Shown here in pieces: positions 1-64,000 of a DNA stretch of 64,000 bases (position 1 is its first letter; each line of letters opens with the position of its first letter). The stretch is from positions 2,795,288-2,859,287 of the forward strand of contig WLWT01000001.1 of NCBI GenBank assembly GCA_012103455.1, in the 5' to 3' direction. Position numbers and translations under genes: made by a program. The stretch comes from Gammaproteobacteria bacterium. Its GTDB lineage: Bacteria; Pseudomonadota; Gammaproteobacteria; HK1. The notes under the pieces were generated by a model, which did not search any database, was not told where the DNA came from, and worked only from the letters and a program-made list of their open reading frames with translations.

Positions 1-1
1 C

Positions 2-172
2 ACGGATTCCTTGATTTTCGAGCCGCAAGAGCTGGAACCAGATGAAGACCTGCGCATGCAGTTCAAGGCGGTCAGCGACATGCCCGCCGACGAACAGCGC
101 GTCGTCAAGCAACTGCTGGAAGGGATGATTATCAAATACGAGGCGGAACGCTGGTCTTCGAAGGCCCGGTGA
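2..172 (+). CDS. 3' end of an unknown ORF (partial, C-terminal 56 codons)
   Basis: Open frame from the window edge to TGA at 170-172. No recognisable family. Confidence 0.25.
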   Translation, partial: TDSLIFEPQELEPDEDLRMQFKAVSDMPADEQRVVKQLLEGMIIKYEAERWSSKAR

Positions 173-209
173 TTACCCAACCACCAGTCAAATCCATGAG
201 GTAACGACA

Positions 210-389
210 ATGCATACCGCCAAACAGGAAGCACTAGAGGCCATTCAACGGTTACCCGATGATGTGGACACCGAAGAGATGATCTATCGGCTCTATGTGC
301 TGGAGAACATCCGACGCGGTCAGCAGGACGCTGACAAGGGTAAAACCGAATCCGCCGAAGCGGTGCTTAAAGATATTCAATCATGGTGA
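210..389 (+). CDS. small antitoxin-like protein (59 aa) partnered with ParE/RelE-type toxin
   Basis: ATG at 210 to TGA at 387-389, read by eye (under 60 aa, so absent from the ORF track). Overlaps the downstream toxin start by 7 nt. C-terminal ...NIRRGQQDADKGKTESAEAVLKDIQSW is typical of short ParE-partner antitoxins. Confidence 0.5.
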   Translation: MHTAKQEALEAIQRLPDDVDTEEMIYRLYVLENIRRGQQDADKGKTESAEAVLKDIQSW

Positions 390-686
390 AGTGGACGAAC
401 CATGCCAAACGGCAGCTTCGTCACATCCATGACTACATCGCCCAGGACTCGCCCATGTATGCCAGGCGGGTCAGTGAAGCACTGGTCAAAAGAACCATTG
501 GCCTGGACGATGCTACCCCGCAAAGGACGGACAGTGCCAGAGCTGAACGAAGAAGCCGTGCGGGAACTAGGGCTGTATTCCTACCGGATTTTGTACGAGA
601 TCAAATCCGATGACCTTATCGAGGTATTGGCCGTGATTCATAAACGGCGGCATCTGGAGGCTGAGGAGATTCCGAGAGATCAATGA
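383..686 (+). pseudogene. ParE/RelE-family toxin, frameshifted near 510
   Basis: The N-terminus MVKWTNHAKRQLRHIHDYI...VSEALVKRT lies in frame 2 (383..613). The C-terminus LPRKGRTVPELNEEAVRELGLYSYRILYEIKSDDLIEVLAVIHKRR lies in frame 0 (402..686). The two join at ~507-515 with a 1-nt indel. Confidence 0.55.
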
Positions 687-698
687 CAAAGCCCCGCT

Positions 699-1055
699 TC
701 ATTCCACATAATCCTCAAATTCCCATCGCCCAAGTCGAGAAACTCTCGTTGCCACCTCATTCCAATCCTCACCTGAACAATGCATTAAATATTTATTAAT
801 CCTTCGGATGATGTTTTCGTAATTGTACTCGCGGACAATAAAATGGTGACGACCAATAACAATCTCATCCAGCCCATATGTTTTTTCAATCCACTTGGGC
901 GTACATACCTCAATATCAAACGATTCTTCCCAGTCTTCTCCCACAGGACCGATCATCGCCTGTAACAAAAAGGCAAAGCACTCTGGTTCTGCAGGTTGAT
1001 GACCGAGAAGATCGTCTACATCAGGGCTATGAACACGCTTTAGTTCTGCTTTCAT
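699..1055 (-). CDS. putative immunity protein for the orphan rhs C-terminal toxin
   Basis: 118-aa acidic ORF whose start lies 4 nt downstream of the stop of the rhs-CT ORF (1060). This is the classic rhs-CT/rhsI arrangement. Confidence 0.45.
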   Translation of the reverse strand: MKAELKRVHSPDVDDLLGHQPAEPECFAFLLQAMIGPVGEDWEESFDIEVCTPKWIEKTYGLDEIVIGRHHFIVREYNYENIIRRINKYLMHCSGEDWNEVATRVSRLGRWEFEDYVE

Positions 1056-1059
1056 AGCT

Positions 1060-3726
1060 CTAACCTATAACATCTAGATGACTATTGGATTGCCATCCTT
1101 TTGTCTTCTGTCCTGGGATTTTTTGCTCAAAGTTTGCTTGAGTTTTACCCAGCTTACCTTTGTAGCTAGGTGGACGATATTGCCTTAACCCATCTTTTCC
1201 GACCAAGGTTTTTCCATCACTTGCTATCTTGTAGTCATCACCAACCCAAGCCTTACCTAGCTTATCGGCTTCCGTTCTTGTGCCAGTACCTAGGCCAAAG
1301 TTTCCTTTCCCTTTAGCCGCATCACGAAGGATGCCTATTTCCTTCGCTACACCCTTTGAGGCACAATTATGAACCCATACTCCCCGCTCCCCCACAAAAT
1401 AAGTATGGAACTTGTCAACACTGATATCATAGGCAAGAAAAGCACTCTCACGCGTGCGCGCCGCCACAACATCAAGGGACTCGCCCGTCGCGGTCACTAG
1501 CTGCATGCCCGCCGACACACTATCCGCCCGGATAAATCCTTGCCCTCCGACATAGAACGGATGTTCGGCCGTGGTGACGAGGGTCTCCATACCGCCGTCA
1601 TGGGCAATACCGAGGCTGATTTGGCTGGCATGTTCTCTCGCGCCCACGCCCGTGACCGCTTGGTAAGCCGTCTCGCCGGTGGTCTCATGGCGCGAAAAGA
1701 CTAAGTCCCCCCTCTGCAAGGACTCGATGGGCACCGGGCCTTGTTCGGTGAGTACCGGGGTGCCGGCGGGGAAACTGCAGGTGCCTTTGAAGATGCCGCG
1801 GACGATGCCATACAGCCCGCGGGCACTGTTGGCCATCTTCGCCACTTGCTGGCCAATCAGGGCGCCGGGCGCCGCACCCACGCCCAGGCCTAGTGCGCCG
1901 ATCCCCGCGCCCACCGCCGCGCCACCGAGGCGCAGCGCGGTTTCTTCTATGGCCGCCTGTGCCGCCTGTTCGTGCCGGCCATAGAGAGCGAGTCCCTTCG
2001 ACTCGGCGTAGGGAATACCGGTGGTCCCGGCCGCTGCGGACAGGAGTTGGGGGGCGGCGCTGCTCACCCGGTCCCAAAAGCTGGGCCGTTTTTCATAGCT
2101 GGTTCGTTGGGCGGTTGAGTTGTTGTGGATGGAGCCGGTGGCCACGGTGCCGAAGGGGTCGACGAACATGACCGGGTTGTTGGCGGCATAGGCGTATTGG
2201 TTGACGCCATCGACAAAGCCCAGCGGGTCGCGCTGGGTGAACCGGCCGGTACTGGGGTCGTAGTAGCGCGCCCGGTAGTAGAGCAGGCCGGTTGCGTCCG
2301 CTTCGCGGCCGGTGTAGTCGAAGCGTTGCAGGTGGCCGCTACGGGTCACGACAGTGCCCCAGGCGTCGTATTGGTGGGCGCCCAGTAGGGTGCCGGCGGC
2401 ATCGGTCATGGCCACGACGGAGCCGAGGCCGTCTTGTTGGTAAAACTGGCTGGCGCCGTCGGCGTCGGTGTGGATGAGCGGGTTATCGATGCCGGCGTGG
2501 GTATAGCGGCCCGCCGCTTGGGTCCAGGTGCCGCCGTAGTCGGCCACCAGGTTGGCGCCTGAGTAGATAAACCGCTCGGTCGCCGCGCCTTGTCGTTTCT
2601 CGATGCGCCGGCCGCCGGGGTCGTATTGGTAGGTCTCGAGGGAGCCATCGTCGAGCTCGGCGCTACTCAAGCGGTCCAGGGCGTCATAGTTGAGTGTGAG
2701 GACGGGCAGTACGCCGCCGGCCAGTTGGCGGGTCAGGTTGCCGTTGTCATCGTATTCGTAGCCCATGTCCGTGCTGGCGCCGCTATCGATAGTGAGCAAT
2801 CTCATCAATGGTGAGGGTGGGGCTGCCGTTTTCGTTGAAGAAATAACGCTTGACGAAGCCGCGCTCATTGGTGGTGGTGGCCTCGCGGCGATAGTCGTTG
2901 TCAGTGAAGGTCAGGGTGCCGCCCCGATCATCGGTGTGGCGCAACACCCGTCCATTGCTGTAGTACTCGAAGGTCATGCCGTTGCCGTTGGGCTTTTGGT
3001 AGCGGCGCAGGGCGTGATTGAGATTCACCCCGTCGGCGAGGCCGTAGTACTCGTACGTCAGGCCCGGTTGCTGGCCGCTGGCCGCGAGCGGGTTATCGAC
3101 GCGCTCCAACTCGCCGTCGGCGTTGTAGTGGTAGCGCCACTCGCGCCCCGTCGAGGGGTAGGTCCAGTCACGCAGGTGGGTAATGCGCTGGGCCGAGTCG
3201 TACAACAAGGTGATGACCCGGTCGAGGTCATCGGTGACGGTGTCCAGGGTACCGGCTGGGCCGTAGTCGAAGCGCAGGCCGTTGCCATTGCGGTCTTCGA
3301 GGCGCAGCACGCGGGCTGTTTGGCCGACCGTGCCGGGGACATTCTCGAAGAAATAGCTAAAGCCGTTTTTCTCCCGAATGCGATAGCGCCCATCGGGTTC
3401 ACGGCTGGCGGTGAAATAAAAGCCCTGCGGTGGGGTGAACGCGGCGCCGATGGCCACACCGCCGGCGGCGCCGGCGACGGGGATGAAGCGCTGTCCGCCA
3501 TCGCCGGTGGTCCAGGTGACCGATGAGGTCAGGGTGTCCTCGTCGGCGGACTCCTCTTGCGCATCGCCATCGCTGTCCTCGAAGGTCAGGAAGTGATTGA
3601 AACTGTGCGTCCAGCCGTAACCGAGGGGCGCCGTTGAGGCGTTGGGATGGGCGGCGGCCAGACTGTTGTAGGTGCGTTGAAAAGAGATAGGCAGCCCGCC
3701 GCGGCCAATGACCCGCAAGTCCTGTG
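1060..3726 (-). pseudogene. rhs: rhs orphan module (degenerate): internal YD-repeat segment fused out of frame to RHS core (YDPSTGRFTQRDPLG), pretoxin-HINT domain (CSFPAGTPV...VWVHNC) and an unrelated C-terminal toxin domain
   Basis: Two overlapping ORFs, 2783..3718 and 1060..2868, in different frames. Both are near-identical in protein to the main rhs (approx aa 1080-1390 and aa 2095-2390 of the 8152..15582 product). Homology to the main gene begins abruptly at ~3726. Confidence 0.8.
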
Positions 3727-4296
3727 CAACTGCCCGCGCACTTCCGCTCCGGCCTTGCGGTTCTTCTCCGGCAGGCGATAACCCAATGTCCGGTTGGCGT
3801 AGCCCAGCTTGAAGCGCTCAATCAGTTCGGGATGATCACCCAAACCCCGGCTTTTGAGGTAATCCAGGGCCTCCGAGCTTTGCTTCAACATCTCGTGGTA
3901 GTAGTCGATTACCACAGCAAACTGTTTCTGGTCGTCAGGATTAGCGGCTAAAGAGAATGGATGCTTGGCGGTGGTATTGCGCTTGACCGGCGCAGCCGGA
4001 ACCGACAGCGTGGCATTACCTTCCCGCATCAGCTCCACCGCATGGCGGAAACTCACACCCTGGCGCTTCATCACCCACTGAATCGCGTCACCGCTTTCAT
4101 TACAGGCACCCAGGCAATGCCACAGGTTCTTGTCCGGACTGATCACCAGGGACGGTTCTTTGTCGTCGTGGAACGGACACGGACCCAGATAGTTCTTGCC
4201 GTGCTTCTTCAACTCGATGCCGGAGGACTCCACCAGGCGCACCAAAGCTACTTCGCGTTTCAGGCGGTCGAGTTCAGATTCGGGTATTCGGGCCAT
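3727..4296 (-). pseudogene. DNA primase N-terminus (CHC2 zinc finger, P4/TraC-like), truncated after ~190 codons by the rhs orphan
   Basis: CPFHDDKEPSLVISPDKNLWHCLGACNESGDAIQWV zinc-binding motif. The ORF 3586..4296 then runs into the rhs-homologous DNA in an unrelated frame. Confidence 0.6.
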
Positions 4297-4462
4297 ATTT
4301 CACCTCGCTGACAGCAATTTCTATCAACAAACGATGGATGAAATATACCTAACATGTTACTATGAGTCAACACAATAACTTTGATAACCACCAATCTCTA
4401 GGATAAACTAAGGAGTATCTATTACCCAAATAACCTTGTTAGGCAGCAAAACGAGGCTTATC

Positions 4463-4831
4463 ATGACTTTGGGAGAACGTATTAAACGGCTCAGGCAGGA
4501 GCGCAACTGGTCGCAGACGCAGTTTGCCCAGAAGCTCAAGGTGCACCAGAAGCAGATTTCCGGTTATGAGCGGGATGTTCATGTCCCATCGACCGAACTG
4601 CTGATCCGCATGGCCGATCTGTTCAATGTCTCCTTGGACTATCTCGCCTTCGATAACCGGGAAGATTTGCAACAGGTTCAGATCGCCGACCGTGACCTGC
4701 TACAAAAGCTGGAGGCCATCGACCGGCTGGCCGATGCGGACAGAGCCACCGTCAAGGCCGTGCTCGATGCCTTCATTCTTAAGAATCGGTTTCAGCAACT
4801 CGCCTCGACCCACAAGGAGCAAACGGCATGA
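4463..4831 (+). CDS. XRE-family helix-turn-helix transcriptional regulator
   Basis: MTLGERIKRLRQERNWSQTQFAQKLKVHQKQISGYERDVHVPSTELLIRMADLFNVSLDYL is an HTH_3 (cro/C1-type) domain. Divergent from the primase remnant. Confidence 0.7.
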   Translation: MTLGERIKRLRQERNWSQTQFAQKLKVHQKQISGYERDVHVPSTELLIRMADLFNVSLDYLAFDNREDLQQVQIADRDLLQKLEAIDRLADADRATVKAVLDAFILKNRFQQLASTHKEQTA

Positions 4832-5058
4832 CCGATTATCGGGATCGCATCACCATCGAGCCGGGCAAGCGCGGCGGCAAGCCCTGCATCCGTTCCATGC
4901 GGATCACAGTCTATGATGTGCTGGATTGGCTGGCCTCAGGCATGAGCGAAGCGGAGATTTTGGAGGATTACCCGGAGTTGACCCAGGATGACATCCGGGC
5001 CTGCCTGGCCTTCGCCGCCAACCGGGAACACCAGCTATCGACGATTGCACCGGCTTGA
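4828..5058 (+). CDS. DUF433-family protein (putative antitoxin-like partner)
   Basis: GGKPCIRSMRITVYDVLDWLASGMSEAEILEDYPELTQDDIRACLAFAA matches the DUF433 pattern. 4-nt overlap with upstream and downstream genes. Confidence 0.65.
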   Translation: MTDYRDRITIEPGKRGGKPCIRSMRITVYDVLDWLASGMSEAEILEDYPELTQDDIRACLAFAANREHQLSTIAPA

Positions 5059-5387
5059 AGCTGCTACTGGATCAGAACCTGTCGTTGAGGTTGCTGGAGA
5101 AGCTGGAACCGGTGTATCCGGGGTCAACGCAAGTCAAGTTCGTTGAGCTTGACCAGGCCGATGACCTGACCGTCTGGCAGTTTGCCAAGGACAACGGCTT
5201 TACCATCGTCACCAAAGATTCGGATTTTCACGAATTCAGCCTGGTCTACGGCAATCCGCCGAAGGTCATCTGGTTGAAATGCGGCAATAAGCCCAAGTGG
5301 TATGTGCTCGGCTTGCTGCTCAACAACAAAGACCAGATCGAAGCCTTCCTCGAAGACTCGGACAGCAGTTGCTTGGAGATTTATTGA
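5055..5387 (+). CDS. DUF5615 / PIN-like (Mut7-C-like) protein, usual partner of DUF433
   Basis: MKLLLDQNLSLRL...FTIVTKDSDFHEF...VIWLKCGN pattern. Translationally coupled to the DUF433 gene. Confidence 0.6.
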   Translation: MKLLLDQNLSLRLLEKLEPVYPGSTQVKFVELDQADDLTVWQFAKDNGFTIVTKDSDFHEFSLVYGNPPKVIWLKCGNKPKWYVLGLLLNNKDQIEAFLEDSDSSCLEIY

Positions 5388-5407
5388 TCAGGGGTGTTAG
5401 AAAAGCT

Positions 5408-5977
5408 TCAATGGGAAATTGTATTTTGATACTCATTCCATAACTCACTTGTTATGCGAGTGCCAAGTATCAAATTATCCCAATACTGCTGCAGCATTCC
5501 TTCCACAGTATAGACACCTTCGTCAGTTTCAGCCGTCCGACTTACGAGCAAATCTGACAACACTCGCCAATATCTACTCCGGGCTTTCGCACTCAAATCA
5601 CTATCGCTCTTCAGCGCCTCACTCAAATTAAACGGAAACAGCCGCACTAATCGCGACCTGCGATTTTCAGCCAACGCAGTTGAGTAGTCACCGCGAGTTC
5701 GCGCAACCATGCTCAACATATGGGAGGCTACAGCTGAATCTGAGTGTGACCGTAATATTCTTTCGAAAGATACATCGCCATCTGGTAGCAACACACTATA
5801 ACGATACGCATCCCATACTGCTGCCTCGAAACTGCTAGGCGTCGTCAATAACCCTGAAAAGATATCTGATGCTGCTTCATAGTCTGCCAGCGGCGGCAAC
5901 AACAACAGTACACCACATAGTAAACTTTCCGCTTCTGAGACCACACCTCTTTGAACCTGGGGTTCCAGAATAGACAC
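5408..5977 (-). CDS. hypothetical protein
   Basis: 189-codon ORF (GTG start) with no recognisable motifs. Ends just before the IS630 left end. Confidence 0.3.
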   Translation of the reverse strand: MSILEPQVQRGVVSEAESLLCGVLLLLPPLADYEAASDIFSGLLTTPSSFEAAVWDAYRYSVLLPDGDVSFERILRSHSDSAVASHMLSMVARTRGDYSTALAENRRSRLVRLFPFNLSEALKSDSDLSAKARSRYWRVLSDLLVSRTAETDEGVYTVEGMLQQYWDNLILGTRITSELWNEYQNTISH

Positions 5978-6059
5978 TATGGTCTCGTTATCACCTTCCT
6001 CAATAGCATGCGCTAAAGCCGAGCCAACACTATACCCATCGCCATTGAAAGTGCGAATC

Positions 6060-7150
6060 TAGAATACTTACATTAGCTAGCTGATTATGGTCAAAATAAG
6101 CTTATGAACAATCATTTAACACCGAACGAGCGCGATGAACTCATAAAATCTCATCGTAAAGAGAGAGATGGGCGTATTCGAGACCGAATAAAAGCGGTTT
6201 TAGCTTTTGATGAGGGTTATAGTTATTCAGAAATTTCCAGGATTTTGCTTTTAGATGATGAGACTATTAGACGCCCTGTCGATGATTACTTTTCTAAAGC
6301 TAAGCTGAAGCCCGAAAACGGGGGCAGCAAAAGTGATTGAGACGAGCATGAAACAGCAAAGCTCGTTAAACACATAGAAGGAATGACTTATCCTTATGTT
6401 AAGGACATCTGCACTTATGTGAAGTTGAATGTTGGTAAGCTTTACAGTGTAAGCGGCATGACAAAATGGCTGCATCGCAATAATGTCTGCCATAAGAAGC
6501 CTGATGCAGTTCCAGCGAAAGCAAACGCACAGGCGCAAAAAGCGTTTGTCAAAGACTATGAACATCTTTCGAAAAACGCTAAAAACAAGGGTTTAATCTA
6601 TTTCTCGGACAGTTTTCACCCACAGTATCAAACGCGGTTGGCTTATGAATGGATTTTAAGAGGCACTCGAAAGAATATTGCCACAACGGCTCGTCAAACA
6701 CGATTGAATTTCATTGGTGCTGTATCTTTGGAGGGTCACACAATAATCCACACTGAAGTTGAGCGAGTGAATGCGCAAACCATTAAATCTTTTCTAAAAT
6801 CTCTACGCAAACGGCATACACCAGAGAAAGAAATTCATGTAATTTGGGATAATGCGGCTTATCATAAGAGCAAAGACGTTCAGTCTTATGCCAAGGACTC
6901 AAACATTAAATTACACTATTTGCCGCCCTATTCACCGAATTTAAATCCAATTGAGCGACTTTGGAAAATGATGCATGAAGCGGTTACTTATAATCGGTAC
7001 TATGAGAAGTTTGTAGATTTTCGGGAAGCCTCTTTGAATTTTTTCAAGCGCGTTGGAAGACGAAAGGCTTTATTGAGAAAAGAATCACTGATAGGTTTCA
7101 CATTATTAATGCACCGATGTTCGCATCTTGAAGTGTGATGGGTATATTGG
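6060..7150. mobile_element. IS630-family insertion sequence (low GC ~40%), boundaries approximate
   Basis: Contains an HTH ORF (6104..6340) and a DDE ORF (6383..7138) with HVIWDNAAYHKSKDVQSYA...LHYLPPYSPNLNPIERLWKMMHE, typical of IS630/Tc1. Sharp GC drop relative to flanks. Terminal inverted repeats not confidently resolved. Confidence 0.65.
6104..7138 (+). pseudogene. IS630 transposase interrupted by a single in-frame TGA (6338-6340)
   Basis: ORFs 6104..6340 and 6383..7138 are in the same frame. The intervening 14 codons, DEHETAKLVKHIEG, have no other stop and align with the HTH-to-DDE linker. Confidence 0.65.
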
Positions 7151-7249
7151 ACTCCAGGCGCCCTAGTCGGAGTCGGTCCGGTCGCACCGGTTGGTACACG
7201 TATCGCCTCACCGTTTGGGGTGACTACGAAATCCGGGGCCTTCGATGGG

Positions 7250-7285
7250 TCGGATACCCTCTTTGGCGGACAATTATGAACCCAT
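7250..7285 (-). other. remnant 3' end of a third pretoxin-HINT domain (encodes ...VWVHNC) marking a truncated orphan toxin module
   Basis: ggacaattatgaacccatac matches the VWVHNC-coding sequence at 1370-1390 and 7822-7842. Followed by novel sequence (PPKRVSDPSKAPDFVVTPNGEAIRV...) that runs into IS630. Confidence 0.45.
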
Positions 7286-7305
7286 ACCCCATATATTTTT
7301 TAAGT

Positions 7306-7560
7306 TTACTCAACATACAGCTTATCAATCAGTTCTTCTAAGCTTTTCCCTTTTATGTTGGCGTTATATTCTTCGTCGAAGCCAACTTCCAAAAGATAAT
7401 CAGAACACAGTTCTCTTAAATCGACAGCATCATCTTCATCTAGATCTTTAAGCACAACACAGGTGGGTTGATCTTCGAAATCTAGTCTTTTCTGCCATTT
7501 GAAGTGTTCCTTGACTTCAATCAACATGCCTCTCTGCTGGGAGGTCAGACGCACGATCAT
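7306..7560 (-). CDS. putative immunity protein for the main rhs C-terminal toxin
   Basis: 84-aa acidic ORF whose ATG overlaps the stop of the toxin ORF (7557). Confidence 0.5.
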   Translation of the reverse strand: MIVRLTSQQRGMLIEVKEHFKWQKRLDFEDQPTCVVLKDLDEDDAVDLRELCSDYLLEVGFDEEYNANIKGKSLEELIDKLYVE

Positions 7561-8294
7561 TGCCCACCTCCCTGTTGCCTTTTCAGTCGTTCTGCTAATT
7601 TAGAGCCCGTGGGATGAACAGTAACAACTTTTCCAGTTTCTGGGTTGATCGCCACAGTTGCCTTTTCACCAATGAACTTCTCGCTCGGTCGTCCCTGACT
7701 GTCATATTTTACATTAGTCTTTTTGAGCGGATTTTTTACAGCATCTAGCTCATCAGTGCTTTTTACCTGTCGGTTAATTTTTTGGTTAAGACTATGTTTG
7801 GTGTGCTGTATTGTTCCCTTTGTAACCGGACAATTGTGAACCCATACTCCCCGCTCCCCCACAAAATAAGTATGGAACTGATCAACACTGATATCATAGG
7901 CAAGAAAAGCACTCGCGCGCGTGCGCGCCGCCACTACATCAAGGGACTCGCCCGTCGCTGTCACTAGCTGCATACCCGCCGACACACTATCCGCCCGGAT
8001 AAATCCTCGCCCTCTGACATAGAACGGATGTTCGGCCGTGGTGACGAGGGTCTCTATACCGCCGCCATAGGCAATACCGAGGCTGACGTGGCTGGCATGT
8101 TCTCTCGCGCCCACGCCCGTGACCGCTTGGTAAGCCGTCTCGCCGGTGGTCTCATGGCGTGAAAAGACTAAGTCCCCTCTCTGGCAAGGACTCGATGGGC
8201 ACCAGGCCCTGTTCGGTGAGTACCGGGGTGCCGGCGGGGAAACTGCAGGTGCCTTTGAAGATGCCGCGGACGATGCCATACAGCCTGCGGGCAC
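7557..8294 (-). CDS. rhs: C-terminal portion of main rhs: distal pretoxin-HINT domain plus 90-aa C-terminal toxin domain. It is in a different frame from 8152..15582 because of a 1-nt frameshift at ~8186.
   Basis: ...QRGDLVFSRHETTGE...FHTYFVGERGVWVHNC is near-identical to the orphan HINT domain. It is then followed by the unique tail PVTKGTIQHTKHS...ATVAINPETGKVVTVHPTG. Confidence 0.7.
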   Translation of the reverse strand: MPAGCMASSAASSKAPAVSPPAPRYSPNRAWCPSSPCQRGDLVFSRHETTGETAYQAVTGVGAREHASHVSLGIAYGGGIETLVTTAEHPFYVRGRGFIRADSVSAGMQLVTATGESLDVVAARTRASAFLAYDISVDQFHTYFVGERGVWVHNCPVTKGTIQHTKHSLNQKINRQVKSTDELDAVKNPLKKTNVKYDSQGRPSEKFIGEKATVAINPETGKVVTVHPTGSKLAERLKRQQGGGQ

Positions 8295-11200
8295 TGTTGG
8301 CCATCTTCACCACTTGCTGGCCAATCAGGGCGCCGGGTGCCGCACCCACGCCCAGGCCTAGTGCGCCGATCCCCGCGCCCACCGCCGCGCCACCGAGGCG
8401 CAGCGCGGTTTCTTCTATGGCCGCCTGTTCCGCCTGTTCCGCCTGTTCGTGCCGGCCAAATAGCGTCAGGACGCCCGACTCGGCGTAGGGAATACCGGCG
8501 GTCCCGGCCGCCGCGGACAGGAGTTGGGGGGCGGCGCTGCTCACCCGGTCCCAAAAGCTGGGCCGTTTTTCATAGCTGGTTCGTTGGGCGGTTGAGTTGT
8601 TGTGGATGGAACCGGTGGCCACGGTGCCGAAGGGGTCGACGAACATGACCGGGTTGTTGGCGGCATAGGCGTATTGGTTGACGCCATCGACAAAGCCTAG
8701 TGGGTCGCGCTGGGTGAACCGGCCGGTCCCGGGGTCGTAGTAGCGCGCCCGGTAGTAGAGCAGGCCGGTTGCATCCGCTTCGCGGCCGGTGTAGCCGAAG
8801 CGTTGCAGGTGGCCGCTACGGGTCACGACAGTGCCCCAGGCGTCGTATTGGTGGGCGCCCAGTAGGGTGCCGGCGGCATCGGTCATGGCCACGACGGAGC
8901 CGAGGCCGTCTTGTTGGTAAAACTGGCTGGCGCCGTTGGCGTCGGTGTGGATGAGCGGGTTGTCGATGCCGGCGTGGGTATAGCGGCCCGCCGCTTGGGT
9001 CCAGGTGCCGCCGTAGTCGGCCACTAGGTTGGCGCCCGAGTAGATAAACCGCTCGGTCGCCGCGCCTTGTCGTTTCTCGATGCGCCGGCCGCCGGGGTCG
9101 TATTGGTAGGTCTCGAGGGAGCCATCGTCGAGCTCGGCGCTACTCAAGCGGTCCAGGGCGTCATAGTTGAGTGTCAGGACGGGCAGTACGCCGCTGGCCA
9201 GTTGGCGGGTCAGGTTGCCGTTGTCATCGTATTCGTAGCCCATGTCCGTGCTGGCGCCGCTATCGATAGTGAGCAATTGATGGGCGGCGTCGTAGGTGTA
9301 GGTGCGAACGCCATCACCGTTGTCTTGGGTGGCGCGGTTGCCGTACACGTCGTAGGTGTAGGCGCCGATGAGCGAGTCATCAGTGGCGTCGGTTACCTGG
9401 GTCAAGCGGTCGAGCGGGTCGTAGGTGTAGCGCCGTTCGCGGGTGGCGCCGCCGAGGGTCTGGGCGTAGGTGTCGCGCAGTCCGGCGGCGTTGTAACTGT
9501 AGGCGTGGCTGCTGATCTGCGAGCCGTCAGCGCGGCGGTTGACGAGGCGGCTCAAGGTGTCGTCGGCGTTGTAGTGATAGCGCGTGGCCAGGCCGTTATC
9601 GAACCAGCGCTCGGTGAGGCGCCCAGCGGCGTCGTAGCCGAAGTTGACCAGGGTCCCGTTGGGCGCCCAGATAGTGGCCAGGCGGCCTACGGGATCGTAC
9701 AGGTACTGGGTGAGGTGGCCTTCACCGTCACCCATGGTATTGAGCAATCCGCCGGCGCTGTAGTGGTATTCGATGCTTTTCCCGCCGCGGTGATCGGCTT
9801 GTCGCACGAGGCGGTGAGCGGTGTCGTATCGGTAGCTGTAGGTGACTTCCGGTGCTTCGACTTGGGTGACTTGGCCCAGGGCGTTGCGGGTGTAGCGGGT
9901 GGTGTGGGGGGTTGCATCCGAGGCATGGCGGTAAGCCCGGCGCTCGGTCACATAGCCGCCGTAGGCGTAGTCGCGTTCGACTCGCTGCCCTTTGGGGTCC
10001 ACCAGGGTGATGAGGTTGTCGTGGAGGTCGTAGGTGAACGTCCAGGTGTTGCCGTTGGCGTCGGTCTGTGAGAGTTTGCGCCCGAAGTCGTCGTAGGTGT
10101 TGATTTGCTGAACGGTGGTGAGGTCGGCGCCCGCGTTCGTGCCGCTGGTCTGGGGGGTATGGCCGGCGGCTATTTGCACCCTGTTGCCGAGGGCATTGTA
10201 TCGGTAGGTGGTGACCGGGCGGATGGCCGGAAGATCGGGGGCTGCGTTGTGCAACGGACCGGCCACGCGCACGACCCGGCCCAGGGCATCGTATTGGGTG
10301 TGGGTATCGCGGCCCAGATGGTCCACTACGCGCGTGACACGGCCGACTGCGTCGTATTCGAAATCGACGTACCGGTTGAGCGGCGAAGTGCGCCGCCTGA
10401 GCCTGCCGTCTCCGGCGGCGCCATAGTAGGTGTGCTGTATTTGATGGCCGTTGGGATCGGTGATGGAGCGCACTCGGCCGATGGCATCGTAGTCGCGTAC
10501 CACGGCGTGGCCTTCTTCGTCGTAGACGCGCACGGCACGGTTCAACGCGTCGTAATCGATGGAGGTACGAAAGCCGTCGGCATCGACCACGGCGGTGAGG
10601 TTGCCCAGGGCGTCGTATTCCGAGCGGGTGACAAAACCACCGGCATCGATGCTTTGGACGGGCCGGTCCAGGGCGTCATAGAGGAATCGGGATTGGTCAA
10701 CCACCGCCGGGGTGCCGCCCGGCGTTGTGACCGTCAGGCGGTGGCCGGTCATGTTGCCGTTGGCGTCAAACCGATAGCGCCGCGGCCACCCCTGGGTGTC
10801 GGTGGATAAGACCAGGCGTCCGGCTCGATCGTAGTGGTGCTCGGAGCGGTACCAGTTGTCGTCGATGCTCGCCGTGGGCCGCCCTAGGGCGTCGTAAGAT
10901 TGTGTGACTTGCCGGCATTCGGTGGACCGCTCGATGCGCGCGTCGCCATCGAGGTCGCCGCACCGGCGTACGGTGACCGGATTGAGCCCGCTGGTGGCGT
11001 TGGCGGTATCGGTGTAGTCGAACTCCGCCGTTGGGCCTTGTTGTGTTTGAAAATCTCTAATGCGCTTGATGATGAGCGGATTGCCGTGGGCATCGAAGGT
11101 CTGTTGAGTCCAGCTCAAGATCGCGGCCGGCACGGGCTCCCACGTGGCCGGATCATAATGCGCGCCGGTGTTCGCCTTCAGTACGAGAGTCTGGGTGATA

Positions 11201-14200
11201 TTACCGGCGGCATCGGACTGATGGAGGGTGATGTTGCCGTTGGCGTCCTTGACCTTCATGGCTTGGGCAAAGGCGTTGAAATGGCTGTATTCGGTGGTCG
11301 CGCCGGAGGGAGCGGTGATGCGCGTGACGTTGCCGTTGGCGTCGTAGTCGTAGCGGGTGGTCAAGCCGGCGGCATCGGTGCGGGCGATTTCATGGAACGG
11401 GGCGAGTGGGTCGTACGTATGTGCCATGCGCCCGCCGTTCTCATCGATGGTGAGGGTGGGGCTGCCGTTCTCATTGAAGAAATAACGCTTGACGAAGCCG
11501 CGCTCATTGGTGGTGGTGGCCTCGCGGCGATAGTCGTTGTCAGTGAAGGTCAGGGTGCCGCCCCGATCATCGGTGTGGCGCAACACCCGTCCATTGCTGT
11601 AGTACTCGAAGGTCATGCCGTTGCCGTTGGGCTTTTGGGAACGGCGCAGGGCGTGATTGAGATTCACCCCGTCGGCGAGGCCGTAGTACTCGTACGTCAG
11701 GCCCGGTTGCTGGCCGCTGGCCGCGAGCGGGTTATCGACGCGCTCCAACTCGCCGTCGGCGTTGTAGTGGTAGCGCCACTCGCGCCCCGTCGAGGGGTAG
11801 GTCCAGTCACGCAGGTGGGTCAGGCGATGGGCCGAGTCGTACAACAAGGTGATGACCCGGTCGAGGTCATCGGTGACGGTGTCCAGGGTACCGGCTGGGC
11901 CGTAGTCGAAGCGAAGGCCGTTGCCATTGCGGTCTTCGAGGCGCAGCACGCGGGCTGTTTGGCCGACCGTGCCGGGGACATTCTCGAAGAAATAGCTGAA
12001 GCCGTTTTTCTCCCGAATGCGATAGCGCCCATCGGGCTCGCGGCTGGCGGCGAAATAAAAGCCCTGCGGTGGGGTGAACGCGGCGCCGATGGCGACACCG
12101 CCGGCGGCGCCAGCGACGGGGATGAAGCGCTGTCCGCCATCACCGGTGGTCCAGGTGACCGATGAGGTCAGGGTGTCCTCGTCAGAACCTTCCACATCGG
12201 CATCGCCATCGCTGTCCTCGAAGGTCAGGAAGTGATTGAAACTGTGCGTCCAGCCGTAACCGAGGGGCGCCGTTGAGGCGTTGGGATGGGCGGCGGCCAG
12301 ACTGTTGTAGGTGCGTTGAAAGGAGATAGGCAGCCCGCCGCGGCCCATGACCCGCAAGTCCTGCTCGATATCGAACAGGTTGCCGGTGGCCATGTTCACC
12401 GGATCACCGCCGCGCGAGGTGCCGTGGGTGGTGCCGTAGTTGATCATCGAGTTGAGGGTGGCCGGGGCGAGCGCCGTGGGCGTGGACGCGCCAGGGGCAC
12501 CGGCGCGGCGGGCCGGCAAGCGGTAGGTGGGGGCGCTGGGCGTGCGGTTGACCGTGTAGCCACCAGCGAAGGGTCCGATTTTGTAGGTGGCGCTCAAGCG
12601 GTTACCGGACTGGCGCGTGGCCACGTAGATTTGGCCGGTCCATTCACCGTAGTCGATAAGACTGACGGGGATTTTGATGTCATGGCCACTGTTGAGCAGC
12701 CCTTGGAGGGTGTTCTTGGTCGCTTGGCTGTAGTCGAGCGCGCCCTCGCCGACCTGTAGCTTGGGCCACTCGGTCGCTTGGTTGGCGGCATTGATGTCCA
12801 GCACTTCGATGCCGCTGTCGTTGGCGAATTGCAGGCCGCGCACGGCGCTGACCGCGTCCATGCGGGCGTTTTCCTGCCACACATAGGATTCGAGCGCAGA
12901 CAAGGCATAACCACCCAAGACGAAGGCTTCAAAGGAGGTCCGGCCGGTCTCCAGATGGGTGCTGCGCGACTGGCCGCCGGGCACGTCGATGAGGAAACCG
13001 CTGTTGGTGACGGCGTAGGGCAAGTCGAACAGATAGCTCACCTCCGTGCGGCTGGCGGTCAAGCCAATGTGCAGTCCGCTTTGGCCGGACTCGCCGTACA
13101 AGCGCCCGACCCGGTGGTACGCATCGGCGATGTAGTGCAGATACTTGAGGCCCACCAGATGCAAAAACTCCCCTAGCGTCGCCTCCTTGTCCTCGGCTGG
13201 GTCGGGGGTGTTGTTGATCCCTTCGAGCAGCCGGGCGGCGCGCGCCTGAATCAAACGCTCGGAGGTCTGATGGCTGTAGAGGTGCAGGGCGTGATAATCG
13301 AAGGCCGAGAGCGTGTCGAAGCGGGTGGCGTTGAGGGTGGCGCCCCCGAGTTGTACCTCGAGCGATAGGGTGCGTTTGGGCAAGCGATCGACCCGCACCA
13401 CATTGGGGTCGAGGGTGGTGCCGCCGTACCACTCGTTGAGCGCGAAGTAACAGGTGGGCGCGGAGGTCGGGTCGAGGTTGACGGCGGCCCCGTCCACTTT
13501 GAGCACCGGAGTGTGATCCCGGACGCACTGAACGGCCCCGTTGCGCTGGATATAAAGCGCACTACCAGGGCCGTAGCGCGCCTCCAGTTGGCGCAGGTAG
13601 GCGCGGCGCTCGGCGTCCAGCGAGCCGCCGGTGCCGGGTTGGAAGGCGAGGGTGAGCCGTTTGAGGGCGATGGCCGGTACATCCAACACGGCATGGCCCA
13701 AGGTGGCGTTGCTTTGGGCGTTGCCCACGTCGATGGACAGCGTATAGCGGTGTTTGGCGGGCAGGGCCGCGGTCTCGGCGGTGGCGGTGCCATCCCAGGC
13801 CAGGTATTGCCTGACCTCATAGGGCAAGGTGGCGGGCAAGATATCGAGGGTGAGCGGCTCGGTGCGCCCGGTATAGGGCACATCGGCCAAGGTGTTGTTG
13901 CCGTAGCGCGGCGCCAGGGTTCGGATATGGGCTTGGACCTGCGCCTCGAACTGTTCGTGGGGCAACAAAAGAGTGCGCGTGCTCAGATAGCTGGCATAGT
14001 CGAACGATACATCGATGGCGATGCCGTCTTGATAGGCGCGGTTCTTGAAAGCGGTATCGATGGGCACCCAGCGGTGGCCGCGGTTATTGGCGCCGGAGCC
14101 CCGATAGTTCCGGTACGGGATACACGCCTCGACCCACACCTGGGTGAAGAAGACGTTATCTCCGGAGCGGCTCGTCGGGATTTGACCCGAAGCCAACAGA

Positions 14201-15582
14201 GCCGCGGCACCGGTTGCGGACCGGGCGCCTAGCCAGCGGTAGAGCCGCTCGTCGTTGTAGAAAGCGACCTGGCCCTTGACGTAGCGCGCCGGGATGTTCG
14301 AGGCGCGCAACAGCGCGAGGGTGAGCGAGGCGTGATCGGTGGCGTTGGCGGCACCGCTGATGAGCGCGCCCTGAGCGCCTTTGAGTGAGCCGAAATACGC
14401 TTCGAAATCAATCTCATTGCTGACGTACTCGATGATGCGCACGGGCGAATAGCCGAGCGATTGGGCCAGCGCGGCGATGTCCGGTGTGACGGCGACCTCG
14501 GCATGGACAGTGGCGGCGGGGCGGCCTAAGTCCGCGGCGGTGTAGTCGCAGGTGGCCGCTTCAGAGGGGGTGGCGGGCGGTTGGCCGACCGTGATGAAGC
14601 GGGCAGGGGGGGTGAAGCGGCCAAGGTCTGAACGGCCAGGGTCTGAACCGCTGGGGCCTGAACTACTGGGACCGAAGCCGGCGCCGTCGGTGCCCGCGGT
14701 GGTGAATTGGGCGGCAGGGAAGCGGGCCGGTGCAAAGCGCGCCAGGGTGTGGCCGTCCAGTAAGCCATCGAAAGCGCCCACCCGGCGGGCGCGCGCGTGT
14801 CGCGGCGGCGGCGCGGGCTTCGAATCATCGTCGCGCAATACCGGCCGTTCATGGTGCACGGTGGGCTGGTTTTCATTGAACGGTGGCGCCACGTAGCGCC
14901 GTGGCGCCGGGATATTGGGCACCCCTGCGGTGCGCGCCTGACGCCGGCTGCTTTCGACCCGTTGTCCCCGGCGCCATTGGCGCAGCGCCTTGCGCGCCTC
15001 GGACAGGGCCCGGCCTTGTGCCTTGGGGGTTCGGGCCTGGTGGATGGCCCGCAAGGTCGCGAGCACCTCTTCGAAGCGGCGCTGCACGCGGGCGGCGAAC
15101 CGGGGACGCTGGCTGCCCGGTTGGCGCGTAACCTTTTCAATCAGTGCCGGGCGCAACTCGGCAATGGCCGTGATATGGCGCTGAAGCTGGACTTTGGCTT
15201 GGGTGGACAGCAAGGCCCCGGTAGGCGTCGCCCGGCGAATGCGCCGCAGCGTCCTGCTGGTGTCCTTGAGCGTTGCGACCAACTCATGGGAGGTGGTGTC
15301 CAGGGCGCGCACCAGAGAGGCTTGCACGGCGCTGGCGATCAGTTCGCTATGAATGCGCCGGCCCTTGTTGCGCTCCTGGGCGCCAGCGCCGGCCATGGCG
15401 AGGAGTGCCAGTAGGGCGCCTAGCGTTATGGCCAGCGCAAGACGCCTGCCGATGGCCGTGTGTATTCTTATGGCTTGGTCGAAATATCGGTGCTGGGCAA
15501 CAGACCGCGCGAGGCCGAGTGGAGATTGAATGAACTGAGCGGGCGTGAGCCAAGTCGCCAAATAGGTGATTGCACCAAGCAT
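8152..15582 (-). CDS. rhs: RHS-repeat polymorphic toxin (2476 codons): N-terminal leader with Sec-like hydrophobic segment, degenerate transglutaminase-like domain, YD repeats, RHS core YYDPGTGRFTQRDPLG, start of pretoxin-HINT (CSFPAGTPV). The reading frame breaks inside the HINT domain.
   Basis: Numerous YD/RHS repeats (YxYDxxGxL). The core motif is at ~8700-8760. The ORF stops prematurely at 8152 within the HINT domain, unlike the intact orphan copy. Confidence 0.85.
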   Translation of the reverse strand: MLGAITYLATWLTPAQFIQSPLGLARSVAQHRYFDQAIRIHTAIGRRLALAITLGALLALLAMAGAGAQERNKGRRIHSELIASAVQASLVRALDTTSHELVATLKDTSRTLRRIRRATPTGALLSTQAKVQLQRHITAIAELRPALIEKVTRQPGSQRPRFAARVQRRFEEVLATLRAIHQARTPKAQGRALSEARKALRQWRRGQRVESSRRQARTAGVPNIPAPRRYVAPPFNENQPTVHHERPVLRDDDSKPAPPPRHARARRVGAFDGLLDGHTLARFAPARFPAAQFTTAGTDGAGFGPSSSGPSGSDPGRSDLGRFTPPARFITVGQPPATPSEAATCDYTAADLGRPAATVHAEVAVTPDIAALAQSLGYSPVRIIEYVSNEIDFEAYFGSLKGAQGALISGAANATDHASLTLALLRASNIPARYVKGQVAFYNDERLYRWLGARSATGAAALLASGQIPTSRSGDNVFFTQVWVEACIPYRNYRGSGANNRGHRWVPIDTAFKNRAYQDGIAIDVSFDYASYLSTRTLLLPHEQFEAQVQAHIRTLAPRYGNNTLADVPYTGRTEPLTLDILPATLPYEVRQYLAWDGTATAETAALPAKHRYTLSIDVGNAQSNATLGHAVLDVPAIALKRLTLAFQPGTGGSLDAERRAYLRQLEARYGPGSALYIQRNGAVQCVRDHTPVLKVDGAAVNLDPTSAPTCYFALNEWYGGTTLDPNVVRVDRLPKRTLSLEVQLGGATLNATRFDTLSAFDYHALHLYSHQTSERLIQARAARLLEGINNTPDPAEDKEATLGEFLHLVGLKYLHYIADAYHRVGRLYGESGQSGLHIGLTASRTEVSYLFDLPYAVTNSGFLIDVPGGQSRSTHLETGRTSFEAFVLGGYALSALESYVWQENARMDAVSAVRGLQFANDSGIEVLDINAANQATEWPKLQVGEGALDYSQATKNTLQGLLNSGHDIKIPVSLIDYGEWTGQIYVATRQSGNRLSATYKIGPFAGGYTVNRTPSAPTYRLPARRAGAPGASTPTALAPATLNSMINYGTTHGTSRGGDPVNMATGNLFDIEQDLRVMGRGGLPISFQRTYNSLAAAHPNASTAPLGYGWTHSFNHFLTFEDSDGDADVEGSDEDTLTSSVTWTTGDGGQRFIPVAGAAGGVAIGAAFTPPQGFYFAASREPDGRYRIREKNGFSYFFENVPGTVGQTARVLRLEDRNGNGLRFDYGPAGTLDTVTDDLDRVITLLYDSAHRLTHLRDWTYPSTGREWRYHYNADGELERVDNPLAASGQQPGLTYEYYGLADGVNLNHALRRSQKPNGNGMTFEYYSNGRVLRHTDDRGGTLTFTDNDYRREATTTNERGFVKRYFFNENGSPTLTIDENGGRMAHTYDPLAPFHEIARTDAAGLTTRYDYDANGNVTRITAPSGATTEYSHFNAFAQAMKVKDANGNITLHQSDAAGNITQTLVLKANTGAHYDPATWEPVPAAILSWTQQTFDAHGNPLIIKRIRDFQTQQGPTAEFDYTDTANATSGLNPVTVRRCGDLDGDARIERSTECRQVTQSYDALGRPTASIDDNWYRSEHHYDRAGRLVLSTDTQGWPRRYRFDANGNMTGHRLTVTTPGGTPAVVDQSRFLYDALDRPVQSIDAGGFVTRSEYDALGNLTAVVDADGFRTSIDYDALNRAVRVYDEEGHAVVRDYDAIGRVRSITDPNGHQIQHTYYGAAGDGRLRRRTSPLNRYVDFEYDAVGRVTRVVDHLGRDTHTQYDALGRVVRVAGPLHNAAPDLPAIRPVTTYRYNALGNRVQIAAGHTPQTSGTNAGADLTTVQQINTYDDFGRKLSQTDANGNTWTFTYDLHDNLITLVDPKGQRVERDYAYGGYVTERRAYRHASDATPHTTRYTRNALGQVTQVEAPEVTYSYRYDTAHRLVRQADHRGGKSIEYHYSAGGLLNTMGDGEGHLTQYLYDPVGRLATIWAPNGTLVNFGYDAAGRLTERWFDNGLATRYHYNADDTLSRLVNRRADGSQISSHAYSYNAAGLRDTYAQTLGGATRERRYTYDPLDRLTQVTDATDDSLIGAYTYDVYGNRATQDNGDGVRTYTYDAAHQLLTIDSGASTDMGYEYDDNGNLTRQLASGVLPVLTLNYDALDRLSSAELDDGSLETYQYDPGGRRIEKRQGAATERFIYSGANLVADYGGTWTQAAGRYTHAGIDNPLIHTDANGASQFYQQDGLGSVVAMTDAAGTLLGAHQYDAWGTVVTRSGHLQRFGYTGREADATGLLYYRARYYDPGTGRFTQRDPLGFVDGVNQYAYAANNPVMFVDPFGTVATGSIHNNSTAQRTSYEKRPSFWDRVSSAAPQLLSAAAGTAGIPYAESGVLTLFGRHEQAEQAEQAAIEETALRLGGAAVGAGIGALGLGVGAAPGALIGQQVVKMANSARRLYGIVRGIFKGTCSFPAGTPVLTEQGLVPIESLPERGLSLFTP

Positions 15583-15669
15583 GCCTGCTGTTCCGTGACC
15601 GGGTTGGGGCTCGTAATCCTAGAGCCGCGTACGTCCTGTTATGAAACTGGGTGTACGCGGGCTGCTGCA

Positions 15670-15703
15670 CTGTGGGCACATCTTGACTGTGGGTACATCT
15701 TGT
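15670..15703. repeat. tandem 17-bp direct repeat (ctgtgggcacatcttga x2) upstream of rhs
   Basis: Seen directly. Lies ~90-120 bp upstream of the rhs ATG in the divergent intergenic region. Confidence 0.4.
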
Positions 15704-15959
15704 TGCGCAGGCAGTGGCAGCGTTCTAGGTGGCGTTGAGTGTACGCGGTATTGGGTAGGGAATGAATACCGATATGCTTACTATGCATCCAGTGAGTCAA
15801 TACAAAAAACCCTTGTGTTAACTCCTCTGATGCGAGGTATGATTGCGCCGTCTTGAGGACTCGGCCGCATCCAGGATGTGGCGTGTGCTCATGGTTTGTA
15901 CGGCGAGCTACGGCTTGGAACAGTAGCAGATGGAGTTAGCGGAATAGGTAGGCGGCACA

Positions 15960-16373
15960 ATGATGGTGAAGTGGGTGAAACGGTGCATATTGGTCTGCGC
16001 CATGACCCTGGCCTGCGCGATACCTGCGCTCGCTCAAGAGTTCGAGCCGAAAACGATCCCGCCCGAAACGATCCCGCCCGAAACGATCCCGCGATTCGAC
16101 CTCAAAACCATCCGGGACTCGCGTCCACTTCCCGCTTTTGATGCTACCCGAACGGATGCCGTTGGTTGTGCGGGTTGCGAGGTCATTGATGCAAAGCCTG
16201 TAGCTGCCGTGGCGCGGCCGCCGATTCGCAGGGCACAAGAGAAGACCAAAGCCGCAACAAGCAGGGCGGCGAAAAAGCGCTGCGAATTTGAGGCGAGTGC
16301 GCAAAGCCGAGCCTTTACCTTCTCCAATCAGCGGCTTACCGTTCAAGTGAACACTTGTAGCGCGGCGCAGTAG
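15960..16373 (+). CDS. small putative secreted protein with PETIP tandem repeats
   Basis: Signal-peptide-like N-terminus MMVKWVKRCILVCAMTLACAIPALAQE. 15-nt repeat ccgaaacgatcccgc x3 (16037-16083) encodes PETIPPETIPPETIP. Lies between two divergent giant genes. The coding status is uncertain. Confidence 0.3.
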   Translation: MMVKWVKRCILVCAMTLACAIPALAQEFEPKTIPPETIPPETIPRFDLKTIRDSRPLPAFDATRTDAVGCAGCEVIDAKPVAAVARPPIRRAQEKTKAATSRAAKKRCEFEASAQSRAFTFSNQRLTVQVNTCSAAQ

Positions 16374-16411
16374 GGCCGAGTGATTGCCACTTAATCGAGA
16401 GCATTGCTAGT

Positions 16412-19400
16412 GTGTTGGGTGCATTAAAGGGACTACGCTGGTACTGGCGGGGAACGGTACTGGTTGCGTTAGCGCTGTTGGCCTTTTCGCTGAGTTCATG
16501 GGCGGCAACGCAGACGCAACTCGATGCGGCTAGGGCGGCGGCGCTCGCTTGGTTGATTGAGCGCCAGCAAGGCGACGGTAGCTGGCGGGGACGGCCCGGC
16601 AACGACATTCAGGTATCTGCCAACAGCTTGCTCGCGATGGAACGGGCCGGCGTCAACGGTTATGTGCATTCACGCGGGCTTAGCTGGCTCACCAATGCTG
16701 AACCGCGAAGCATTGATGCGTTGGCGCAGCAGGCGATCGTGCTGCAAGGGGCGGGTCTACAGACGCAGCCTCTGTTCGAGGCGCTGATCGCGAGGCGCAA
16801 CCGGCTGAGTGCGTGGGGTGCGTACAGTCAGTTTTCGACCAGCTTCCCGGATACACCGCTGGCCATGCGCGCCCTGCGCTCCGATGCGGCGACGTATCAG
16901 GCGGAAAGATCCAAGCTGTTGATCGGGCTTTGCGAGATCTTGCGTTCGCAGAAAACCGCCTCTGATGCGGGGAGTTGGTCCTATCTCGCCGCCGATGATC
17001 CAGCGTTGGTGTCAACCGGCAAGAGTGCCGTGATTCCCACCGCGCAGAACGTTGTGGAACTGCACGCCTTCATTGCACTGGGATACTCCGCTAGGACCTG
17101 TAATGGCTACAACTTCAATCTGGCTACCGCTGTAGATGCGGGCGTTGATTGGTTGATCGGGCTCGTTGACGGCGATGGTGGGATCGGTGTGGATGGGAGT
17201 ACGGTGCTGGAGACGAGCGCTGCGTTCCTCGTCATCGATACGGTTCGTTCGGGTGCGCCTTCTCTGGCCGTGTTGCAGGACTATTTGGTCAATACACAGG
17301 CGGCGGATGGCGCCTGGGAACAAGATGCGCTCGTGACTGCGTTGGCGGCCCGAACATTCGCCGCGACCCAACTGGCCGATACCGATGGCGATGGCCTGCC
17401 CGATGTTGTCGAAGCCAGGCTGGGTACCGATCCGGGGCTCGCCGATGCCAGAGCGCTGGTCAAGGGTAACGGTGCCAGCGAACTCGGGATTACCGCACCA
17501 CACGTGTTCTCGGCCCGGCTCGGCCAGCCGTTCTCCGCTGATCTGATGATCACCGGGGGCGTTGCTCCTTATTCTTGGCGGGTAACGGGTTTTCTGCCGG
17601 ACGGGATCGCGTCGGTGGGTAGTACGACGGCTACCAACACGCTGGCGGGTACGCCCACGGTGACCGGAACGTTTAACTTTGGTTATGGGGTGACGGATGC
17701 CAACGGTACGGTACTCACCGGCAATGGACAGCTCCGAGTCAATATCCCACCGGTGTTGGCGGCCCCGGCGGACCCAGTGTCAAGTGAAGGCGCAGCCGTC
17801 TCGCTAACCGTCGCCGCCTCCGATGAGGATGGCGATTCATTGAGTTACAGTGCGAGTGGACTGCCACCAGGGCTGAGCATCAACGCGGCGACTGGCGAGA
17901 TTGTGGGCAACCTGGATTATGTCTCGACCGGTGTCTACGCAGGCGCGACGGTCACAGTCAGCGATGGGTCGGACGCGGTAAGCCAGCAGTTCACTTGGAC
18001 GGTCAACGATGTGGACCGCGAGCCGGTGATCGATACAGCACCGGCTTCGCTGACCAGTGACGAAGGTGCCGCCATCGCGCTGGGCGCGACAGCCAGCGAC
18101 CCGGATGGTTTGGCGGTCGGCTTCAGCTACACCAACCTGCCCCCAGGTGTTACCTACTCCAGTGCAACCGGCGACATCACTGGTACGCCTACTTATGAGG
18201 CCGCGGGTACTTATTCGATTACGTTGACCGTAAGCGACGGCTTTTTGCAGGCCACTCACGGTTTTGTATGGACGGTGAACGACACAAACCGCGCGCCGCT
18301 GCTCGATGACCTTGGCGTGATCTTCGTGAACGAAGGCAACCAGACGGAGCTTACCCTCGCTTTCAGCGATCCCGACAATCATAACTTGAACGTGACGGTG
18401 AACTCGGTGGCCACGTTCGTGACGGCGACGCCCAACCCCGACGGCACGATCACGCTGACGATTGCGCCCGGAAGCGATGATGCTCAGAGCGCTAGTTATC
18501 CGGTTATCGTCAGCGTCACCGATACGCATGCGGCGCCATTGACGACCAGCAAGACGCTGCAGATCGGTGTTATCGAGGATTCAGGGGCGACTCATGTCGT
18601 GCAATTGTCCTCCGGCTACGGCGATTTCAAGCTTGAGTTGTACGGAGCGGTTGCGCCACGAGCGGTCAGTGCGTTTCTGACTTTGGTGTCCACGGGTGAA
18701 CTGGAGGGGTCACTCGTCGATCACATTGGATTTCCAACCCAACGGCCGATTTTGCAGAGCGGTGGCTTGCGTTTAGAAGGGAGCCAATGGGAGCGGGTCA
18801 ACGAGGGTGGGGCGCTTGCGAGCGAGCCGGGTATCGCACATGAGTATGGAACGGTTGCGCTCACGTCGGCGACAGGGCTTTGGCCGAATTTCTCGCGGAG
18901 CCAATGGTTTATCAATCCGGCGGATAATTCTTCGGCGCTGAGTTCAGCTACGCAGACGGTATTCGGGCGAGTGGTGGACGGCTGGCCTGTCATATCAGCC
19001 ATCGCCAATACGCCTGTATACAACGCGAGCGCTATTGATTTCGCTGGGATTGGCCGGGCCGAGGAATCGACTCTAACGCAACTGCCCTTGGTGAACGCTT
19101 CGATTCCGATATTACTGGGCGGTGTTGTTGAACTATCGGCTTACGCCAGACCCTGCACGTTAATCGGGATCGCGGGCGAGCCGTTCCAATCGGAGTTCCC
19201 GCTACCGGTGGGGTTGACGGCGCCCTATACCTATGCGATCAGTTCGGGTGCTTTGCCACCGGGTGTGACACTTGATCCCGTCACTGGAATTATTGCTGGC
19301 GCGACCAACGCCGGTGGGCGTTATCCATTTAGTTACACGATGACGGACGCGCTGTCGGCTCAGGCGAGCGCTCACTGTACGTTTATCGTGAACTCACCCC

Positions 19401-22400
19401 CTGTTGTGCAGATGATTGCTGATCAGAGCAACGAGGAGGGGGAATCGGTCTCGGTGCCGGTGCTGGCGACGGATGCCGATCCAGGCGATATTTTGACCTA
19501 CGGTCTGGCGAGCGGTCACCTGCTACCACAAGGCGTGAACATCGATCCGGTCACGGGTGTCATGTCCGGGGTGATCGCGGCGGCCAGCGCGGGCTCCTAC
19601 ACGCCGGTGGTGACGGTTTCCGATGGCATTTTCACCCTGTCCGAGACATTTGGCTGGTTGGTGGATGCCGCCGATGGCTTGGTGGTGACGGATATCGCCG
19701 ATGTAACCATGGACGAAGGCGATTCGGTTGACGTTGCCGTCACTGCAAGTGGCGTCGCTGTGTCGCTTTGCATCGTACCGGGCAGTCCATTGCCGCCGTT
19801 CGTCACCTTGGCCGACAACGGTGATGGTACGGGGAGTATCCATATCGCGCCTACTCATGCGGATGCGGGTTCGTATACCGTTGCCGTCACGGTTGGCGCT
19901 TCGCAATCATTGTGTACCAGGCCGCCGGAGGCGCAGCTATTTGCCCCGGTGAGGAAGACGTTTACGGTGGACGTGGCAGATGTTAATCAGCCACCCGCGG
20001 TCATGTTGCCTGGCGCCCAGTCCCATCGCGCGGGGGCGACGGTCAATCTTCCTATCCCGGCCTCCGATCCGGAAGGCGGGACGTTGCGATTCGCTGCGGT
20101 TGATTTGCCAGCCGGGCTGACCATAGACGCCGCCAGCGGCACCATCAGTGGCGCCATCGCGCTGGACGCGCGGGGCGACTACAGCGTAGCCCTCTCAATT
20201 TTGGATGTGCTCGACAACCGGGTTCATGGCTACACGCTGCAATGGACGGTTACCGCCAACAACATCGCGCCGACGGCCATCGACGATGCGGTGAGTACCG
20301 ATGAGGATGTCGCCCTCACGTTTGACGTGCGCGTCAACGATACCGATGCGAACGGTGATGTGTTGGCAATCGATAGCCATACGGCCGTGGCGAACGGTAC
20401 TCTTGTTCTCAATGCCGACGGCACATTCAGCTACACGCCCAATGCGCAGTTCAGCGGCTCGGAGTCCTTTGATTATGTGATCACCGATGGCGCCAGCTCT
20501 GACACCGGGACGGTGACCATCACTGTGGAGGCGGTGAATGATCCACCGTCGGTCACGAATCCGGTGCTTGTGAGCAGTGCCGAGAACGATACCGTCAACT
20601 TGACGCTGGTGGCGAGTGACGAAGAAGGACAGGCCCTCACGTACTCAGCATCGGGTCTACCGGGCGGACTTTCCATGAACGCGGACACTGGTGCTGTGAC
20701 CGGCGTGTTGGGCTACACGACGGCCGGTAGTTATACCGTCGCAGCCAATGTGGCCGACGCGGGCGGCGCGTCTACCGAGGTGGTTTTCACTTGGGTGGTG
20801 CGCGACATCAACCAAGCACCCGTGGCGGCGGCCGACTCGGTTTCCACGCCGGAGGATACACCGGCAAGTATTGCGGTGCTTGCGAACGACGTTGAGCCCG
20901 ATGGACAGGCACTAGCTGTCACCGCGGTGACGCAACCGTCCGATGGGACGGCGATCATCAATGCGGACAACACCGTTACCTATACCCCCAACCAGAATTT
21001 CTTCGGCGCGGATACATTTCACTACACCGTGAGTGACGGCTTGCTCGGTATCAATGTAGCGGCTGTAAGCGTTACCGTTACGGCGCAAAACGATGCGCCG
21101 GTCGCGGTCGCTGATAGCGTGACCGTAGATGAGGGTACATGGGCCGTCGTTGATCTCGCCGCCAATGATATTGACGTCGAGAACGCGCTGGACCTTGCGA
21201 GTATCGCCATCACCGTTGGCGCTAACCACGGCACGCTGGTCAACGACGGCGACGGTACAGTGGGGTACCGACACGATGGTAGCGAAACCACGGGTGACAG
21301 TTTCACGTACACGATTGCAGATACTTCAGGTGCATCTTCGAACCCGGTCAGTGTGACCATCACCGTTACGCCGGTGAACGACGCGCCCATTGCGGCGGCT
21401 GATGCGGGAGCGGTGGCCGAAGGCGCCACGCAGAACATTGATATCGCGGGCAATGACACCGACGCGGAAAACGCGCTGGATCCGAACAGTGTGACAATTG
21501 TCAGCGCGCCCATGAATGGATCGGTTCGGATCTTCGCCGACGGTACGGTTGACTACACGCACGATAGTAGTGAAACCCTGGCTGATCGCTTTCAGTACAC
21601 CATCGCCGACACGAGCGGTACGCCTTCTAACGTGGCAAGTGTTGCCATCACGGTATCCGCAGTCAATGACGCCCCGGTTGCATCGGACGACAGCACGGTT
21701 GTCGCGGAAGGGGCAAGTCTTTCCATCGACGTAGTTGGTAACGATGCCGATGCCGATGATGGCCTGGACTTGACGAGCGTGGTGATAGTTGCAGGCGCCA
21801 CCAATGGCACACTCGTGGTCAATTCGAACGGCACGGTGGTTTATGAGCACGATGGCTCGGAAACGCTTTCAGATAGTTTCAGCTACACCGTTGCCGATGT
21901 CGGTGGGGCGGTATCCAACGTTGCTATCGTCGCTATCACTGTTGCTCCGACCAACGATAATCCCGTGGCTGTTGGAGAAACAGTCGCCGTTGACGAAGGC
22001 GGTGCGGTAACAATCAATGTGGTTGTAAACGATACCGACAGCGACGATGCTTTGAATCCGAGCAGTGTCTCAGTGGTGTCAGGTACGACTAATGGCGTAC
22101 TGATCAACCATGCCGATGGCACGCTGACCTATACCCATGATGGCAGTGAGACCACCGCCGATAGCTTCAGCTACACGATTGCTGATACTACCGGCGCGGT
22201 ATCCAACGCCGCCACGGTCACTATCTCCGTGACGCCGCAAAATGATGCGCCAGTGGCCACAGCTGACAGCCAGACAGTTGCCGAAGCCGGCGCAGTCGTT
22301 ATTGATGTGGCGGGCAACGATTCCGATCCGGACGATGGCATCGTTGCCTCGAGTGTGGTGGTGGTTGCTGGAGCGACCAACGGCAGCTTGACCAACAATC

Positions 22401-25400
22401 TCGATGGAACTGTCACGTATACCCATGACGGTAGCGAGACCACCTCGGACAGCTTTACGTACACCATCACCGATGGCAGTGGCGCCGTATCGAATGTGGC
22501 AACGGTCAGCATCGCTGTAACGCCGCACAACGATGCGCCCGTGGCCGTTGCCGATAGTGGTTTGGTGAATGAAGGTGCGGCGCAGACGATTAATCTCATC
22601 GCCAACGATACGGATGCGGATGACGGCATCGATCCGTCCAGTCTCGTGGTGGTGGTGGCACCTGCACACGGTTCGCTGAGCCTGCTGGGCGATGGCACGG
22701 TGAGTTACACTCACGACGGCAGTGAGACCACAACCGATAGCTTCAGCTACCGTGTGTCTGACTTCGCCGGCGCCCCGTCTAATACGGTGACGGCCAATAT
22801 CTCGATTACCCCCATTAACGATATACCGATTGCCGCTGCCGACACCGGCTCAGTGGTCGAAGGCTACAGCGTCATTCTCAACCTGGCGGCGAACGATACG
22901 GACGCGGACGATGGCATCGATCCGGCGAGCATTGTAGTGACGGCGCCGGTCAGCAACGGCTCGCTTATCGTCAATGGCGACGGTACGGTCAGCTATACCC
23001 ATAATGGCGGTGAAACCACGTCGGACGGCTTCAGCTACACCATCGCGGATGCCAGTGGCGCGTTGTCGAACGTGGCGGCCGTGACTATTACGGTGACGGC
23101 GCAAAATGATGCGCCGGTGGCTGCCGGTGACAGTGCGGTCCTCAATGAGGGTGCGAGCACAACCATCAACCTTGTTGCCAACGATACTGACGCCGATGAT
23201 GGTGTTGACCCATCCAGCATCGCCATCATCTCCGGTGTCGCGAACGGCAATGTGGTCATCAATGCCAATGGCACCGTTGACTATGCCCATGATGGGGGTG
23301 AAACGACCAGTGATAGCTTCACTTACACCATCAGTGATGTTGCGGGCGCCGTATCGAATGCGGCGCCGGTCAGCATCACGGTCACGCCGGTTAATGATGC
23401 ACCGGTGGCGGTGGCCGATGCGGCACGCACGGTAGGCGGGATCGAAGTCGTTGTGCCGGTGTTGGCCAACGACGTGGATGCAGATGGAGATCCGCTGCAA
23501 GTGAGCGCGGTGACACCGGCGTCACATGGAGTGATACGCCATGATGGCATGCGCATTCATTACACGCCGGAAGTTGATTTCGCAGGTGTCGAGCGGGTGG
23601 ACTATACGGTGGTTGATGGTCAAGGCGGGAGCCACGGCGCGGCGCTGACGATTACGGTTGAGGCGCCCGGAGTGACGGCGCCGCCGCGTCTGGTGGAGCC
23701 CCCTAATGAAACGGAGGTGGCGACACTGGCGCCACCACTGGTGGTCGCGCACGAGATTCATGATCCACGCCTGGAAGTGGGGTATGAATTCGAGCTCTAT
23801 GAGGATCCGCAGATGCAGGTGTTGGTGCGTCGCGCGACGGTGACGGCCGGCGCACAGACGCTTACGGCGTGGCCGGTATTCCCGCCGTTGGATGCGGATA
23901 ACCAGTGGTACGACTGGCGCGCACGTGGGTTTAACGCGGGTGGGCACAGTGTATGGGTATATGGTGATTTTTTTGTCAACACGGAAAATGACGCCCCGGG
24001 TCCTTTGCCATTGAGTGCGCCGGGGATCGGCGTGGAAGTCGATAGCCTAAGGCCGACCTTGGAGGTGGTTAACAGCGTGGATGTGGATCAGGGCACGGCA
24101 CCGCTGACCTATGTATTCGCAGTCTATGAAAACGACCCCGGCATCAGCCCGGAAGTCTGGCCATTGGTTGAGTCTTCGGCGCTGGCGGCGGGCGACGAAG
24201 GGGTTACGGCGTGGCGTGTTGAAGTGGCGTTGCGGGAGAACCGGGAATACCACTGGCAGGTGACGGTGAGTGACGAGCACGGTGCGCGAACGCGCAGCGA
24301 CGTGGGGCGCTTCTTTGTGAATACGGCGAACGAGGCGCCGCGGTCGCCGGCGGTGGCCGCACCACTGGTGGACGAGGAAGTGCCGACGCAGGCGGTGCGC
24401 TTGCAGGTGCACAATGCGGTGGATGCAGATCGCGACACGCTGCATTACACCTTTGAGCTGGATCGGGGCGAGACCTTTGACAGTGCATTCCAACAGCGCT
24501 CCGAACGGCTGCCCGCGGGTGTGGGGACGACGAGTTGGGACGTTGAGGGGTTAGCCGACAACACCTGGTATGTATGGCGAGTGAAAGCCGATGACGGCGT
24601 CGCGGAGAGTGGTTGGACCAATGGCCGGTTTTTCGTGAACACCCAAAACGACGCGCCCTCGATACCGACGGTGCGTAATCCGGGGAACGGAGCATGGGTT
24701 GGGACGCGCAGGCCGGCGTTGGCCGTTAACGCGAGTACGGACGAGGACGAAGATGCGCTGGACTATGAGTTCGAACTCTACGCCTACAGTCACCGCTCGC
24801 AGGAACTCGCCAGCGCTGTTGAGGTTGAGCCGAGGCGTGGATTGACCAGTCGGACGCCACGGATGTTGTTGGATGACCACCGCTGGTATGCGTGGCGAGC
24901 GCGAGCCGTGGATGAGCATGGAGCGGCGAGTGCGCCGATGGAATGGCAGTGGTTCTTTGTCAATGACAATGGAGTGGATGATGCGCCGGAGTTGGAATGG
25001 GTGCTGCCCTACACGGATATAGAGATACCGACGGAGGACGGCCAGGTTTGGCTGCGCTGGCAGGTTCGGCTGCGCTGGGAAGATAGCGATCCGGACAGCA
25101 ATGCGCGGGTGTCGTTGTATTACGAGCGCGCTGACGTAGATGGACCCGTCGGGACCTTGATTGCCGCGGATATAGAGGAAGACCTGGATGATTGGGGCGA
25201 TGAGTATCCGTGGGAGGTGTCGGGATTGTACCCGGGACATTATCGAGTGTATGCACATATACGCGATGCGCGCAATGAAGTGCGGGTGTATGCACCTGGT
25301 GTGGTCACAGTGATGGCCCTGGTGCTACCAGGGGACTTAAACGGAGATGGGATGACGGATCTCGCGGATTTATACTATATAGCGTCGAGTTATGAGGCCT

Positions 25401-25507
25401 GCACCGGGGCGCCGAATTTTGTTGCGCGAGCCGATTACGATGCGGACGGTTGTGTGACGTGGCGGGATTTTGAGGTTTGGTATTACGACTATTTCTTAAC
25501 CCGTTAA
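16412..25507 (+). CDS. giant secreted multidomain surface protein (3031 codons): signal peptide, prenyltransferase/terpene-cyclase-like alpha-toroid repeats (QxxDGSW), Ig/cadherin-like domains, embedded degenerate cyclophilin-type domain, >12 tandem ~95-aa repeats, four FVNT..NDAP modules, C-terminal type-I dockerin-like pair
   Basis: Single uninterrupted ORF. The motifs are listed in the findings. Confidence 0.85.
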   Translation: MLGALKGLRWYWRGTVLVALALLAFSLSSWAATQTQLDAARAAALAWLIERQQGDGSWRGRPGNDIQVSANSLLAMERAGVNGYVHSRGLSWLTNAEPRSIDALAQQAIVLQGAGLQTQPLFEALIARRNRLSAWGAYSQFSTSFPDTPLAMRALRSDAATYQAERSKLLIGLCEILRSQKTASDAGSWSYLAADDPALVSTGKSAVIPTAQNVVELHAFIALGYSARTCNGYNFNLATAVDAGVDWLIGLVDGDGGIGVDGSTVLETSAAFLVIDTVRSGAPSLAVLQDYLVNTQAADGAWEQDALVTALAARTFAATQLADTDGDGLPDVVEARLGTDPGLADARALVKGNGASELGITAPHVFSARLGQPFSADLMITGGVAPYSWRVTGFLPDGIASVGSTTATNTLAGTPTVTGTFNFGYGVTDANGTVLTGNGQLRVNIPPVLAAPADPVSSEGAAVSLTVAASDEDGDSLSYSASGLPPGLSINAATGEIVGNLDYVSTGVYAGATVTVSDGSDAVSQQFTWTVNDVDREPVIDTAPASLTSDEGAAIALGATASDPDGLAVGFSYTNLPPGVTYSSATGDITGTPTYEAAGTYSITLTVSDGFLQATHGFVWTVNDTNRAPLLDDLGVIFVNEGNQTELTLAFSDPDNHNLNVTVNSVATFVTATPNPDGTITLTIAPGSDDAQSASYPVIVSVTDTHAAPLTTSKTLQIGVIEDSGATHVVQLSSGYGDFKLELYGAVAPRAVSAFLTLVSTGELEGSLVDHIGFPTQRPILQSGGLRLEGSQWERVNEGGALASEPGIAHEYGTVALTSATGLWPNFSRSQWFINPADNSSALSSATQTVFGRVVDGWPVISAIANTPVYNASAIDFAGIGRAEESTLTQLPLVNASIPILLGGVVELSAYARPCTLIGIAGEPFQSEFPLPVGLTAPYTYAISSGALPPGVTLDPVTGIIAGATNAGGRYPFSYTMTDALSAQASAHCTFIVNSPPVVQMIADQSNEEGESVSVPVLATDADPGDILTYGLASGHLLPQGVNIDPVTGVMSGVIAAASAGSYTPVVTVSDGIFTLSETFGWLVDAADGLVVTDIADVTMDEGDSVDVAVTASGVAVSLCIVPGSPLPPFVTLADNGDGTGSIHIAPTHADAGSYTVAVTVGASQSLCTRPPEAQLFAPVRKTFTVDVADVNQPPAVMLPGAQSHRAGATVNLPIPASDPEGGTLRFAAVDLPAGLTIDAASGTISGAIALDARGDYSVALSILDVLDNRVHGYTLQWTVTANNIAPTAIDDAVSTDEDVALTFDVRVNDTDANGDVLAIDSHTAVANGTLVLNADGTFSYTPNAQFSGSESFDYVITDGASSDTGTVTITVEAVNDPPSVTNPVLVSSAENDTVNLTLVASDEEGQALTYSASGLPGGLSMNADTGAVTGVLGYTTAGSYTVAANVADAGGASTEVVFTWVVRDINQAPVAAADSVSTPEDTPASIAVLANDVEPDGQALAVTAVTQPSDGTAIINADNTVTYTPNQNFFGADTFHYTVSDGLLGINVAAVSVTVTAQNDAPVAVADSVTVDEGTWAVVDLAANDIDVENALDLASIAITVGANHGTLVNDGDGTVGYRHDGSETTGDSFTYTIADTSGASSNPVSVTITVTPVNDAPIAAADAGAVAEGATQNIDIAGNDTDAENALDPNSVTIVSAPMNGSVRIFADGTVDYTHDSSETLADRFQYTIADTSGTPSNVASVAITVSAVNDAPVASDDSTVVAEGASLSIDVVGNDADADDGLDLTSVVIVAGATNGTLVVNSNGTVVYEHDGSETLSDSFSYTVADVGGAVSNVAIVAITVAPTNDNPVAVGETVAVDEGGAVTINVVVNDTDSDDALNPSSVSVVSGTTNGVLINHADGTLTYTHDGSETTADSFSYTIADTTGAVSNAATVTISVTPQNDAPVATADSQTVAEAGAVVIDVAGNDSDPDDGIVASSVVVVAGATNGSLTNNLDGTVTYTHDGSETTSDSFTYTITDGSGAVSNVATVSIAVTPHNDAPVAVADSGLVNEGAAQTINLIANDTDADDGIDPSSLVVVVAPAHGSLSLLGDGTVSYTHDGSETTTDSFSYRVSDFAGAPSNTVTANISITPINDIPIAAADTGSVVEGYSVILNLAANDTDADDGIDPASIVVTAPVSNGSLIVNGDGTVSYTHNGGETTSDGFSYTIADASGALSNVAAVTITVTAQNDAPVAAGDSAVLNEGASTTINLVANDTDADDGVDPSSIAIISGVANGNVVINANGTVDYAHDGGETTSDSFTYTISDVAGAVSNAAPVSITVTPVNDAPVAVADAARTVGGIEVVVPVLANDVDADGDPLQVSAVTPASHGVIRHDGMRIHYTPEVDFAGVERVDYTVVDGQGGSHGAALTITVEAPGVTAPPRLVEPPNETEVATLAPPLVVAHEIHDPRLEVGYEFELYEDPQMQVLVRRATVTAGAQTLTAWPVFPPLDADNQWYDWRARGFNAGGHSVWVYGDFFVNTENDAPGPLPLSAPGIGVEVDSLRPTLEVVNSVDVDQGTAPLTYVFAVYENDPGISPEVWPLVESSALAAGDEGVTAWRVEVALRENREYHWQVTVSDEHGARTRSDVGRFFVNTANEAPRSPAVAAPLVDEEVPTQAVRLQVHNAVDADRDTLHYTFELDRGETFDSAFQQRSERLPAGVGTTSWDVEGLADNTWYVWRVKADDGVAESGWTNGRFFVNTQNDAPSIPTVRNPGNGAWVGTRRPALAVNASTDEDEDALDYEFELYAYSHRSQELASAVEVEPRRGLTSRTPRMLLDDHRWYAWRARAVDEHGAASAPMEWQWFFVNDNGVDDAPELEWVLPYTDIEIPTEDGQVWLRWQVRLRWEDSDPDSNARVSLYYERADVDGPVGTLIAADIEEDLDDWGDEYPWEVSGLYPGHYRVYAHIRDARNEVRVYAPGVVTVMALVLPGDLNGDGMTDLADLYYIASSYEACTGAPNFVARADYDADGCVTWRDFEVWYYDYFLTR

Positions 25508-26367
25508 GCGGATGTGGGTATGAAGGCGGGGTGCAAGATGACAGACACAGCAACGAACTCGGTTCGCATTGATTTCGATACGCGCCAACCCACGATGCGA
25601 CGGGCAAACCCATCGATAACGAAGGCGACGTAGACGAACCCTGAGCGGGTTGCGACACAGGTGAAATCGGACCCCCACCACTCGTTTGGACGGCTCGCAC
25701 TGAAGTCCCGGTGGCCGTGGTCTTCGCGGTGGGGGTCCTCCGCCGGGGTTGGGGTGGGTACGCGGGCCCCACGTCTCCCCCCAGTAGTCCCAAGAAACGC
25801 ACGCGCCACGCGGTGGCCTTCACGTTTGAGTGGATGGCATACCTTGCCAACGCCGTAGACCGCATGGTTGTGTGTCCACACCCGCTGCACTTCGGTGGCT
25901 AGCCGTGCGCCGCGTTGAGTCCGCTGTAGAAATGCCTTGGCCTTGAGGGTCGCCCTCACGGGCTTTGTGTTCGTAGTACGTCGATGGGGCAATGGAGCCA
26001 AGTGTTTGCCCATGGGCTCGACCCGGTCAGTACTCCGGTATTGGCCGATAAACGACACTCACGCTTCAGTGGGTGGTCGAGTGCCGCCTGGGCGAAAAAA
26101 GCCGGCGCCTTGGGTAGAATGTCATTGGCCTTGCGTCGCTCTAGATGCTCCCGTTCAAGTGCCTTGAGTCGGCGTTTGTATTGGTCCTCGGCACGCGGTG
26201 CCCGCAACACCCAAGCGCGCGGTGTTTCTGCTGAGCACCCTAATCTTGTCCGCTATCGAACCGATTGTCGTCCACTGAGAGGCATCGTCATCACGATGTG
26301 CCGCAACCCTGCGCACCGCACGCTCTCGAACTTCGGACGACTAGCATTTTTGTTGGGGTTTGTTCAT
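25504..26367 (-). pseudogene. IS3-family element remnant (degenerate orfA C-terminus plus truncated orfB)
   Basis: orfB motif RPNEWWGSDFTCVATRSGFVYVAFVIDGFARRIVGWRVS and orfA tail LEREHLERRKANDILPKAPAFFAQAALDHPLK. IS3-like terminus TGAACAAACCCC at ~26343-26367. Heavily mutated and 3'-truncated at the adhesin stop. Confidence 0.6.
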
Positions 26368-26379
26368 TGCTCCGTACTC

Positions 26380-26702
26380 TCAAGATTTGGAGCCTGCGGG
26401 AATACCGGGGAACAAATTGAATTGTTGAAAGACCATGCCCACTTCCTGGCGAATACGGGTGGCATCGTCCAGATTGCCCGAGATTTCGGTACCGTTCACC
26501 CGGATGAAGCCGTCATCGTGTTCCTCCAGGCAGTTGATACAGCGATCATCGTGGACTTGCCCGATCCTGAGGGCCCGCACATCACCACTCGCTCCCCGTG
26601 CATCACTTGCAAGTTGACCCCTTTGAGCGCTTGAAACGTGCCAAAGTATTTGGAGACGTTTTTGAGTTCGATGATCGGCTCTTCGCTCATGGAAATACTC
26701 AT
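26380..26702 (-). pseudogene. amino-acid ABC transporter ATP-binding protein (GlnQ/HisP-like), frameshifted after Walker A and truncated by the IS3 remnant
   Basis: MSISMSEEPIIELKNVSKYFGTFQALKGVNLQVMHGERVVMCGPSGSGKSTMI then a shift to ...RCINCLEEHDDGFIRVNGTEISGNLDDATRIRQEVGMVFQQFNLFP. The homology ends at ~26412. Confidence 0.6.
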
Positions 26703-26727
26703 GCAGGAGATGTAAGAGGTGTGCCAA

Positions 26728-27645
26728 TCAGGTTCTAAAGACGGCCAATCGCCGTTCTAAAAAGCCGAAAATCAAGGCCAGCGCGTAACAGATGCAGAAG
26801 TACACGGCGGCCACGAATAACCAGATTTCGAATACATACTGGGTAGAGTAAGCAACCTCCTGGGCGAGAAATGTCAGTTCCTGAATCGAGATGAGGGAGA
26901 CGATGGATGAGTCTTTTATCAGGGTGATGAATTGGCCGGCCAACGGCGGGATGACACGCTGGATGGCCTGCGGGAGCACTACCCAGCGAAGCACTTGAAT
27001 GCTAGACAGTCCGAGCGACTGGCCCGCCTCGAACTGTCCGCGGTCGATGGACTTAATACCGGCGCGCACGATCTCCGTGATGTAAGCGGCTTCGAATAGA
27101 GCCAGGCAGATGATGCCGGAGATGATGTTCGAGAACAGCTCCTTCGGTCCAAGCAATATTTCCAGGATGGCGAGTGTTCGAGGCGACGCTTTGACGGACA
27201 GTTCGTCGATACCGAAGAGCGGCACGAGCTGAGAGCTGATAAAAAAGTAGAAAACGAAGATAAAGACCACCGGCGGCATATTGCGCACCAGCTCGACGAA
27301 AAGACGGCTGATCATGCGCGGGAACAAGCCGCTAGCGGTGCGCATGATGCCCATTACGACGCCGATGATACTGGCGATCAACATCGACCAGAGCGCCAGA
27401 CGAAACGTCATCGCCAACCCGTTCAGCAACAGGTTGGGCGCATAAGCTTGTTGCTCTTCGTCCCAGCGCAAGATGTATTCAGGTAAAAACGCCCAGTGCC
27501 ACTCGTACACCATGACCGTATCGATCCGGTGCACCAGGTAGGCGATGAGCGCAATGGCCGATATTATGACGGTAACGTCGATGGCACGCGCCAGCGCAGA
27601 GACGGGTTTTTGCTTTCTACGCACCGTCTTTCTACGCGCTGTCAT
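26728..27645 (-). CDS. amino-acid ABC transporter permease (His/Gln/opine family)
   Basis: ...GQSLGLSSIQVLRWVVLPQAIQRVIPPLAGQFITLIKDSSIVSLISIQELT is a typical EAA-loop region. Multiple TM segments. Confidence 0.8.
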   Translation of the reverse strand: MTARRKTVRRKQKPVSALARAIDVTVIISAIALIAYLVHRIDTVMVYEWHWAFLPEYILRWDEEQQAYAPNLLLNGLAMTFRLALWSMLIASIIGVVMGIMRTASGLFPRMISRLFVELVRNMPPVVFIFVFYFFISSQLVPLFGIDELSVKASPRTLAILEILLGPKELFSNIISGIICLALFEAAYITEIVRAGIKSIDRGQFEAGQSLGLSSIQVLRWVVLPQAIQRVIPPLAGQFITLIKDSSIVSLISIQELTFLAQEVAYSTQYVFEIWLFVAAVYFCICYALALIFGFLERRLAVFRT

Positions 27646-27709
27646 CGGGCCGGCCGGCGGAACTGATGAGACCCGCCCCCTAACGCGGATCTCATCGTGT
27701 GCCTCTACA

Positions 27710-28577
27710 CTATTTCTTCAGATTGACTTGATCGGCCCAATCCAGGGTGGTGAACCAATATTTCCACCGCTGCGCCAACCAGCCGTTGCTGGTATTGATC
27801 ATGATCCAATTGGAGAAAATATTGAGACTGTCCGGATCGCCCTTACGAAGAGCAAATGCCTCATTGCCCTCGGTCAGCCTCTCGAGGGTAGGATTGAACA
27901 GGACATCGGCATTTTGCGACTGCCTAAAAGGTCGGCGAGGGAAAGCTCGCCAACACGGCGTGGGCATTGCCATTGACCACTTCCTGCAGTACCAAGGAGT
28001 TGTCGTCGAACTGGCGTAATTTCGCCTTCGGGAACAGTTTCTGCGTATGGGTGCAGGGGGTAGCGCCGCGCCGGCAGGTGAATGTGACTTTCGGGTTGTT
28101 GTAACCGTCCGGCCACTTCAGTTCACCCGCGAGCTTTTTGTTCGCCACGATGCCTATGCCCGAATGGGCATAGGGCGCGGAAAAATTCACTGTGATGTTG
28201 CGCTTCGGCGTGACGCTCATGCCACCGATGACGACATCGAACTTGCCGGCGATGAGGGCAGGAATAATGCCCGACCACGCAGTTGGCACGAATTCAATCT
28301 CCACCTCTAAATCGGCGGCCAATTTCTTGGCCACGTCGATCTCGAAGCCGATGAGTTCGCCTTTTTTATTGCGCATAGCCCAGGGTACGAAAGTGGACAT
28401 GCCGACCTTCAATTTACCGCGCTTCATTACCGCTTCGATGACACTCTCGGAAGTGAGTTGTTTTTGCGCTTCACCCGCAGCGGCGGTGCCGGACGCGATA
28501 ACTAAGCTGAGCGCGAACGCTGAGCTGGAGACTAGGGTTCGTAACAAGCGCATGAGTTTTCTCCTTCGGGTTTCCAA
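27710..28577 (-). pseudogene. amino-acid ABC substrate-binding protein, frameshifted near 27960
   Basis: N-terminal ORF 27924..28577 has a signal peptide and SBP motifs. The C-terminal continuation ADVLFNPTLERLTEGNEAFALRKGDPDSLNIFSNW is in a different frame (27710..27973). Confidence 0.6.
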
Positions 28578-28596
28578 ATTCCGTGTGATGTGAGGA

Positions 28597-29404
28597 TTAC
28601 GCGCGAGCGGTACGCCGCATTCGCTTCTCCAACAGGCCGACCAGCACGGATAGGGTTATCGTGACAGCCAAGTACATGGCGGCTACCACAATCCATATCT
28701 CGAAGGCCATGAATGTCTCCGAGATGATGTCGAGACCTGCCGTCGTCAGGTCGAACACGGCGATGACGCTGACGATGGCCGAATGCTTGATGAGGTTGAC
28801 CAGGATGCCGACCAGCGGTGGCAGCATGATGGGTATGGCCTGCGGCAATATGACGTAGCGGTAGGCTTGTGCGCGGGTGAGGCCAATACTGTCACTGGCC
28901 TCCCATTGCCCCCGCGGTATGGACAGAACTCCACCGCGGATGATCTCCGAGGCAAAAGACCCTTCGAAGAAAGCGATGCAAATAACCGCGACCCAAAATC
29001 TATCGATCTCGAAGATCGGCCCCAACACGAAATAAAAGACCAACAACTGCACCAGCAGCGGTGTGTTGCGAATCACCTCCAAGTAAACGGTGGCCAGCAA
29101 ACGGCCGGAGAATGATCCGGATAAGCGCAAAAATGCGGTGACTAGACCGATCATCAAGCCGAGCACGATGCTGTAAGCACCGATCTCCAAAGTCACCAGA
29201 AGACCGTCGAGCAACGGCCCCCCGGATGAATTCTCCATCAATGACCTGGTACAAATACTGAGGTACGCGGTGCCACTGCCAGGCGTAGTTCATGGCGTTG
29301 GCGCCACGCAGTACAAACCAGAGCAGCACGCCGGTGAAAAGAACGAACTGTGCTATATCTGCGGTGTGCGAACGCCATAGGCGCCTGCAGATGGACCGTG
29401 CCAT
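28597..29404 (-). pseudogene. second amino-acid ABC permease, frameshifted at a C7/G7 homopolymer (29217-29223)
   Basis: N-terminus (TM1 IAQFVLFTGVLLWFVL, MNYAWQWHRVPQYLYQ) is in ORF 29000..29404. The rest, from ...PLLDGLLVTLEIGAYS, is in ORF 28597..29241. Confidence 0.6.
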
Positions 29405-29580
29405 CTACAGTGTTACCCGTTGCGGCGCAACGGCGATAGTTGCGTTGGCCGGGGAAATGGACGCAGTGGCATTATTATCCTGTTCATCATATGCCCGGAT
29501 GGCGGTGATGCCTGAATCGTGCCGTCATTGCGACCAGTACATTGGAATGTGTTTCGAGCAGTCACCAGAGGATCTCTGTG

Positions 29581-30672
29581 CTACCGGTGTAGCAACACCC
29601 CGTCACCCGACGGCCAAGCCAACATTACTTCATCGCCCGCACTGAAGCCACGCGGTTGCGAGCGGTGCCGCTCGAGGTAGACAAAATGCCCGGGCGCCAC
29701 TTCGAACACGTCTGTTTCTAGCGAGCCCAGGAATTCGGTGGTGATGTACTTGCCGGTCAACTGGTTGGACATACCAGCCGTTCCCTCACCCGTGTGCATC
29801 CTGTCCGCCCGTACGCTGAACCACACTTCCGCCCCCTGCGTGACATCGTACTCGAGTTCATCCGGGACTTTGACGAAGAACACTTTGCCGATGGATTCGA
29901 CGAAGACCATGGAGCCGGAGAGGGAGCGTATGACGCCGTGAAATAGGTTGTTTTTGCCGATGAATTGCGCCACGAATTTGGTACGAGGCCGCTCGTAGAT
30001 CTCGCGGGAAGTCCCGGTTTGCTGAATGATCGCATCGCTCATGACGATGACCTTGTCCGCCATGGAGAGCGCTTCTTGTTGCGAATGGGTCACCATGATG
30101 AAAGTGATGCCGAGTTCGCGTTGAATTTTCTTCAACTCGACCATCATGGTTTGACGCAAGTTGTAATCCAGCGCTCCTAGGGGTTCATCCAGTAGTAGAA
30201 CGGTGGGCCTCGAGATCAATGCCCGCGCCAGGGCGACGCGCTGTTGTTGGCCGCCCGATAATGCCGCCGGTCTGCGCTCGGCGAATTCCGCGAGCCCCAC
30301 CAGCTCCAACATTTGCCATACCGGCGGGGCGCGCTGCGCTTTGCTCCGGCCCTGCATCTTCAAGCTGAATTCGACGTTCTCGAACACCGTCCTGTGTGGA
30401 AACAGAGCGAAGCTTTGGAACATCATCGAGGTGTCACGGTGAGAGGGCGGCAGATCGGTGACGTCCTGTCCTGCAATTTCGATGGTCCCTTGAGTGACTT
30501 CCTCGAGCCCGCCGATCATGCGCAGCGTGGTGGTTTTGCCGCAGCCCGATGGCCCCAACATGGCGACGAACTCGCCGTGCTCGATTTCGGCGTTGAAGTC
30601 GATGACGGCCTGGGCGCCGCCAGGGTAGGTTTTGTGAACGCCCGTTAGAACGACGTCGTATTGGGTTGCCAC
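29581..30672 (-). CDS. ABC transporter ATP-binding protein, PotA/ModC-like with C-terminal TOBE-like domain
   Basis: Walker A GPSGCGKTT, signature LSGGQQQRVALARAL, Walker B LLLDEPLGALD. A C-terminal extension of ~120 aa follows. Confidence 0.8.
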   Translation of the reverse strand: MATQYDVVLTGVHKTYPGGAQAVIDFNAEIEHGEFVAMLGPSGCGKTTTLRMIGGLEEVTQGTIEIAGQDVTDLPPSHRDTSMMFQSFALFPHRTVFENVEFSLKMQGRSKAQRAPPVWQMLELVGLAEFAERRPAALSGGQQQRVALARALISRPTVLLLDEPLGALDYNLRQTMMVELKKIQRELGITFIMVTHSQQEALSMADKVIVMSDAIIQQTGTSREIYERPRTKFVAQFIGKNNLFHGVIRSLSGSMVFVESIGKVFFVKVPDELEYDVTQGAEVWFSVRADRMHTGEGTAGMSNQLTGKYITTEFLGSLETDVFEVAPGHFVYLERHRSQPRGFSAGDEVMLAWPSGDGVLLHR

Positions 30673-30721
30673 GGCGTCTGTCTTCTATTCATCGCTAAGG
30701 CCGCTGAGGGCCGATAGTCAC

Positions 30722-33280
30722 TTATCCCAAGCGCCGTATCATGGCTTTCAGCAATGACCACACCTGCTCGAACGGCACATCGTTGAGATCGCCTTGTTCG
30801 TTCACCGTGCGCAGCATGCTTATCGCTTCAGCCAACGACCGGTCATCGCCCGCATGGCTTTCCAAGGTGGCCAATGCCTGCCCGAACGGCGCTTGCCGGG
30901 CTGCATCATTGGTTAAGTGCATATCGACCAACTGCGCGATCTGCTCATAGGCCGCCACTGCTTGCCGTGAGGTCCAAGGCCGCCCGAAGATGCCGCGTAT
31001 GCCATTTTCCTGGAAGCGTTGGCGCAAGCCTTCCGGCATGGATTGGGCGATGCCTTCCAGCACTTCGCCAAGGCCGAAGCCGGAGGTGAACAGTCCGCGG
31101 ATAGTATCCACCGTGCCACCTTCGCCGCCGTACATACGGATCTGCGCATTGTTGAGCGCATTGCCCATGGCTTTGGCCTGATCCACGTGGATATCGCGCT
31201 CTGCTTCGATGTGCAGCCGCGCCAGTTCGAGGAAGGTGGCAACATCGTCGAACTTGGCCAGCGCTTCGGCCTTGGACTCGATGCCCCGGGCTTGCGCCTC
31301 CAGCATGCGTTGCGCATTATCGACCCGCAGCGTCTCTATCTCTTGTTGCGCGCGGCCCTCGGCGCCCGCTTCGCGCTCGACGCCAACGGCGATGATCTGT
31401 TGCGATTCGCTGGTGGCTCGTGCCCGCGTGAGGGTGGCCTCGGCCTCTTCCAGGGCCGCGTCCCGGCGCGCCTCGGCCTGGGTTTGCATATGCATGCGGG
31501 TGATCTGCGCTTTTGCTTCTTCGCCGATGCGGCGTATTCGGGCATCGCCGCCGGCGCGGATTTCATCGACGGAACGGGTGCGATCGGCGTCGGCTAGAAC
31601 ACGCACCGACTCGGCTGAATGTTCCGCCCGCTCGCGCTCGGCGACGATGGTAAACCGCGCGATTTCCGCTTGCTCCAGCTCTTTGGCTTTGCCGGCCAGC
31701 GCAATGTCCCGGTCCCGCTCCTCCATTTCACGGGCCAGCGCCCGTTCGATCTCGGCGGCCTCGCGCCCGCGCTGCTCCTGGGTGAGTGCTATGTCCCGTT
31801 GCACGCGCGCTGTTTCCAGGGCCAGTTCTTTGTCGATTTCCTCGCGCTCCACTTCCCAGCGCCGTTCCAAAATAACGCGCTGCTTCTCGCTCAGCAGGCG
31901 TGCTTGTTCATCGGAAATCGCTTTTTCTTGCTCCGCCTGAGCGACGGTCTCGGCCCGGTCGTGCTCTAAGATCTTGAGCCGTGTTGCAAGAGCGCGGGCG
32001 CGGATTTCGAGATTGGCCGATTCGGTGGCGGCGTGGCGCGCGTTGCGGGCCACCTCGTCGCGTTCCGCCACCGCGGTATTGCTAAGGATTTCCGCCTCGC
32101 GCCGCTCCCGTTCTTTGGTGATCAGCTCTATCTCGCGATCCCGATCCGCCGATTCCCGGGCGAGCTGGCGGCGGATCTCCACCAGCTCCTGCTCGCGGGC
32201 TTTTTCGATGAGCGCGATCTGCCGGTCCCGCTCCGCCTCTTCCAGCGCCAAGTTACGCCGGATATTGGCCAATTCCTCTTCTTTGGCCTTCTCGATAAGG
32301 GCGATTTCCCGGTTGCGGCGTTCTTCTTCGAGCTTGCGGGCTTTGTGGATCTCCTGAATTTCACGGCGCTCCGCCTCCACCAGCACGGCCAAGTCCCGCT
32401 CCGTGCGCAGGCGCTCCAGGGCTTTTTCGTTGTCGATCTCTTTTTGTTCTACATCCAGGCGCCGATCGAGTACATAGACCTGTTTCTCACCCACCTGCAG
32501 GGCTTGCTCGTTGGCCACCTGCTTGTCTTGTTGGGCGCGGGCGAAGGCTTCTTTTTGCTCGATTTCAAGCATTTCCAACTGGGCATCGAGTTCACGCTGG
32601 CGGATGGCAACACTGGTGCGTTTTTCCGTGTTGTGCACCTCGCGCCGGGCGCTGGACGTGACTTCGGTGACGATCTTGAGGCCTTCTGCGTCGAATACGT
32701 TATCTGTGTTGAAGTGCTCCTTGCCGGTCTGCTCCAAGGTGACCACGGTGCACTCTTCCAAGGTGAGGCCGTTGGCCTGGAAGCTTTCGGTCACGTTGCT
32801 CTTGACCACTTGAGCGAAAGCGTCCCGGTCTTCATGCAACTCGTTCAGCGTCTTGGTGGCGGCGTAGCTGCGCAGCGCACTGACCACTTTGGCTTCCAGC
32901 AAATTCGAGACTTCCTGCGGACTGAAGGTTTTCTCGCCTAAGCTGCGGGCGGCGACCAGCAATTCATCCACCGAGCGGCCCACGTGGCAGTAAAGCTCGG
33001 CCACCACATCGATACGGATTTTGTCGGCGGCCAGTACCGCTTGGCCGCCGGAGCGCGAGACGATGATTTTGATGGTCTCCAGGGAAACCCAAGTGACCTC
33101 ATGAAACACCGGTAAGACCATGGCACCGCGCCCCAAGCACACCTTGGTGCCTAGGAATCCAGTGCGCACGAAGCCCATATTGGCGGGGGCGCGCTTATAG
33201 ACCCAGATCGAGAGGATGTAGAACACCGCGATGACGAAGACCACTAAGATGAACGCGGTGATTCCCGATTCAAGCGACAT
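30722..33280 (-). CDS. flotillin/SPFH (band-7) family protein with very long ERE-rich coiled-coil
   Basis: N-terminal TM segment, then an SPFH-like region. Internal repeats (REIALIEKAKEEELANIRRNLALEEAERDRQIALIEKAREQELVEIRRQLARE). The start is chosen at MSLESGITAF (33280), not the upstream in-frame ATG at 33493. Confidence 0.7.
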   Translation of the reverse strand: MSLESGITAFILVVFVIAVFYILSIWVYKRAPANMGFVRTGFLGTKVCLGRGAMVLPVFHEVTWVSLETIKIIVSRSGGQAVLAADKIRIDVVAELYCHVGRSVDELLVAARSLGEKTFSPQEVSNLLEAKVVSALRSYAATKTLNELHEDRDAFAQVVKSNVTESFQANGLTLEECTVVTLEQTGKEHFNTDNVFDAEGLKIVTEVTSSARREVHNTEKRTSVAIRQRELDAQLEMLEIEQKEAFARAQQDKQVANEQALQVGEKQVYVLDRRLDVEQKEIDNEKALERLRTERDLAVLVEAERREIQEIHKARKLEEERRNREIALIEKAKEEELANIRRNLALEEAERDRQIALIEKAREQELVEIRRQLARESADRDREIELITKERERREAEILSNTAVAERDEVARNARHAATESANLEIRARALATRLKILEHDRAETVAQAEQEKAISDEQARLLSEKQRVILERRWEVEREEIDKELALETARVQRDIALTQEQRGREAAEIERALAREMEERDRDIALAGKAKELEQAEIARFTIVAERERAEHSAESVRVLADADRTRSVDEIRAGGDARIRRIGEEAKAQITRMHMQTQAEARRDAALEEAEATLTRARATSESQQIIAVGVEREAGAEGRAQQEIETLRVDNAQRMLEAQARGIESKAEALAKFDDVATFLELARLHIEAERDIHVDQAKAMGNALNNAQIRMYGGEGGTVDTIRGLFTSGFGLGEVLEGIAQSMPEGLRQRFQENGIRGIFGRPWTSRQAVAAYEQIAQLVDMHLTNDAARQAPFGQALATLESHAGDDRSLAEAISMLRTVNEQGDLNDVPFEQVWSLLKAMIRRLG

Positions 33281-33377
33281 GGGTCTACCTACTGCTACGG
33301 ATTTTGGTTTTATTCTCCGCTTCGCGCAGCGCGGCGAAGCGGTGGGTTGACTGTGTAATGCATTTGCGCGCAATAAG

Positions 33378-35516
33378 CTAGGCATGCACGATCGATTCAG
33401 GCAAGGCGCCGAAGTCGAACACCGGCAAGGGCGGGCGGGATTTGCGTATCGATGCGCGCAATTGTTCCGTCGCCCGTGAGTCAACCCGGCCATCGCTGAT
33501 GATCACACCATAGTGCTCGCGGGCCAGCTCGCGGGTGGCGAGGCCCCGGGCCACGTCCAGCCGTACTCGCTCGGGATCGCGCTCTAGCGCATCGCCCCAG
33601 CCGCCGCCGCCGGCCGTGCGAAAGACGATACGGTCGCCCGGCTCCACCGCCACGTTATCGACCTTGGAGGGCAGGGCGGCGCTCTCGCCATTGGCTCTTA
33701 CCAGATGCTTTTCCGAGCAGCCCCCGGGTTTGCCGCCCAGTATGCCCCAGGGCTGGGTCAGGTGACGGTCGTCGTGAATCGAGATCGCGCCTTTCTCGAG
33801 CACCCGGTAGACTTTCTCCACACCGTTACCGCCGCGGTGTTTACCCGCTCCGCCGGTATCGGTGAGGGTGGTGTAGCGCTCCACCACCAGCGGGAAATAG
33901 CTCTCCAGGTATTCGGTGGGAATGTTCTCGAACAGTGGCCACCACGAATGCCCGTCCATGCCATCGCCGAGCGGGCGGCCCGGAATGCCGCCGTACAAAA
34001 TCTCCATGAGCTGGAAAGGCGTACCGTTCGAGTCGGTGCCGGAATAGAGGAAGTGGGGGCTTGAGCCGTAGCCGGCGGCGGTAGCCATCTGCGGGGCTTT
34101 TTTGCTGAGCGCACCGCCCAGCACGTCGAATTGACGGGCGAGCGCGTGGGTTCTGCAACCGAGCGCCGCCGGGAACTTTGGATTGACCAGGGAGCCCTTG
34201 GGCATGCTCACGTGGATGAGATCGTAGAAGCCGTCGTTAAATAAGATCTGCGGATCGAAGACCATGATCAGGTAGACGCCGATGAACATCTTGAACATGC
34301 CTTCGTGTAGATAAAAGTTGATCGGGCCGGGTGCTTGGGGCGAGGTGCCGGTCCAATCGAAATAAGCGTGATCGCCTTCACGCCACACCGTGAGGACCAT
34401 TTTGAACGGGCCGTTGCCAAGGCCGTCATCGTCTACATAGTCCTCGAAGGATTGTGGCTCTTCGGGCAAGTTCTGCACGATGAGTTGGCGCATGGCCCGG
34501 TTGGTGCGGGCCAGCAGCGCTTCGCACGCCAACAGATAACGCGCACGGCCAAAGCGCTCGCAGATCTCGATGACCCGTTTCTCGCCGGCCCGGCTGCCGG
34601 CGATGATGGCCATCAGATCGCTATAGTTCATCTGCGGCGTGCGGGTGTTGTTCATGATGATGTCCAGCGCCGCTTGGTTGAGCACGCCGCGCTGGTAGAT
34701 CTTGATGGGCGGAATGCGGATCCCTTCGCCGAAGATGGAGGTGGCCGCCGTGGGCATGCTGCACGGCACCGGCCCGCCCACGTCCATCATGTGGCCGAAC
34801 ATGGAGCTAAAACCTACCAACTGATCGCTGTGGAAGATAGGCACTAGCACCATCCAGTCGTTGATGTGACTGACGGCGCCGCCGCAGCGGTAGGGATCGC
34901 TTTGCAAAATCACGTCGCCTGGGTACAAGGTCAAGGCTTCGTTTGCCAGCATTTCCGCCACATAGGAGCCGAACTGGCCGACGATCATGCGGCCCTTGGC
35001 ATCGGTGATCATGGGGAATTCGTCGTGTTGCTCGCGGATCACCGGCGACATGGCGGAACGGAATAACACGGCGTCCATTTCGTGGCGCGCGTTGCGCAGC
35101 GCGTTCTCGATGAGGTCCAGGGTAATGGGATCGAGTCCGGCAGTGCTGGCAGGGGCGGGCGCGGGATCTGTGCGCGTGGTTGGCGGCGTTGCCGCGGGCG
35201 CTGATACGGCGGCTGGCAGGGGCGCCCCCGGGTAGACACCCGCGCGCGAAACCGGCTGGGTCCCACCGTTGTTACCCCTTTGCTCACCGGTACCATGCTC
35301 ATCGCTACCGGGCTCACCGGTACCGCCATCACTCGAATAGGCTAGGCTTGCCGATTGCAATTGCGCTGCCGCTGGTGGTATCGAAGAGGCCGACACCAGG
35401 CCGAACTGCTTGGTCTGCTCTTCGAACAGCGCGTCGAATTGGCGCTTGTTGGTCTGTACCAGCTCATCAAGAGACAATGCCCGTTCAGGCGATGCTGTCC
35501 GCTCTAGTGTCGGCAT
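33378..35516 (-). CDS. hyuB: hydantoinase B / 5-oxoprolinase (HyuB) family protein, with a ~135-codon low-complexity N-terminal extension of doubtful translation
   Basis: HyuB core from DPITLDLIENALRNA through GGAGKHRGGNGVEKVY...GGGGWGDALERD. Confidence 0.8.
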   Translation of the reverse strand: MPTLERTASPERALSLDELVQTNKRQFDALFEEQTKQFGLVSASSIPPAAAQLQSASLAYSSDGGTGEPGSDEHGTGEQRGNNGGTQPVSRAGVYPGAPLPAAVSAPAATPPTTRTDPAPAPASTAGLDPITLDLIENALRNARHEMDAVLFRSAMSPVIREQHDEFPMITDAKGRMIVGQFGSYVAEMLANEALTLYPGDVILQSDPYRCGGAVSHINDWMVLVPIFHSDQLVGFSSMFGHMMDVGGPVPCSMPTAATSIFGEGIRIPPIKIYQRGVLNQAALDIIMNNTRTPQMNYSDLMAIIAGSRAGEKRVIEICERFGRARYLLACEALLARTNRAMRQLIVQNLPEEPQSFEDYVDDDGLGNGPFKMVLTVWREGDHAYFDWTGTSPQAPGPINFYLHEGMFKMFIGVYLIMVFDPQILFNDGFYDLIHVSMPKGSLVNPKFPAALGCRTHALARQFDVLGGALSKKAPQMATAAGYGSSPHFLYSGTDSNGTPFQLMEILYGGIPGRPLGDGMDGHSWWPLFENIPTEYLESYFPLVVERYTTLTDTGGAGKHRGGNGVEKVYRVLEKGAISIHDDRHLTQPWGILGGKPGGCSEKHLVRANGESAALPSKVDNVAVEPGDRIVFRTAGGGGWGDALERDPERVRLDVARGLATRELAREHYGVIISDGRVDSRATEQLRASIRKSRPPLPVFDFGALPESIVHA

Positions 35517-35572
35517 GTTCGCTTACCTTTGCCATGTTCGCTTACTTTTGCAATGGGTCCGTTCTCGAATCA

Positions 35573-37657
35573 TCACTCATGCGCCGTGGCCGCCTGAGCG
35601 CTAGGCCGCTCACCCGCCGGCAAGATGAGAATGCTGCCGTAGGGGTCCACGTGGCCGGTGTGATGAGGATGAATGAGTGTGGTCGAATCCGTCTGCGTAA
35701 TGATGGCCGGGCCATGCACCTGATGCCCGGCCCGTAGTTTTAGCCGGTCATAAACGGCGGCGGGCTGGAACGAGCTAGCGAAATAGACCTGCTCGTGGCC
35801 GACCCAGGCGGCGCCCGCATCGGCATCGATCGGCACCAGGCGCGGGAGCGCCATCTTGCGCACCTGCCCGGCGCCCACGGCCCGCAGATTCACCAACTCC
35901 ACCGGTGTACCCAACTTGAAACCGTACAGACGCTCGTGGGCGGCGCCAAAACGCGTGGCCAGCTCATCCAGCGCTGCCTTGTCAAAACCGCTGGAGCGTA
36001 CCTCTAGTGCCACTTCATAACCCTGGCGAAAATAACGCACGTCCGCTTCATAACGAATGCTTTGATCGCCGCTGGCGATGCCTTCTTCGCTGAGCCAACC
36101 GGCGGCTTCAGTGCCCAAGCGTTTTAACACAGCGCTGATGTCGGCGGGAGCCACCGTTTCCAAGTGGCGGATGAATGTTTGGGCGAATTCGTTTTTGGCA
36201 TCGGAATACAAAAAACCGAGGGCGGACAGCACGCCAGGGGTGGGCGGAATGATCACGGGATAACAGCCCGCCAGCATGGCGATAGCATTACCGTGCAATG
36301 GACCTGCGCCGCCGAAAGCCACTAGGGCGAAGTCGCGTGGATCCAAGCCTTTTTGCACTGTCACCAAGCGTAACGCACCCAGCATGTTCTCGTTGACTAT
36401 ATCCACAATGCCCTGCGCCGCCTGCTGTGTGCCTAGGCCTAGGCAGGTGGCGATGCGGTTAACAGCGCTTTCGGCGGCGGCCACCTCCAATGCCATAGCA
36501 CCATCGAGCAAGCGCGGCGGCAAGCGTCCTAGCACCACATTGGCGTCGGTCACGGTGGGTTCCTCGCCGCCGTGACCGTAACAGGCTGGCCCTGGCCGTG
36601 CCCCGGCGCTGTGCGGACCTACCCGCAAGGCACCGGTCATGGGCACATGGGCGATGGAGCCGCCGCCGGCACCTACGCTGTGCACCTCCACCGACGGGAT
36701 CTTGATGGGGTAGTAACCGAGAGCGGTTTGTCTCGAGATGGTAGGCAGGCCGTTTCGAATGAGCGAGACATCCGTGGAGGTGCCGCCCATGTCGAAGCCT
36801 AGCGCATTGGGGTGACCGGCGAGCCCGGCGATGAAAGCGGCGCCCGATACCCCGCCCGCCGGCCCCGAGAGCATCGTGTGCACGGGCCGATCCGCCGCCC
36901 GTTTGACGCTCATGAGGCCGCCATCGGAGCGTACGATATTGACCGTGGGTTGGACTTGCAATTCGCCTAACTTGGTCTCGAAATTGGCCAGGTAGTTGCG
37001 CATGGCGGGGCGCACGTAGGCGTTCATCACCGTCACCAAGGTGCGTTCGTACTCGCGAAATTCGGGCAGGATTTCCGATGACACGGACACTGGCATGTCC
37101 GGCGCCAAAGCGTTGACGATGGCTTTAAGTCGCTGCTCGTGGGCTGCGTTGGCGTAGGCGTTGAGCAACGAGATGGTGATGGATTCGACTTGCGCATCCA
37201 GTAGCGTCTGTACCGCCCCCTGGGCTTGGCTTTCGTCCAGCGGCGTTAACACCTCTCCGCGGGCGCTCATCCGCTCCTCGACGCCTTGGGTGTGTTGCAG
37301 ATCGGCCAACGGAGCGGGTTTTTGCATGATCATCCAGCCGGCCAGCGGCCCGGGTGTTTGTGATCGGGCCAGATGTAAAATCTGTTCGAAGTCTTGCGTC
37401 ACCAGCAAACCGACCCGTGCGCCTTTCTCCTCCAGCACGATGTTGGTGGAAACGGTGGTGCCGTGGAGCAGGGCGCGTATATCGGCTGGCCGCATCTGCG
37501 CCCGTTCCAACAGGCCACGTATGCCTTCGAGAATGCCCACGGATTGATCATGGGGGGTGGAGGGGGTTTTGTGCAGATGCAGCGCGCCGCTTGACTCGTC
37601 GAACAAAAGCAGATCGGTAAATGTGCCTCCAACGTCAATACCCAACCGGCAACTCAT
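35573..37657 (-). CDS. hyuA: hydantoinase A / N-methylhydantoinase / oxoprolinase (HyuA) family protein
   Basis: N-terminus MSCRLGIDVGGTFTDLLLFDE...HGTTVSTNIVLEEKGARVGLLVT is typical of hydantoinase_A. Confidence 0.8.
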   Translation of the reverse strand: MSCRLGIDVGGTFTDLLLFDESSGALHLHKTPSTPHDQSVGILEGIRGLLERAQMRPADIRALLHGTTVSTNIVLEEKGARVGLLVTQDFEQILHLARSQTPGPLAGWMIMQKPAPLADLQHTQGVEERMSARGEVLTPLDESQAQGAVQTLLDAQVESITISLLNAYANAAHEQRLKAIVNALAPDMPVSVSSEILPEFREYERTLVTVMNAYVRPAMRNYLANFETKLGELQVQPTVNIVRSDGGLMSVKRAADRPVHTMLSGPAGGVSGAAFIAGLAGHPNALGFDMGGTSTDVSLIRNGLPTISRQTALGYYPIKIPSVEVHSVGAGGGSIAHVPMTGALRVGPHSAGARPGPACYGHGGEEPTVTDANVVLGRLPPRLLDGAMALEVAAAESAVNRIATCLGLGTQQAAQGIVDIVNENMLGALRLVTVQKGLDPRDFALVAFGGAGPLHGNAIAMLAGCYPVIIPPTPGVLSALGFLYSDAKNEFAQTFIRHLETVAPADISAVLKRLGTEAAGWLSEEGIASGDQSIRYEADVRYFRQGYEVALEVRSSGFDKAALDELATRFGAAHERLYGFKLGTPVELVNLRAVGAGQVRKMALPRLVPIDADAGAAWVGHEQVYFASSFQPAAVYDRLKLRAGHQVHGPAIITQTDSTTLIHPHHTGHVDPYGSILILPAGERPSAQAATAHE

Positions 37658-37798
37658 GGTATTCGCCTGCTCTCCCCACACGCGCAGTGCGCACTGTAAC
37701 CAAACTTCGGCCCGCGCACATCACCGGCTTCCCTTTGCGCCTATATAACCGAGGCACTCGGCACCCTTGGAATTACCTAGGGCGAACTCGGTGAACAC

Positions 37799-38100
37799 TT
37801 GAAAACACGGTACGAAACGTTGCATATCACCACCGCCTGCGACGCAGGGTCGCGCGCCAGCGCCGCGCCTGACCTCCCGGCCCCTGAAGTCGCCGCTAAA
37901 CCCATTCGGCGCCAGTTCAGCGCTCAATACCGGTTGCGCATCCTGGATGAAGCGGACCGCTGCACCGAACCGGGGGAAGTCGGTTGATTACTACGCCGCG
38001 AGGGCCTGCGCAACTCGCATTTGACCGCCTGGTGTGAAGCCTGGCGCGAAGGAGCACTGAAGGAACTTACGCCCCAAAAGCGCGGCGCCAAGCCGGTCAA
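37799..38100 (+). pseudogene. IS3-family orfA N-terminal fragment with an in-frame TGA, truncated at 38100
   Basis: PIRRQFSAQYRLRILDEADRCTEPGEVG*LLRREGLRNSHLTAWCEAWREGALKELTPQKRGAKP matches the IS3 OrfA pattern. A TGA-terminal-like sequence tgaacacttgaaaacacgg lies at ~37779. Confidence 0.55.
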
Positions 38101-38105
38101 ACGCA

Positions 38106-38392
38106 ATCATCCAGCCGGCCAGCGGCCCGGGGGTTTGTGAGTCGGGCCAGATGTAAAATTTGTTGGAAGTCTTGCGTCACCAGCAAACCGGCCCGTGCGC
38201 CTTATTTCCTCCAGCACGATGTTGGTGGAGACGGTGGTGCCGTGGAGCAGGGCGCATATATCGGCTGGCCGCATCTGCGCCCGTTCCAACAGGCCACGTA
38301 TACCTTCGAGAATGCCTACGGATTGTTCATGGAGAGTGGAGGGGGGTTTGTGCAGATGCAGCGCGCCGCTTAACTCGTCGAATAAAAGCAGA
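38106..38392 (-). pseudogene. duplicated hyuA 5' fragment (copy B, about 90% identical to 37336-37622)
   Basis: Direct nucleotide alignment to the intact hyuA 5' region. Encodes ERAQMRPADICALLHGTTVSTNIVLEE. Confidence 0.6.
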
Positions 38393-38766
38393 AACGACCT
38401 GGAAACACATTAATACATGCTCCATCCGGCTTCAGTATTCTTTTTATTTCTCGAAGTGCTGAAGAATAGTCCATGATTATGCTCAAAGACCTGGCTACTG
38501 AATACGATGTTAAAAGTTTTATCCTCATAAGGAATTTTAGTAAGGGTCATCTTCTATTTTCTGTGTAATACCATCATTCATATAAGATGTTAAATTCGCA
38601 TTGGGACTGTCCGGAAGCGCAATGTCGCAACCAAAGAATTGATATCCAGCTTGCCGGAACTGGTGTACACAGATACCTTCACCACAACCAAAAGCAAGTA
38701 GTATGGTATCTTCAGATACAGTTAGACTTGTATTACTCAGTAAGGTTTTCAGTCATGCAACATACT

Positions 38767-39059
38767 GGAGGGCACCTCTAAAAATGCACTTTTTCCGCGA
38801 TTGCGGCGTCAGCTCCGTGCTCGAATCCTCATGTATCACCTATCACTGCTGTCCCGTAGAGCATACCAACCCTTTGAATTTATTGGAAAAACTGTTTTCA
38901 TGTCTCAAACACAATGCATAGTTAATTTTTTATGGAAATCAATAGGTTATACGCTGTGTTTAACCATTTTGTGGGACAGCAGTGATCACCTATACACTGC
39001 GGTTCCGCGCGCGGTGCTTCCTTGCACTCACGAAACAATGACTATTTTTAGAGGTGCCC
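38767..39059. mobile_element. MITE-like element (family A, TIR GGGCACCTCTAAAAATGCAC...) carrying a nested second MITE-like element (38844..38984, TIR CACTGCTGTCCC) flanked by a 9-bp duplication ATCACCTAT
   Basis: Left half 38767-38843 and right half 38994-39059 are collinear with the uninterrupted copy at 44857-44999. The nested insert has perfect 12-bp inverted ends and duplicated target atcacctat (38835-38843 and 38985-38993). Confidence 0.55.
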
Positions 39060-39070
39060 TTCAATCGTTT

Positions 39071-39749
39071 TCAGCTAGGGGAATCTAATAAGTGACGTCG
39101 CTTGAAGAGGTATTCGGTGTTCGCTTCGCCCGTTTTCATCGTCACCATTGTTAGATTGAGCTTCTCCGCCCAGTCTTTGACGTCAGCTCGTTTCGCAAAT
39201 TCCATGGGCCAACCACCTAACCAATCCACAATATCGGTGAAAAAAGCCATCCCTCTAGATCGTTTATAGCCAACAATCTTAGATTGTTTATAGCCGACAA
39301 CCTCAGATCGTTTATAGCCAGCAATTCGTTGGATAAGATCAGGGATTTTCTGCCAATTTTTGTAGAGGACAAATTCCAAAATATACCAGCCCACCATATA
39401 TTTTTTGGCAAGCCAACCGGAACGGTTATAGCGCTGTTTGACCTCCAACCAAAATTCAGCTGGGGGGTTGACTTGGATATCATAGTCGTACAGAGCAATG
39501 TACAAAATCGTCTCATCCTTCATCAGCCGGGCTGTATTATCCATCGCCTGCCACATTGCGCCAGTGTGATGCAGCACTCCCCAACAATACACCACATCTG
39601 CGGGTTCCAGCGTCCTGAAAAATTGCTCATCGAGAATTGAACCTTGCAGTACGGTCCAATGAGAAGGATTACCCGAGTACGCCTTGAGCATATTTGTTGT
39701 TTTGACCGAGTTAGAGTCTAAGTCGAAGCTCACAATCTTGGCTGCACCC
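39071..39749 (-). pseudogene. class I SAM-dependent methyltransferase, C-terminal part (gene split by the IS5-family insertion)
   Basis: ...VVYCWGVLHHT motif. Contains a 21-nt coding tandem repeat (x3) at ~39250-39315 encoding GYKRSEVVGYKQSKIVGYKRS. Confidence 0.55.
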
Positions 39750-40650
39750 GCTCTTAGAACCTGTTCAAGATCTGACGATTTTGGACATCTGACCTAAGCT
39801 ATTGTTATCCATAGTCATAGCGGCTGCGAAGGCAATGACAGACGAGCGAATCTACCCGAGTGACCTATCTCGCCAACAGTTCGAGAAAGTTAGACCGATC
39901 CTGGAGGCGGCGCGTCGGCGAACCAAGCCAAGGCAACTCGATCTCTATCACGTGTTCAACGCAGTGTTGTACCTGCTGAAGACCGGCTGCCAATGGCGCA
40001 TGTTGCCCAACGAGTATCCAAAGTGGCGAAGTGTGCATGAGTATTTCACTATCTGGCGGCAATCGTCCCCAGAAGACTCTTGCAGCGCCTTGGACAAGGC
40101 GTTAAAAAAATGGGTTGGCGAGGCCCGCAAATCCCAGGGGCGCAGTGGCAAAACCAGCCTGATCATCGTTGATGCACAGAGCGTGAAGAACACAGACAGT
40201 GCAAACCACAAAGGTTATGACGCAGGCAAGAAGACTTCTGGTATCAAGCGGCACATAGCTGTGGACACTCAGGGATTGGTGCACGCTGCTTTTGTGACCA
40301 CGGCAAATGTCACTGATCGAGCTGGGGCACTGGCCGCACTTGCTGCTCAAGCAGATGGGCGCCTCTCGGAGGTTAGGTGTGTAGTGGGCGATGGCGGGTA
40401 CACGGGGATGGCTTTCGCTGGCGAAGTGCTGAGATTAATCGGAGCGAACGTCGAAATTATCAAACGCTCGGACACGGGTCGTTTTGCCGTCCTCCCGAAG
40501 AGGTGGGTTGTCGAGCGAACCTTCTCATGGTTTGAGAAAAACCGCCGGTTGTGGAAAAACTGTGAGCGGCTAATCGAAAGCTCGTTGGGCATGATGCTAC
40601 TTGCAAATATTGCGCTGTTGCTTCGGAGATCTTGAACAGGCTCTAAGAGC
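39750..40650. mobile_element. IS5-family insertion sequence (~0.9 kb) with 24-bp imperfect terminal inverted repeats GCTCTTAGA(A/G)CCTGTTCAAGATCT
   Basis: IRs at 39750-39773 and 40627-40650. A single transposase ORF lies inside. It interrupts a methyltransferase gene whose halves are collinear across it. Confidence 0.75.
39835..40635 (+). CDS. IS5-family DDE transposase
   Basis: ...LPKRWVVERTFSWFEKNRRLWKNCERL is a typical IS5/IS427-group C-terminal motif. The listed ORF starts at 39802 (MLSIVIAAAKA, 11 extra codons); 39835 (MTDERIYPSDL) is chosen as the more likely start. Confidence 0.75.
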   Translation: MTDERIYPSDLSRQQFEKVRPILEAARRRTKPRQLDLYHVFNAVLYLLKTGCQWRMLPNEYPKWRSVHEYFTIWRQSSPEDSCSALDKALKKWVGEARKSQGRSGKTSLIIVDAQSVKNTDSANHKGYDAGKKTSGIKRHIAVDTQGLVHAAFVTTANVTDRAGALAALAAQADGRLSEVRCVVGDGGYTGMAFAGEVLRLIGANVEIIKRSDTGRFAVLPKRWVVERTFSWFEKNRRLWKNCERLIESSLGMMLLANIALLLRRS

Positions 40651-40845
40651 TGCCAAGGAATGCAGTCCACTACCGCAACCAATATCAAGAAAGTACTTGC
40701 CTTGCAGGTCATCCATGACTAGGAACTCAAGTAAATGCTGTTGAGCGATAGCTAATCGCTCTTCACTAAAGTACCGCTTGAGGTAGTGTGCCCAATTTTT
40801 CCCAAAGCCAAAACGCATTTCTTCAGACATAGGAGTGCTTTTCAC
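40651..40845 (-). pseudogene. same methyltransferase, N-terminal part (SAM motif I DIGCGSGLHSLAALRA)
   Basis: Frame continues to the C-terminal part as ...LAALRA|GAAKIVSFDLD when the IS is removed. Confidence 0.55.
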
Positions 40846-40913
40846 AAAATGATCATGATTAAGTTATGTATTATACTTCAACTGCTAAATAGCCTAAGCA
40901 GTACATTGCGAGT

Positions 40914-41016
40914 TTCGGTAAGTGTGCCTCCAACATCAATACCCACCCGGCAACTCACGGTATTCGCCTGCATCTCCTCACACGCACGGTGCGCACTGTA
41001 ACCAAACTTCGGCCCG
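40914..41016 (-). pseudogene. duplicated hyuA start plus upstream fragment (copy C, matches 37623-37720)
   Basis: Direct nucleotide alignment. Copy B plus copy C reconstitute a second hyuA 5' end split by the 38393-40912 insertion. Confidence 0.55.
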
Positions 41017-41029
41017 GGTACTGTGTGAA

Positions 41030-41520
41030 TCCGAACGCGAACACGTCCTCGGCGTGCTCACCTCCCCCCGCTTCATCGACCGTTCGCCGGCCGAATTGGT
41101 GGCCACGTTGCTCGGTAAGGGCGCTATGTGTGCTCCGAGCGCACGCTGTACCGCAGCCGGCCATCCGGTGCGTGAGCGGCGCAGCCAGCGCCAACGCCCG
41201 TCAGTACAGCAAGCCCCAACTGCGGGCCAACGCATCCAACCAAGTCCGGAGCTGGGACGGCACCAAACTTCTGGGGCCGACGAACTTCCCTTAGTACAAC
41301 CACGAGCATCGCCACGGCATTGCCATGCTGATACCGGCTGAGGTGCACCATGGGTGCGCTGAAGCCGTACTCCAACAGCGTCAACGCACTCTGGAGGCAG
41401 CCCTAGCGGCCCATCCCGAACGATTCGTGCACGGGCCACCCAAGCACCAGCCGCTTCCCGAAGTGGTCTGGATCAACCCACCAGAGGGTTCACCAACTAG
41501 CAGGAGTAGCGCTCATTGAA
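41030..41520 (+). pseudogene. degenerate transposase remnant (rve/integrase-type; N-terminal and C-terminal pieces in different frames)
   Basis: SEREHVLGVLTSPRFIDRSPAELVATLLGKG... and the C-terminal AAHPERFVHGPPKHQPLPEVVWINPPEG are transposase-like. The catalytic middle is missing. Confidence 0.4.
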
Positions 41521-41654
41521 GTATAGGCGGTGAGTGCCGCAAAATTGTTCACAGGTTCCGCTTCGTTCCCGGAGACATTTACGCGCCGTTTGCAAATTGC
41601 GCTGGGTCTGTTATACCGGGCGCACTATTTCCTCAAGGCGGGAGCGTTGCCTCC

Positions 41655-42182
41655 ATGGCAGTGCGCGAAGACGACACGGCGAGATGGCGTACAGCACGCT
41701 TTTGGATAGGCGTAGTGGCCCTGCTGATCCTCGCCGTGTTCATGTACTTCTTCCAGCCGGTGGAAGACTACTTGGTCGCCAGCATCCCGAAGATCCATTT
41801 CTTTAATATCGTCTTTTGGTGCGCCTGCGCTGTCGCCGTCATCGGCTACGCCGTGGCCCACTGGCAATCGTTTAAGCAATATATCTTCAGCGCCAGTGGT
41901 GACATAGACACCGACGCACTGGTGTTCAACGCGCTGCAAATCGCCATCTTGATCGCCGTCGTGTTCTGTGCTGGCGCCACTCTCCAGGCGCTGGAGTTAC
42001 TGGCGGCGGACATCATGCAGACCGGCCCGGAGTTGGAGGAGAACTTCGGCTCGCGGATCTTGGCCATCATCGTGCTGATCATCTTGGCGGCGTTGTTCTA
42101 TCTGCTGCACTACGCCGTGCGGGCAGTGCGGGCGGGCTGGAAACCGCGGCGGGCGCCTAGACGATCAGGGCCGGGTGCTTAA
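41655..42182 (+). CDS. hypothetical membrane protein (about 4 TM segments)
   Basis: Hydrophobic segments IGVVALLILAVFMYFF, FFNIVFWCACAVAVIGYAVA, ALQIAILIAVVFCAGATL, ILAIIVLIILAALFYLL. Confidence 0.4.
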   Translation: MAVREDDTARWRTARFWIGVVALLILAVFMYFFQPVEDYLVASIPKIHFFNIVFWCACAVAVIGYAVAHWQSFKQYIFSASGDIDTDALVFNALQIAILIAVVFCAGATLQALELLAADIMQTGPELEENFGSRILAIIVLIILAALFYLLHYAVRAVRAGWKPRRAPRRSGPGA

Positions 42183-42363
42183 CAGCAGACACTTAGATAA
42201 ATACAGGACCAGAGGCGTCGGGGCATCGCCCGCTTCTACCTCATTCCTGGAAGGCGCTGCATAATAGTTACCGCTCAGCGTCCGCTTGTGACGAGGCAGC
42301 GGTGGTCTGCTAGGTACTGACCATCACTCAGGCGGCGCTCGATGTAGGCAATGCCTTGGAGGA

Positions 42364-42408
42364 GCTTGAGATTAACCCACTTGAGATTAACCAACTTGGG
42401 ATTAATCC
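42364..42408. repeat. 3 tandem 15-bp repeats (cttgagattaaccca / cttgagattaaccaa / cttgggattaatcca) upstream of the GST gene
   Basis: Seen directly, ~135 bp upstream of GST start 42544. Confidence 0.4.
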
Positions 42409-42543
42409 ATTGGCAGTGCGCCCCGAGAGGGCCGTTATATTGGATGCGCTTTTGCGTCTGCGGCGGCGAGCCGAGGATGGACCGGCTTAGCGAAGACCCC
42501 ACCTCTGGTACACTCGTGCGCCTATCGGTGTTGGGTGGAGGCG

Positions 42544-43215
42544 ATGAAGCTCTACGATGCGAAGCAGGCTCCGAATCCGGGACGGGTGCGTATCTTTTGG
42601 GCTGAAAAAAGCGTTGAGATTCCCACGGAGCAAGTCGGTCTACTCGGCATGGAAAATCGTAAGGGGCCGTTCCTAGTGAAAAATCCGTTGGCCGGTGTGC
42701 CGCTGCTAGAACTAGATGACGGTGCATATATCGCTGCAACCGTTGCCATCTGCCGCTATTTCGAGGCACTGCATCCAATGCCTTGTCTGCTGGGGGACGG
42801 CGCTTTTGCGCAGGCCAATATCGAGATGTGGAATCGCCGCGCGGAGCTGGCCTTGATGCTACCGGTGGCGGCCAGATTGGGGGGGGGGACCTCTAACAAC
42901 CGTAGCGAGCGGCCTTAGGGCAAGGCGCACGGAGCGCAGGAACCGCAGTGTATGGGTAATACAATGAGGATTGCGAGCACCGCGCAACGCAGCCATAGCG
43001 TCGCGCAGTAGGTTTTAGAGGTCCCCGTGGCGTGGTTTGAGAAAGAAATGGAGGGACGCGAGTATGTTGCGGGCAATACATTTTCTATCGCCGACATCAC
43101 CGCTGTTGGCGCGATCGATTTCGCCCGGGCCGTGAGTATTGGCCTAGGGGAGGCGCATCCGTGCCTTCGCGCTTGGCACGGGCGGGTGGCGGCGAGATCA
43201 TCCTACGATGCCTGA
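42544..43215 (+). pseudogene. glutathione S-transferase gene disrupted by a MITE insertion
   Basis: N-terminal thioredoxin-like part (MKLYDAKQAPNPGRVRIFWAEKSVEIP...) runs into the MITE (..AARLGGGTSNNRSERP*). The GST C-terminal domain resumes at 43027 (AWFEKEMEGREYVAGNTFSIADITAVGAIDFA). Confidence 0.65.
42881..43026. mobile_element. MITE-like element, family A copy (TIR GGGGACCTCTAA...), inserted in GST; abuts a G10 run (42879-42888)
   Basis: Core aaggcgcacggagcgcaggaaccgcagtgtatgggtaatacaatgaggattgcgagcaccgcgc aligns with the copies at 44857 and 38767. Terminal inverted repeats present. Confidence 0.55.
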
Positions 43216-43243
43216 GGGGGCGTTTTCCAAGATAGGCCTGCTG

Positions 43244-44032
43244 ATGCCGGCCGGGCAGCAGCGGCGCTCGAACAATGCTAAGCGCCTGGCGGCGGCGCTG
43301 CGTGCGAAGGTCGGCAAAGCCATCGCTGATTACGGTATGTTGGATGATGGCGATAAGGTCATGGTTTGCTTATCGGGCGGCAAGGATTCCTACACCATGC
43401 TCGATATGCTGCTCAGCTTGCAGCGAAAAGCGCCTGTCAGTTTCGAGTTGGTGGCGGTTAATCTGGATCAAAAACAGCCTGGATTTCCCGAGCATGTGCT
43501 GCCGGATTACCTGCGCGAACTCGGTGTGCCGTACCACATCATTGAGCAAGATACTCATAGCGTAGTCACCCGCGTAGTGCCCGCTGGCAAGACCATGTGC
43601 GGTCTTTGTTCGCGGTTGAGACGTGGGTCCTTGTACACTTTCGCGCACGCTCATGGATTTGACAAAATAGCCTTGGGTCACCACCGCGACGACATTGTTG
43701 AGACCTTGTTTTTAAACTTGTTCCACGGTGGCCGGATGAAGGCGATGCCGCCTAAGCTGCGCAGCGACAACGGCAAACATATGGTCATTCGGCCACTAGC
43801 TTACTGCGCGGAAAGTGACATTGAGCGGTACGCACGGGCGCGCGTTTTCCCCATCATCCCCTGCAATCTGTGCGGCTCCCAAAGCAACCTGCAAAGGGTG
43901 CAGATAAAAAATATGCTGGCCGAATGGGAGCGCCAGCAGCCAGGGCGGGTGGAGCGAATTTTCAGGGCGATGCAAAATATCGATCCTTCGCAGCTCGCCG
44001 ACGGCACATTGTTCGACTTTAAAGCGCTCTGA
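43244..44032 (+). CDS. ttcA: tRNA 2-thiocytidine(32) synthetase TtcA
   Basis: PP-loop SGGKDS, CxxC motifs ([17 protein letters not shown]). Near full-length similarity to TtcA. The start could also be 43208. Confidence 0.85.
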
Positions 44033-44104
44033 CGCGCCGGGTTTTTTCGAGAGGCTTGCCGGCGGCCCCGAGGTGCGCCGCGCACTATAGAGAGAGATCT
44101 CACC

Positions 44105-44656
44105 ATGGGACACCGACTTTCCAAGATTTACACCCGTACCGGGGATGCCGGGACCACCGGATTAGCCGACGGCTCGCGCGTAGACAAGGACTGTTTACGG
44201 ATTGAGACGATGGGTGATGTGGATGAACTCAATTGCGCTATTGGCGCTGTTTTGCTGCATGCGGCGGTTCCGGCGGTGTCCAGGGCGTGTTTAACCGATG
44301 TGCAACATGCGCTATTCGACGTCGGTGGGGAAATGGCGATTCCGGGCGCCAGCACGCTAACGGCGCGTTACGTTGAATATCTGGAAGAGCACTTGGATGC
44401 GTTGAATGAGGCGCTACCACCGCTGAAGGAGTTCATTTTGCCAGGCGGGGGAGCGGGCGCGGTCGCCTGTCACGTGGCCCGGTCCATGTGCCGCCGCGCC
44501 GAACGCGCGCTTATCCGGTTGGGCCGCGAGGAGCAAGTCAATGAGCACAGCCGCCGTTATCTGAATCGGCTCTCGGATCTGTTATTCGTCCTAGCACGTG
44601 TCACTGCGCGCGCCGAGCAAGGGGAGGTGTATTGGCAGCCGGGGCGGGAGCGCTAA
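44105..44656 (+). CDS. ATP:cob(I)alamin adenosyltransferase, PduO/MMAB type
   Basis: N-terminal KIYTRTGDAGTTGL and overall PduO-type pattern. Confidence 0.75.
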   Translation: MGHRLSKIYTRTGDAGTTGLADGSRVDKDCLRIETMGDVDELNCAIGAVLLHAAVPAVSRACLTDVQHALFDVGGEMAIPGASTLTARYVEYLEEHLDALNEALPPLKEFILPGGGAGAVACHVARSMCRRAERALIRLGREEQVNEHSRRYLNRLSDLLFVLARVTARAEQGEVYWQPGRER

Positions 44657-44856
44657 CACCCGTGGAGCGTGGGCGCTAATACCCGCGCTGCTCAAGGTCC
44701 AGCGCTTGGCCTTTGCGAACCATCTGCAACCGGTTCAGAGAAGAATTGCCGGGCAGGATTTCGACCGGGAAGTTGCCATTGATGACGGCAGCTTTGACGT
44801 GGTTAGGCGGGTAGGGATATGGCCGCGAGCAGCGCGGTAACTGGCGTTATGGCCAA

Positions 44857-44999
44857 GGGGCGCCTGCTAAAAATAGTCATTTTTTCGTGAGTGCAAGGAA
44901 GCACCGCGCGCAGAACCGCAGTGTATAGGCGATACATGAGGATTGGAGCACGGCGCTGACGCCGCAATCGCGGAAAAGTGCATTTTTAGCGGGTGCCCC
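44857..44999. mobile_element. MITE-like element, family A, uninterrupted reference copy (~143 bp, ~30-bp imperfect TIRs)
   Basis: Left end ggggcgcctgctaaaaatagtcattttttcg, right end cgcggaaaagtgcatttttagcgggtgcccc (inverted). Intergenic between pduO-like and the cyclase gene. Confidence 0.55.
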
Positions 45000-45185
45000 A
45001 AGGCGATGAGCACCGCTTTGATGGCCTTGAAGAAACCGCTTAGGAGTAAGTCAACTTGAAAGAGTGCCAAGTGCATCCCATGTGGTGCGAATGCCTCGAC
45101 ACCGGACTACATTCTGGTCTTTTCTTCACGTTTAACGTCCCCCCTGTTCAACTCAGTTAGTCCATGCTCGACTAGGCTATTCGTT

Positions 45186-45218
45186 TTACGTCTTTTGGCG
45201 TTTTACGTCTTTTGGCTT
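45186..45218. repeat. tandem 16-bp repeat (cgttttacgtcttttggc x2) immediately upstream of the cyclase gene
   Basis: Seen directly. Ends ~20 bp before the ATG at 45239. A GGAGG RBS follows. Confidence 0.4.
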
Positions 45219-45238
45219 CCTGCAATGCTGGAGGAACA

Positions 45239-46924
45239 ATGCCGGCGACCAAAGAAATTGAAGCTTTGCCAGTTGTTGAAATTCCGAGCATAGAGACTTT
45301 GGATGTAGAGCCAGCCCGGACCCGCGTGCGCGCCTGGGTGGATGAGGCCATCATCGTCGATAGCACCGGGGCACTGGTTTTGCGGGAGGGGAACTTTAGC
45401 CCGGTTTATTATTTCCCTCAAAACGATGTGCGCATGGATCGGTTCACGAAGACGGAGCATTCCACCTATTGTCCTTTTAAGGGCAACGCCTCGTACTGGA
45501 CGCTACGGGTAGGTGAGCGGGCGCTGCAAAATGTTATGTGGAGCTATGAGCATCCTTACGAGGAAGCCCGGCAGTTGGCCAAATATGTGGCTTTCTACAC
45601 TGATAGGCTGGATGCTGTGCACGCGGAACCGCAGGGCGAGCCGGACGGGCAGAGCTGTGTTCCAGCCTCCAAGGGCTCGGCGCTCAAACCTACTGTACAT
45701 AAACATCCAGGGTCTGCGCAGGTACCCGCACAAGCCAATCCGTTACTGACGTGGTTGCTGTACGAGGCGCCAATGCTCACTACACCCGCACAGTTGACCG
45801 CTGAGTTGGCGCAGCGCCTACAGGCTTGTGGCATGGAGCTGGCCCGCTTGAATGTCGTTATTCGCACGCTGCACCCGCAGATTGTAGGTCATGCTTACCG
45901 GTGGGCGTTCGGATTACAGGATGTTGAGATTTTTCCTCTCTCATATGAGCTATTGCAAACTGCGGAGTATTTGAATAGTCCGTTTGTGCCCATTTATGAG
46001 GGGGCCGGTGGTATTCGAAGACGTCTCTTCGGTGATGCGCCGCAGCTCGACTATCCCATCTTGTCTAAATTACGCGAGGAAGGCGTCACTGATTACGTGG
46101 CGATGCCGCTGGTATTCAGCGACGGTGCGCTACACGTGCTGACCCTGTGCTCTTACAGACAGGGCGGCTTTACGACCCAGGAACTAGGCTGGCTCTACGA
46201 AGTGCTGGCGGTGCTCGCGCGGCTCTACGAGGTACACGCCCGCAAGGGTATCGCGCTTAATTTGTTGCAAACCTATCTGGGCCCGCAAACAGGAGGGCGG
46301 GTGCTGGATGGCAAGATCCGCCGCGGTGATGCTGAAGATATCTCTGCCGTTATCTGGTTTTGTGATCTACGCAGCTCTACGCAATTGGCGCAGCGCCTTG
46401 GGCGGCGCGCGTTTTTGCGGCTGCTCAATGAATTCTTCGATCACTTAGCGGCACCTATCGCCCGTCATGGCGGCGAGATACTGCGTTTTATAGGCGATGC
46501 GGCCTTGGCCATATTCCCCATCGCCAGGGACGAGCACGCGAGCTGTCAAGCGCACGACGCGGTCACTAGAGCGCTGACAGCGGTGGATGAGGCTGTGGCT
46601 AGGGTGGCGGCCATGAACGCTGCCAGGAGCGCAAAAAGCGAGATCACCGTCGATTTCGGCATCGGTCTACATCTAGGTGAAGTGACTTACGGCAATATAG
46701 GCACCGATGAGCGTCTGGAATTCACCGTCATCGGCGAGGCGGCCAACTTTGCCGCGCGGGTCGAAGCGCAGTGTAAAAGCCTGGGTCACAATGTTCTGTT
46801 ATCCGCAGCGGTGGCGGCGCATTTTCCTGGCCGGTTCGCTTCCCTGGGGCACCATGAGCTGCGTGGTGTGCCGGGTAAACACAAGCTGTTCACCTTGGAA
46901 TCCGGCCTAGGGGGGATCGCTTAA
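45239..46924 (+). CDS. DUF427-domain / class III adenylate-guanylate cyclase fusion protein
   Basis: N-terminal DUF427-like region (FSPVYYFPQNDVRMDRF...HSTYCPFKGNASYWTL). C-terminal cyclase domain (VIWFCDLRSSTQL...FIGDAALAIFP...GIGLHLGEVTYGNIGT...FTVIGEAANFAARV). Confidence 0.75.
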   Translation: MPATKEIEALPVVEIPSIETLDVEPARTRVRAWVDEAIIVDSTGALVLREGNFSPVYYFPQNDVRMDRFTKTEHSTYCPFKGNASYWTLRVGERALQNVMWSYEHPYEEARQLAKYVAFYTDRLDAVHAEPQGEPDGQSCVPASKGSALKPTVHKHPGSAQVPAQANPLLTWLLYEAPMLTTPAQLTAELAQRLQACGMELARLNVVIRTLHPQIVGHAYRWAFGLQDVEIFPLSYELLQTAEYLNSPFVPIYEGAGGIRRRLFGDAPQLDYPILSKLREEGVTDYVAMPLVFSDGALHVLTLCSYRQGGFTTQELGWLYEVLAVLARLYEVHARKGIALNLLQTYLGPQTGGRVLDGKIRRGDAEDISAVIWFCDLRSSTQLAQRLGRRAFLRLLNEFFDHLAAPIARHGGEILRFIGDAALAIFPIARDEHASCQAHDAVTRALTAVDEAVARVAAMNAARSAKSEITVDFGIGLHLGEVTYGNIGTDERLEFTVIGEAANFAARVEAQCKSLGHNVLLSAAVAAHFPGRFASLGHHELRGVPGKHKLFTLESGLGGIA

Positions 46925-48696
46925 GCGCCAGAACTTAAGGCCCCGGAACTCGATTCGTCCCAACTCGAGGTGGCCCGCTTGGCCAGCAGTTTATCGGCGA
47001 TAAACGCATCGCGCCCATAGATATCGTGACGGAATTGAACGCGGCCGTCCCGCCCCACCCAAGCGGTGCGGTAGATGAGGTGTACCGGTACCGACTGCGG
47101 TAGATCGACAGCGGTGCGCGCGCCCCTGTTCACGGCGTCCTCAATACTCGATCGTTCCCAACCGTCCTTGCCATGTAGCAAGTACTCCGCCATCGCCATC
47201 GGTTTTGCCACCCGGATGCACCCGGAGCTGAAGGTGCGCACCGGCTTGTTGAACAGATTGCGCGACGGTGTGTCGTGCAGGTAGACGGCGAATGGGTTTT
47301 TGAACATGAATTTAACCCGTCCAAGCGCGTTGGCGGGGCCCGGATCTTGGCGCATCCTGAAGGGCAATACACCGCCGTGCCCGGCGACGCTCTGCCAGTC
47401 GATGTTTTCCCGGCTGAGTTCCTCTCCGGTGCTTTTGTCGAACAAACGTAGTCCTTCATCGACCATGTAGTACGGATCTTGCAGCATTCTCGGGAACAGA
47501 TCTTTGCGGGCGATGGACTCCGGAACGTTCCAGTCGGGGTTGATTTCAAGCCAGGTGAGTTGGCCCGAGAAGATAGGTGTTTTACGCACACGGCGGCCGA
47601 CTATGATGGCCATATCCATCACCAACTCACCGTCTTCAATGATCTCCAAGGCGAAGCCCGGCACGTTGACCAATACATAGCGTTGGCCCAGATCGGTCGG
47701 CAGCCAGCGCGCCCGTTCCATGTTGGCAACGATTTGCTCGACCCGCTCCTCGGCACTCATGCGCAGCGCCCGTTGGGTGCGCTTGCCGACGATGCCGTCC
47801 ATGGCCAAGCCGTGACGGCGTTGGAAGTCGATAACGGCGTCGTAAAGAGGCTGATCGTAGTGCGGCGAGTTAAGGCCCGCATCGAGCAGATCGCCGGTTA
47901 CGAAAAGGCGCTCGCGTAAAGTGGGTATGCGCTCGTCGAGGTCGCCCAGTTCAAGACTCTTGCCGGCGGGCATGAGCGGCCAGCCGCCGGCCTTGACCAG
48001 TGCCCGGTAGCGCACCAGGGCTTCGCGCATGCTGGCATAGAGCGCATTGTCAGGTGCCAACAGGGCCAGATGTTCCGTTACATCTGCCGTAGCCGCGATG
48101 CCAGCCAATAACACGGCTGGATCGGTAGGCTCGGGCCGGCGCATGCCCCGTTGGCGTACCGCCAGAGAATCCGGATGAGTGCCCTGCAAGTCTTGGATGT
48201 AGCGCACGAAGTCCAACGAGGCTTCGAGTTCAAGCGCTGCCAGCGCTTCGGGCGTGCGCGGGTTCAGGGCGTGATCATGTCCCAGGGCATAGCGTCCGGG
48301 ATTCAAGCCTTCATCGGCCGCCGTGCGCAGTTTGCCGCGCAACGCCTCAATGCGTTCCATACCTTGTCCCGCGCTAAACCACACCGGTTGAAATTGACGG
48401 GTCTCATAGCTTTGTCTGAGCGCATGAAACGGGTTTTGTTGCGGCAGTCCGGCGCCTAGAAGACCGCTCAAAACAGCGGCGATGGGTTCGATACTGTCTA
48501 TAAGAGGGCCGTCTATAAGAGCTAAAGTTTTAGCGGGGGGGGCGCCTGCTCTTTGAATATCTCCACCTTGGGTATCTGCTTGCTGAATATCTGTTCGTTG
48601 GAAAGTTTCATCCGTTTTAAGAGCGTGCGCGCAATAGGCGCTGTTGGACGCCATTAGAGCACTCGCCGCGATGAGGGCGATGGTCAAGCGTTGCAA
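46921..48696 (-). CDS. L,D-transpeptidase family protein (YcbB/LdtD-like) with peptidoglycan-binding domain and signal peptide
   Basis: PG-binding motif YDAVIDFQRRHGLAMDGIVGKRT. YkuD catalytic region FAVYLHDTPSRNLFNKPVRTFSSGCIRV. Confidence 0.8.
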   Translation of the reverse strand: MQRLTIALIAASALMASNSAYCAHALKTDETFQRTDIQQADTQGGDIQRAGAPPAKTLALIDGPLIDSIEPIAAVLSGLLGAGLPQQNPFHALRQSYETRQFQPVWFSAGQGMERIEALRGKLRTAADEGLNPGRYALGHDHALNPRTPEALAALELEASLDFVRYIQDLQGTHPDSLAVRQRGMRRPEPTDPAVLLAGIAATADVTEHLALLAPDNALYASMREALVRYRALVKAGGWPLMPAGKSLELGDLDERIPTLRERLFVTGDLLDAGLNSPHYDQPLYDAVIDFQRRHGLAMDGIVGKRTQRALRMSAEERVEQIVANMERARWLPTDLGQRYVLVNVPGFALEIIEDGELVMDMAIIVGRRVRKTPIFSGQLTWLEINPDWNVPESIARKDLFPRMLQDPYYMVDEGLRLFDKSTGEELSRENIDWQSVAGHGGVLPFRMRQDPGPANALGRVKFMFKNPFAVYLHDTPSRNLFNKPVRTFSSGCIRVAKPMAMAEYLLHGKDGWERSSIEDAVNRGARTAVDLPQSVPVHLIYRTAWVGRDGRVQFRHDIYGRDAFIADKLLAKRATSSWDESSSGALSSGA

Positions 48697-48896
48697 TTCG
48701 AAACTCCCTCCCGGTGACGGCGGCTAGCACTCCTAATTGCGCTCGCCATGACAGTTGAAACCAGCTTGTGCTGCGCCGGCCATTCAACGACGAATTGTAG
48801 CTGAGTAACAGGGGCGGCACAGTGAGCCTTGAGCAATCTTGCGAGTCTGTTCGTTGCCCGCCGCCGCCCGCGTGAGGCCGTCGGATAGGCCGGCGT

Positions 48897-49736
48897 TCAG
48901 TCCACGGTCCACCGTTCTAGCGCCCATCGCTTGATCGCTTCGAGGCCTGCCGTGGGTCTCCAAGCCGGGGGTTCGAGTCCCAGAAATCGTAAGGTCTCGC
49001 GCCAGAGCCGTACGGCGGGTTCGTTGCAGGTCGCTGGCGCGTGATTTTGTTTGCTGAGTTTTCGTCCATGCGCATCGCATAACACGGGCACATGGCAGTA
49101 TTGCGCAGCGGGTAAGGCCAATGTTCGACCAAGGTAGAGTTGAGGGCCGGTGGAGGCCAGCAGATCTGCTCCGCGCACCACGTGGCTCACGTTTTCATCG
49201 CTGTCATCGATCACCGTGACCAAATGATAAGCGTAAACGCCATCGGCTCTGCGCACGATGAAGTCGCCCGTGGTAGTAGGGAGATCGCAGGTGATGAGGC
49301 CCCGCGCGGCGTCGGTGAAGCGCAGCGGTTCATCATTGACGCGAAGGCGCACGGAGCGGCTCTTTCGCCCCGCCGCCAGACCGCCGCGGCAAGTGCCCGG
49401 GTACGGTTTTCTGCCTACCTCTTTGCGGCTGCACGCACAGTCGAAGACCGCGTTCTTGGCCCGCAATGCGGACAGTGCCTCGGCGTAGCGCTGCAAACGT
49501 GTGCTCTGGCGGCGTACGGGTCCGTCATGGTTGAGCCCTAGACGGTGCAGTTCAGCGAGGATGGCCTGTTCCGCGCCTGGCCGGGTGCGCGAGCTGTCGA
49601 TATCGTCCATGCGTACGAACCAATAACCACCCCTGGCACGGGCCGCCAGGTAGCTGGCGATGGCCGCGACCAAGGATCCGGCGTGCAGCGGTCCGGATGG
49701 CGATGGCGCGAAGCGCCCGCGGTAGTTTTCGTTCAA
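48897..49736 (-). CDS. gluQ: glutamyl-Q tRNA(Asp) synthetase
   Basis: GRFAPSPSGPLHAGSL (HIGH-type) and truncated GluRS catalytic domain pattern of about 280 aa. Confidence 0.8.
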   Translation of the reverse strand: MNENYRGRFAPSPSGPLHAGSLVAAIASYLAARARGGYWFVRMDDIDSSRTRPGAEQAILAELHRLGLNHDGPVRRQSTRLQRYAEALSALRAKNAVFDCACSRKEVGRKPYPGTCRGGLAAGRKSRSVRLRVNDEPLRFTDAARGLITCDLPTTTGDFIVRRADGVYAYHLVTVIDDSDENVSHVVRGADLLASTGPQLYLGRTLALPAAQYCHVPVLCDAHGRKLSKQNHAPATCNEPAVRLWRETLRFLGLEPPAWRPTAGLEAIKRWALERWTVD

Positions 49737-49808
49737 GAGCTTATTGATTCAATGGCTGACTGGTCCGCTACGCTCTCTACGGCGCCGTGCCTCATGGCTC
49801 TCGCTGCC

Positions 49809-50573
49809 TCATGGGCCCCGCCTTATGGGTCCGGCTGTTTCCTTGAGTTGCTTGACCCAAAAGACGGTGGCTCCCGCTACTGCCGCGGGAATGGCGATAA
49901 GGTTGAGGAAGGGGATGGCGATTACCACGGTGACCATGGCGCCAAAACCGATAGCTGCCAATCGGCATTGTGTCACCTTGGCGCGCTGCTCTTTGAATCC
50001 GTAGCCATGATTGCCCATGGGAAAATCCACGTAGCTGATGGCGAGCATCCAGGCACTGAAGGCGAACCAGATAAACGGCGCCACCAGTTGGATACCGGGG
50101 ATGAAAAAGAGTGTTCCCAGCAGCGCCATGCGGGGCAGTATGTAGGCGAGCTTGCGTAACTCGGAGGTGAGCGCGATACCGGCGTCTTTAGCGATGGCCT
50201 TGAGGCCGTGCTCACCGCCCGCAAGCGGTGCGCCGGTGAGTTCGTGTTCCACCGCTTCGGCGAGCACGCCGTTGAAGGGCGCGGCTATGAGGTTGGCGGC
50301 GATGGCAAAGGTGTAGAAGCCGAATACAGCCAAGGCCAAAGCAAACAGTGGCCACATGAGCCACAGCAATATTTCCGGCACGTTTGCGGCGAGGGTGTTG
50401 ACCCAGCCGTTGAATTGGCTAGCGCCCCACCAAAATAAACCCAAAAACAGGATGACATTGATGGCCAAGGGGAAGATCACGAAACGGCGCAGCCTCGGGC
50501 GCAGGATCAAGCGCAGGCCCATGAAGAAGTACAACGCCCCCATCACCGGGTTGTTTTGCAGGATGCTGGTCAT
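49809..50573 (-). CDS. cysZ: sulfate transporter CysZ
   Basis: CysZ/EI24 family pattern (MGALYFFMGLRLILRPRLRRFV...), 4-6 TM. Confidence 0.7.
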   Translation of the reverse strand: MTSILQNNPVMGALYFFMGLRLILRPRLRRFVIFPLAINVILFLGLFWWGASQFNGWVNTLAANVPEILLWLMWPLFALALAVFGFYTFAIAANLIAAPFNGVLAEAVEHELTGAPLAGGEHGLKAIAKDAGIALTSELRKLAYILPRMALLGTLFFIPGIQLVAPFIWFAFSAWMLAISYVDFPMGNHGYGFKEQRAKVTQCRLAAIGFGAMVTVVIAIPFLNLIAIPAAVAGATVFWVKQLKETAGPIRRGP

Positions 50574-50974
50574 GATCTTCGCGATACCCCCTTCAAGCGA
50601 CGCTGGCGGCTATGCGCCATCTTTTGGCTCTTAGCTGGCGCTTAGGCCATTGACAGCACCCCGGATGGGTGGCTGGCCTAAGGCTATTGGATTCGAGGGG
50701 ATGTGGAGGCCGGGACGTCCCAAATCAAGCGCAATTCAAGGTAGGATAGCAGACCGCGCACAGCCAGCATGTGGGCCGCGCGTAACGTGGCGGCACCTCC
50801 CACAACCGCCTGAAATTGCTTTAATTTGCGCTTGCTTTGAGTGTGCCTTCGCCGATGCGCTTCAGCTTGATTGCGGTAACCTTGGCGCCCGCCCATAGGC
50901 TCCTATCCAACCAGCCCCCAAGCGGCCAGCGCACGTTTTGCTGCGCGCGCATCGGCCGGAGGCAAAGACACTAG

Positions 50975-53900
50975 ATGCGCTTGCGCAAAATCAATTTGGC
51001 CGGCTTTAAGTCTTTCGTCGATCCCACTACGATCGAGTTCCCCGGCGATCTGGTGGGCATTGTTGGTCCGAATGGGTGCGGTAAGTCCAACGTTATCGAT
51101 GCCGTGCGTTGGGTGATGGGGGAGATTTCCGCCCGCCACCTGCGCGGCGATTCGATGGCCGATGTCATTTTCAACGGCTCCACTACCCGCAAGCCGGTGG
51201 GGCAGGCCAGTGTAGAGCTGATCTTCGATAACGCCGATGGCCGTCTAGGCGAACGTTATGCCGCTTACGCCGAGATCTCGGTGCGCCGGCAGGTGGGGCG
51301 GGAGGGCAGCTCGGCTTATTCCCTCAACGGCACCCGCTGCCGCCGGCGCGATGTCACCGATCTGTTCTTGGGTACGGGTTTGGGGCCGCGCAGCTACGCG
51401 GTCATCGAACAGGGCATGATCTCGCGCATCGTCGAAGCCCGTCCCGAGGAGTTGCGCGATTATCTGGAAGAAGTGGCCGGGATCTCGCGCTACAAAGAAC
51501 GCCGCCGCGACACGGAAAACCGTATGCGCCATACCCGCGAACATTTGGAGCGGCTCACCGATGTACGTCTGGAACTCGAAAAACAGTTAACCCGGCTCTA
51601 CCGGCAAGCGTGTCAAGCGCAGCGCTACAAGGCGCTCAAGGCCGAGGAGCGCCAGCTAGAAGTAGAACTATTGGCGTTGCAGTGGCAGCGCTTGGCCGCG
51701 GAGGCGGCGCGGCAAGCACAGTTGGTGCAGACCCAGGCGACGGCGGTGGAAAGTACGCTGGCGGAGCTGCGAGGTAGAGAAAGTGCTATCGAGCAAGCGC
51801 GCGAGCAGCAAACAGCGCTGTCCGAGGCGGCTAATGAAGCGTATAGACAGGTGCTCGAGGCCTCGGCGGAGGTGGGCCGTACCGAGGAGATCATCGACGG
51901 GCTGACACGGCGCGAGGGCGCTCTCGCAGAGAGCTTGCAACGCGAGCAGGCTACTGTTGATGAGGTGCGCGCCCATCTGGCTGCTAGCGTGGCGCAACTC
52001 GATGAACTGCGCGCGAAGCTGGGCCAAGCCGAACCCGCTCTGGCGCAACTGGAGGAGGAGATGGGCCGGGCCAAAGAGCGCTTTGCCGCCAGTGAACGGG
52101 CGGTGAACGAGTGGCAAGCCGGTTGGGAAGATTTGGCCCGGCGCATACGCATGCCAGCGGAAGCGGCCCAGGCTGAACGGACCCGCATCGAGGGTCTGGA
52201 GGAACGTATCCAACGCATCGGTGAGCGCGAGCGCCGGCTCGGTGCAGAGCGCGGCGAGCTGGACTTATCTGCGGCGCAAAGCGCCGTGCACACGGCAGTG
52301 CAAACGCGCGAGCGGTGCCAGCAGGAGGAGACCGGGGCGCAGGCAGGGTTGCAAGAAAACCTCGCACGAGTGCGCGAGCTGCGCGAGCAGGCTAGCGCTG
52401 GCGCGCGCCGCTTACATGAGCTGCGGGCCGAGCACCTGAATGCGCAGAGTACCTACGCATCGCTCAGCGCATTGCAGCGTGAAGCGCTGGAGCGCAACGA
52501 CGCGGCGTTGACGCGGTGGATAGAAGCCAATGATCTTGCGCAAGCTGGCCGCTTGGCCGATGCATTGCGGGTGGCGCCGGGGTGGGAGCGGGCCGTGGAG
52601 ATGACCTTGGAGCAGATGCTGCAAGCTCTAATCGTCCCGCGCCTGGAGGGCGTCTCCTTTGATGGCATCTCGGGTCCTCTAGGCTTGATAGCCAATGACT
52701 CGATGGGTACCGGCGAGGCGAATCGAGCCACAGAGGGTGCGCCGCATGACGCATTGGCGGCGCAGGTGCAGCCCGCCGCTTTGGTAAGGGATTTGCTGTG
52801 GGGCGCGCGCACTGTGGCGAGTATTGAACAGGGCATTGCCAGGCGCGCCGAACTGGGCGCTGGAGAATATTTCGTCACCCCGCAAGGCGCCCGTATCGCA
52901 CCAGCGGTGCTACGTGTTCCCTGCGCCAAGGATGCTGAGAGCGGTGTCATTGTGCGGGCACAGCAGATCCGGGAGTTGGAAGAGGTATTGGCGGCGCGGG
53001 CGGCGGCGGCCAGCGAGGCGCAAGCGCAGCACAACACCTTGCAACAGCGCTTGCAAGCAGCAGAGGCGGCGGCCGAGCAGGCGCGCAGCGCTGCCAATGA
53101 TGCTCACCGCCAATACAGTGTCGCCGCCGCCCGATTAGACGGGGCACAGCGTGATTTGCAGGCGCTCGAAGACCGCGCGGCGCGCCTCGCTGGAGAAAGT
53201 GAGGCGCTGAGTACCCGCTGGCAGGAATCGCACGAGCAATTAAATGCCGCAAAGCGGCGGTTGGCGCAGGCTACTGACGAGTTGGCGCAGGTGGAAACCG
53301 AGCGTTCGCAGTGGTCGCTTGACCGCGATGAGCTGCGCGGTGCCCTCGAGCACGCCCGGGATGAATGGTACCAGCTCCGCGACAACGGTTATCAGCTCGG
53401 TTTGCAAGTCGAGGGGTGGCGTACGCGGGTCGCTTCACTGGAAGAGTCCAATCTTCGGTATACGCAGGATCGTAGCCGTTTAGAGGTCCACTGCATGAAG
53501 CTTGCAGAGGAATTACAAGGGCTCGCAGAGCCTTTGCGCGAAGCGCGCGAGAGGCTACAGGAAAAAGTCGCTGCGCACCGGCAAACCGAAGCCGTGCTGA
53601 GGGATCGGCGTACCGCCGCGGAGGCCGGTGAGGCGGCGCTGCGTGAGCTGGACGGCGCCCGCGCGAATGCCAGTGTCAACGCTGATGCGGCCCGCGAAAC
53701 ACTGGCCGCTATGCGCCTCGAAGCGCGCGAAAGCGTGGTGCGAAGAGATACGGTGCACGAGCAGCTAGCCGAGCGGTACGATGTATCGGGCAAGCATGCA
53801 CTGGTTGAGAGTGAGGCGGACGTCGGTGAACCCGGCGCCAGCGAAGCGAGCGTGCACGGCCCGCAGGCCATACTCGAGGCATTGGATGAAGGCGCGGATG

Positions 53901-54568
53901 AGGCCATATGGACGCAGCGGCTGGCCGAGCTGGCGCAGCGCATCTCGCGGCTGGGCGCGATCAATTTGGCGGCCATTGATGAGCACAAGGAACTGGTGGA
54001 GCGCAAAACCTATCTGGATGCCCAACACGCCGATCTGGAGGAGGCACTGGCCACGTTGGATGCGGCCATATTGCGCATAGACGGGGAGACCCGCACGCGC
54101 TTCAAAGATACCTTCGACAAGGCCAGTCAAGGGCTGGGTACGCGCTTCCCCAAGTTGTTCGGTGGCGGTCAAGCATACTTGCAGTTGAGCGATAATGATC
54201 TTCTGACCGCGGGCGTCTCCGTGATGGCGCAGCCTCCAGGCAAACGCAATAGTACGATTCAGTTGCTGTCGGGTGGCGAGAAAGCGCTGTGCGCGGTGGC
54301 CTTGGTGTTTGCGCTGTTCGATTTGAATCCAGCGCCGTTTTGCCTACTCGATGAGGTGGATGCGCCTCTAGATGATGCCAATGTGGGACGTTTTAGTGAG
54401 TTGGTGAAGGAGATAGCCGAGCAAGTGCAGATGCTGGTGGTCACGCACAACAAAGTCACCATGGAGGTAGTGCAGCAGCTTGTGGGGGTGACCATGAATG
54501 AACCGGGTGTGTCGCGCCTGGTGACGGTCGATATGGACGAGGCCGTGGCCATGGTAGACGGCGGCTAA
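50975..54568 (+). CDS. smc: chromosome segregation protein SMC
   Basis: Walker A GPNGCGKSN at the N-terminus, long coiled coils, hinge, C-terminal signature LSGGEKALCAVALVFAL and Walker B LLDEVDAPLD. Confidence 0.9.
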   Translation: MRLRKINLAGFKSFVDPTTIEFPGDLVGIVGPNGCGKSNVIDAVRWVMGEISARHLRGDSMADVIFNGSTTRKPVGQASVELIFDNADGRLGERYAAYAEISVRRQVGREGSSAYSLNGTRCRRRDVTDLFLGTGLGPRSYAVIEQGMISRIVEARPEELRDYLEEVAGISRYKERRRDTENRMRHTREHLERLTDVRLELEKQLTRLYRQACQAQRYKALKAEERQLEVELLALQWQRLAAEAARQAQLVQTQATAVESTLAELRGRESAIEQAREQQTALSEAANEAYRQVLEASAEVGRTEEIIDGLTRREGALAESLQREQATVDEVRAHLAASVAQLDELRAKLGQAEPALAQLEEEMGRAKERFAASERAVNEWQAGWEDLARRIRMPAEAAQAERTRIEGLEERIQRIGERERRLGAERGELDLSAAQSAVHTAVQTRERCQQEETGAQAGLQENLARVRELREQASAGARRLHELRAEHLNAQSTYASLSALQREALERNDAALTRWIEANDLAQAGRLADALRVAPGWERAVEMTLEQMLQALIVPRLEGVSFDGISGPLGLIANDSMGTGEANRATEGAPHDALAAQVQPAALVRDLLWGARTVASIEQGIARRAELGAGEYFVTPQGARIAPAVLRVPCAKDAESGVIVRAQQIRELEEVLAARAAAASEAQAQHNTLQQRLQAAEAAAEQARSAANDAHRQYSVAAARLDGAQRDLQALEDRAARLAGESEALSTRWQESHEQLNAAKRRLAQATDELAQVETERSQWSLDRDELRGALEHARDEWYQLRDNGYQLGLQVEGWRTRVASLEESNLRYTQDRSRLEVHCMKLAEELQGLAEPLREARERLQEKVAAHRQTEAVLRDRRTAAEAGEAALRELDGARANASVNADAARETLAAMRLEARESVVRRDTVHEQLAERYDVSGKHALVESEADVGEPGASEASVHGPQAILEALDEGADEAIWTQRLAELAQRISRLGAINLAAIDEHKELVERKTYLDAQHADLEEALATLDAAILRIDGETRTRFKDTFDKASQGLGTRFPKLFGGGQAYLQLSDNDLLTAGVSVMAQPPGKRNSTIQLLSGGEKALCAVALVFALFDLNPAPFCLLDEVDAPLDDANVGRFSELVKEIAEQVQMLVVTHNKVTMEVVQQLVGVTMNEPGVSRLVTVDMDEAVAMVDGG

Positions 54569-54592
54569 CCACCAAGCATCGGCGGCAGCGCG

Positions 54593-58580
<3,988 letters not shown>

Positions 58581-58728
58581 GCGCTGCCAAGCCTACCGGC
58601 TCTAGCAGTGTGCGCAGCCGTGGTTTGCGCCCTCGTCTAAAGCGGCCAGCGTATTGACTCAGTGCTGTGCAAGTGACTTCCCTCCAGGAGATAGTGTTGG
58701 ACAGGCTTGAATTGAGAGAGCGACAGCC

Positions 58729-59256
58729 ATGAATGGGCAAGTCAGATTGCTGGAAGGCGGCGAGCTCCATCAAGCGGTGATTCACGATGGCTTGCTAAGC
58801 GCCCAGCAATGGGTGTGGATTGCTACCGCCGATCTCAAAGACATGCACGTGCAAATCGACCGCGCTTTTGTGCCCATACTGGAGCAATTCGATCGCATGG
58901 CGCAACGGGGGGTGCGTTTTCGTATCGTGCATAGCGCGCTGCCGTCGCGCCCGTTCAGAGCTACCCTGGAGGGCTTCAAAGCGCTGACCGGGGGCGGCCT
59001 GGAACTCCAGATCTGTCCGCGCTGTCATTGGAAACTGGTGCTCGTCGATGGCCGCTTTGCTTATTGCGGCTCGGCTAATTTCACCGGTGCGGGTTTGGGC
59101 GCCAAAAACATCCACAAGCGCAATCTGGAGCTGGGTTTGGTCACCGAGGACGCTGCTTGGGTAGCACGGCTTACGGCTATCTTCGATCGCTTTTGGATAG
59201 GCGCCCATTGCCAAGCGTGCAAGCTGCGGGCCGCCTGCCCGGATCCGATATCTTAA
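58729..59256 (+). CDS. phospholipase D-family (single HKD motif, Nuc-like) protein without signal peptide
   Basis: HWKLVLVDGRFAYCGSANFT is an HxK(x)4D(x)6GSxN motif. Confidence 0.7.
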   Translation: MNGQVRLLEGGELHQAVIHDGLLSAQQWVWIATADLKDMHVQIDRAFVPILEQFDRMAQRGVRFRIVHSALPSRPFRATLEGFKALTGGGLELQICPRCHWKLVLVDGRFAYCGSANFTGAGLGAKNIHKRNLELGLVTEDAAWVARLTAIFDRFWIGAHCQACKLRAACPDPIS

Positions 59257-59310
59257 AGTGTTTTCCAACTCATCACCTCGCGTGCCTATACCCCCTCGAC
59301 TAAAAGCCTC

Positions 59311-60486
59311 ATGACCAAACTATTGTCTACCTCCCGCCGTGTCGAACAGATGCAAGCACCCGTTATTGCGCAAGTGGGCGCGTTGCTGGCGGCCCACCCG
59401 CGGGCTATTTCGTTGGGTCAAGGGGTGCCGTCCTATGGACCGCCGGTGGCGCTGTTGGCAAGAGCCGTGACACCGGAGGAGGACCCCTCGCGCCACCGCT
59501 ATCAGCCGGGTGACGGGATGCTCGAGTTGCAGGCCGTTTGGCGCGCGGTCATCGCTGAGGAGAATGGCATAGGCCTGGAGCAAGGGGACATGATCGTCAC
59601 TGCCGGCAGCAATATGGCTTTTCTCCAACTGATGGCCGTGGTCGCCGATCCGGGCGCTCAGGTTATTTTGCCGCTGCCTTATTTCTTCAATCAGCGCATG
59701 GCTCTGGAAATACTCGGTATAGAGCCGGTATTGGTGGCCACCGATCACGCATTTCAATTGGACCCGGAGCGGATCGCGGCAGCCGTGACCGCTAAAACCC
59801 GGGCTATAGTCACCGTGTCGCCCAACAATCCGACCGGTGCTGTCTATCCTGAGGCAGCGCTAAAGCAAATCAACGAGTTGTGCGCGGCCCGCGGCCTCAT
59901 TCATGTGAGCGATGAGGCTTATCAGCACTTTGTCTTCGAGGGTGCCACGCACTTCTCGCCCGCCAGTGTGAGCGGGGCGGAGGCGCACACGATTACGCTG
60001 TTTTCGCTCAGCAAGTCCTACGGCATCGCGGGTTGGCGGGTAGGCTGCGCGCTGGTGCCGCGGCGGTTGATGCATGACGTGCGCAAAGTGCAGGACACTA
60101 ATCTCATCTGTGCTCCGGTGCCGTCGCAGCGGTTGGCGGCGGTGTTGCTGGCTGAGGGCAGCGAGTGGCGCAAGGCGAAGGTGGCGCAGATCGCAGCGCT
60201 GCGCCAGCCACTCATCCGCGCTTTGGCCGCAATGAGCGCACTGCTTGAGGCGCCGGTTACCGAGGGCGCGTTTTATTTCATGTTGCGCTTGCCTCGAACG
60301 GGTCCCGATATGCCGTTGGTGGAGCGCTTGATACGCGAGCACGGTATCGCACTCATTCCCGGCAGCGCTTTCGGCGCGGGTCCTCAAATGCACTTGCGCT
60401 TGGCCTATGGCGCCCTGACCCGCGCATCGCTGGACGACGCCATGGCCCGGTTGCGACAAGGGCTGAGCGCGGCCCGGTGGGTTTAG
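59311..60486 (+). CDS. pyridoxal-phosphate-dependent aminotransferase (class I/II)
   Basis: PLP-lysine region FSLSKSYGIAGWRVGC. About 390 aa fold-type I pattern. Confidence 0.8.
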   Translation: MTKLLSTSRRVEQMQAPVIAQVGALLAAHPRAISLGQGVPSYGPPVALLARAVTPEEDPSRHRYQPGDGMLELQAVWRAVIAEENGIGLEQGDMIVTAGSNMAFLQLMAVVADPGAQVILPLPYFFNQRMALEILGIEPVLVATDHAFQLDPERIAAAVTAKTRAIVTVSPNNPTGAVYPEAALKQINELCAARGLIHVSDEAYQHFVFEGATHFSPASVSGAEAHTITLFSLSKSYGIAGWRVGCALVPRRLMHDVRKVQDTNLICAPVPSQRLAAVLLAEGSEWRKAKVAQIAALRQPLIRALAAMSALLEAPVTEGAFYFMLRLPRTGPDMPLVERLIREHGIALIPGSAFGAGPQMHLRLAYGALTRASLDDAMARLRQGLSAARWV

Positions 60487-60651
60487 CTCTTGATGCAACC
60501 GATGTCTAAGAATTCTTCCTGTAATCAGGCACAATGAAAGCACGGATGCAGCCCCCTTGGCCGCATCGCAAACGTATACTGTGGCGCCAGCGGAGCAAGT
60601 CCGCCAAAGCGATAGTCATGCGCTCGAACCAGCACACCCGGGTAACCTCCC

Positions 60652-61167
60652 ATGAGCACCGTTTTAGAACTGCGCGAGTCCAGCCCTCCTTTAGATATCG
60701 TCCAAGATGTCGCCATGGAGCTATTGCGTAGCCGGCGCACCATCCATGATTTCACCACCCAAGAGCCGCCCGCGGGGCTTATCGAAGAGGCGTTGGAGGT
60801 GGCCCGCTGGGCGCCCAACCATCACCTGACCCAACCGTGGCGTTTCTATCTGGTAGGGGCTGAGACGCGTGAGGCCATCGCCCGGTTAAACGGTGATATG
60901 GTGGCTGGTAAAAAAGGCGCGCAAGCGGGCGAAGCCAAGTATGAGCGATGGCGCAATATCCCCGGCTGGCTGGTGGTCACCTGCGAAAACCACGACGACC
61001 CTATACGCGCCAAGGAAGACTACGCCGCAACTTGCTGCGCTATACACAACATCACATTAAAAAATGGCCTCGGCCACCTTCGGTGCCCGTGGCTCAACTC
61101 AGGGGCTATTAGCTTAACCAAGTTGGTTTTGAAGTTGGCAAGCAGCTTGAAGTTTTACCGGGCATAG
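60652..61167 (+). CDS. nitroreductase-family protein (C-terminus possibly altered)
   Basis: LRSRRTIHDF...WAPNHHLTQPWRFYLV...IHNITLKNGLGHL is nitroreductase-like. The last ~20 codons are atypical and lower in GC. Confidence 0.65.
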   Translation: MSTVLELRESSPPLDIVQDVAMELLRSRRTIHDFTTQEPPAGLIEEALEVARWAPNHHLTQPWRFYLVGAETREAIARLNGDMVAGKKGAQAGEAKYERWRNIPGWLVVTCENHDDPIRAKEDYAATCCAIHNITLKNGLGHLRCPWLNSGAISLTKLVLKLASSLKFYRA

Positions 61168-61216
61168 GCCATCTGGTGATTACTTTGGCACCCGATAAAA
61201 CGCCTTGATTTTTTAC

Positions 61217-61249
61217 CAGCCCCAGCAATTGACTGGGGCTTTTGGGGCA
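61217..61249 (+). terminator. possible rho-independent terminator (ccagccccagcaattgactggggcttttgggg)
   Basis: GC stem agcccca/tggggct followed by a T-run. It lies downstream of the nitroreductase gene and overlaps the last attC. Confidence 0.35.
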
Positions 61250-61302
61250 TAACGCCAAGCTCAGCGGCGGTGTTAACCGTCCTCTGGAGTATTTTGTTAG
61301 GC
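61247..61302 (-). other. attC site 4 (56 bp; GCCTAAC ... GTTATGC in cassette orientation)
   Basis: Core, inverse core and central imperfect palindrome (gccaagctcagcggcgg / ccgtcctctggagt). Confidence 0.5.
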
Positions 61303-61321
61303 GTGAGTCCTCCCCCTTAGG

Positions 61322-61897
61322 CTATTTAAGTGACACCATTTCCCATGCTGAATGGCTTAATTTTGTACTTGTACAACGCTCCAATGATAAAACTCGCCAT
61401 CTATCAAGTGGTGAGTATGTTCTTGATGATTCACCACCGACCGCCAAACAAAGGTTACTTCCACGCAATTTTAGCTGTCCATTTTTCAAATGCTCAAACT
61501 TTTGCAAGTTTTGAGTATCAAAAAAGGAAACTCTATAGTCACATGGACGAAGTAATACTGCTGTCCCCGGTAAAACTGTATTGTTTACCCCAAATGCCGT
61601 AACACAAACTTGCGCACTTGGAAACAAAAGCTGACCTTTGCTGGTATAAATCACTGCACTATCAGGAGTTGGACCACTTTTGCAGTTGTGTGTAAATAAT
61701 GGAACCTCTAAACGCAAATTGGAGCCTGTGCCTAAAATATCAAAACAGTAACCATCCGTTGGTCTGTCTAAGCGATCTTTAAGACGCACATGAACTAAAT
61801 TATTCTCGTTTGCATAGGAAACAGCGACCATCCCAATAAATATTGGGGATGAGATAAAGCATATTTTCAATGCTTTTTTTATTAGTTTTGCAATCAT
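61322..61897 (-). CDS. integron cassette ORF: secreted protein with possible ricin-B (beta-trefoil) lectin-like repeats
   Basis: Signal peptide MIAKLIKKALKICFISSPIFIGMVAVSYA. Repeated motifs CFDILGTGSNLRLE / NLCLAVGG..., Cys pairs. Low GC (~40%). Confidence 0.55.
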   Translation of the reverse strand: MIAKLIKKALKICFISSPIFIGMVAVSYANENNLVHVRLKDRLDRPTDGYCFDILGTGSNLRLEVPLFTHNCKSGPTPDSAVIYTSKGQLLFPSAQVCVTAFGVNNTVLPGTAVLLRPCDYRVSFFDTQNLQKFEHLKNGQLKLRGSNLCLAVGGESSRTYSPLDRWRVLSLERCTSTKLSHSAWEMVSLK

Positions 61898-62000
61898 TTT
61901 GATACCTCGCTTTGAATAAGTGTTCTGTTATCTATATTGTTACCTCATCGTTAATACACAGAACAGAATATAAAACTAAACGGTCGCTGTGCGTTTAACC

Positions 62001-62072
62001 GCCTAACGCCGCCAGCAGGGGCAGACAAAACGCGTAGCGGTTTGGCTGTCCCTCTGGCTGGCCTTGTTAAGC
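62001..62072 (-). other. attC site 1 (72 bp; GCTTAAC ... GTTAGGC in cassette orientation)
   Basis: Begins 3 nt after the stop (62076) of the cassette ORF. Conserved central acgcgtagcgg element is shared with the other attC sites. Confidence 0.6.
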
Positions 62073-62075
62073 GCG

Positions 62076-62477
62076 CTATTGCTTCGAACGCTCATACGCC
62101 GCATAGCTTCTCAGTAGCTCTAGCCGCTCGACAACCTGTCCAGTAGTGGCGCCGTGTAGCTTCATTTTTGCCACCACCATCATGTATTTCCATGGCACGT
62201 AAGTATTGGCTGGATCACGATATAGATCGCTCATTACTTGGCTAATTGTTTGCGCATCACTCATTGGGATCGCATTTTCGTAGGACCCCGCGTTCTTTAT
62301 TTGCAGTTCTTCAAACAATAGCTCTTGGCCTTTGCTAGCACCCCAAACCCAGTAAACCTGACTATCAGTACTTACGCGAGACCAACTTTTCCCCGGATTG
62401 TATTCTTGGTCAGCAGACACAGATGACCATACGAACATGATCAATATCACGACGGGGATCGATTTTCTTCTCGTCAT
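62076..62477 (-). CDS. integron cassette ORF: small secreted protein of unknown function
   Basis: Signal peptide MTRRKSIPVVILIMFVWSSVSA. 133 aa. 5'UTR ~22 nt from the cassette boundary. Confidence 0.55.
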   Translation of the reverse strand: MTRRKSIPVVILIMFVWSSVSADQEYNPGKSWSRVSTDSQVYWVWGASKGQELLFEELQIKNAGSYENAIPMSDAQTISQVMSDLYRDPANTYVPWKYMMVVAKMKLHGATTGQVVERLELLRSYAAYERSKQ

Positions 62478-62498
62478 ACTTGGATTCTCGTTTTTAGC

Positions 62499-62570
62499 GC
62501 TTAACGGACAAGCTCAGCCGCGGCCAGAACGCGTAGCGGGCTGGCCGTCGGCTGGAGCGACTTGTTAGAT
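62499..62570 (-). other. attC site 2 (72 bp; ATCTAAC ... GTTAAGC in cassette orientation)
   Basis: Begins 1 nt after the toxin ORF stop (62572). Imperfect palindrome ggacaagctcagccgcggccag / ctggccgtcggctggagcgacttgt. Confidence 0.6.
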
Positions 62571-62571
62571 T

Positions 62572-62865
62572 TCACTTTCTGCGAGTCCTCCAGTATCCGG
62601 GCTCCCGGCTGAAATGAGCTACTGCAATTATGACTATTTCGTCTGGAGACGGTTCGTAGATAACGCCGTACCGGAACCCTCGAACTCTACAGCGCCGGAT
62701 GCCACCACCCATGTGGTGCCAGGCATCTGGGAATGCCTTGATGCGATCAATGGCCGCCCGAACTTCATCACGCAACCGATCGCCGGTGCCAGGTGCCTCA
62801 GAATTCAGTCTCTCAACCGCGTCCCGTAGTTCAGACCGGGCAGGACCAAGAAAGCGAACCTTCAA
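62572..62865 (-). CDS. integron cassette ORF: ParE/RelE-family toxin
   Basis: MKVRFLGPARSELRDAVERL...FRYGVIYEPSPDEIVIIAVAHFSREP is the plasmid-stabilisation ParE pattern. 4-nt overlap with the upstream antitoxin. Confidence 0.7.
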   Translation of the reverse strand: MKVRFLGPARSELRDAVERLNSEAPGTGDRLRDEVRAAIDRIKAFPDAWHHMGGGIRRCRVRGFRYGVIYEPSPDEIVIIAVAHFSREPGYWRTRRK

Positions 62866-63086
62866 TCACTTTTGCCCAGTTCCGCAAAGACCTCGTCGAC
62901 ATCGTAAGCTTCAAGCTCACCGCGACGATAGGCAGCAAGGCGATCTTCTGCCTCCTTGAGCCACTGGGCTTCGATTTTAGGATCCGGCTTTCCCAAACTT
63001 TCAAGCAATTCGTCCACTAGAACTGCCCGCTCACCGGCGGAGAGTTCTAGCGCATCACGAAGCAGAGATTCAGAAGACACGGCCAT
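62862..63086 (-). CDS. integron cassette ORF: addiction-module antitoxin (TIGR02574-like)
   Basis: ...LSAGERAVLVDELLESLGKPDPKIEAQWLKEAEDRLAAYRRGELEAYDVDEVFAEL. Confidence 0.7.
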   Translation of the reverse strand: MAVSSESLLRDALELSAGERAVLVDELLESLGKPDPKIEAQWLKEAEDRLAAYRRGELEAYDVDEVFAELGKSD

Positions 63087-63139
63087 GTTGCCACCTCGCA
63101 GCGTTGCTTAGTCCCAGCATAGCGATACCGAGCGGTGAA

Positions 63140-63211
63140 ATCTAACGGCTACATTCAATTGCGGGTGAACCGCGTAGCGGTGAAGCCGTCAATTGCAATG
63201 ATTTGTTAGCG
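63140..63211 (-). other. attC site 3 (72 bp; CGCTAAC ... GTTAGAT in cassette orientation)
   Basis: Same architecture and central gaaccgcgtagcgg element as the other attC sites. Confidence 0.55.
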
Positions 63212-63462
63212 CAGATGACGGTAGCCACACCAGGTGGTGCTGCACGTGATGAGGTGCGAACGGGGCCAATGATAATTGGACGTCGAACCCGCCGACGATG
63301 CACACCGAAGCCGTCTTCTAGGCCGTATTGGGTTCGACTCGAAGTCGGCCACCTACGCAATGCGTTACTACGCTTCCGGGGCAAGATCCATGCTCCTCGC
63401 TTTGTCGTCATCCCTCCGTGAGTGTGCATGCTCAAGTCCCTTGCCTTTGACCCGCTTGAAGG

Positions 63463-63690
63463 CGCTAACAGTATGTTACACAGGCCGCTGGCCTCTGTAA
63501 CATTATTATAGGGCGGCCCTATAATTTTCTGCAACCGCCAAGGCTACTCCCGTAACTAATTGAAATATAAAAAAATTTACCTACTTCGGACAATCAGCGA
63601 AAAACTATAGGGAATTGTTCCCTATAATTCTGTTGTATTTTTGCAACAACAAGCGTATCCTGCCCCCAACTTTCTTGAAAAGGATTTCGA
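63463..63690. promoter_or_regulatory. putative attI recombination site / Pc-P(int) region
   Basis: AT-rich region between intI start and first cassette. Candidate core cgctaac (63463-63469, i.e. GTTAGCG on the cassette strand) next to the inverted repeat atgttacacaggcc/ggcctctgtaacat. Direct repeats (c)cctataatt at ~63517 and ~63623. Confidence 0.3.
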
Positions 63691-63691
63691 G

Positions 63692-64000
63692 ATGACCAGA
63701 TCCCCTTTTCTGCTATCCATTGCTGACTATATGCGGGTGCGTGGTTACAGCAAGCGCACCATCCACACCTATATCCGGTGGATAAAATCCTTTATCATAT
63801 TTAGCCGAAAACGACACCCAAGCGACATGGGTCGGGATGAGGTCGCGGCTTACCTGACGTATTTGGCGGTTAAACGCAAGGTCTCCTCCAGCACACAGTC
63901 GCTGGCACTCAATGCGCTGGTCTTTTTGTATGACAAGTTTCTGGAAAAGCCTTTAGGCGATGTCAGCGAGTGCCATCGTGCGCGGCGTCAACAGAAGTTG
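63692..64000 (+). CDS. intI: integron integrase IntI (5' end, 103 codons; continues beyond the window)
   Basis: MTRSPFLLSIADYMRVRGYSKRTIHTYIRWIKSFIIFSRKRHPSDMGRDEVAAYLTYLAVKRKVSSSTQSLALNALVFLYDKFLEKPLG matches Vibrio-type IntIA N-termini nearly residue for residue (SQFLLSVREFMQTRYYAKKTIEAYLHWI...HPSLMGDKEVEEFLTYLAV...KTQSLALNSLSFLY). Confidence 0.9.
   Translation, partial: MTRSPFLLSIADYMRVRGYSKRTIHTYIRWIKSFIIFSRKRHPSDMGRDEVAAYLTYLAVKRKVSSSTQSLALNALVFLYDKFLEKPLGDVSECHRARRQQKL

Follow-up and report, generated by a model that had tools for sequence, protein, structure and literature searches.

The minus strand of the 64-kb stretch of genome analysed here (the window; positions are counted from its first letter) carries an rhs open reading frame (ORF) of 2476 codons at 8152..15582, which closes ...CSFPAGTPVLTEQGLVPIESLPERGLSLFTP* with its stop at 8152-8154. 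At its 3' end a separate frame (ORF 7557..8294) holds the sequence from QRGDLVFSRHE... through FHTYFVGERGVWVHNC and a toxin, followed by an immunity gene and by an IS630-family transposase in two ORFs (6104..7138, plus strand; DDE_3 3.4e-38, with HTH_33 and HTH matches), which has inserted close behind the immunity gene. A displaced remnant of rhs, recognized by its similarity to the main copy and called the orphan copy below, lies at 699..3724 on the minus strand, and a gene for a protein of 3031 aa runs divergently from rhs at 16412..25507 on the plus strand. All features of the rhs gene and its cassette given below are on the minus strand.

The rhs protein opens with a signal-peptide-like N-terminus (residues 1-68; 15379..15582) made up of a 47-residue n-region closing in RR, an h-region from L48 to A68 and the junction AGA|QE. 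The Sec-like character proposed for this end in the sequence-only reading is borne out by a hydropathy of 1.7-1.8 across residues 46-69, the signal peptide being judged solely by eye and from the Kyte-Doolittle profile. We found no canonical start codon upstream of the h-region besides the one used, and an n-region of 47 residues is atypically long for a signal peptide, which counts against the explanation that we favour; the homologues in 80 related loci open with ordinary signal peptides. A helical region (residues 79-217; 14932..15348) leads directly into a disordered Pro/Gly-rich linker (residues 218-335; 14578-14931), and beyond it lies the transglutaminase-like core (residues 375-509; 14056..14460), which matches Pfam Transglut_core at 8.1e-10 (39.4 bits, cutoff 23). 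At the triad positions, T415 (14338-14340) aligns with the catalytic Cys of 3isr_A, Q481 (14140-14142) stands in the His column of the family and D509 (14056-14058) is kept; in the 76 related loci scored, the Cys position is never Cys. The earlier proposal of a pseudo-enzyme, with Cys changed to Thr, His to Gln and Asp retained, holds as a prediction from these residues.

The core is followed by a beta-rich and helical module (residues 510-1003; 12574..14055) that matched no Pfam family and gave no informative fold match in the PDB, and that is kept in 80/80 related loci. The RHS part begins with DUF6531, the RHS N-terminal plug (residues 1059-1129; 12196..12408; Pfam 4.5e-16), and continues through a YD/RHS repeat shell (8848..12195; RHS_repeat 2.9e-80 in 12 stretches, TIGR01643 5.5e-58) to the Rhs-associated core (TIGR03696 Rhs_assc_core, 1.5e-25; residues 2246-2319; 8626..8847). 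The core contains the PxxxxDPxG motif and ends ...NNPVMFVDPFG|T, where we presume the aspartyl autoprotease site to be, in line with the YD repeats and autoproteolysis motif already noted from the sequence. Between the core and the domain that follows lies a linker of 126 residues (8248..8625) with a weak DUF6861 match and a Gly/Ala-rich hydrophobic segment, LRLGGAAVGAGIGALGLGVGAAPGALIG, at 8320-8403.

Directly N-terminal to the toxin we identified a PT-HINT domain (PF07591; 6e-23, 82.1 bits against a gathering threshold of 27.7; intein_Cterm 2.5e-4), so that Transglut_core, RHS_repeat and PT-HINT, three of the families named beforehand for checking, all gave Pfam matches. Comparison with inteins found Cys1 (C2446), TxxH (in TTAEHPF), HN and the +1 Cys (VHN-C) all in place. 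These features are common to class-1 inteins, where TxxH is block B and HN is terminal, to bacterial intein-like (BIL) domains and to Hedgehog Hint; the domain here differs in being placed as a pretoxin module and may cleave only or also splice. It cannot be translated contiguously from the window copy. Its first 21 residues (C2446...IESL; 8185..8247) share the reading frame of rhs and the rest (QRGDLVF...TTAEHPF...VWVHN-C; 7830..8183) is in the +1 frame, the break being one extra C (8183..8184), which makes CC of the lone C found in intact copies. The window copy reads TTGCCAGAG, and the in-window orphan copy and an allelic contig (L082; one gap in a 10.8-kb alignment at 99.46% identity), both of which lack the extra C, read TTGCAGAG. 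A second substitution, G to A, lies close to it. Because the extra C falls inside HINT, 21 codons into the domain, the toxin is uncoupled, and a stop ends the rhs ORF 11 codons further on. The second release device that had been described is accordingly present at the locus but not in the 2476-codon product; most of the HINT domain and the toxin lie out of its frame, and the HINT sequence quoted for it ran across the frameshift unremarked. As encoded, the window gene is predicted to give a shell without toxin. Two intact paralogues, one of 2692 aa and one of 2697 aa (P0308, which is NKC16811.1 and comes from the same MAG, and P0313), read IESLQRGDLVF in frame; in both, the toxin continues the frame of the core and is accompanied by an immunity gene.

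The toxin of the main copy (toxin A; 90 aa plus stop; 7557..7829; GC 43%) belongs to a DUF4258-related family with homologues in 857 cluster representatives, invariably at the protein C-terminus. DUF4258 was matched by 8 of 25 family members (best 3.1e-9), in relatives only, and toxin A itself gave no Pfam match. An AF2 model (pLDDT 85) gave Foldseek matches to 3ao9_B, CdiA-CT NC101 (5i4r) and colicin E5 with probabilities of 0.93-1.0 and TM of ~0.5-0.6, the E-value being modest (6e-3) despite the probability of 1.0. Toxin A thus models as a colicin-E5/CdiA-CT-like RNase of BECR fold; its predicted fold is like that of colicin E5, CdiA-CT(NC101) and DUF4258 toxins, from which it differs in lacking a direct Pfam match and in having an unrelated 84-aa immunity family. 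The cognate immunity gene (84 aa; 7306..7560) overlaps the toxin stop in ATGA. No Pfam model matched its protein, and synteny places the gene likewise in three further loci (L084, L085 and L086), where ORFs of equal length, 68-70% identical, follow homologous toxins with the same 4-nt overlap.

The orphan copy carries a different cassette. Its positions 2800-3724 correspond to 11439-12363 of the main copy and 1363-2800 to 7830-9277, with an internal deletion of 2161 nt relative to the main copy; its linker, HINT and toxin B (1060..2868) are intact, and an Imm8 immunity gene follows (699..1055, minus strand; 5.6e-36). Among the main and orphan copies and L082, divergence climbs to ~4% over the linker and HINT region, and homology ends exactly after CACAATTGT (HNC), right behind the HINT domain. 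Past this boundary GC drops from 65% to 43% and 40%. Judged from this composition and boundary, the low-GC window cassette is a putative horizontal acquisition.

The gene divergent from rhs encodes, at its N-terminus (16412..17800, plus strand; tblastn and Pfam), a signal peptide, an alpha/alpha-toroid, TSP3 and He_PIG, and this part matches the partner of the RHS class with 41% identity (1e-65, tblastn). A protein with signal peptide, alpha/alpha-toroid and Ig adjoins the RHS gene in 72/75 related loci, and in 2 it is fused to the RHS protein. The pair of RHS and toroid genes also occurs in the cultured Thiobacillus thioparus DSM 505, Methylomonas methanica, Thauera sinica and Halochromatium glycolicum. 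The sequence-only reading found the export route not evident from the window; a pointer to a partner is nevertheless there, the divergent neighbour opening with this very toroid domain. The RHS proteins themselves share the signal peptide, N-module, DUF6531 and YD repeats in 80/80 related loci, and the Rhs core where the contig extends that far. HINT is found in 0/45 complete related loci, so that within the transglutaminase-RHS family a HINT domain is exceptional, and the cargo of the intact form after the Rhs core, at ~365 aa, is 115-195 aa longer than the 170-250 aa seen in relatives; it may or may not fit inside the shell, which is a point against the explanation that we favour.

Proteins combining a signal peptide, an inactive transglutaminase and RHS were described by Zhang, de Souza, Anantharaman, Iyer & Aravind (2012, Biol Direct 7:18; PMC3482391), who assigned the class to the Sec/T2SS route; their Table 1 puts HINT, RHS and inactive transglutaminase together under that route. 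They describe HINT as a processing peptidase of Sec-dependent polymorphic toxins, occurring with all repeat types and never with type VI secretion (T6SS). The window protein belongs to this class by its h-region (48-68, AGA|QE), Transglut_core (375-509) and DUF6531/RHS from residue 1059, as well as by T415 and Q481 in place of Cys and His with D509 kept. Signal peptide, triad-losing transglutaminase, RHS repeats, variable C-terminal toxin and immunity gene are all common to the class and the window locus. The class was defined in silico only and with no mention of a toroid partner, and the window copy differs from it in its added PT-HINT and its frameshift. Two PT-HINT toxins, the Gynuella sunshinyii 'RHS repeat/hint domain-containing protein' (P0217, NCBI name) and one from Glaciecola sp. 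MH2013 (P0218), have the same order of Rhs core, variable linker, HINT with Cys1, TxxHPF and HN, and then toxin; compared from the Rhs core on, they are ~30% identical to the window sequence, whose HINT is split by the frameshift. In the literature searched we found no paper on the combination of a HINT release module with a cargo-encapsulating Rhs shell. The view that an RHS core with PT-HINT departs from textbook organization is contradicted by the 2012 survey and the Gynuella protein and survives only for the family at hand, given the count of 0/45.

We consider it very probable that this chromosomal locus encodes a polymorphic toxin of the Sec-dependent inactive transglutaminase-RHS class and that its cassette is uncoupled by the extra C in HINT. 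The sequence comes from a MAG whose contigs run to several megabases, typical of indel-prone long-read assemblies, the extra C was judged from assembled sequences, and the paralogue and allele are intact; an artefact of sequencing or assembly, with the organism making one intact protein of ~2687 aa, is nevertheless quite unlikely. The same extra C occurs in a contig of another assembly (L083, GCA_012267655.1) that aligns over 16.6 kb without gaps at 99.66% identity, with ~0.3% of positions differing, and is therefore a real inherited lesion. It is also found in the 1.5-kb contig L001, which, like the intact L082, is a record of GCA_012263365.1; both alleles in one assembly suggest that the frameshift is no systematic assembly artefact. 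The site is CC vs C, not a long homopolymer, and the nearby G to A substitution accompanies it. It is harder still to believe that programmed +1 frameshifting or other recoding decodes the lesion for regulated, low-level toxin synthesis. The Shine-Dalgarno-like GAGAGGGGA stands directly 5' of CTT AGT, an arrangement that we take to recall the prfB site loosely, a hairpin-like inverted repeat spans the lesion, the allele has been kept in two or more assemblies, and slippage at CTT_A would bring translation back into frame at the cost of only four changed residues (predicted junction peptide ...IESLPERGLVFSR...). Against this, the A site has no stop or rare codon, the purine-rich run is coding sequence for QRGD and is present in intact copies too, UUA pairs poorly with the CUU-reading tRNA, and the slip product would replace the near-invariant HINT residues G24 and D25. 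A prfB-type +1 site, with slippery CUU-U, a stop or hungry codon and a spaced Shine-Dalgarno, was considered and rejected; here the Shine-Dalgarno-like run abuts the CTT codon.

With the lesion taken as real, the truncated RHS protein could be a functional product rather than a decaying pseudogene, e.g., an adhesin or other surface protein that acts together with the giant neighbour. The 2476-codon ORF is open in three non-identical variants, P0311 and P0312 being non-identical proteins with the same truncated end, and the adjoining 3031-aa partner gene is intact; since 7.4 kb upstream of the lesion stay open in all three, the truncated protein may retain function. The variants are, however, >99% identical, so that decay has not had the time to become visible, the orphaned toxin/immunity pair left behind with IS630 downstream is a usual trace of turnover among rhs cassettes, and the toxin function is supplied by the intact paralogue, so we regard this reading as unlikely, if less so than the two above. 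The remaining alternative is a T6SS-delivered Rhs effector, or the BC component of a Tc (ABC) toxin, with partners beyond the window. A DUF6531-type plug, YD shell and Rhs core autoprotease motif are common to T6SS Rhs effectors, TcB-TcC cocoons and the window protein, and the stretch examined is only 64 kb of the genome. Yet the protein has a signal peptide and pseudo-transglutaminase N-module, and no PAAR/VgrG or SpvB/TcA-binding parts, and the locus has an extra HINT release module. Scanning the protein and window ORFs gave no Pfam or NCBIfam match for T6SS effector features (PAAR or prePAAR, a VgrG-binding N-terminus, T6SS linkage) and no match for Tc features (SpvB/TcdB-type N-terminal domains, a TcA partner), in agreement with the earlier remark that a PAAR/VgrG-type N-terminus is lacking, and no T6SS, PAAR, VgrG or Tc genes were among the ORFs scanned in the 64-kb window. 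A signal peptide opens all 80 relatives, HINT is never combined with T6SS (PMC3482391), and the conserved neighbour is a toroid/Ig protein, neither VgrG nor TcA; delivery by either system is thus highly improbable.

In its intact form, as seen in the two full-length paralogues P0308 and P0313, the Sec-dependent toxin locus that we favour has the order signal peptide, helical region, Cys-less transglutaminase-like module, ~500-aa conserved domain, DUF6531 plug, YD shell, Rhs core autoprotease (DPFG|T), 126-aa linker and PT-HINT, with a swappable toxin straight after HN-C and then the immunity gene. We infer that Sec would export the intact protein and that the pseudo-transglutaminase N-module and the alpha/alpha-toroid/Ig partner would display or anchor it. 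The Rhs core would cut the ~365-aa cargo free, and HINT would release the toxin through Asn cyclization at HN|C; a further role of Cys1 could be cleavage or thioester formation at the HINT N-terminus.

The RHS shell encapsulates its cargo, as seen in structures published after 2012, and the locus puts an intein-like release module behind such a shell. It also offers a clean natural cassette exchange, in which the conserved recombination handle is the HINT domain and not the Rhs core. The finding as submitted matters little, the architecture having been catalogued in 2012; the window locus is a disrupted, inactivated copy of otherwise known architecture. The one point that is possibly new is the near-constant toroid/Ig partner gene. 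We suggest tentatively, as a possibility on the doubtful side, that the toroid-TSP3-Ig protein may pair with the Cys-less transglutaminase N-module in a two-component system, not described before, for display or delivery of Sec-exported RHS toxins at the diderm surface, distinct from T6SS and Tc, to which this lineage would have added a HINT cargo cassette. For the Sec-dependent RHS toxins of Gram-negatives no means of crossing the outer membrane is known, and the toroid/Ig neighbour, together with the two fusions, provides a concrete candidate partner.

The product of the rhs gene (minus strand, 8152..15582; 2476 codons) was scanned against Pfam and NCBIfam, and the domain calls of the sequence-only reading held: Transglut_core at residues 375–509 (8.1e-10), DUF6531 at residues 1059–1129, RHS_repeat (2.9e-80), and Rhs_assc_core (TIGR03696) at residues 2246–2319 (1.5e-25; ending ...NNPVMFVDPFG/T), with PT-HINT beyond. 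Residues 520–1060 of the N-module, which comprises the Cys-less transglutaminase-like core and a conserved region after it, gave nothing usable in these databases at permissive thresholds. As read from the sequence, the N terminus consists of a 47-residue n-region with a terminal RR, an h-region spanning L48–A68, and AGA/QE, and M1 is the one canonical start codon that precedes the h-region. Ordinary signal peptides open all 80 related proteins at the equivalent position, consistent with the Sec-like N terminus proposed earlier.

The sequence-only reading had placed the HINT domain and the toxin within the 2476-codon product. That ORF, however, ends ...CSFPAGTPVLTEQGLVPIESLPERGLSLFTP followed by a stop, just 21 residues into HINT, and the PT-HINT match (6e-23, profile positions 15–136) falls in a separate ORF, 7557..8294, in the +1 frame relative to rhs, together with toxin A. 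The orphan copy, a displaced rhs remnant 96% identical to the main gene over window positions 1363–2800, reads IESLQRGDLVFSRHE in a single frame, and alignment of TTGCCAGAG in the main gene with TTGCAGAG in the orphan reveals one extra C at 8183/8184 in the former. NCBI annotates the two pieces as separate proteins, NKC13293.1 and NKC13292.1 (MAG locus tags GKR94); an intact paralogue of 2692 aa (NKC16811.1) is found in that MAG, and there is a variant of 2697 aa as well.

Two near-identical contigs of the same locus bear on the nature of the extra base. One (L082) is allelic to the window, with 99.46% identity over 10.8 kb, the sole gap being exactly the extra C, and its gene is intact; the other (L083) carries the extra C and aligns without gaps over 16.6 kb at 99.66% identity. 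We give little weight to a sequencing artefact, as the same C recurs in L083, which belongs to a different assembly accession. Similarly little weight falls on programmed +1 frameshifting at the site, which would rejoin the two frames through the junction peptide IESLPERGLVFSR. The comparison of the contigs thus argues that the extra C is a real and inherited lesion, and the main gene as encoded is predicted to give a shell without a toxin. A G-to-A change 5 nt downstream accompanies the added C in the lesion, which points to a complex mutation that may have been templated. Lying across the frameshift site is a hairpin-like inverted repeat (GAGTCC...GGGACTT; 8170–8193, minus strand).

The HINT residues themselves are present: Cys1, block B (TTAEHPF), the terminal HN, and the +1 Cys. 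The homology of the main copy, the orphan copy, and L082 ends exactly after the HNC codons, and three different toxins (A, B, and C, respectively) follow. Divergence of L082 from the window climbs from ~0.5% to ~4% across the linker and HINT, and the GC content, 65% in rhs, is down to 43% in toxin A and 40% in its immunity gene. Together these patterns point to HINT serving as a conserved recombination handle, with the toxin cassette acquired from elsewhere. Between the Rhs core and HINT, the linker includes a 28-residue Gly/Ala-rich, hydrophobic, glycine-zipper-like segment (8320–8403, minus strand) with a weak DUF6861 match, and some other Rhs-to-HINT proteins (P0215 and P0225) have comparable Gly-rich stretches.

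At permissive thresholds, toxins A, B, and C and immunity A gave nothing usable in Pfam or NCBIfam. The 90-aa toxin A (7557..7829) nevertheless belongs to a family of 857 cluster representatives, always at the protein C terminus, whose members also stand behind PT-VENN and RHS modules; relatives 79–95% identical occur in Vibrio navarrensis and Chromatiaceae, and 8 of 25 family members match DUF4258. Its AF2 model (pLDDT 85) resembles 3ao9_B (a colicin-E5-type RNase domain), CdiA-CT NC101, and colicin E5, suggesting a similar fold. Against PDB sequences, the toxin profile picked up nothing beyond a chance match of 20 residues to HU. The 84-aa ORF overlapping the toxin A stop (7306..7560) has counterparts behind homologous toxins at three other loci, and since these keep the same length, 68–70% identity, and the same 4-nt overlap, it is most probably the cognate immunity gene of toxin A. 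The orphan remnant (699–3724, minus strand) has an internal 2161-nt deletion and an intact linker and HINT, followed by toxin B and an Imm8 gene (5.6e-36).

Two alleles coexist in the sampled population, as seen from L082 (WLWG01001534.1) and window positions 1–8300. The intact allele has the order rhs, toxin C, and immunity C, with the orphan directly after the main immunity gene, and a DnaG-like gene within a downstream primase/integrase island. The window allele has the frameshifted rhs, toxin A, and immunity A, then IS630, a 189-aa ORF with nothing usable in Pfam or NCBIfam at permissive thresholds, a DUF433/DUF5615 pair, the DnaG-like gene, an rhs fragment, and the orphan. The IS630-family transposase (6104–7138, plus strand), directly after the immunity gene, is split into an HTH ORF (6104..6340) and a DDE_3 ORF (6383..7138). 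Two small toxin–antitoxin-like pairs on the plus strand flank rhs debris: DUF433 with the PIN-like DUF5615 (4828–5387), and a 59-aa ORF followed by a ParE-like ORF, 402..686 (210–686). Between rhs and the giant neighbouring gene lies a 137-aa ORF (15960–16373, plus strand) whose product has a signal peptide and repeats ETIPP three times, the underlying DNA being a perfect 15-nt tandem repeat (2.8 copies, 16051–16092); neither a Pfam match nor a homologue among the related loci was found. Farther away, a low-GC stretch (48%; 38000–40700) contains an IS4/IS5-family transposase (39802..40635).

For comparison we used 80 related loci from GTDB genomes, the closest match among representative genomes having 47% identity. 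Their hosts include Thiobacillus, Methylomonas, Thauera, Aquabacterium, Halochromatium, Desulfobulbus, Geobacter, and Rokubacteria. The signal peptide and N-module occur in all 80, and in nearly all the recovered contig also shows DUF6531 and YD repeats. Where the C terminus is complete (45 loci), 170–250 aa follow the Rhs core. A profile search of the 80, these 45 included, found no HINT (E ≤ 10, filters off), ruling out HINT as typical of this transglutaminase–RHS family; its presence here appears exceptional. The Cys position is never Cys in the 76 scorable relatives and is Thr in 69, and the His is kept in 74/76 and the Asp in 71/73. Such conservation indicates a constrained Thr–His–Asp pocket that has not simply decayed and may serve ligand binding or non-thiol chemistry. 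The window protein, with Gln at the His position, seems more degenerate than most relatives.

An RHS core with PT-HINT had been regarded as a non-textbook organisation, a view that did not survive: in Table 1 of the in silico catalogue of Zhang et al. 2012 (PMC3482391), HINT, RHS, and inactive transglutaminase all appear under the Sec/T2SS route, and proteins combining an Rhs core, a linker, and PT-HINT are known from Gynuella, Glaciecola, and metagenomes. The rhs locus is therefore a new, disrupted example of an already described architecture. We found no later literature on inactive-transglutaminase RHS toxins or on RHS with HINT in a cocoon context beyond the 2011 and 2012 papers of the Aravind group. 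In the catalogue, HINT accompanies every type of stalk repeat and never T6SS (PMC3482391), and this, with the lack of any PAAR or VgrG match in the rhs product, foreseen by the sequence-only reading, leaves a T6SS effector improbable; a Tc toxin carries as little weight, the product having no Tc-type domain.

Clustering of ORFs neighbouring rhs in the related loci singled out one conserved gene, recovered in 53 loci at this stage with a median gap to rhs of 23 nt. In its product a signal peptide is followed by SQHop_cyclase/Prenyltrans-like alpha/alpha-toroid repeats, a TSP3 repeat, and an Ig domain of the He_PIG type, and IPTL-CTERM or a dockerin closes some copies. Among the 75 loci with sufficient flanks, this toroid partner adjoins rhs in 72: directly upstream and in the same orientation in 63, upstream and divergent in 4, downstream in 3, and fused to the RHS protein N terminus in 2 (L036 and L077). 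Cultured bacteria such as Thiobacillus thioparus DSM 505 and Methylomonas methanica have both genes. Weak TED_complement matches led us to look for a thioester motif (CGEQ), and none was seen. The window homologue (41% identity, 1e-65) forms the first ~450 residues of a divergent 3031-aa Big_9/cadherin/cyclophilin ("tandem-95 repeat") protein (16412..25507, plus strand), which has a cyclophilin PPIase domain at residues 730–871 amid Ig and cadherin repeats.

Cleavage by the Rhs core is established chemistry for the family, as is Asn cyclisation at HN/C for inteins. In the mechanism we propose, the toxin would be exported by Sec and retained at the surface through the pseudo-transglutaminase module and the toroid/Ig partner, the Rhs core would cut at DPFG/T, HINT would free the toxin by cyclisation of its terminal Asn, and the toxin would cleave RNA of the target cell while the 84-aa protein shields kin. 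As encoded, the window allele appears to break this chain at HINT. The toroid partner, of which neither Zhang et al. (PMC3482391) nor the other literature searched makes mention, is the lead worth following from the rhs locus.

Follow-up and report, generated by a model that had tools for sequence, protein, structure and literature searches.

A giant tandem-95 protein with a terpene-cyclase-like head and a C-terminal dockerin, encoded beside an RHS toxin in Gammaproteobacteria: a candidate non-enzymatic surface fibre

Big_9 is listed among the stalk domains of fibrillar adhesins by Monzon and Bateman (PMC8286594), whose main text makes no mention of Dockerin, Pro_isomerase or Prenyltrans. Zhang et al. 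2012 (PMC3482391) described a class of RHS polymorphic toxins of the Sec/T2SS type whose N-terminal transglutaminase is inactive, and the inactive-transglutaminase type was earlier proposed to serve as a peptide-binding anchor. The locus reported here is contained in a 64-kb window, the whole stretch of DNA that was analysed, from a gammaproteobacterial MAG. Its giant protein resembles fibrillar adhesins, and the 'tandem-95 repeat protein' family (NF012211), in being secreted, in carrying a long array of Big_9, cadherin-like and He_PIG modules and in having a putative terminal binding module. It differs from fibrillar adhesins in having a terpene-cyclase-like toroid for its head and a pseudo-cyclophilin within the stalk; in place of LPXTG, a T1SS retention module or a CTERM sorting signal, a dockerin is the putative anchor. 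Neither the toroid nor the cyclophilin-like domain is among the known adhesive domains.

The features of the locus are collected in Table 1. The open reading frame opens with GTG and was found exactly where the earlier note had placed it. Its signal peptide is composed of a basic n-region, the hydrophobic core TVLVALALLAFSL and SWA|A, residues 1-31 contain no lipobox Cys as read from the sequence, and homologues carry equivalent leaders. The body is made up of about 25 beta-sandwich modules of the He_PIG, tandem-95/cadherin-like and fn3-like types, corresponding to the repeated stalk domains by which fibrillar adhesins are recognised, and the stalk accounts for about 80% of the protein. Whole-protein scans were compared with the curated cut-offs of Pfam and NCBIfam, and some domains were rescanned as isolated segments. 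The folds proposed in the earlier note (toroid, Ig/cadherin-like, cyclophilin, tandem-95 and dockerin) were upheld by profile and structure searches; that note had made its reading depend on profile support for the toroid, cyclophilin and dockerin, and the searches, once run, did not refute these assignments.

Table 1. Features of the giant gene and its neighbours, in window coordinates.
Feature	Position	Strand	Description
Sec-type RHS polymorphic toxin, divergent	8152..15582	-	RHS / DUF6531 / Transglut_core
Upstream ORF	15960..16373	+	137 aa, signal peptide and TIPPE repeat; 38 nt 5' of the giant gene
Whole gene	16412..25507	+	3031 aa and a stop codon; same sequence as NKC13295.1
Sec-type signal peptide	16412..16504	+	residues 1-31, read from sequence
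(alpha/alpha)6 toroid	16505..17371	+	residues ~32-320; QxxDGSW-type motifs
Bacterial TSP3 calcium-binding repeat, DTDGDGLPDVVE	17378..17434	+	residues 323-341; Pfam TSP3_bac
Four Ig-like modules (He_PIG type)	17474..18571	+	residues ~355-720
Cyclophilin-like domain	18584..19111	+	residues ~725-900; Pfam, PDB alignment to PpiA-type cyclophilins, residue table
Four more He_PIG/Ig-like modules	19124..20266	+	residues ~905-1285
Tandem-95 (Big_9 / cadherin-like) array	20267..23671	+	residues 1286-2420; 11 repeats and an interleaved He_PIG module
Four fn3-like 'FFVN' modules	23699..24967	+	residues 2430-2852; 32-42% mutual identity
Terminal beta-sandwich	24983..25327	+	residues 2858-2972
Dockerin	25328..25504	+	residues 2973-3031; paired F-hand loops and two helices

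The stalk was matched, in the Pfam scan of the whole protein, by Big_9 (666 bits in 16 stretches), Cadherin_4 (579 bits), Cadherin_5 (368 bits) and He_PIG (211 bits in 8 stretches), and the NCBIfam model tand_rpt_95 (NF012211) scored 557.6 bits over 12 stretches against a cut-off of 90, which places the protein in that family. Eight repeats of the array, between residues 1563 and 2330, keep a strict 96-residue period and are 48-64% identical among themselves. The earlier note had described consecutive tandem-95 repeats: the period and the NDAP joints were recovered, but the repeats are not all consecutive, since a He_PIG module (1378-1463) is interleaved. Similarly, of the FFVNT(E/A/Q)NDAP endings it had assigned to the four downstream modules, FFVN is found in all four and FFVNT(E/A/Q)N(D/E)AP in three, while the fourth reads FFVNDNGVDDAP. 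These fn3-like modules, for which 68 homologues were found, gave weak matches to Pfam Ig_Rha78A_N, PhoD_N and fn3, and the predicted model of module 4 resembles tandem fn3 pairs. A match to adhes_GNV_Cterm (78.5 against a cut-off of 180) is confined to repeat units. A T1SS giant adhesin of the RTX/BapA-LapF kind was discarded, as the protein has an N-terminal Sec leader and its C-terminus is a dockerin.

The toroid fold of the head is common to class II terpene cyclases (squalene-hopene cyclase; monodomain 8paj, MstE 6sbb), from which the head differs in lacking the DxDD general acid, in being secreted behind a signal peptide and in a conserved Cys pair (Cys174/Cys230). It is a disulfide-type toroid. 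A profile of the toroid domain matched squalene-hopene cyclase at E 1.6e-22; SQHop_cyclase_C of Pfam reached 20.6 bits, under its cut-off of 26.1, and the NCBIfam squalene_cyclas model 12.1 bits against 322.7. No D.D[DE] motif occurs within residues 1-346, the D374-V-D376-D377 stretch of squalene-hopene cyclase is aligned opposite T-V-L-E, and DxD[DE]T[AST] was found in none of the 152 relatives scanned. Membership of the class II terpene cyclases (SHC/OSC) was rejected, the fold with its QW-type repeats being present, but neither DxDD nor scores at the curated cut-offs. By its residues, the toroid looks enzymatically dead. An alpha-2-macroglobulin/complement thioester domain was also ruled out: the thioester motif C[GA]E[QN] (CGEQ) is absent throughout the giant protein and the toroid profile matched A2M weakly (E 0.06-0.09). 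The TSP3 repeat (TSP3_bac, 25.4 bits, cut-off 25) comes after the toroid in almost every relative and is conserved in alignments A1 and A5; toroid and TSP3 together make up a promiscuous head, carried at the N-terminus by hundreds of secreted proteins. We know of no ligand for the secreted toroids of this family.

The cyclophilin-like domain was detected by Pfam Pro_isomerase (PF00160, residues 730-871) with 51.9 bits in the whole protein and 56.6 bits in another scan, against a cut-off of 21.7, and matched PpiA in the PDB at E 3.7e-8. It agrees with E. coli PpiA/PpiB and human CypA in fold and in the core motifs ELYG..AP, W.IN..N and TVFGRV..G; unlike periplasmic and cytoplasmic cyclophilins, it is embedded between Ig modules. 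Positions 55, 60 and 126 of CypA correspond to H, P and Q in the MAFFT alignment, and positions 55 and 60 to I and P in the phmmer alignment. None of the four family members (the window protein, P0122, P0116 and P0108) keeps catalytic Arg55 or substrate-pocket Phe60, and two of them have additionally lost Gln63, Gln111 and Phe113; all five residues are retained by the closest free-standing cyclophilins. The domain thus has the fold of cyclophilin-type isomerases but not their set of catalytic Arg55 and pocket Phe60, Gln63, Phe113 and His126. It is probably non-catalytic, although here, as in the toroid, loss of the canonical residues may still leave room for a non-canonical activity. Of the toroid and cyclophilin named in the earlier note, the folds hold; taken as activities, the names would mislead, DxDD being missing from the one and Arg55 and Phe60 from the other.

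At the C-terminus, a beta-sandwich with no match in Pfam precedes a dockerin whose loops, DLNGDGMTDLAD and DYDADGCVTWRD, are canonical F-hands. Such a duplicated dockerin-type segment had been expected from the first reading and was confirmed: the type I pattern of paired F-hand loops (D-x-[DN]-x-D-G-x3-[DNT]-x2-D), with a helix behind each loop, is present, and the predicted model places these helices at residues 2984-2993 and 3017-3030. For Pfam Dockerin_1, whose cut-off is 22.9 bits, the score was 15.6 bits when the complete protein was scanned and 23.4 bits when the last 72 residues were scanned by themselves; profile A2 of the family C-termini, which mixes two subtypes, matched type I dockerins of known structure at E 6e-14. 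The duplicated 12-residue calcium loops, the helices and the position at the extreme C-terminus are shared with cellulosomal type I dockerins (2y3n_B, 1ohz_B, 1daq_A); in contrast to these, the host is a gammaproteobacterial MAG, the passenger is non-enzymatic and the domain belongs to a Cys-containing subtype (ADYDxDGCVT), common to P0029-31, where Cys2997 and Cys3014 are conserved. The earlier note took the dockerin to imply a cohesin-like partner, which would be a putative one: no Pfam Cohesin match at E <= 0.001, scaffoldin or carbohydrate-active enzyme was found among the window ORFs scanned (most ORFs of at least 150 aa), nor any other candidate dockerin receptor within the window.

The giant protein is a member of a small orthologous family, and the view that its domain mix is unprecedented was not supported. 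GenBank already holds the identical sequence, annotated as 'tandem-95 repeat protein' from a Gammaproteobacteria MAG. Over the first 1630-1750 residues, P0116, P0108 and P0122 run collinear with it (39-41% identity), in the same order of toroid, He_PIG, cyclophilin (~730-875), He_PIG and tandem-95; P0116 and P0108 likewise end in a dockerin, and the C-terminal cassette of fn3-like modules, beta-sandwich and dockerin recurs in P0029, P0030 and P0031. Among 94 short toroid proteins (<560 aa), at least 33 end in a TM-plus-basic tail of the IPTL-CTERM type and at least 20 in dockerin-like F-hands; the NCBIfam IPTL-CTERM cut-off was passed by four of the ten short forms scanned. Judged from this alternation of endings in the short relatives, the dockerin would be the anchor on the side of the cell. 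Against this orientation, the toroid of RHS fusions occupies the end usually thought to be retained by the producer cell.

The neighbouring gene encodes, as had been noted, a divergent polymorphic toxin. It fits the class of Zhang et al. 2012 (PMC3482391) in its signal/TM segment, DUF6531, RHS repeats, PT-HINT and transglutaminase-like domain, which is inactive judging from the Ala replacing its catalytic Cys; its N-terminus is proline-rich. The giant protein itself has neither RHS repeats nor a toxin domain. An orthologous Sec-type RHS gene adjoins the giant gene in all three informative, independent lineages (a fourth locus, L002, ends too near the gene to judge), the RHS proteins beside P0116 and P0108 being 45% identical to that of the window over 2112 aa and 51% over 1495 aa, respectively. 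Orientation differs among loci, divergent in the window and tandem elsewhere. In P0113 a toroid and He_PIG head is fused onto an RHS protein 32% identical to the window RHS over 1799 aa, and further RHS and Tc-like proteins (P0109, P0117) likewise have the toroid as their head. The 137-aa upstream ORF may be co-transcribed with the giant gene.

We lean, with moderate confidence, towards reading the product as a Sec-exported, non-enzymatic cell-surface fibre, similar to fibrillar adhesins. The stalk would be calcium-stiffened and about 100 nm long; the dockerin would provide a cell-proximal, calcium-dependent attachment by binding a putative cohesin-like or other surface receptor, and the toroid, possibly with the pseudo-cyclophilin, would be a putative ligand-binding module held away from the cell. 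A cellulosome-like extracellular enzyme, in which a catalytic toroid (terpenoid/prenyl-modifying, or a glycoside-hydrolase-type barrel) and a cyclophilin foldase are docked on a cohesin scaffoldin, is very improbable: besides the missing DxDD here and in the relatives, the lost cyclophilin residues, the window devoid of scaffoldin, cohesin and carbohydrate-active enzymes and the predominance of stalk, the toroid is only 6-11% identical to GH barrels. Unlikely, too, is a purely structural protein of a biofilm-type matrix or an S-layer-like envelope that has no specific ligand and uses toroid and cyclophilin-like domain as stable spacers. The repetitive stalk does form most of the mass, the tandem-95 array is a lineage-specific expansion of eight similar repeats, and tandem-95 proteins are common and poorly characterised; yet the N-terminal 1600 residues, toroid and cyclophilin-like domain among them, keep their order and position between lineages at about 40% identity, Trp, Asp and Thr positions of the toroid are nearly invariant in 42 diverse relatives, and strains differ mostly in the cyclophilin-like and fn3-like modules, as expected for interaction surfaces.

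The conserved neighbourhood gives some weight to another possibility, doubtful but the most plausible of these alternatives, that the fibre is a dedicated part of the RHS system, a carrier or receptor-binding arm of the toxin rather than a general adhesin, in which the pseudo-cyclophilin would bind, for example, the toxin's proline-rich N-terminal region, or a dockerin receptor would bind the toxin, so that the fibre could display it to target cells. The adjacency in three lineages, the Rosetta-stone joining, in P0113, of a toroid-He_PIG head to an RHS protein of this subfamily, the toroid-headed P0109 and P0117, the proline-rich toxin N-terminus and a dead transglutaminase of the proposed peptide-binding type are all consistent with it. 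On the other hand, the orientation is not constant, RHS loci are mobile and often lie beside other large surface-protein genes, and the toroid module is fused to many non-toxin architectures too.

Under the preferred reading of a surface fibre, the protein and the adjacent RHS toxin would serve one process, the most likely role of the fibre being to make or stabilise cell-cell contact for toxin action, or to hold the toxin at the surface. That the two genes form an undescribed Sec-dependent system of contact-dependent antagonism in sulfur-cycle-type Gammaproteobacteria is a speculative extension, to which we give little credence: the dockerin-anchored fibre would capture neighbouring cells by means of the toroid at its head, or else bear the toxin via the dead cyclophilin or the dockerin receptor, and fibre and toxin would be fused into one protein in some lineages. 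With respect to PMC3482391, what is new is the conserved adjacency, and occasional fusion, of this RHS toxin class with toroid-headed proteins.

The giant gene encodes a protein in which the Pfam models Big_9 (666 bits) and He_PIG (211 bits) matched 16 and 8 stretches respectively, along with both Cadherin_4 and Cadherin_5; a calcium-binding TSP3_bac repeat follows the N-terminal toroid at residues 323-341. The NCBIfam model tand_rpt_95 reached 557.6 bits (cut-off 90) over 12 stretches. NDAP joints recur at a spacing of 96 residues from 1560 to 2328, the exception being an NDNP near residue 1848, unmatched by the pattern, and the four fn3-like modules of the C-terminal part terminate in FFVN. 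Pairwise identity is 48-64% among the eight central tandem-95 repeats and 32-42% among the four FFVN modules. At the DNA level the 288-nt repeats were undetected by Tandem Repeats Finder, because they are too diverged, and this divergence therefore argues against an assembly artefact. The earlier note had described ORF, repeats and modules accurately, except for taking the tandem-95 array as strictly consecutive, as one He_PIG module (residues 1378-1463) breaks it. The protein belongs to the giant fibrillar surface-protein kind, and the earlier finding is real and well described. A reading as a T1SS adhesin was rejected: adhes_GNV_Cterm reached 78.5 against a cut-off of 180, over the repeats only, and an N-terminal Sec leader is present.

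Features of the giant gene and its surroundings, in window coordinates
Feature	Coordinates	Strand	Content
Orphan RHS piece	1060..2868	-	RHS, DUF6861, PT-HINT
Orphan RHS piece	2783..3718	-	
Transposase	6383..7138		DDE_3
RHS end in another frame	7557..8294	-	PT-HINT
RHS toxin gene	8152..15582	-	Divergent from giant gene; Transglut_core, DUF6531, RHS repeats (Pfam)
137-aa ORF	15960..16373	+	38 nt upstream of giant gene; clear signal peptide, TIPPETIPPETIP repeat
Giant gene	16412..25507	+	GTG start, 3031 codons
Variable tract 1, codons 594-915	about 18191..19156		Ig4, cyclophilin-like domain
Variable tract 2, codons 2481-2911	about 23852..25144		fn3-like modules, terminal beta-sandwich
18-bp tandem duplication	25043..25078		2 copies, 94% match; codes QVWLRWQVRLRW within terminal beta-sandwich
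216-aa Arg/Ser-rich ORF	25984..26634	+	Downstream of giant gene
Low-GC stretch (0.48)	38000..40700		
Transposase	39802..40635		IS4/IS5 family, beside truncated methyltransferase ORF

The embedded cyclophilin proposed earlier was borne out as a fold. Pro_isomerase matched residues 730-871 with 51.9 bits in the whole protein and 56.6 bits on the isolated segment (cut-off 21.7), and the closest solved relatives of the segment are PpiA-type cyclophilins. Arg55 is essential for cyclophilin catalysis. In all four giant-family members compared, the positions of human CypA Arg55 and Phe60 are occupied by other residues (H/P, H/A, Q/Q and D/G), position 55 of the window domain being Ile when aligned by phmmer, and in two of the four Gln63, Gln111 and Phe113 are additionally lost; the nearest free-standing cyclophilins retain all five. 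Likewise, the D-x-D-[DE] motif is absent from the window toroid, where the HMMER alignment places T-V-L-E opposite D374-V-D376-D377 of squalene-hopene cyclase, and DxD[DE]T[AST] was found in none of the 152 toroid relatives scanned. Judging from these residues, both domains look catalytically inactive. Cys174 and Cys230 of the toroid are conserved as a pair, and both are missing in one relative (P0007); being kept or lost together, they would fit an extracytoplasmic disulfide. Certain Trp, Asp and Thr positions of the toroid hardly vary in an alignment of 42 diverse relatives. A thioester-domain reading of the toroid was rejected, the CGEQ motif not being found.

The giant family had to be found by exhaustive profile search with the toroid, since word-indexed searches returned only 7 (toroid) and 19 (cyclophilin) distant matches and missed it. 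Of 5949 proteins detected with the toroid profile at E <= 1e-3, 302 reached E <= 1e-30. One of the hits, P0095, is also 3031 residues long and represents an allele of the window protein. Its cluster includes P0243, which matches the window protein at 100% identity and is deposited, on a contig of 4.70 Mb, as NKC13295.1 'MAG: tandem-95 repeat protein [Gammaproteobacteria bacterium]'. Three further giant proteins, P0116 (1953 aa), P0108 (1707 aa) and P0122 (2275 aa, Ca. Polarisedimenticolaceae), are collinear with it at 39-41% identity across 1630-1750 residues and share the order toroid, He_PIG, cyclophilin (about 730-875), He_PIG, tandem-95, He_PIG. In view of the deposited identical protein and of these homologues, the domain mix can no longer be called unprecedented. 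The window C-terminal cassette, composed of fn3-like modules, beta-sandwich and Cys-containing dockerin, is found again at about 40% identity in three other proteins (P0029, P0030, P0031), and dozens of proteins from Proteobacteria carry it minus the dockerin. Taken together, the collinear core and the recurring cassette identify the window protein, by sequence comparison, as the family core, to which a lineage-specific expansion has added eight tandem-95 units and in which another tail has been swapped in. The toroid-cyclophilin giant family is rare: when species-representative genomes and metagenome contigs were scanned for the Ig-plus-cyclophilin core, nearly all matches were free-standing cyclophilins, and full matches were confined to Polarisedimenticolaceae and a Thiohalobacter fragment.

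A typical close toroid relative is about 470 residues long and consists of signal peptide, toroid, TSP3, sometimes one He_PIG, and a C-terminal tail. Among 94 short relatives, the tail is of the IPTL-CTERM type (hydrophobic plus basic) in at least 33 and carries dockerin-like F-hands in at least 20; the NCBIfam IPTL-CTERM cut-off was passed by 4 of the 10 scanned. Both tail types occupy the same position, which therefore provides comparative evidence suggesting that the dockerin is the cell-proximal attachment and the toroid is displayed outward. The fusion partners of the head in 42 longer relatives are He_PIG (22), TSP3 (9), Big_9 (7), FG-GAP (6), SBBP propellers (5), CARDB (4) and TcdB_midN (4); the head is also joined to Kelch propellers and RHS toxins. 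Two relatives (P0109, P0117) carry it on SpvB / TcdB_midN / RHS architectures, and are Tc-toxin B/C-like proteins.

The C-terminal dockerin of the earlier note is likewise supported. Dockerin_1 is a weak match in the whole protein (residues 2973-3021), and the isolated tail, at 23.4 bits, passes the cut-off of 22.9; the segment contains two textbook F-hand loops, and a profile of the family's C-termini, in which two subtypes are mixed, matches solved type I dockerins at E 6e-14. The predicted structure of residues 2750-3031 shows two beta-sandwiches, which in the model resemble tandem fn3 or cadherin pairs, followed by two helices. The dockerins ending P0116 and P0108 are of another subtype. 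No Cohesin match (Pfam, E <= 0.001) was found among the window ORFs scanned, i.e. most of those of at least 150 aa. Directly downstream of the P0116 gene lies a 339-aa lipoprotein with an FTGC lipobox (L003 15863..16882), and directly downstream of that of P0108 a 303-aa secreted protein (L005 12586..13497). Their mutual likeness is weak (26% identity over 178 aa, pairwise E 0.002); neither has a Pfam match, nor homologues within the window. In their respective lineages, both are candidates for the dockerin receptor.

The RHS toxin starts with a hydrophobic leader and a proline-rich stretch, and its transglutaminase has Ala at the catalytic-Cys position of 3isr. With this inactive transglutaminase it fits the Sec/T2SS-type class of Zhang et al. 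2012 (PMC3482391). A 2537-aa orthologue (45% identity over 2112 aa) is encoded directly upstream of the P0116 gene (L003, L004), and another, cut by the contig end (51% over 1495 aa), directly upstream of the P0108 gene (L005, L006). The P0122 locus, starting just 1.9 kb upstream of the gene, was excluded as uninformative; adjacency holds in 3/3 informative lineages. In addition, P0113 joins a toroid and He_PIG head to an RHS protein, 32% identical to the window toxin over 1799 aa; the BLAST match starts only past the P0113 toroid, and Pfam reports no toroid family in the first 500 residues of the window RHS protein, which were also read by eye. Adjacency and fusion make a functional link between fibre and toxin plausible, within a small sample. 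The main RHS ORF ends within the Hint motif, its PT-HINT domain resuming in another frame, and the orphan pieces share 49-54% identity with the toxins of L003 and L005; the RHS locus (1060..8294) looks decayed or rearranged. Just upstream of the gene for P0029, nearest relative of the window fn3-like/dockerin tail, a free-standing Transglut_core protein (L001 8020..8865) shares 32-34% identity with the transglutaminase domain found in the RHS toxins, another transglutaminase-dockerin co-occurrence.

L167 and L168, two further assemblies from this organism, show no difference from the window across 843 nt upstream, 5 kb downstream and codons 1-593 and 916-2480; the 47 and 55 nt at which they do differ all fall within the two variable tracts. 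Changed codons are 22-30 non-synonymous vs 19 synonymous, with a dense block of 11 replacements at residues 2791-2814. On this pattern, the tracts look like imported recombination tracts in exposed modules. The 137-aa ORF is annotated as a gene in both assemblies and has no family match. A search of the 830-nt upstream region for a riboswitch or promoter yielded no sigma-70-like site, and its sole Rfam match was at chance level (E 0.34). The 216-aa ORF, lacking a family match, looks spurious, and is probably not a gene because the small genes called at this place in the other assemblies are different ones.

Starting from what is directly observed (module map, catalytic-motif loss, family membership, synteny and fusion), the window protein would be exported by Sec, its approximately 25 beta-sandwich modules forming a fibre some 100 nm long that would owe its stiffness to calcium bound at cadherin-like and TSP3 sites. 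The dockerin would provide calcium-dependent attachment to a putative receptor, and the toroid, perhaps with the pseudo-cyclophilin, would bind ligands; fibre and RHS toxin may cooperate in cell-cell contact or toxin presentation. A cellulosome-like enzyme is disfavoured, given that catalytic residues are missing and that no scaffoldin turned up among the window ORFs scanned; the conservation of head and cyclophilin-like domain likewise counts against an inert matrix protein. That the fibre is a dedicated carrier of the RHS toxin is possible.

Giant repeat proteins are usually labelled 'adhesin-like', without further work, and no paper was found on this domain architecture or on secreted toroid domains. 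The present analysis adds the two apparently dead enzyme folds, the evidence for an anchoring role of the dockerin and the conserved association with RHS toxins of the Sec type. A cyclophilin fold devoid of catalytic residues would represent an extracellular pseudo-enzyme, and the secreted toroid, which lacks the catalytic acid, stands at the head of more than 300 close relatives (profile E <= 1e-30). The alternation of dockerin and IPTL-CTERM tails offers comparative evidence that Gram-negative, non-cellulosomal dockerins serve as surface anchors, and the pairing and fusion with Sec-type RHS toxins bear on how RHS toxins without T6SS or CDI domains reach their targets.

What the first reader, a model, noticed from the sequence alone, without database searches (positions are those of the whole stretch)
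38767..39059. Nested MITEs: a 141-bp element with perfect 12-bp TIRs and a 9-bp target duplication inserted inside a family-A MITE
Comparing with the uninterrupted copy (44857-44999), the family-A element here is split after ...catgtatcacctat by an insert. The insert begins CACTGCTGTCCC and ends GGGACAGCAGTG, and atcacctat is repeated on both sides (38835-38843 and 38985-38993). Clean TIRs plus a target-site duplication indicate a transposase-mobilised non-autonomous element. Which IS family mobilises it is unknown, as no second copy is in the window.
Basis: seen in the sequence. Interest (0 to 1): 0.55.

Follow-up and report, generated by a model that had tools for sequence, protein, structure and literature searches.

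The report
IS4 MITE nested inside IS5 MITE
A 141-bp transposase-less mobile element of the IS4 family sits in the exact centre of a second, very abundant 140-bp mobile element (probably IS5-derived) in a sponge-symbiont genome. This is ordinary transposon biology, with the small twist that the same landing spot is hit repeatedly.

Summary
The insert 38844-38984 has perfect 12-bp ends and a perfect 9-bp target duplication (ATCACCTAT). Removing it restores a gap-free family-A unit.

The insert belongs to a widespread MITE family:
- 27 copies with the same ends in 17 genome assemblies, almost all gamma- and betaproteobacteria, and more than 60 distinct copies once the metagenome copies are added.
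- 31 of 64 distinct copies have a perfect 9-bp duplication.

The partner element is now identified. It is a 1.27-kb IS4-family IS (DUF4372 + DDE_Tnp_1, 383 aa). Its nearest named relative is ISAbe18, which has the same 12-nt termini. The host MAG, a Mycale hentscheli sponge symbiont, encodes at least 8 intact copies of this transposase.

Family A is also a real MITE. It occurs about once per 5-10 kb, has 4-bp duplications in 9 of 14 copies, and its ends match those of an IS5-family IS.

In the host, the IS or its MITE is found at this same position of other family-A copies three more times. The site is an apical palindrome, TGT|ATCACCTAT|ACA, and it fits the family's general target preference.

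Verdict: a new member of a known kind, of modest interest.

The parts
38770..38843 (+). Left arm of the interrupted family-A MITE (end GGGCACCTCTAAAAATG...). It includes the first copy of the 9-bp target.
   Evidence: It is 92% identical to the matching arm of the copy at 44858-44998 and 100% identical to the left arm in L161/L162.
38835..38843 (.). Target-site duplication, copy 1 (ATCACCTAT). It is the centre of the family-A apical palindrome TGT|ATCACCTAT|ACA.
38844..38984 (-). 141-bp IS4-family (ISAbe18-like) MITE. The end at 38984 corresponds to the IS left end (IRL): 17 of 17 nt match the resident IS. The transposase-derived motif GAGACATGA lies on the minus strand at 38897-38905.
38844..38855 (+). 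Terminal inverted repeat CACTGCTGTCCC. This is the IRR-equivalent end: 15 of 18 nt match the resident IS end.
38973..38984 (-). Terminal inverted repeat (GGGACAGCAGTG on the + strand). This is the IRL-equivalent end.
38985..38993 (.). Target-site duplication, copy 2 (ATCACCTAT).
38985..39059 (+). Right arm of the interrupted family-A MITE (...CTATTTTTAGAGGTGCCC).
   Evidence: (I1, 96%).
44858..44998 (-). Uninterrupted family-A MITE in the opposite orientation. Its own 4-bp duplication CAAG lies at 44854-44857 and 44999-45002.
42880..43023 (-). Diverged family-A-like copy. Its ends and central core are conserved and its arms are diverged. It splits a glutathione S-transferase gene.
   Evidence: The same split is seen in L001-L004.

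Best explanation
The 141-bp insert is a non-autonomous deletion derivative (MITE) of an IS4-family insertion sequence of the ISAbe18-like clade.

Inferred mechanism:
- It has no gene of its own. Transposase made by full-length copies elsewhere in the genome would bind its conserved termini (CACTGCTGTCCC, 12-18 nt).
- The transposase would excise the element and insert it at a 9-bp staggered cut. Repair of that cut gives the ATCACCTAT duplication.
- The cut-and-paste chemistry is inferred from what is established for IS10 and IS50 of the same family. It was not tested here.

The target:
- The insertion went into the apical palindrome of a second MITE, family A. Family A is about 140 bp, has ends GGGCACCTCTAAAAAT and makes 4-bp duplications.
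- Family A is itself most likely an IS5-family derivative and is scattered about every 5-10 kb through this genome.
- The site TGT|A-N7-T|ACA fits the palindromic, AT-rich target preference of the IS4 element. This explains why the same position in other family-A copies carries the IS or the MITE.

The nest lies in a degraded intergenic stretch and probably has no cellular function.
For: Shown directly:
1. Anatomy and clean restoration of the empty site.
2. The same end pair at 130-159 bp spacing occurs in 27 loci of 17 genome assemblies, for example Nitrosomonas marina Nm71 (4 copies) and a Sedimenticola MAG (5 copies). The interiors are variable.
3. Of 64 distinct MITE copies, 31 have a 9/9 duplication and 40 have at least 8/9. 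A control shifted by 25 nt never exceeds 6/9.
4. Seven full-length elements of 1270-1277 bp are bounded by CACTGCTGTCCCGTTAAC; two more, of 1183 and 1193 bp, are truncated or frameshifted. The one read in full (L069) has a single 383-aa ORF, and L078 has a perfect 9-bp duplication.
5. That ORF is an IS4-family transposase: NF033592 at E 1e-78 and 265 bits against a cut-off of 115, with DUF4372 and DDE_Tnp_1.
6. The nearest named element, ISAbe18, is 51% identical at the protein level. It ends in CACTGCTGTCCCATAG... / ...CACAATTT-type termini and is flanked by a 9-10 bp repeat. ISAbe18 is listed as IS4 family, 1,269 bp, and is reported to transpose (PMC8552602).
7. Same organism: in L161 a 1432-bp IS with these ends splits another family-A copy at the same ATCACCTAT. 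Its own gene is split by a 142-bp MITE about 94% identical to the window's, with duplication AATTTGATC.
8. L162b carries the MITE in the opposite orientation at the same family-A position. L163 carries a fourth junction of the same kind.
9. Eight distinct intact 383-aa transposases, 95-98% identical, lie on the MAG's 4.70, 1.22 and 1.10-Mb contigs.
10. The 9-mer GAGACATGA codes for the RHE residues of the transposase N-terminus. It occurs in 22 of 64 MITEs at 77-81 nt from one end, against 0.09 occurrences expected by chance. In full-length IS it lies 147-152 nt from IRL. This supports descent of the MITEs from the IS.
11. The target logo from 33 perfect sites shows A at position 1 (0.58) and T at position 9 (0.82), with flanks T-R-T and A-Y-A.

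Family A:
- 14 distinct copies were aligned, and 9 have perfect 4-bp duplications.
- A 1242-bp IS5-family IS (NF033581, DUF772 + DDE_Tnp_1) has identical ends, 16 of 16 nt at one end.
Against: - Movement was not observed.
- Apart from the termini and two short collinear words, the window's MITE shows little sequence similarity to the resident IS. It could therefore descend from a different member of the IS clade.
- The only resident IS whose DNA I could read is defective, with a premature stop and a MITE insertion. The intact copies are known only as protein records, so their ends were not read.
- Family-A copy 1 lacks a matching 4-bp duplication of its own (TGGA against TTCA).
- The IS5-type parent of family A was seen once, in an unrelated metagenome, and not in the host.
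- The count of same-site insertions is small and partly biased by how the loci were found.
Confidence: 0.9

Rival explanations
1. The nest at this locus did not arise by transposition of the MITE into this family-A copy. It arose by homologous recombination or gene conversion with another family-A copy that already carried the insert.
For: - Recombination among copies does seem to occur. In L162a and L163 an IS or MITE has a family-A arm on one side and unrelated DNA on the other.
- At the orthologous locus, two other assemblies (L169, L170) show the MITE inverted and about 10% different inside, while the unique flanks are identical.
Against: - The window copy has a perfect 9-bp duplication.
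- Its two arms match the pattern of a single intact unit.
- Three independent assemblies are 601/601 identical to the window.
- Conversion would still require an original transposition into family A.
- The odd contigs may be short-read assembly chimeras.
Confidence: 0.07
2. The 141 bp is the in-place remnant of a full-length IS that inserted here and then lost its interior. It would not be an element that moved as a MITE.
For: - A full-length IS sits at the same position of another family-A copy (L161).
- The MITE retains a transposase-derived 9-mer.
Against: - At least four further 141-142-bp copies, 90-94% identical, lie at different loci of the same organism. Each has its own duplication or junction and both orientations occur.
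- The window's subterminal sequence differs from that of the resident IS.
Confidence: 0.02
3. The unit is not a transposon. It would be a structured RNA gene, or a REP/BIME-like palindromic repeat spread by a RAYT-type enzyme or by recombination.
For: - Both units fold better than shuffled controls, with z -3.0 for the insert and -2.7 for family A.
- The central core of family A is better conserved than its arms.
Against: - There is no Rfam match, even at E up to 1.
- No promoter-like or terminator-like sites were found.
- The fold signal of the insert comes mainly from pairing of the terminal repeats.
- Interiors vary freely between genomes while the ends are invariant.
- Regular 9-bp and 4-bp duplications are signatures of DDE transposition, which REP/RAYT elements lack.
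Confidence: 0.01

Closest known systems
ISAbe18 (IS4 family; Acinetobacter plasmids and chromosomes)
   Same: - The 12-nt terminus is the same (CACTGCTGTCCC at one end, CATTGCTGTCCC at the other).
- It makes a 9-10 bp flanking repeat and is about 1.27 kb long.
- It carries one DUF4372 + DDE_Tnp_1 transposase of about 383 aa.
   Different: - Its transposase is only about 51% identical to the marine and symbiont transposases.
- Its subterminal sequence differs.
- My searches, one plasmid BLAST and one literature search, turned up no MITE derivative of ISAbe18.
IS10/Tn10 and IS50/Tn5 (IS4 family archetypes)
   Same: They belong to the same IS family, make 9-bp target duplications and prefer symmetric targets. 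They are the source of the cut-and-paste (hairpin) mechanism assumed here, which rests on established knowledge and was not tested.
   Different: They belong to a different subgroup, with no DUF4372 N-terminal domain, and their ends (CTGA...) are different.
MITEAba12 with ISAba12 (Acinetobacter; PMC6382973)
   Same: The logic of the case is the same: a MITE of about 113 bp, ends shared with a co-resident IS, 9-bp duplications, AT-rich targets, and similarity to the IS confined mainly to the ends.
   Different: It is an unrelated element. Its ends are GGCTTTGTTGCACAAA and its partner ISAba12 is about 1.04 kb. No nesting in another MITE is reported for it.
IS that target palindromic repeats (IS1397 and ISKpn1 into REP/BIME loops). 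This comparison comes from my own knowledge and was not checked here.
   Same: There is repeated insertion at one defined position in the apex of an abundant intergenic palindromic repeat.
   Different: Those elements belong to the IS3 family and their targets are REP units. Here an IS4-family element targets an IS5-derived MITE, and the preference can be explained by its general target consensus.
IS5-family MITEs (the IS5 group makes 4-bp duplications)
   Same: Family A has 4-bp duplications, and its ends are identical to those of a DUF772 + DDE_Tnp_1 IS5-family element.
   Different: The duplicated 4-mers (TTGA, TGAA, TAAA, GTTA, CGTA, TCTA, CAAG) are not the YTAR target that I recall for IS5 itself. 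The parent element was not found in the host.

Membership tests
Bacterial MITE (type I, IS deletion derivative): the 141-bp insert | Small size and no transposase gene | tested here: met
   The insert is 141 bp. Only a spurious read-through frame crosses it.
Bacterial MITE (type I, IS deletion derivative): the 141-bp insert | Terminal inverted repeats | tested here: met
   The window copy has a perfect 12-bp repeat. The family consensus is 18 bp, CACTGCTGTCCCGTTAAC.
Bacterial MITE (type I, IS deletion derivative): the 141-bp insert | Target-site duplication of fixed length | tested here: met
   The window copy has a perfect 9-bp duplication. Of 64 distinct family members, 31 are perfect and 40 have at least 8 of 9. 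The shifted control never exceeds 6 of 9.
Bacterial MITE (type I, IS deletion derivative): the 141-bp insert | Multiple dispersed copies | tested here: met
   The host has at least 5 copies at distinct loci.
Bacterial MITE (type I, IS deletion derivative): the 141-bp insert | Co-resident autonomous element with the same ends and the same duplication length | tested here: met
   The resident IS in L161/L162 has the same 12-17 nt ends and a 9-bp duplication. Eight intact 383-aa transposases are encoded in the same MAG. The ends of the intact copies were not read.
Bacterial MITE (type I, IS deletion derivative): the 141-bp insert | Internal sequence traceable to the parent IS | tested here: inconclusive
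   The transposase-derived 9-mer GAGACATGA sits at a fixed offset in 22 of 64 MITEs, including this one. Beyond that, only short collinear words match the resident IS, and each is weak on its own.
Bacterial MITE (type I, IS deletion derivative): the 141-bp insert | Demonstrated mobility | not testable with these tools
   The only hint is indirect: an orientation and sequence variant at the orthologous locus in two assemblies, which could be an assembly chimera.
IS4 family, ISAbe18-like clade (the partner element) | Transposase passes the curated IS4 model | tested here: met
   NF033592 scores 264.8 bits against a cut-off of 115. DDE_Tnp_1 and DUF4372 are both above the Pfam cut-offs.
IS4 family, ISAbe18-like clade (the partner element) | Ends shared with the named element | tested here: met
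   The ISAbe18 ends were read from an Acinetobacter plasmid: 12 of 12 nt match at one end and 11 of 12 at the other.
IS4 family, ISAbe18-like clade (the partner element) | Catalytic DDE and Y-(2)-R-(3)-E-(6)-K residues present | not tested
   Only profile matches were obtained. The residues were not inspected.
IS5-family MITE (family A, the host element) | Ends identical to an IS5-family IS | tested here: met
   L055 678-1919 has ends GGGCACCTCTAAAA..., matching 16 of 16 nt at one end. It matches NF033581, DUF772 and DDE_Tnp_1. This is a single example from another metagenome.
IS5-family MITE (family A, the host element) | Fixed-length duplication (4 bp) and many copies | tested here: met
   Of 14 copies, 9 have perfect 4-bp duplications and 3 more have 3 of 4. 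There are 2-4 copies per 6-20 kb of host DNA, and 13 clusters of spurious ORFs were found.
IS5-family MITE (family A, the host element) | Autonomous partner resident in the host | not tested
   No scans of the genome or metagenome collections were left. The IS5-family IS in the window (39750-40650) has different ends.
REP/BIME-type palindromic repeat (considered for family A) | No target duplication; spread by a RAYT enzyme | tested here: not met
   Regular 4-bp duplications are present.
Any Rfam RNA family (considered for both units) | Match to a covariance model | tested here: not met
   There is no match at gathering threshold over the whole window, and none at E up to 1 over 38600-39200.

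The most novel reading that the evidence does not exclude
The ISAbe18-like IS and its MITE have a real, strong preference for one 9-bp site in the apex of the IS5-derived family-A repeat. The abundant older MITE would then act as a harmless 'landing pad', comparable to the REP-targeting IS. The end-like word next to the site may help target capture: it reads CACTGCGGTTCC in most copies and CACTGCTGTCCT in one copy, against the element end CACTGCTGTCCC. Orientation and sequence variants at the same locus in different sponge specimens would then be recent, repeated hits.
Probability: 0.3. Interest if true: 0.45.

Novelty: new member of a known kind. Interest (0 to 1): 0.3.

Why it matters
- It names the enzyme family behind a MITE that is widespread in marine gamma- and betaproteobacteria. 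As far as my limited literature check went, this MITE has not been described.
- It gives annotators a simple signature: CACTGCTGTCCC ends plus a 9-bp duplication.
- It identifies the dominant intergenic repeat of a sponge symbiont as a probable IS5-derived MITE, which helps to explain why short-read assemblies of this organism break up.
- The repeated use of one site in another MITE is a tidy natural example of target preference in an IS4-family element, and it could be tested in vitro.
- It does not point to a new kind of system.

Tried and rejected
- BLAST of the insert and of family A against the plasmid collection found no match.
- A 41-nt end probe hit only enterobacterial REP-like hairpins through its CCCTCTCCC stem.
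- A scan of viral contigs for the 18-mer end found nothing.
- A literature search for the 12-mer returned only unrelated primers.
- The 1-mismatch hit at 61556 lies inside an ORF and has no partner end, so I treat it as chance.
- The IS5-family IS next door (39750-40650) was considered as the partner of either MITE and rejected because its ends differ.
- Family A's ends resemble the Tn21-type Tn3-family repeats that I recalled from memory. I dropped that idea because the duplications are 4 bp, not 5, and the inner part of the Tn3-type repeat is absent.
- MITEAba12 was checked and is unrelated.
- Look-ups of the intact resident transposase genes and of the neighbouring methyltransferase fragment were not on record.
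- An apparent extra end in L031 is a decayed MITE, not an IS.

Full report
**The observation.**
- Positions 38844-38984 (141 bp) begin CACTGCTGTCCC and end GGGACAGCAGTG.
- ATCACCTAT flanks the insert on both sides, at 38835-38843 and 38985-38993. The repeat cannot be extended, so it is exactly 9 bp.
- The exact 12-mer occurs nowhere else in the window.
- The family-A unit proper runs 38770-39059. The intact copy is 44858-44998. A third, diverged copy at about 42880-43023 splits a GST gene.

**The insert is a member of a large MITE family.**
- A scan of one genome per species for the two ends at 105-135 nt spacing gave 27 loci in 17 assemblies. The assemblies include Nitrosomonas marina Nm71 (4 copies), a Sedimenticola MAG (5), Sulfuriflexus, Thioalkalivibrio, Ectothiorhodospiraceae, Burkholderiales, Reinekea and others.
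- Thirteen of these loci have perfect 9-bp flanking repeats and six more match at 8 of 9.
- The ends are invariant and extend to an 18-nt consensus, CACTGCTGTCCCGTTAAC. The interiors differ between genomes.
- Over all the data, 31 of 64 distinct MITE-sized copies (129-282 bp) have perfect duplications and 40 have at least 8 of 9. A control shifted by 25 nt never exceeds 6 of 9.
- The window copy is most like the Nitrosomonas marina and Burkholderiales copies, at about 70% identity.

**The partner IS.**
- The metagenome loci include seven elements of 1270-1277 bp bounded by the same ends, plus two truncated or frameshifted ones of 1183 and 1193 bp. The copy read in full (L069) has one 383-aa ORF, and L078 has a perfect 9-bp duplication.
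- The protein passes NCBI's IS4 model (NF033592, 265 bits against a cut-off of 115) and carries DUF4372 and DDE_Tnp_1.
- The nearest named relative is ISAbe18 of Acinetobacter, at 51% identity.
- Reading ISAbe18's ends from a plasmid shows CACTGCTGTCCCATAG... on one side and ...TGTGGGACAGCAATG on the other, with a 9-10 bp flanking repeat.
- ISfinder-based work lists ISAbe18 as IS4 family, 1,269 bp, and reports it as an active element (PMC8552602).
- The mobilising family is therefore IS4. The cut-and-paste mechanism is inferred from IS10 and IS50.

**The host organism carries this IS.**
- Exact protein look-ups place the window on a 4,699,109-bp contig of a Gammaproteobacteria MAG from the sponge Mycale hentscheli.
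- The paper describes a 7.0-Mb MAG with an N50 of 4.7 Mb named 'Candidatus Caria hoplita' (PMC7157528). The identification of the window with that MAG is my inference.
- In contigs of the same community, a 1432-bp IS with these ends splits another family-A copy at the same ATCACCTAT (L161). Its transposase gene is itself split by a 142-bp MITE about 94% identical to the window's, with duplication AATTTGATC.
- With the nested MITE removed, that IS is 1281 bp long and has one premature stop, so this copy is dead.
- A protein search finds eight distinct intact 383-aa versions, 95-98% identical, on the MAG's three large contigs. I could not fetch their DNA.

**Descent of the MITE from the IS.**
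- The window's right end matches the resident IS left end over 17 nt. Its left end matches the IS right end at 15 of 18 nt.
- The 9-mer GAGACATGA, which encodes the RHE residues of the N-terminal PRHEFE motif, occurs in 22 of 64 MITEs at 77-81 nt from one end. This includes the window copy (minus strand, 38897-38905). Only 0.09 occurrences are expected by chance.
- In full-length IS the same 9-mer lies 147-152 nt from IRL.
- This supports a deletion origin. Otherwise similarity to the resident IS is confined to the ends.

**Family A.**
- It is very abundant in the host, with 2-4 copies per 6-20 kb fetched and 13 clusters of spurious ORFs.
- An alignment of 14 distinct copies fixes the ends at GGGCACC...GGYGCCC. 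It shows perfect 4-bp duplications in 9 copies and 3 of 4 matches in three more. The interrupted copy in the window is one of those without a match.
- By chance, one metagenome locus (L055) holds a 1242-bp element with the same ends. It encodes an IS5-family transposase that is frameshifted (NF033581, DUF772 + DDE_Tnp_1).
- Family A is therefore most likely an IS5-family MITE.
- The IS5-family IS inside the window (39750-40650) has different ends and is unrelated.

**The recurrent target.**
- Besides the window, the same position of family A carries the full IS in L161a, the MITE in the opposite orientation in L162b (duplication ATGATCTAT / ATGACCTAT), and the MITE again in L163.
- The 9-mer is the centre of the apical palindrome TGTAT-CAC-CTATACA.
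- The logo from 33 perfect sites shows A at position 1, T at position 9 and flanks T-R-T and A-Y-A. This matches the family-A apex.
- Next to the site, family A reads CACTGCGGTTCC, which is 9 of 12 identical to the IS end. One intact copy reads CACTGCTGTCCT, 11 of 12. Whether this matters is open.

**Rival explanations.**
- There is no Rfam match and there are no promoter-like or terminator-like sites.
- The fold signal of the insert is mostly pairing of the terminal repeats.
- In-place decay of a full IS is contradicted by the dispersed copies of equal length.
- Recombination or conversion between nested copies cannot be excluded as the route to this particular locus. Some contigs show chimeric flanks.
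- Two re-assemblies of other specimens show the MITE inverted and about 10% different at the orthologous site, with identical unique flanks. Three other assemblies match the window 601/601. The variant may be real polymorphism or a short-read assembly chimera.

**Verdict.** The nested-MITE reading is correct, and the partner transposase families are now identified: IS4 for the insert and probably IS5 for the host element. This is a new member of a known kind. The repeated use of one site is the only mildly unusual aspect.

Noticed in passing
window 61990-64000: A chromosomal integron. Three attC-like sites (about 61994-62075, 62497-62570 and 63140-63212, ending GTTAAGC, GTTAGAT and GTTAGCG) separate small minus-strand ORFs. 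An integron-integrase-like ORF starts at 63692 (+) and runs off the window (Phage_int_SAM_4, E 2.8e-30).
   Followed up: partly
window 39750-40650: A 901-bp IS5-family IS (DUF4096 + DDE_Tnp_1) with 24-nt ends GCTCTTAGAACCTGTTCAAGATCT. It splits a methyltransferase gene (39071-39733 and 40597-40845). It is unrelated to either MITE. Short-read contigs of the region break here.
   Followed up: yes
window 42535-43215: A glutathione S-transferase gene is split by the diverged family-A-like copy (42880-43023). The GST_C match resumes at profile position 37. The same split is present in four other assemblies.
   Followed up: partly
L169 735-1051 and L170 735-1050 (orthologous to window 38760-39070): The unique flanks are the same and the MITE sits at the same site, but it is inverted and about 10% different inside. 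The right duplication reads ATGACCTAT. This is either strain polymorphism or an assembly chimera.
   Followed up: partly
L158 about 6880-6920 (family-A copy L158a): The target 9-mer is present twice, separated by 4 nt (ATGACCTAT-ACAT-ATGACCTAT). This is a 13-bp tandem duplication exactly at the IS4 target. It could be an excision footprint or replication slippage.
   Followed up: no
L155 3110-3131 (intact family-A copy): Next to the target 9-mer this copy reads CACTGCTGTCCT, 11 of 12 identical to the IS4 end, where other copies read CACTGCGGTTCC. Both differences point toward the IS end.
   Followed up: no
L162 1201-2632 and L163 2945-3085: An IS and a MITE each have a family-A left arm on one side and unrelated DNA on the other. 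This suggests rearrangement by recombination between element copies, or chimeric contigs.
   Followed up: no
window 37364-37613 and 38142-38392: The 5' end of the hydantoinase A gene (35573-37681, minus strand) is duplicated at 95% identity just upstream of the nested MITEs. This marks the region as degraded and rearranged.
   Followed up: no
window 25985-26103 (minus strand): An ALIL pseudoknot (Rfam RF01497, 54.5 bits), the frameshift signal of IS3-family elements. An IS3-type IS therefore lies here.
   Followed up: no
window 21200-23421 and 1363-3137 / 7830-11776: There are seven 288-bp tandem coding repeats, apparently a repeat-domain surface protein. Large duplicated blocks at 94-100% identity look like Rhs/YD-type genes.
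   Followed up: no
L026 4006-4164: One MITE copy with a perfect 9-bp duplication lies on a contig binned as a Halobacteria archaeon MAG. All other hosts are Proteobacteria, so this is possibly a mis-binned contig.
   Followed up: no

What the first reader, a model, noticed from the sequence alone, without database searches (positions are those of the whole stretch)
61247..64000. Chromosomal integron: Vibrio-type intI, attI and at least four attC sites with cassettes transcribed divergently from intI
At 63692 an ORF runs off the window whose first 100 residues match integron integrases (IntIA type) almost position by position. Immediately to its left, on the opposite strand, four sites have the RYYYAAC ... 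GTTRRRY attC architecture. Three are exactly 72 bp and share the internal element (a/c)cgcgtagcgg, and the fourth is 56 bp. Each starts within 1-5 nt (about 20 nt for the 56-bp site) after the stop of a minus-strand ORF, and the next ORF starts 20-100 nt after the previous GTT. That is the canonical cassette layout. The GC content of the cassettes (~40-50%) is below the backbone (~63%). The array ends against the terminator of a backbone nitroreductase gene. So this is the attI-proximal part or the whole of a small sedentary integron.
Basis: partly seen in the sequence, partly recalled or inferred. Interest (0 to 1): 0.8.

Follow-up and report, generated by a model that had tools for sequence, protein, structure and literature searches.

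The report
Chromosomal integron in a sponge symbiont
The right end of the window holds a real but ordinary integron, a bacterial gene-capture device: the start of its integrase gene, its docking site and four captured cassettes, in the chromosome of a bacterium that lives in the marine sponge Mycale hentscheli.

Summary
Confirmed. The window ends with the first 103 codons of an integron integrase gene (63692-64000, + strand), an attI site (crossover 63468|63469) and four attC sites on the opposite side: 63140-63211, 62499-62570 and 62001-62072 (72 bp each) and 61247-61302 (56 bp). A covariance model trained only on attC sites from 19 other genomes finds exactly these four sites in 64 kb, all on the strand expected for the recombining bottom strand.

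Related metagenome contigs share the attI-intI platform at 98% identity and lose homology at 63466, at the predicted attI crossover (63468|63469). The toxin-antitoxin cassette recurs at 100% identity in another array, with boundaries at the predicted crossovers. A 98%-identical ortholog encodes a full 325-aa IntI (433 bits against a cutoff of 265).

- The first cassette has no credible ORF.
- The nitroreductase gene is not intact. It is cut at 61050, and its tail and "terminator" are foreign DNA.
- An intact second copy lies beyond intI. The integron therefore sits in an island flanked by a 1.46-kb duplication, next to a decayed IS91/ISCR-like element.

This is a new member of a known kind, of modest interest.

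The parts
63692..64000 (+). 5' part of intI (codons 1-103), cut by the window end
   Evidence: TIGR02249 positions 1-98, E 3.5e-29. With 30 further codons from L089, it aligns without gaps to VchIntIA (PDB 2A3V) residues 3-132. The ortholog in L099, 98.1% identical in DNA with 1 aa difference in 103, is a full 325-aa IntI scoring 433 bits against a cutoff of 265.
63462..63525 (-). attI: R box GCGCTAAC (63462-69; crossover between A63468 and C63469), L box GTTAC (63475-79), stem CAGGCC-GCT-GGCCTCTG, a third TAAC box (63498-63501), and a conserved ATTATTATAGGG...CCCTATAA block
   Evidence: Homology to L089 and L099 starts at 63466. The architecture is conserved in the attI of the 60-61%-identical IntI loci L001 and L002. 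The first 8 nt of cassette 1 are complementary to its own R'' (read).
63526..63691 (.). intI-attI intergenic or leader region with a second palindrome, TATAGGG-N7-CCCTATA (63606-63626). The first palindrome, TATAGGG-N3-CCCTATA, is at 63507-63523.
   Evidence: two matches in 64 kb, 0 expected. Promoter-like hexamers: + strand 63497-63525 (10 of 12 matches), - strand 63593-63564 (9 of 12). There is no CTGT-N8-ACAG LexA box, unlike L003, L015, L025 and L034.
63146..63468 (-). Cassette 1, 323 bp, no credible ORF. Its attC is at 63140-63211 (72 bp).
   Evidence: No Pfam or NCBIfam hit. attC scores: R1 73.5 bits, R2 40.8 bits on the + strand, against 18 bits with R1 and no match below E=10 with R2 on the - strand.
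62505..63145 (-). Cassette 2, a toxin-antitoxin pair: antitoxin 62862-63086 (PF09720), ParE toxin 62572-62865 (PF05016), attC 62499-62570
   Evidence: The identical 646-bp segment 62502-63147 occurs in a different array (L081) and as a stand-alone contig (L082). attC scores: R1 77.1 bits, R2 56.6 bits.
62007..62504 (-). Cassette 3: 133-aa ORF 62076-62477 with a signal-peptide-like N-terminus and no family match; attC 62001-62072
   Evidence: attC scores: R1 76.6 bits, R2 45.4 bits.
61253..62006 (-). Cassette 4: 191-aa ORF 61322-61897 (weak ricin-B lectin match, below the cutoff); attC 61247-61302 (56 bp)
   Evidence: PF00652, E 1.2e-4, 22.6 bits against a cutoff of 29. attC scores: R1 51 bits, R2 48.2 bits. 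A paralog at least 90% identical lies elsewhere in the same genome (GKR94_09750).
61051..61246 (.). 196-bp foreign tail after the last attC. It has no attC. It may be the 5' stub of a lost cassette. It contains the hairpin CCCCAG-N7-CTGGGG at 61221-61240.
   Evidence: It has no homology to the intact nitroreductase copy and no covariance-model hit. GC content drops here.
60652..61050 (+). 3'-truncated nitroreductase gene. The ORF runs on to 61167 through foreign sequence.
   Evidence: The Pfam match covers only profile positions 1-128 of 167. The intact 203-aa paralog P0016 matches up to residue 133 and then diverges. DNA homology ends at 61050, at AAC|GTT in the intact copy.
59593..61050 (+). 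Left copy of a 1.46-kb direct duplication (3' two-thirds of the aminotransferase gene plus the 5' two-thirds of the nitroreductase gene) that flanks the integron island
   Evidence: 98.6-98.7% identical to L093, L094 and L095. Both copies are annotated on the same 4,699,109-bp contig: NKC13320/21 and NKC13335/36.

Best explanation
This is a complete small chromosomal integron in a gammaproteobacterial symbiont of the sponge Mycale hentscheli, probably the 'Candidatus Caria hoplita' MAG.

intI on the + strand encodes a VchIntIA-like tyrosine recombinase. Divergently, on the - strand, attI is followed by four cassettes, each ending in an attC site.

Mechanism. The attC sites fold as single-stranded hairpins, and the window + strand is the recombining bottom strand. 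IntI cuts between A and C of the 5'-AAC-3' triplet and exchanges strands with attI or another attC. Cassettes are thereby inserted at attI, excised and reshuffled. Cassette genes are read from a promoter in the intI-attI region, and the ParE/antitoxin cassette helps to retain the array.

Shown here: the parts, their structure and polarity, and the fact that cassette content has changed at exactly the predicted crossover points.

Inferred: that catalysis is by this IntI, that the promoter is where I place it, and that the toxin-antitoxin pair stabilises the array.
For: Integrase:
- The N-terminus matches TIGR02249 and VchIntIA residues 3-132.
- The gene continues on L096 and L099. Its C-terminus matches TIGR02249 positions 191-315 and VchIntIA residues 196-320, including the IntI-specific insertion that the Xer alignments skip.
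- The full ortholog scores 433 bits against a cutoff of 265.
- In the source genome one annotated protein, NKC13326.1 (GKR94_14365), lies between the antitoxin and ISCR ORF1.

attC sites:
- In an 11-site alignment, 79.9% of cells are paired against 65.7% in shuffles (0 of 500 shuffles reach it).
- In the L-box helix, 7 of 9 pairs show compensatory changes.
- Model R1 finds only the four sites in the window, at 51-77 bits on the + strand against 18-24 bits on the - strand.
- In 80 unrelated intI loci, R1 gives 86 hits; 85 are upstream of intI and on the intI strand.
- Model R2, trained only on hits from other genomes, finds the same four sites and nothing else.
- The unpaired bases lie on the arm opposite AAC, and the + strand folds more stably. 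Both are as described for bottom strands in PMC5027507.

Cassette exchange:
- L089 and L099 share attI-intI at 98% but differ from 63466 leftwards.
- The toxin-antitoxin cassette 62502-63147 is 100% identical in another array of the same MAG.
- Each cassette's first bases are complementary to its own R'' over 8-12 nt (repeat I21).

Chromosomal backbone: smc-zipA-ligA.
Against: - Only 103 codons of intI are in the window, and the source genome's own IntI sequence could not be retrieved. No protein more than 74% identical was found in the protein database.
- The comparisons use metagenome contigs from other sponge specimens. One of them (L083) may be a chimera across the repeated toxin-antitoxin cassette.
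- The array is short.
- Promoter predictions are no better than chance (4 found, 3.0 expected).
- No LexA box is present, so regulation is unknown.
- Activity has not been observed directly.
Confidence: 0.9

Rival explanations
1. A fossil integron. The platform and cassettes are genuine, but IntI is no longer active in this genome, so the array is a frozen relic that behaves like a cluster of attC sites without a working integrase.
For: The IntI protein of the source genome is absent from the 5.8-billion-protein collection, although its neighbours are present. There is no LexA box. The array end is scarred by a truncated gene and a 196-bp stub. A decayed ISCR-like element lies next to intI. 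In L089, an IS630 element sits next to attI and there are no cassettes.
Against: Consecutive accession numbers and locus tags indicate an annotated protein, not a pseudogene, at the intI position. The ortholog in L099 is an uninterrupted 325 aa with a full-length TIGR02249 match. Cassette content differs between 98%-identical platforms exactly at the crossover, which points to recent activity.
Confidence: 0.15
2. The four repeats are REP-like elements or transcription terminators next to an unrelated tyrosine recombinase gene. There are no attC sites.
For: They are GC-rich hairpins that lie just after stop codons. Rfam has no matching family.
Against: A model trained only on sites next to intI genes in other genomes finds them with E 6e-8 to 6e-12 and strong strand bias. 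None occurs in the other 61 kb. The RYYYAAC/GTTRRRY ends are present. Homology breaks with other arrays fall exactly at the AAC triplets. The recombinase N-terminus scores 102 bits for IntI against 16 bits for Xer.
Confidence: 0.01
3. The integron is not sedentary. It is part of a mobile or recently imported island (array, attI, intI, ISCR-like element, Phd/PIN), carried by rolling-circle transposition of the IS91-family element. The island integrated as a circle by one homologous crossover in the aminotransferase-nitroreductase segment.
For: A 1.46-kb direct duplication has a 3'-truncated left copy and a 5'-truncated right copy, which is the pattern of a Campbell-type integration. The ISCR-like ORFs lie directly downstream of intI, with the integron on the side of the transposase gene that one-ended transposition would carry along. 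A 173-nt repeat follows the transposase remnant and recurs near the right junction. The attI-intI-ISCR block is 98% identical in three assemblies whose left flanks differ: nitroreductase, Rhs toxin, or IS5/HAD hydrolase.
Against: The ISCR-like gene is split into two ORFs that cover only profile positions 14-123 and 213-430 of 509, so it is probably dead. No oriIS or terIS was identified. The right junction lies outside the window and comes from other assemblies. The different left flanks could equally result from local deletions or inversions, or from misassembly at repeats.
Confidence: 0.25

Closest known systems
Vibrio cholerae chromosomal integron (VchIntIA, PDB 2A3V; VCR attC sites)
   Same: Same layout: intI divergent from attI and the cassettes. 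IntI aligns to VchIntIA without gaps: 48% identity over residues 3-132 and 65% over residues 196-320, including the IntI-specific insertion. The attC bottom strand is on the intI coding strand. A toxin-antitoxin cassette sits in the array.
   Different: There are four cassettes, not about 180. The attC sites are 56-72 bp long and only 66-77% alike in their core, whereas VCRs are about 120-bp near-identical repeats. There is no LexA box upstream of intI. The host is a sponge symbiont placed in Nitrosococcaceae, with about 60% GC.
Small chromosomal integrons of marine and environmental Gammaproteobacteria (the 'complete integron' class of IntegronFinder, PMC4889954)
   Same: An IntI with the specific domain, at least one attC within a few kb, cassettes mostly of unknown function, and strain-specific cassette content. 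The closest IntI relatives found are MAGs of Poriferihabitaceae, Cocleimonas, Marinimicrobium and Alteromonas, at 51-61% identity.
   Different: None in kind. This IntI is at most 61% identical over its N-terminus to any of 185,579 species representatives.
Complex class 1 integrons with ISCR1
   Same: An IS91-family (ISCR-like) transposase gene adjoins the integron, and a direct duplication flanks the inserted block.
   Different: The ISCR-like element lies on the intI side, not beyond the cassette array's 3' conserved segment. The duplicated segment is host chromosome, not qacEdelta1-sul1. The transposase is decayed. There are no resistance genes. The IntI is not IntI1 (NF011946 scores 293 bits against a cutoff of 435).
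In0-type empty integrons
   Same: Contig L089 carries the same attI-intI (98% identical) with no attC site to its left.
   Different: This applies to a related strain, not to the window. In L089, an IS630 element lies 4 nt from the attI TAAC, and an Rhs toxin/immunity locus follows.

Membership tests
Integron integrase (IntI; TIGR02249) | Full-length match to the IntI profile above the curated cutoff | tested here: inconclusive
   The window fragment scores 102 bits over profile positions 1-98, below the 265-bit cutoff only because it is cut by the window end. The 325-aa ortholog in L099 (98.1% DNA identity, 1 of 103 aa different) scores 433 bits over positions 1-315.
Integron integrase (IntI; TIGR02249) | IntI-specific additional domain between patches II and III, absent from XerC/XerD | tested here: met
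   It is present in the C-terminal part found on L096 and L099 (AEYAGVWLPNALARKYPTAQYELGWHYLFPASGLSIDPETSKLRRHH). This aligns to VchIntIA residues 196-240, whereas the XerA/XerD alignments start only after it. It is outside the window. It belongs to the same gene, because a single locus tag lies between the antitoxin and ISCR ORF1.
Integron integrase (IntI; TIGR02249) | Catalytic R-H-R-Y residues | tested here: met
   The L099 ortholog contains GSGLR, HTLRHSFATH and EIYTH. For the source genome itself this was not testable, because its sequence beyond 64000 was not available.
attC recombination site | R' 5'-RYYYAAC-3' and R'' 5'-GTTRRRY-3' at the ends of an imperfect hairpin of about 55-140 nt | tested here: met
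   All four sites end in YTAAC/ATAAC and GTTA. Columns T4, A5, A6, C7 and G66, T68, A69 are invariant in 11 sites.
attC recombination site | Hairpin conserved through covariation rather than sequence | tested here: met
   15 of 28 pairs have changes on both sides. The covariation score is 0.347 against 0.137 in shuffles (0 of 500 reach it) and at most 0.125 when the partners are slid.
attC recombination site | Extrahelical bases on the arm opposite the AAC triplet of the bottom strand; bottom strand more stable than the top strand (PMC5027507) | tested here: met
   Single-base bulges (T, and G or C), 6 bp apart, lie on the 3' arm of the + strand. Minimum free energy, + against - strand: -23.2/-17.9, -22.9/-22.2, -17.0/-14.0 and -10.4/-9.8 kcal/mol.
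attC recombination site | Recognised by an attC covariance model | tested here: met
   IntegronFinder's model was not available and Rfam has none. A substitute model trained on 78 sites next to intI genes in 19 other genomes scores the four sites at 41-57 bits, with no other hit below E=1 in 64 kb.
Integron (functional platform) | An attI site adjacent to intI where cassettes are inserted | tested here: met
   Homology with two 98%-identical platforms that carry other cassettes, or none, starts at 63466, at the TAAC of the predicted R box. The box architecture is shared with L001 and L002.
Integron (functional platform) | Pc promoter reading into the array | tested here: inconclusive
   A candidate on the - strand at 63593-63564 matches 9 of 12 positions, but the number of promoter-like sites equals the chance expectation.
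Integron (functional platform) | Cassettes are discrete mobile units | tested here: met
   The toxin-antitoxin cassette is identical in two arrays, with breaks at the AAC triplets. Each cassette start is complementary to its own R'' over 8-12 nt.
Sedentary chromosomal integron (SCI) | Chromosomal location | tested here: met
   smc, zipA and ligA lie 3-13 kb away on the same strand of the contig. The source contig is 4.7 Mb.
Sedentary chromosomal integron (SCI) | Stable position within the lineage, not linked to mobile elements | tested here: not met
   An ISCR-like remnant lies next to intI, a 1.46-kb duplication flanks the island, and the left flanks differ in three assemblies.
Sedentary chromosomal integron (SCI) | Large array with highly similar, species-specific attC sites | tested here: not met
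   There are four cassettes. The attC cores are 66-77% identical and one site is 56 bp long.
ParE/RelE type II toxin-antitoxin pair | A small antitoxin gene overlapping a downstream toxin gene, both matching the families | tested here: met
   PF09720 at 55.7 bits (cutoff 23.3) and PF05016 at 38.7 bits (cutoff 23). The two genes overlap by 4 nt.

The most novel reading that the evidence does not exclude
The integron may be the cargo of an IS91/ISCR-type element. One-ended rolling-circle transposition would have produced a circle carrying the array, attI, intI, the ISCR element and a piece of host chromosome. That circle would then have re-entered the symbiont chromosome by a single homologous crossover, creating the 1.46-kb duplication. 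This would be a natural, non-clinical counterpart of 'complex' class 1 integrons and a route by which a chromosomal integron becomes mobile.
Probability: 0.2. Interest if true: 0.5.

Novelty: new member of a known kind. Interest (0 to 1): 0.3.

Why it matters
It adds a well-documented integron to an uncultivated sponge symbiont that produces natural products. Its IntI is at most 61% identical over its N-terminus to any IntI in the 185,579 species-representative genomes scanned. The public sponge metagenomes capture it in several states: four cassettes, at least two other cassettes, and none with an IS next to attI. This gives a natural record of cassette turnover in a host-associated population. 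Its link to an ISCR-like remnant and a flanking duplication is a lead on how chromosomal integrons move. None of this changes what is known about how integrons work.

Tried and rejected
- Rfam scan of 58000-64000 at E<=1: no hit, because Rfam holds no attC family.
- A home-made scan for xxxxAAC...GTTxxxx with a minimum-free-energy filter was not discriminating. It gave 17 and 15 hits spread over the GC-rich window and missed three true sites. I dropped it in favour of covariance models.
- Extending the window rightwards:
  - The genome-contig scan found no genome closer than 61%.
  - The aminotransferase is not indexed.
  - The metagenome hit L089 ends only 91 nt beyond the window.
  - The protein database holds no IntI more than 74% identical.
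  - The gene was finally bridged through neighbours (P0149, then L096; P0271, then L099).
- I first read the intact nitroreductase contigs (L092-L095) as an integron-free allele. I rejected this because accession numbering shows both copies on the same contig.
- IntI-mediated origin of the junction at 61050. The break lies at AAC|GTT of the intact copy, as a secondary-site event would predict, but no attC adjoins it. This is left open.
- The hairpin at 63282-63338 in cassette 1 as a fifth attC: rejected, because neither model hits it.
- L083 as proof of a longer array at this locus: treated as a possible chimera, because the toxin-antitoxin cassette is a 646-bp exact repeat within the MAG.


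Full report
**What is in the sequence.**
- Reading 60000-64000 and listing ORFs confirms an ORF that starts at 63692 and runs off the window.
- Its 103 residues match the integron-integrase profile TIGR02249 at positions 1-98 (E 3.5e-29, 102 bits), against 16 bits for XerC/XerD. They also match Pfam Phage_int_SAM_4.
- To its left lie four sites with RYYYAAC...GTTRRRY ends: 63140-63211, 62499-62570 and 62001-62072 (72 bp each) and 61247-61302 (56 bp).
- The decamer CGCGTAGCGG occurs three times in 64 kb, only in the three 72-bp sites; 0.35 are expected.
- Minus-strand ORFs end 1, 3 and 19 nt before three of the sites:
  - a ParE toxin (PF05016) overlapping a PF09720 antitoxin;
  - a 133-aa protein;
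  - a 191-aa protein with a sub-threshold ricin-B lectin match.
- GC content is 0.36-0.57 in this stretch against 0.57-0.68 upstream.

**Are the sites attC sites?**
- Rfam has no attC family and gave nothing, so I built models.
- I aligned the four window sites with seven sites from an array on metagenome contig L081.
- On a structure with an R box, an unpaired spacer, a 3+6-bp L helix with two single-base bulges, and a variable stem:
  - 79.9% of cells pair, against 65.7% in shuffles (0 of 500 reach it);
  - 7 of 9 pairs of the L helix carry compensatory changes;
  - sliding the partners collapses the signal.
- The outer three R-box pairs are often unpaired. This is expected, because the outer half of R' belongs to the next cassette.
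- Model R1 finds only the four sites in the window, at 51-77 bits on the + strand against 18-24 bits on the - strand.
- Those hits are circular, so I ran R1 on 80 unrelated intI loci. It gave 86 hits at E<=0.01, and 85 of them lie upstream of intI on the intI coding strand. That geometry covers about a quarter of the searched strands.
- I then built model R2 from 78 of those foreign sites only.
- R2 finds the same four window sites (41-57 bits, E 6e-8 to 6e-12) and nothing else below E=1 in 64 kb.
- The bulged bases lie on the arm opposite the AAC triplet of the + strand, and the + strand folds more stably than the - strand.
- Both properties are described for recombining bottom strands in PMC5027507. 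The polarity therefore matches cassette genes on the - strand.

**Cassette boundaries and attI.**
- With the crossover between A and C of AAC, the cassettes are:

| Cassette | Coordinates | Length | Content |
|---|---|---|---|
| 1 | 63146-63468 | 323 bp | no credible ORF |
| 2 | 62505-63145 | 641 bp | toxin-antitoxin pair |
| 3 | 62007-62504 | 498 bp | 133-aa ORF |
| 4 | 61253-62006 | 754 bp | 191-aa ORF |

- Each cassette's first bases are complementary to its own R'' over 8-12 nt (repeat I21; read). This marks the cassettes as discrete units.
- Comparative data confirm the boundaries:
  - Contig L081 shares only 62502-63147 with the window, at 100% identity, inside a different array. L082 is that cassette alone.
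  - Contigs L089 and L099 share attI-intI at 98%, and their homology starts at 63466, at the TAAC of the predicted attI R box.
- To the left of that point:
  - L099 has two other cassettes with attC sites (55 and 31 bits);
  - L089 has no attC, only an IS630-family element followed by an Rhs toxin locus.
- The attI box pattern is CTAAC-N5-GTTAC, a short stem, a third TAAC and the block ATTATTATAGGG. It is shared with the attI of the two closest IntI relatives, which are 60-61% identical.

**The integrase.**
- The window holds 103 codons and L089 adds 30. Together they align without gaps to VchIntIA (PDB 2A3V) residues 3-132, at 48% identity.
- I reached the rest of the gene through neighbouring genes.
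  - L096 starts with 130 C-terminal residues that match TIGR02249 positions 191-315 (E 2.4e-61).
  - They also match VchIntIA residues 196-320 at 65% identity, including the IntI-specific insertion that the Xer alignments skip.
- L099 carries an uninterrupted 325-aa gene:
  - 98.1% identical in DNA to the window part, with one residue different in 103;
  - 433 bits for TIGR02249 against a cutoff of 265;
  - the motifs GSGLR, HTLRH and IYTH present.
- In the source genome, accession numbers and locus tags leave exactly one annotated protein between the antitoxin (NKC13325) and ISCR ORF1 (NKC13327, GKR94_14370). That protein is NKC13326.1, GKR94_14365.
- That protein's sequence was not retrievable. 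The protein database held nothing more than 74% identical, so the integrity of IntI in the source genome is inferred, not shown.

**The array end: a correction.**
- The nitroreductase ORF matches its Pfam profile only at positions 1-128 of 167.
- A 203-aa intact paralog, P0016, is essentially identical up to residue 133 and then diverges.
- DNA homology with the contigs that carry it covers 59593-61050 at 98.6-98.7% and stops at 61050.
Neither model finds an attC there.
- In the intact copy the break falls at AAC|GTT. This is where an IntI secondary-site event would cut, but without an adjoining attC it remains only a lead.

**The wider structure.**
- Both copies lie on the same 4,699,109-bp contig:
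  - NKC13320/21: full aminotransferase and truncated nitroreductase, both in the window;
  - NKC13335/36: 5'-truncated aminotransferase and full nitroreductase.
- The integron therefore sits in an island flanked by a 1.46-kb direct duplication. The left copy is 3'-truncated and the right copy is 5'-truncated, which is the pattern left by a circle integrating through one homologous crossover.
- Downstream of intI lie:
  - two ORFs matching positions 14-123 and 213-430 of a 509-position ISCR (IS91-family) transposase profile, so a decayed element;
  - a Phd/PIN pair;
  - a 73-aa ORF;
  - two copies of a 173-nt repeat.
- The backbone is chromosomal, with smc-zipA-ligA.
- The metagenomes come from the sponge Mycale hentscheli.
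- The paper describes a 7.0-Mb MAG with an N50 of 4.7 Mb, 'Candidatus Caria hoplita', placed in Nitrosococcaceae. This matches the contig length, so it is the probable host.

**Regulation.**
- Relatives L003, L015, L025 and L034 have canonical CTGT-N8-ACAG boxes just upstream of intI. The window has none.
- Instead, two palindromes TATAGGG-N3/N7-CCCTATA occur only here in 64 kb. Each overlaps a TATAAT-like hexamer.
- The second palindrome, followed by a T-rich run, also scores as a terminator-like hairpin in the intI leader.
- The promoter scan is no better than chance, so this is noted but not interpreted.

**Verdict.**
- The observation and its main interpretation hold. This is a small, complete integron of the VchIntIA-like type with four cassettes, and comparative evidence shows cassette turnover at its attI and attC sites.
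- It is a new member of a known kind.
- The 'sedentary' label and the 'intact backbone gene with its own terminator' reading do not hold.
- The most novel reading still open is mobilisation of the whole platform by the adjoining ISCR-like element.

Noticed in passing
window 59593-61050, and L093/L094/L095: A 1.46-kb segment (3' part of the aminotransferase gene plus the 5' part of the nitroreductase gene) is present twice on the same 4.7-Mb contig at 98.6-98.7% identity. The two copies flank the integron island. The left copy is 3'-truncated and the right copy is 5'-truncated.
   Followed up: yes
L096 1961-3350 (- strand); L099 10001-11275; just beyond the window's right end: A decayed IS91/ISCR-like transposase gene, split into two ORFs, lies directly downstream of intI. 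It is followed by a Phd/PIN toxin-antitoxin pair and two copies of a 173-nt repeat. Paralogs of the ISCR ORF occur elsewhere in the genome (GKR94_04690).
   Followed up: partly
window 61048-61053: The homology break between the truncated and intact nitroreductase copies falls at AAC|GTT of the intact copy. This is the sequence at which an integron integrase cuts secondary sites, but no attC adjoins the junction.
   Followed up: partly
window 63507-63523 and 63606-63626: Two palindromes TATAGGG-N3/N7-CCCTATA occur only in the intI-attI region, each overlapping a TATAAT-like hexamer. The usual LexA box upstream of intI is absent (CTGTTGTATTTTTGCA instead of CTGT-N8-ACAG). L001 has a comparable TAGGAT-ATA-ATCCTA palindrome.
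   Followed up: partly
window 63282-63338: A perfect 9-bp inverted repeat (GTCGAACCC...GGGTTCGAC) lies inside the ORF-less first cassette. Neither attC model recognises it, and its function is unknown.
   Followed up: partly
L081 (= NKC16972-77 on a 1.22-Mb contig of the same MAG); GKR94_09750: The same MAG has at least one more cassette array. It holds a TIR/DUF1883 gene, SymE and a second PF09720 pair, and it contains the identical toxin-antitoxin cassette. A paralog of the 191-aa cassette protein, at least 90% identical, lies at a third locus.
   Followed up: partly
L083 2694-4936 against window 60905-63147: Contig L083 joins the TIR-containing array to the toxin-antitoxin, 133-aa and 191-aa cassettes of the window. 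It is either a real longer array in another sponge specimen or an assembly chimera across the 646-bp repeated cassette.
   Followed up: no
L089 10087-11186: In a related strain, an IS630-family element with 22-bp inverted repeats sits 4 nt from the attI TAAC. An Rhs toxin gene with a low-GC tip follows, and there are no cassettes. L089 1-642 matches window 24898-25551 at only 90%, while attI-intI is 98% identical.
   Followed up: partly
window 8152-15582 (-), 1060-2868 (-), 16412-25507 (+): There is a 2476-aa Rhs-type ORF, and a second ORF (1060-2868) containing another copy of a stretch that matches the core end of the L089 Rhs-type gene at about 80% (2240-2316, 8717-8793). Next to them is a 3031-aa ORF.
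   Followed up: no
window 38769-39059 and 44858-44989; L099 4578-4717: Short repeats of about 70-130 nt, 90-94% identical, are scattered in the backbone and also present in a related contig. They are probably a REP-like or miniature element family unrelated to the attC sites.
   Followed up: no
protein database: No protein more than 74% identical to this IntI is in the 5.8-billion-protein collection, although all its neighbours from the same MAG are. Yet accession numbering implies an annotated protein, NKC13326.1.
   Followed up: partly
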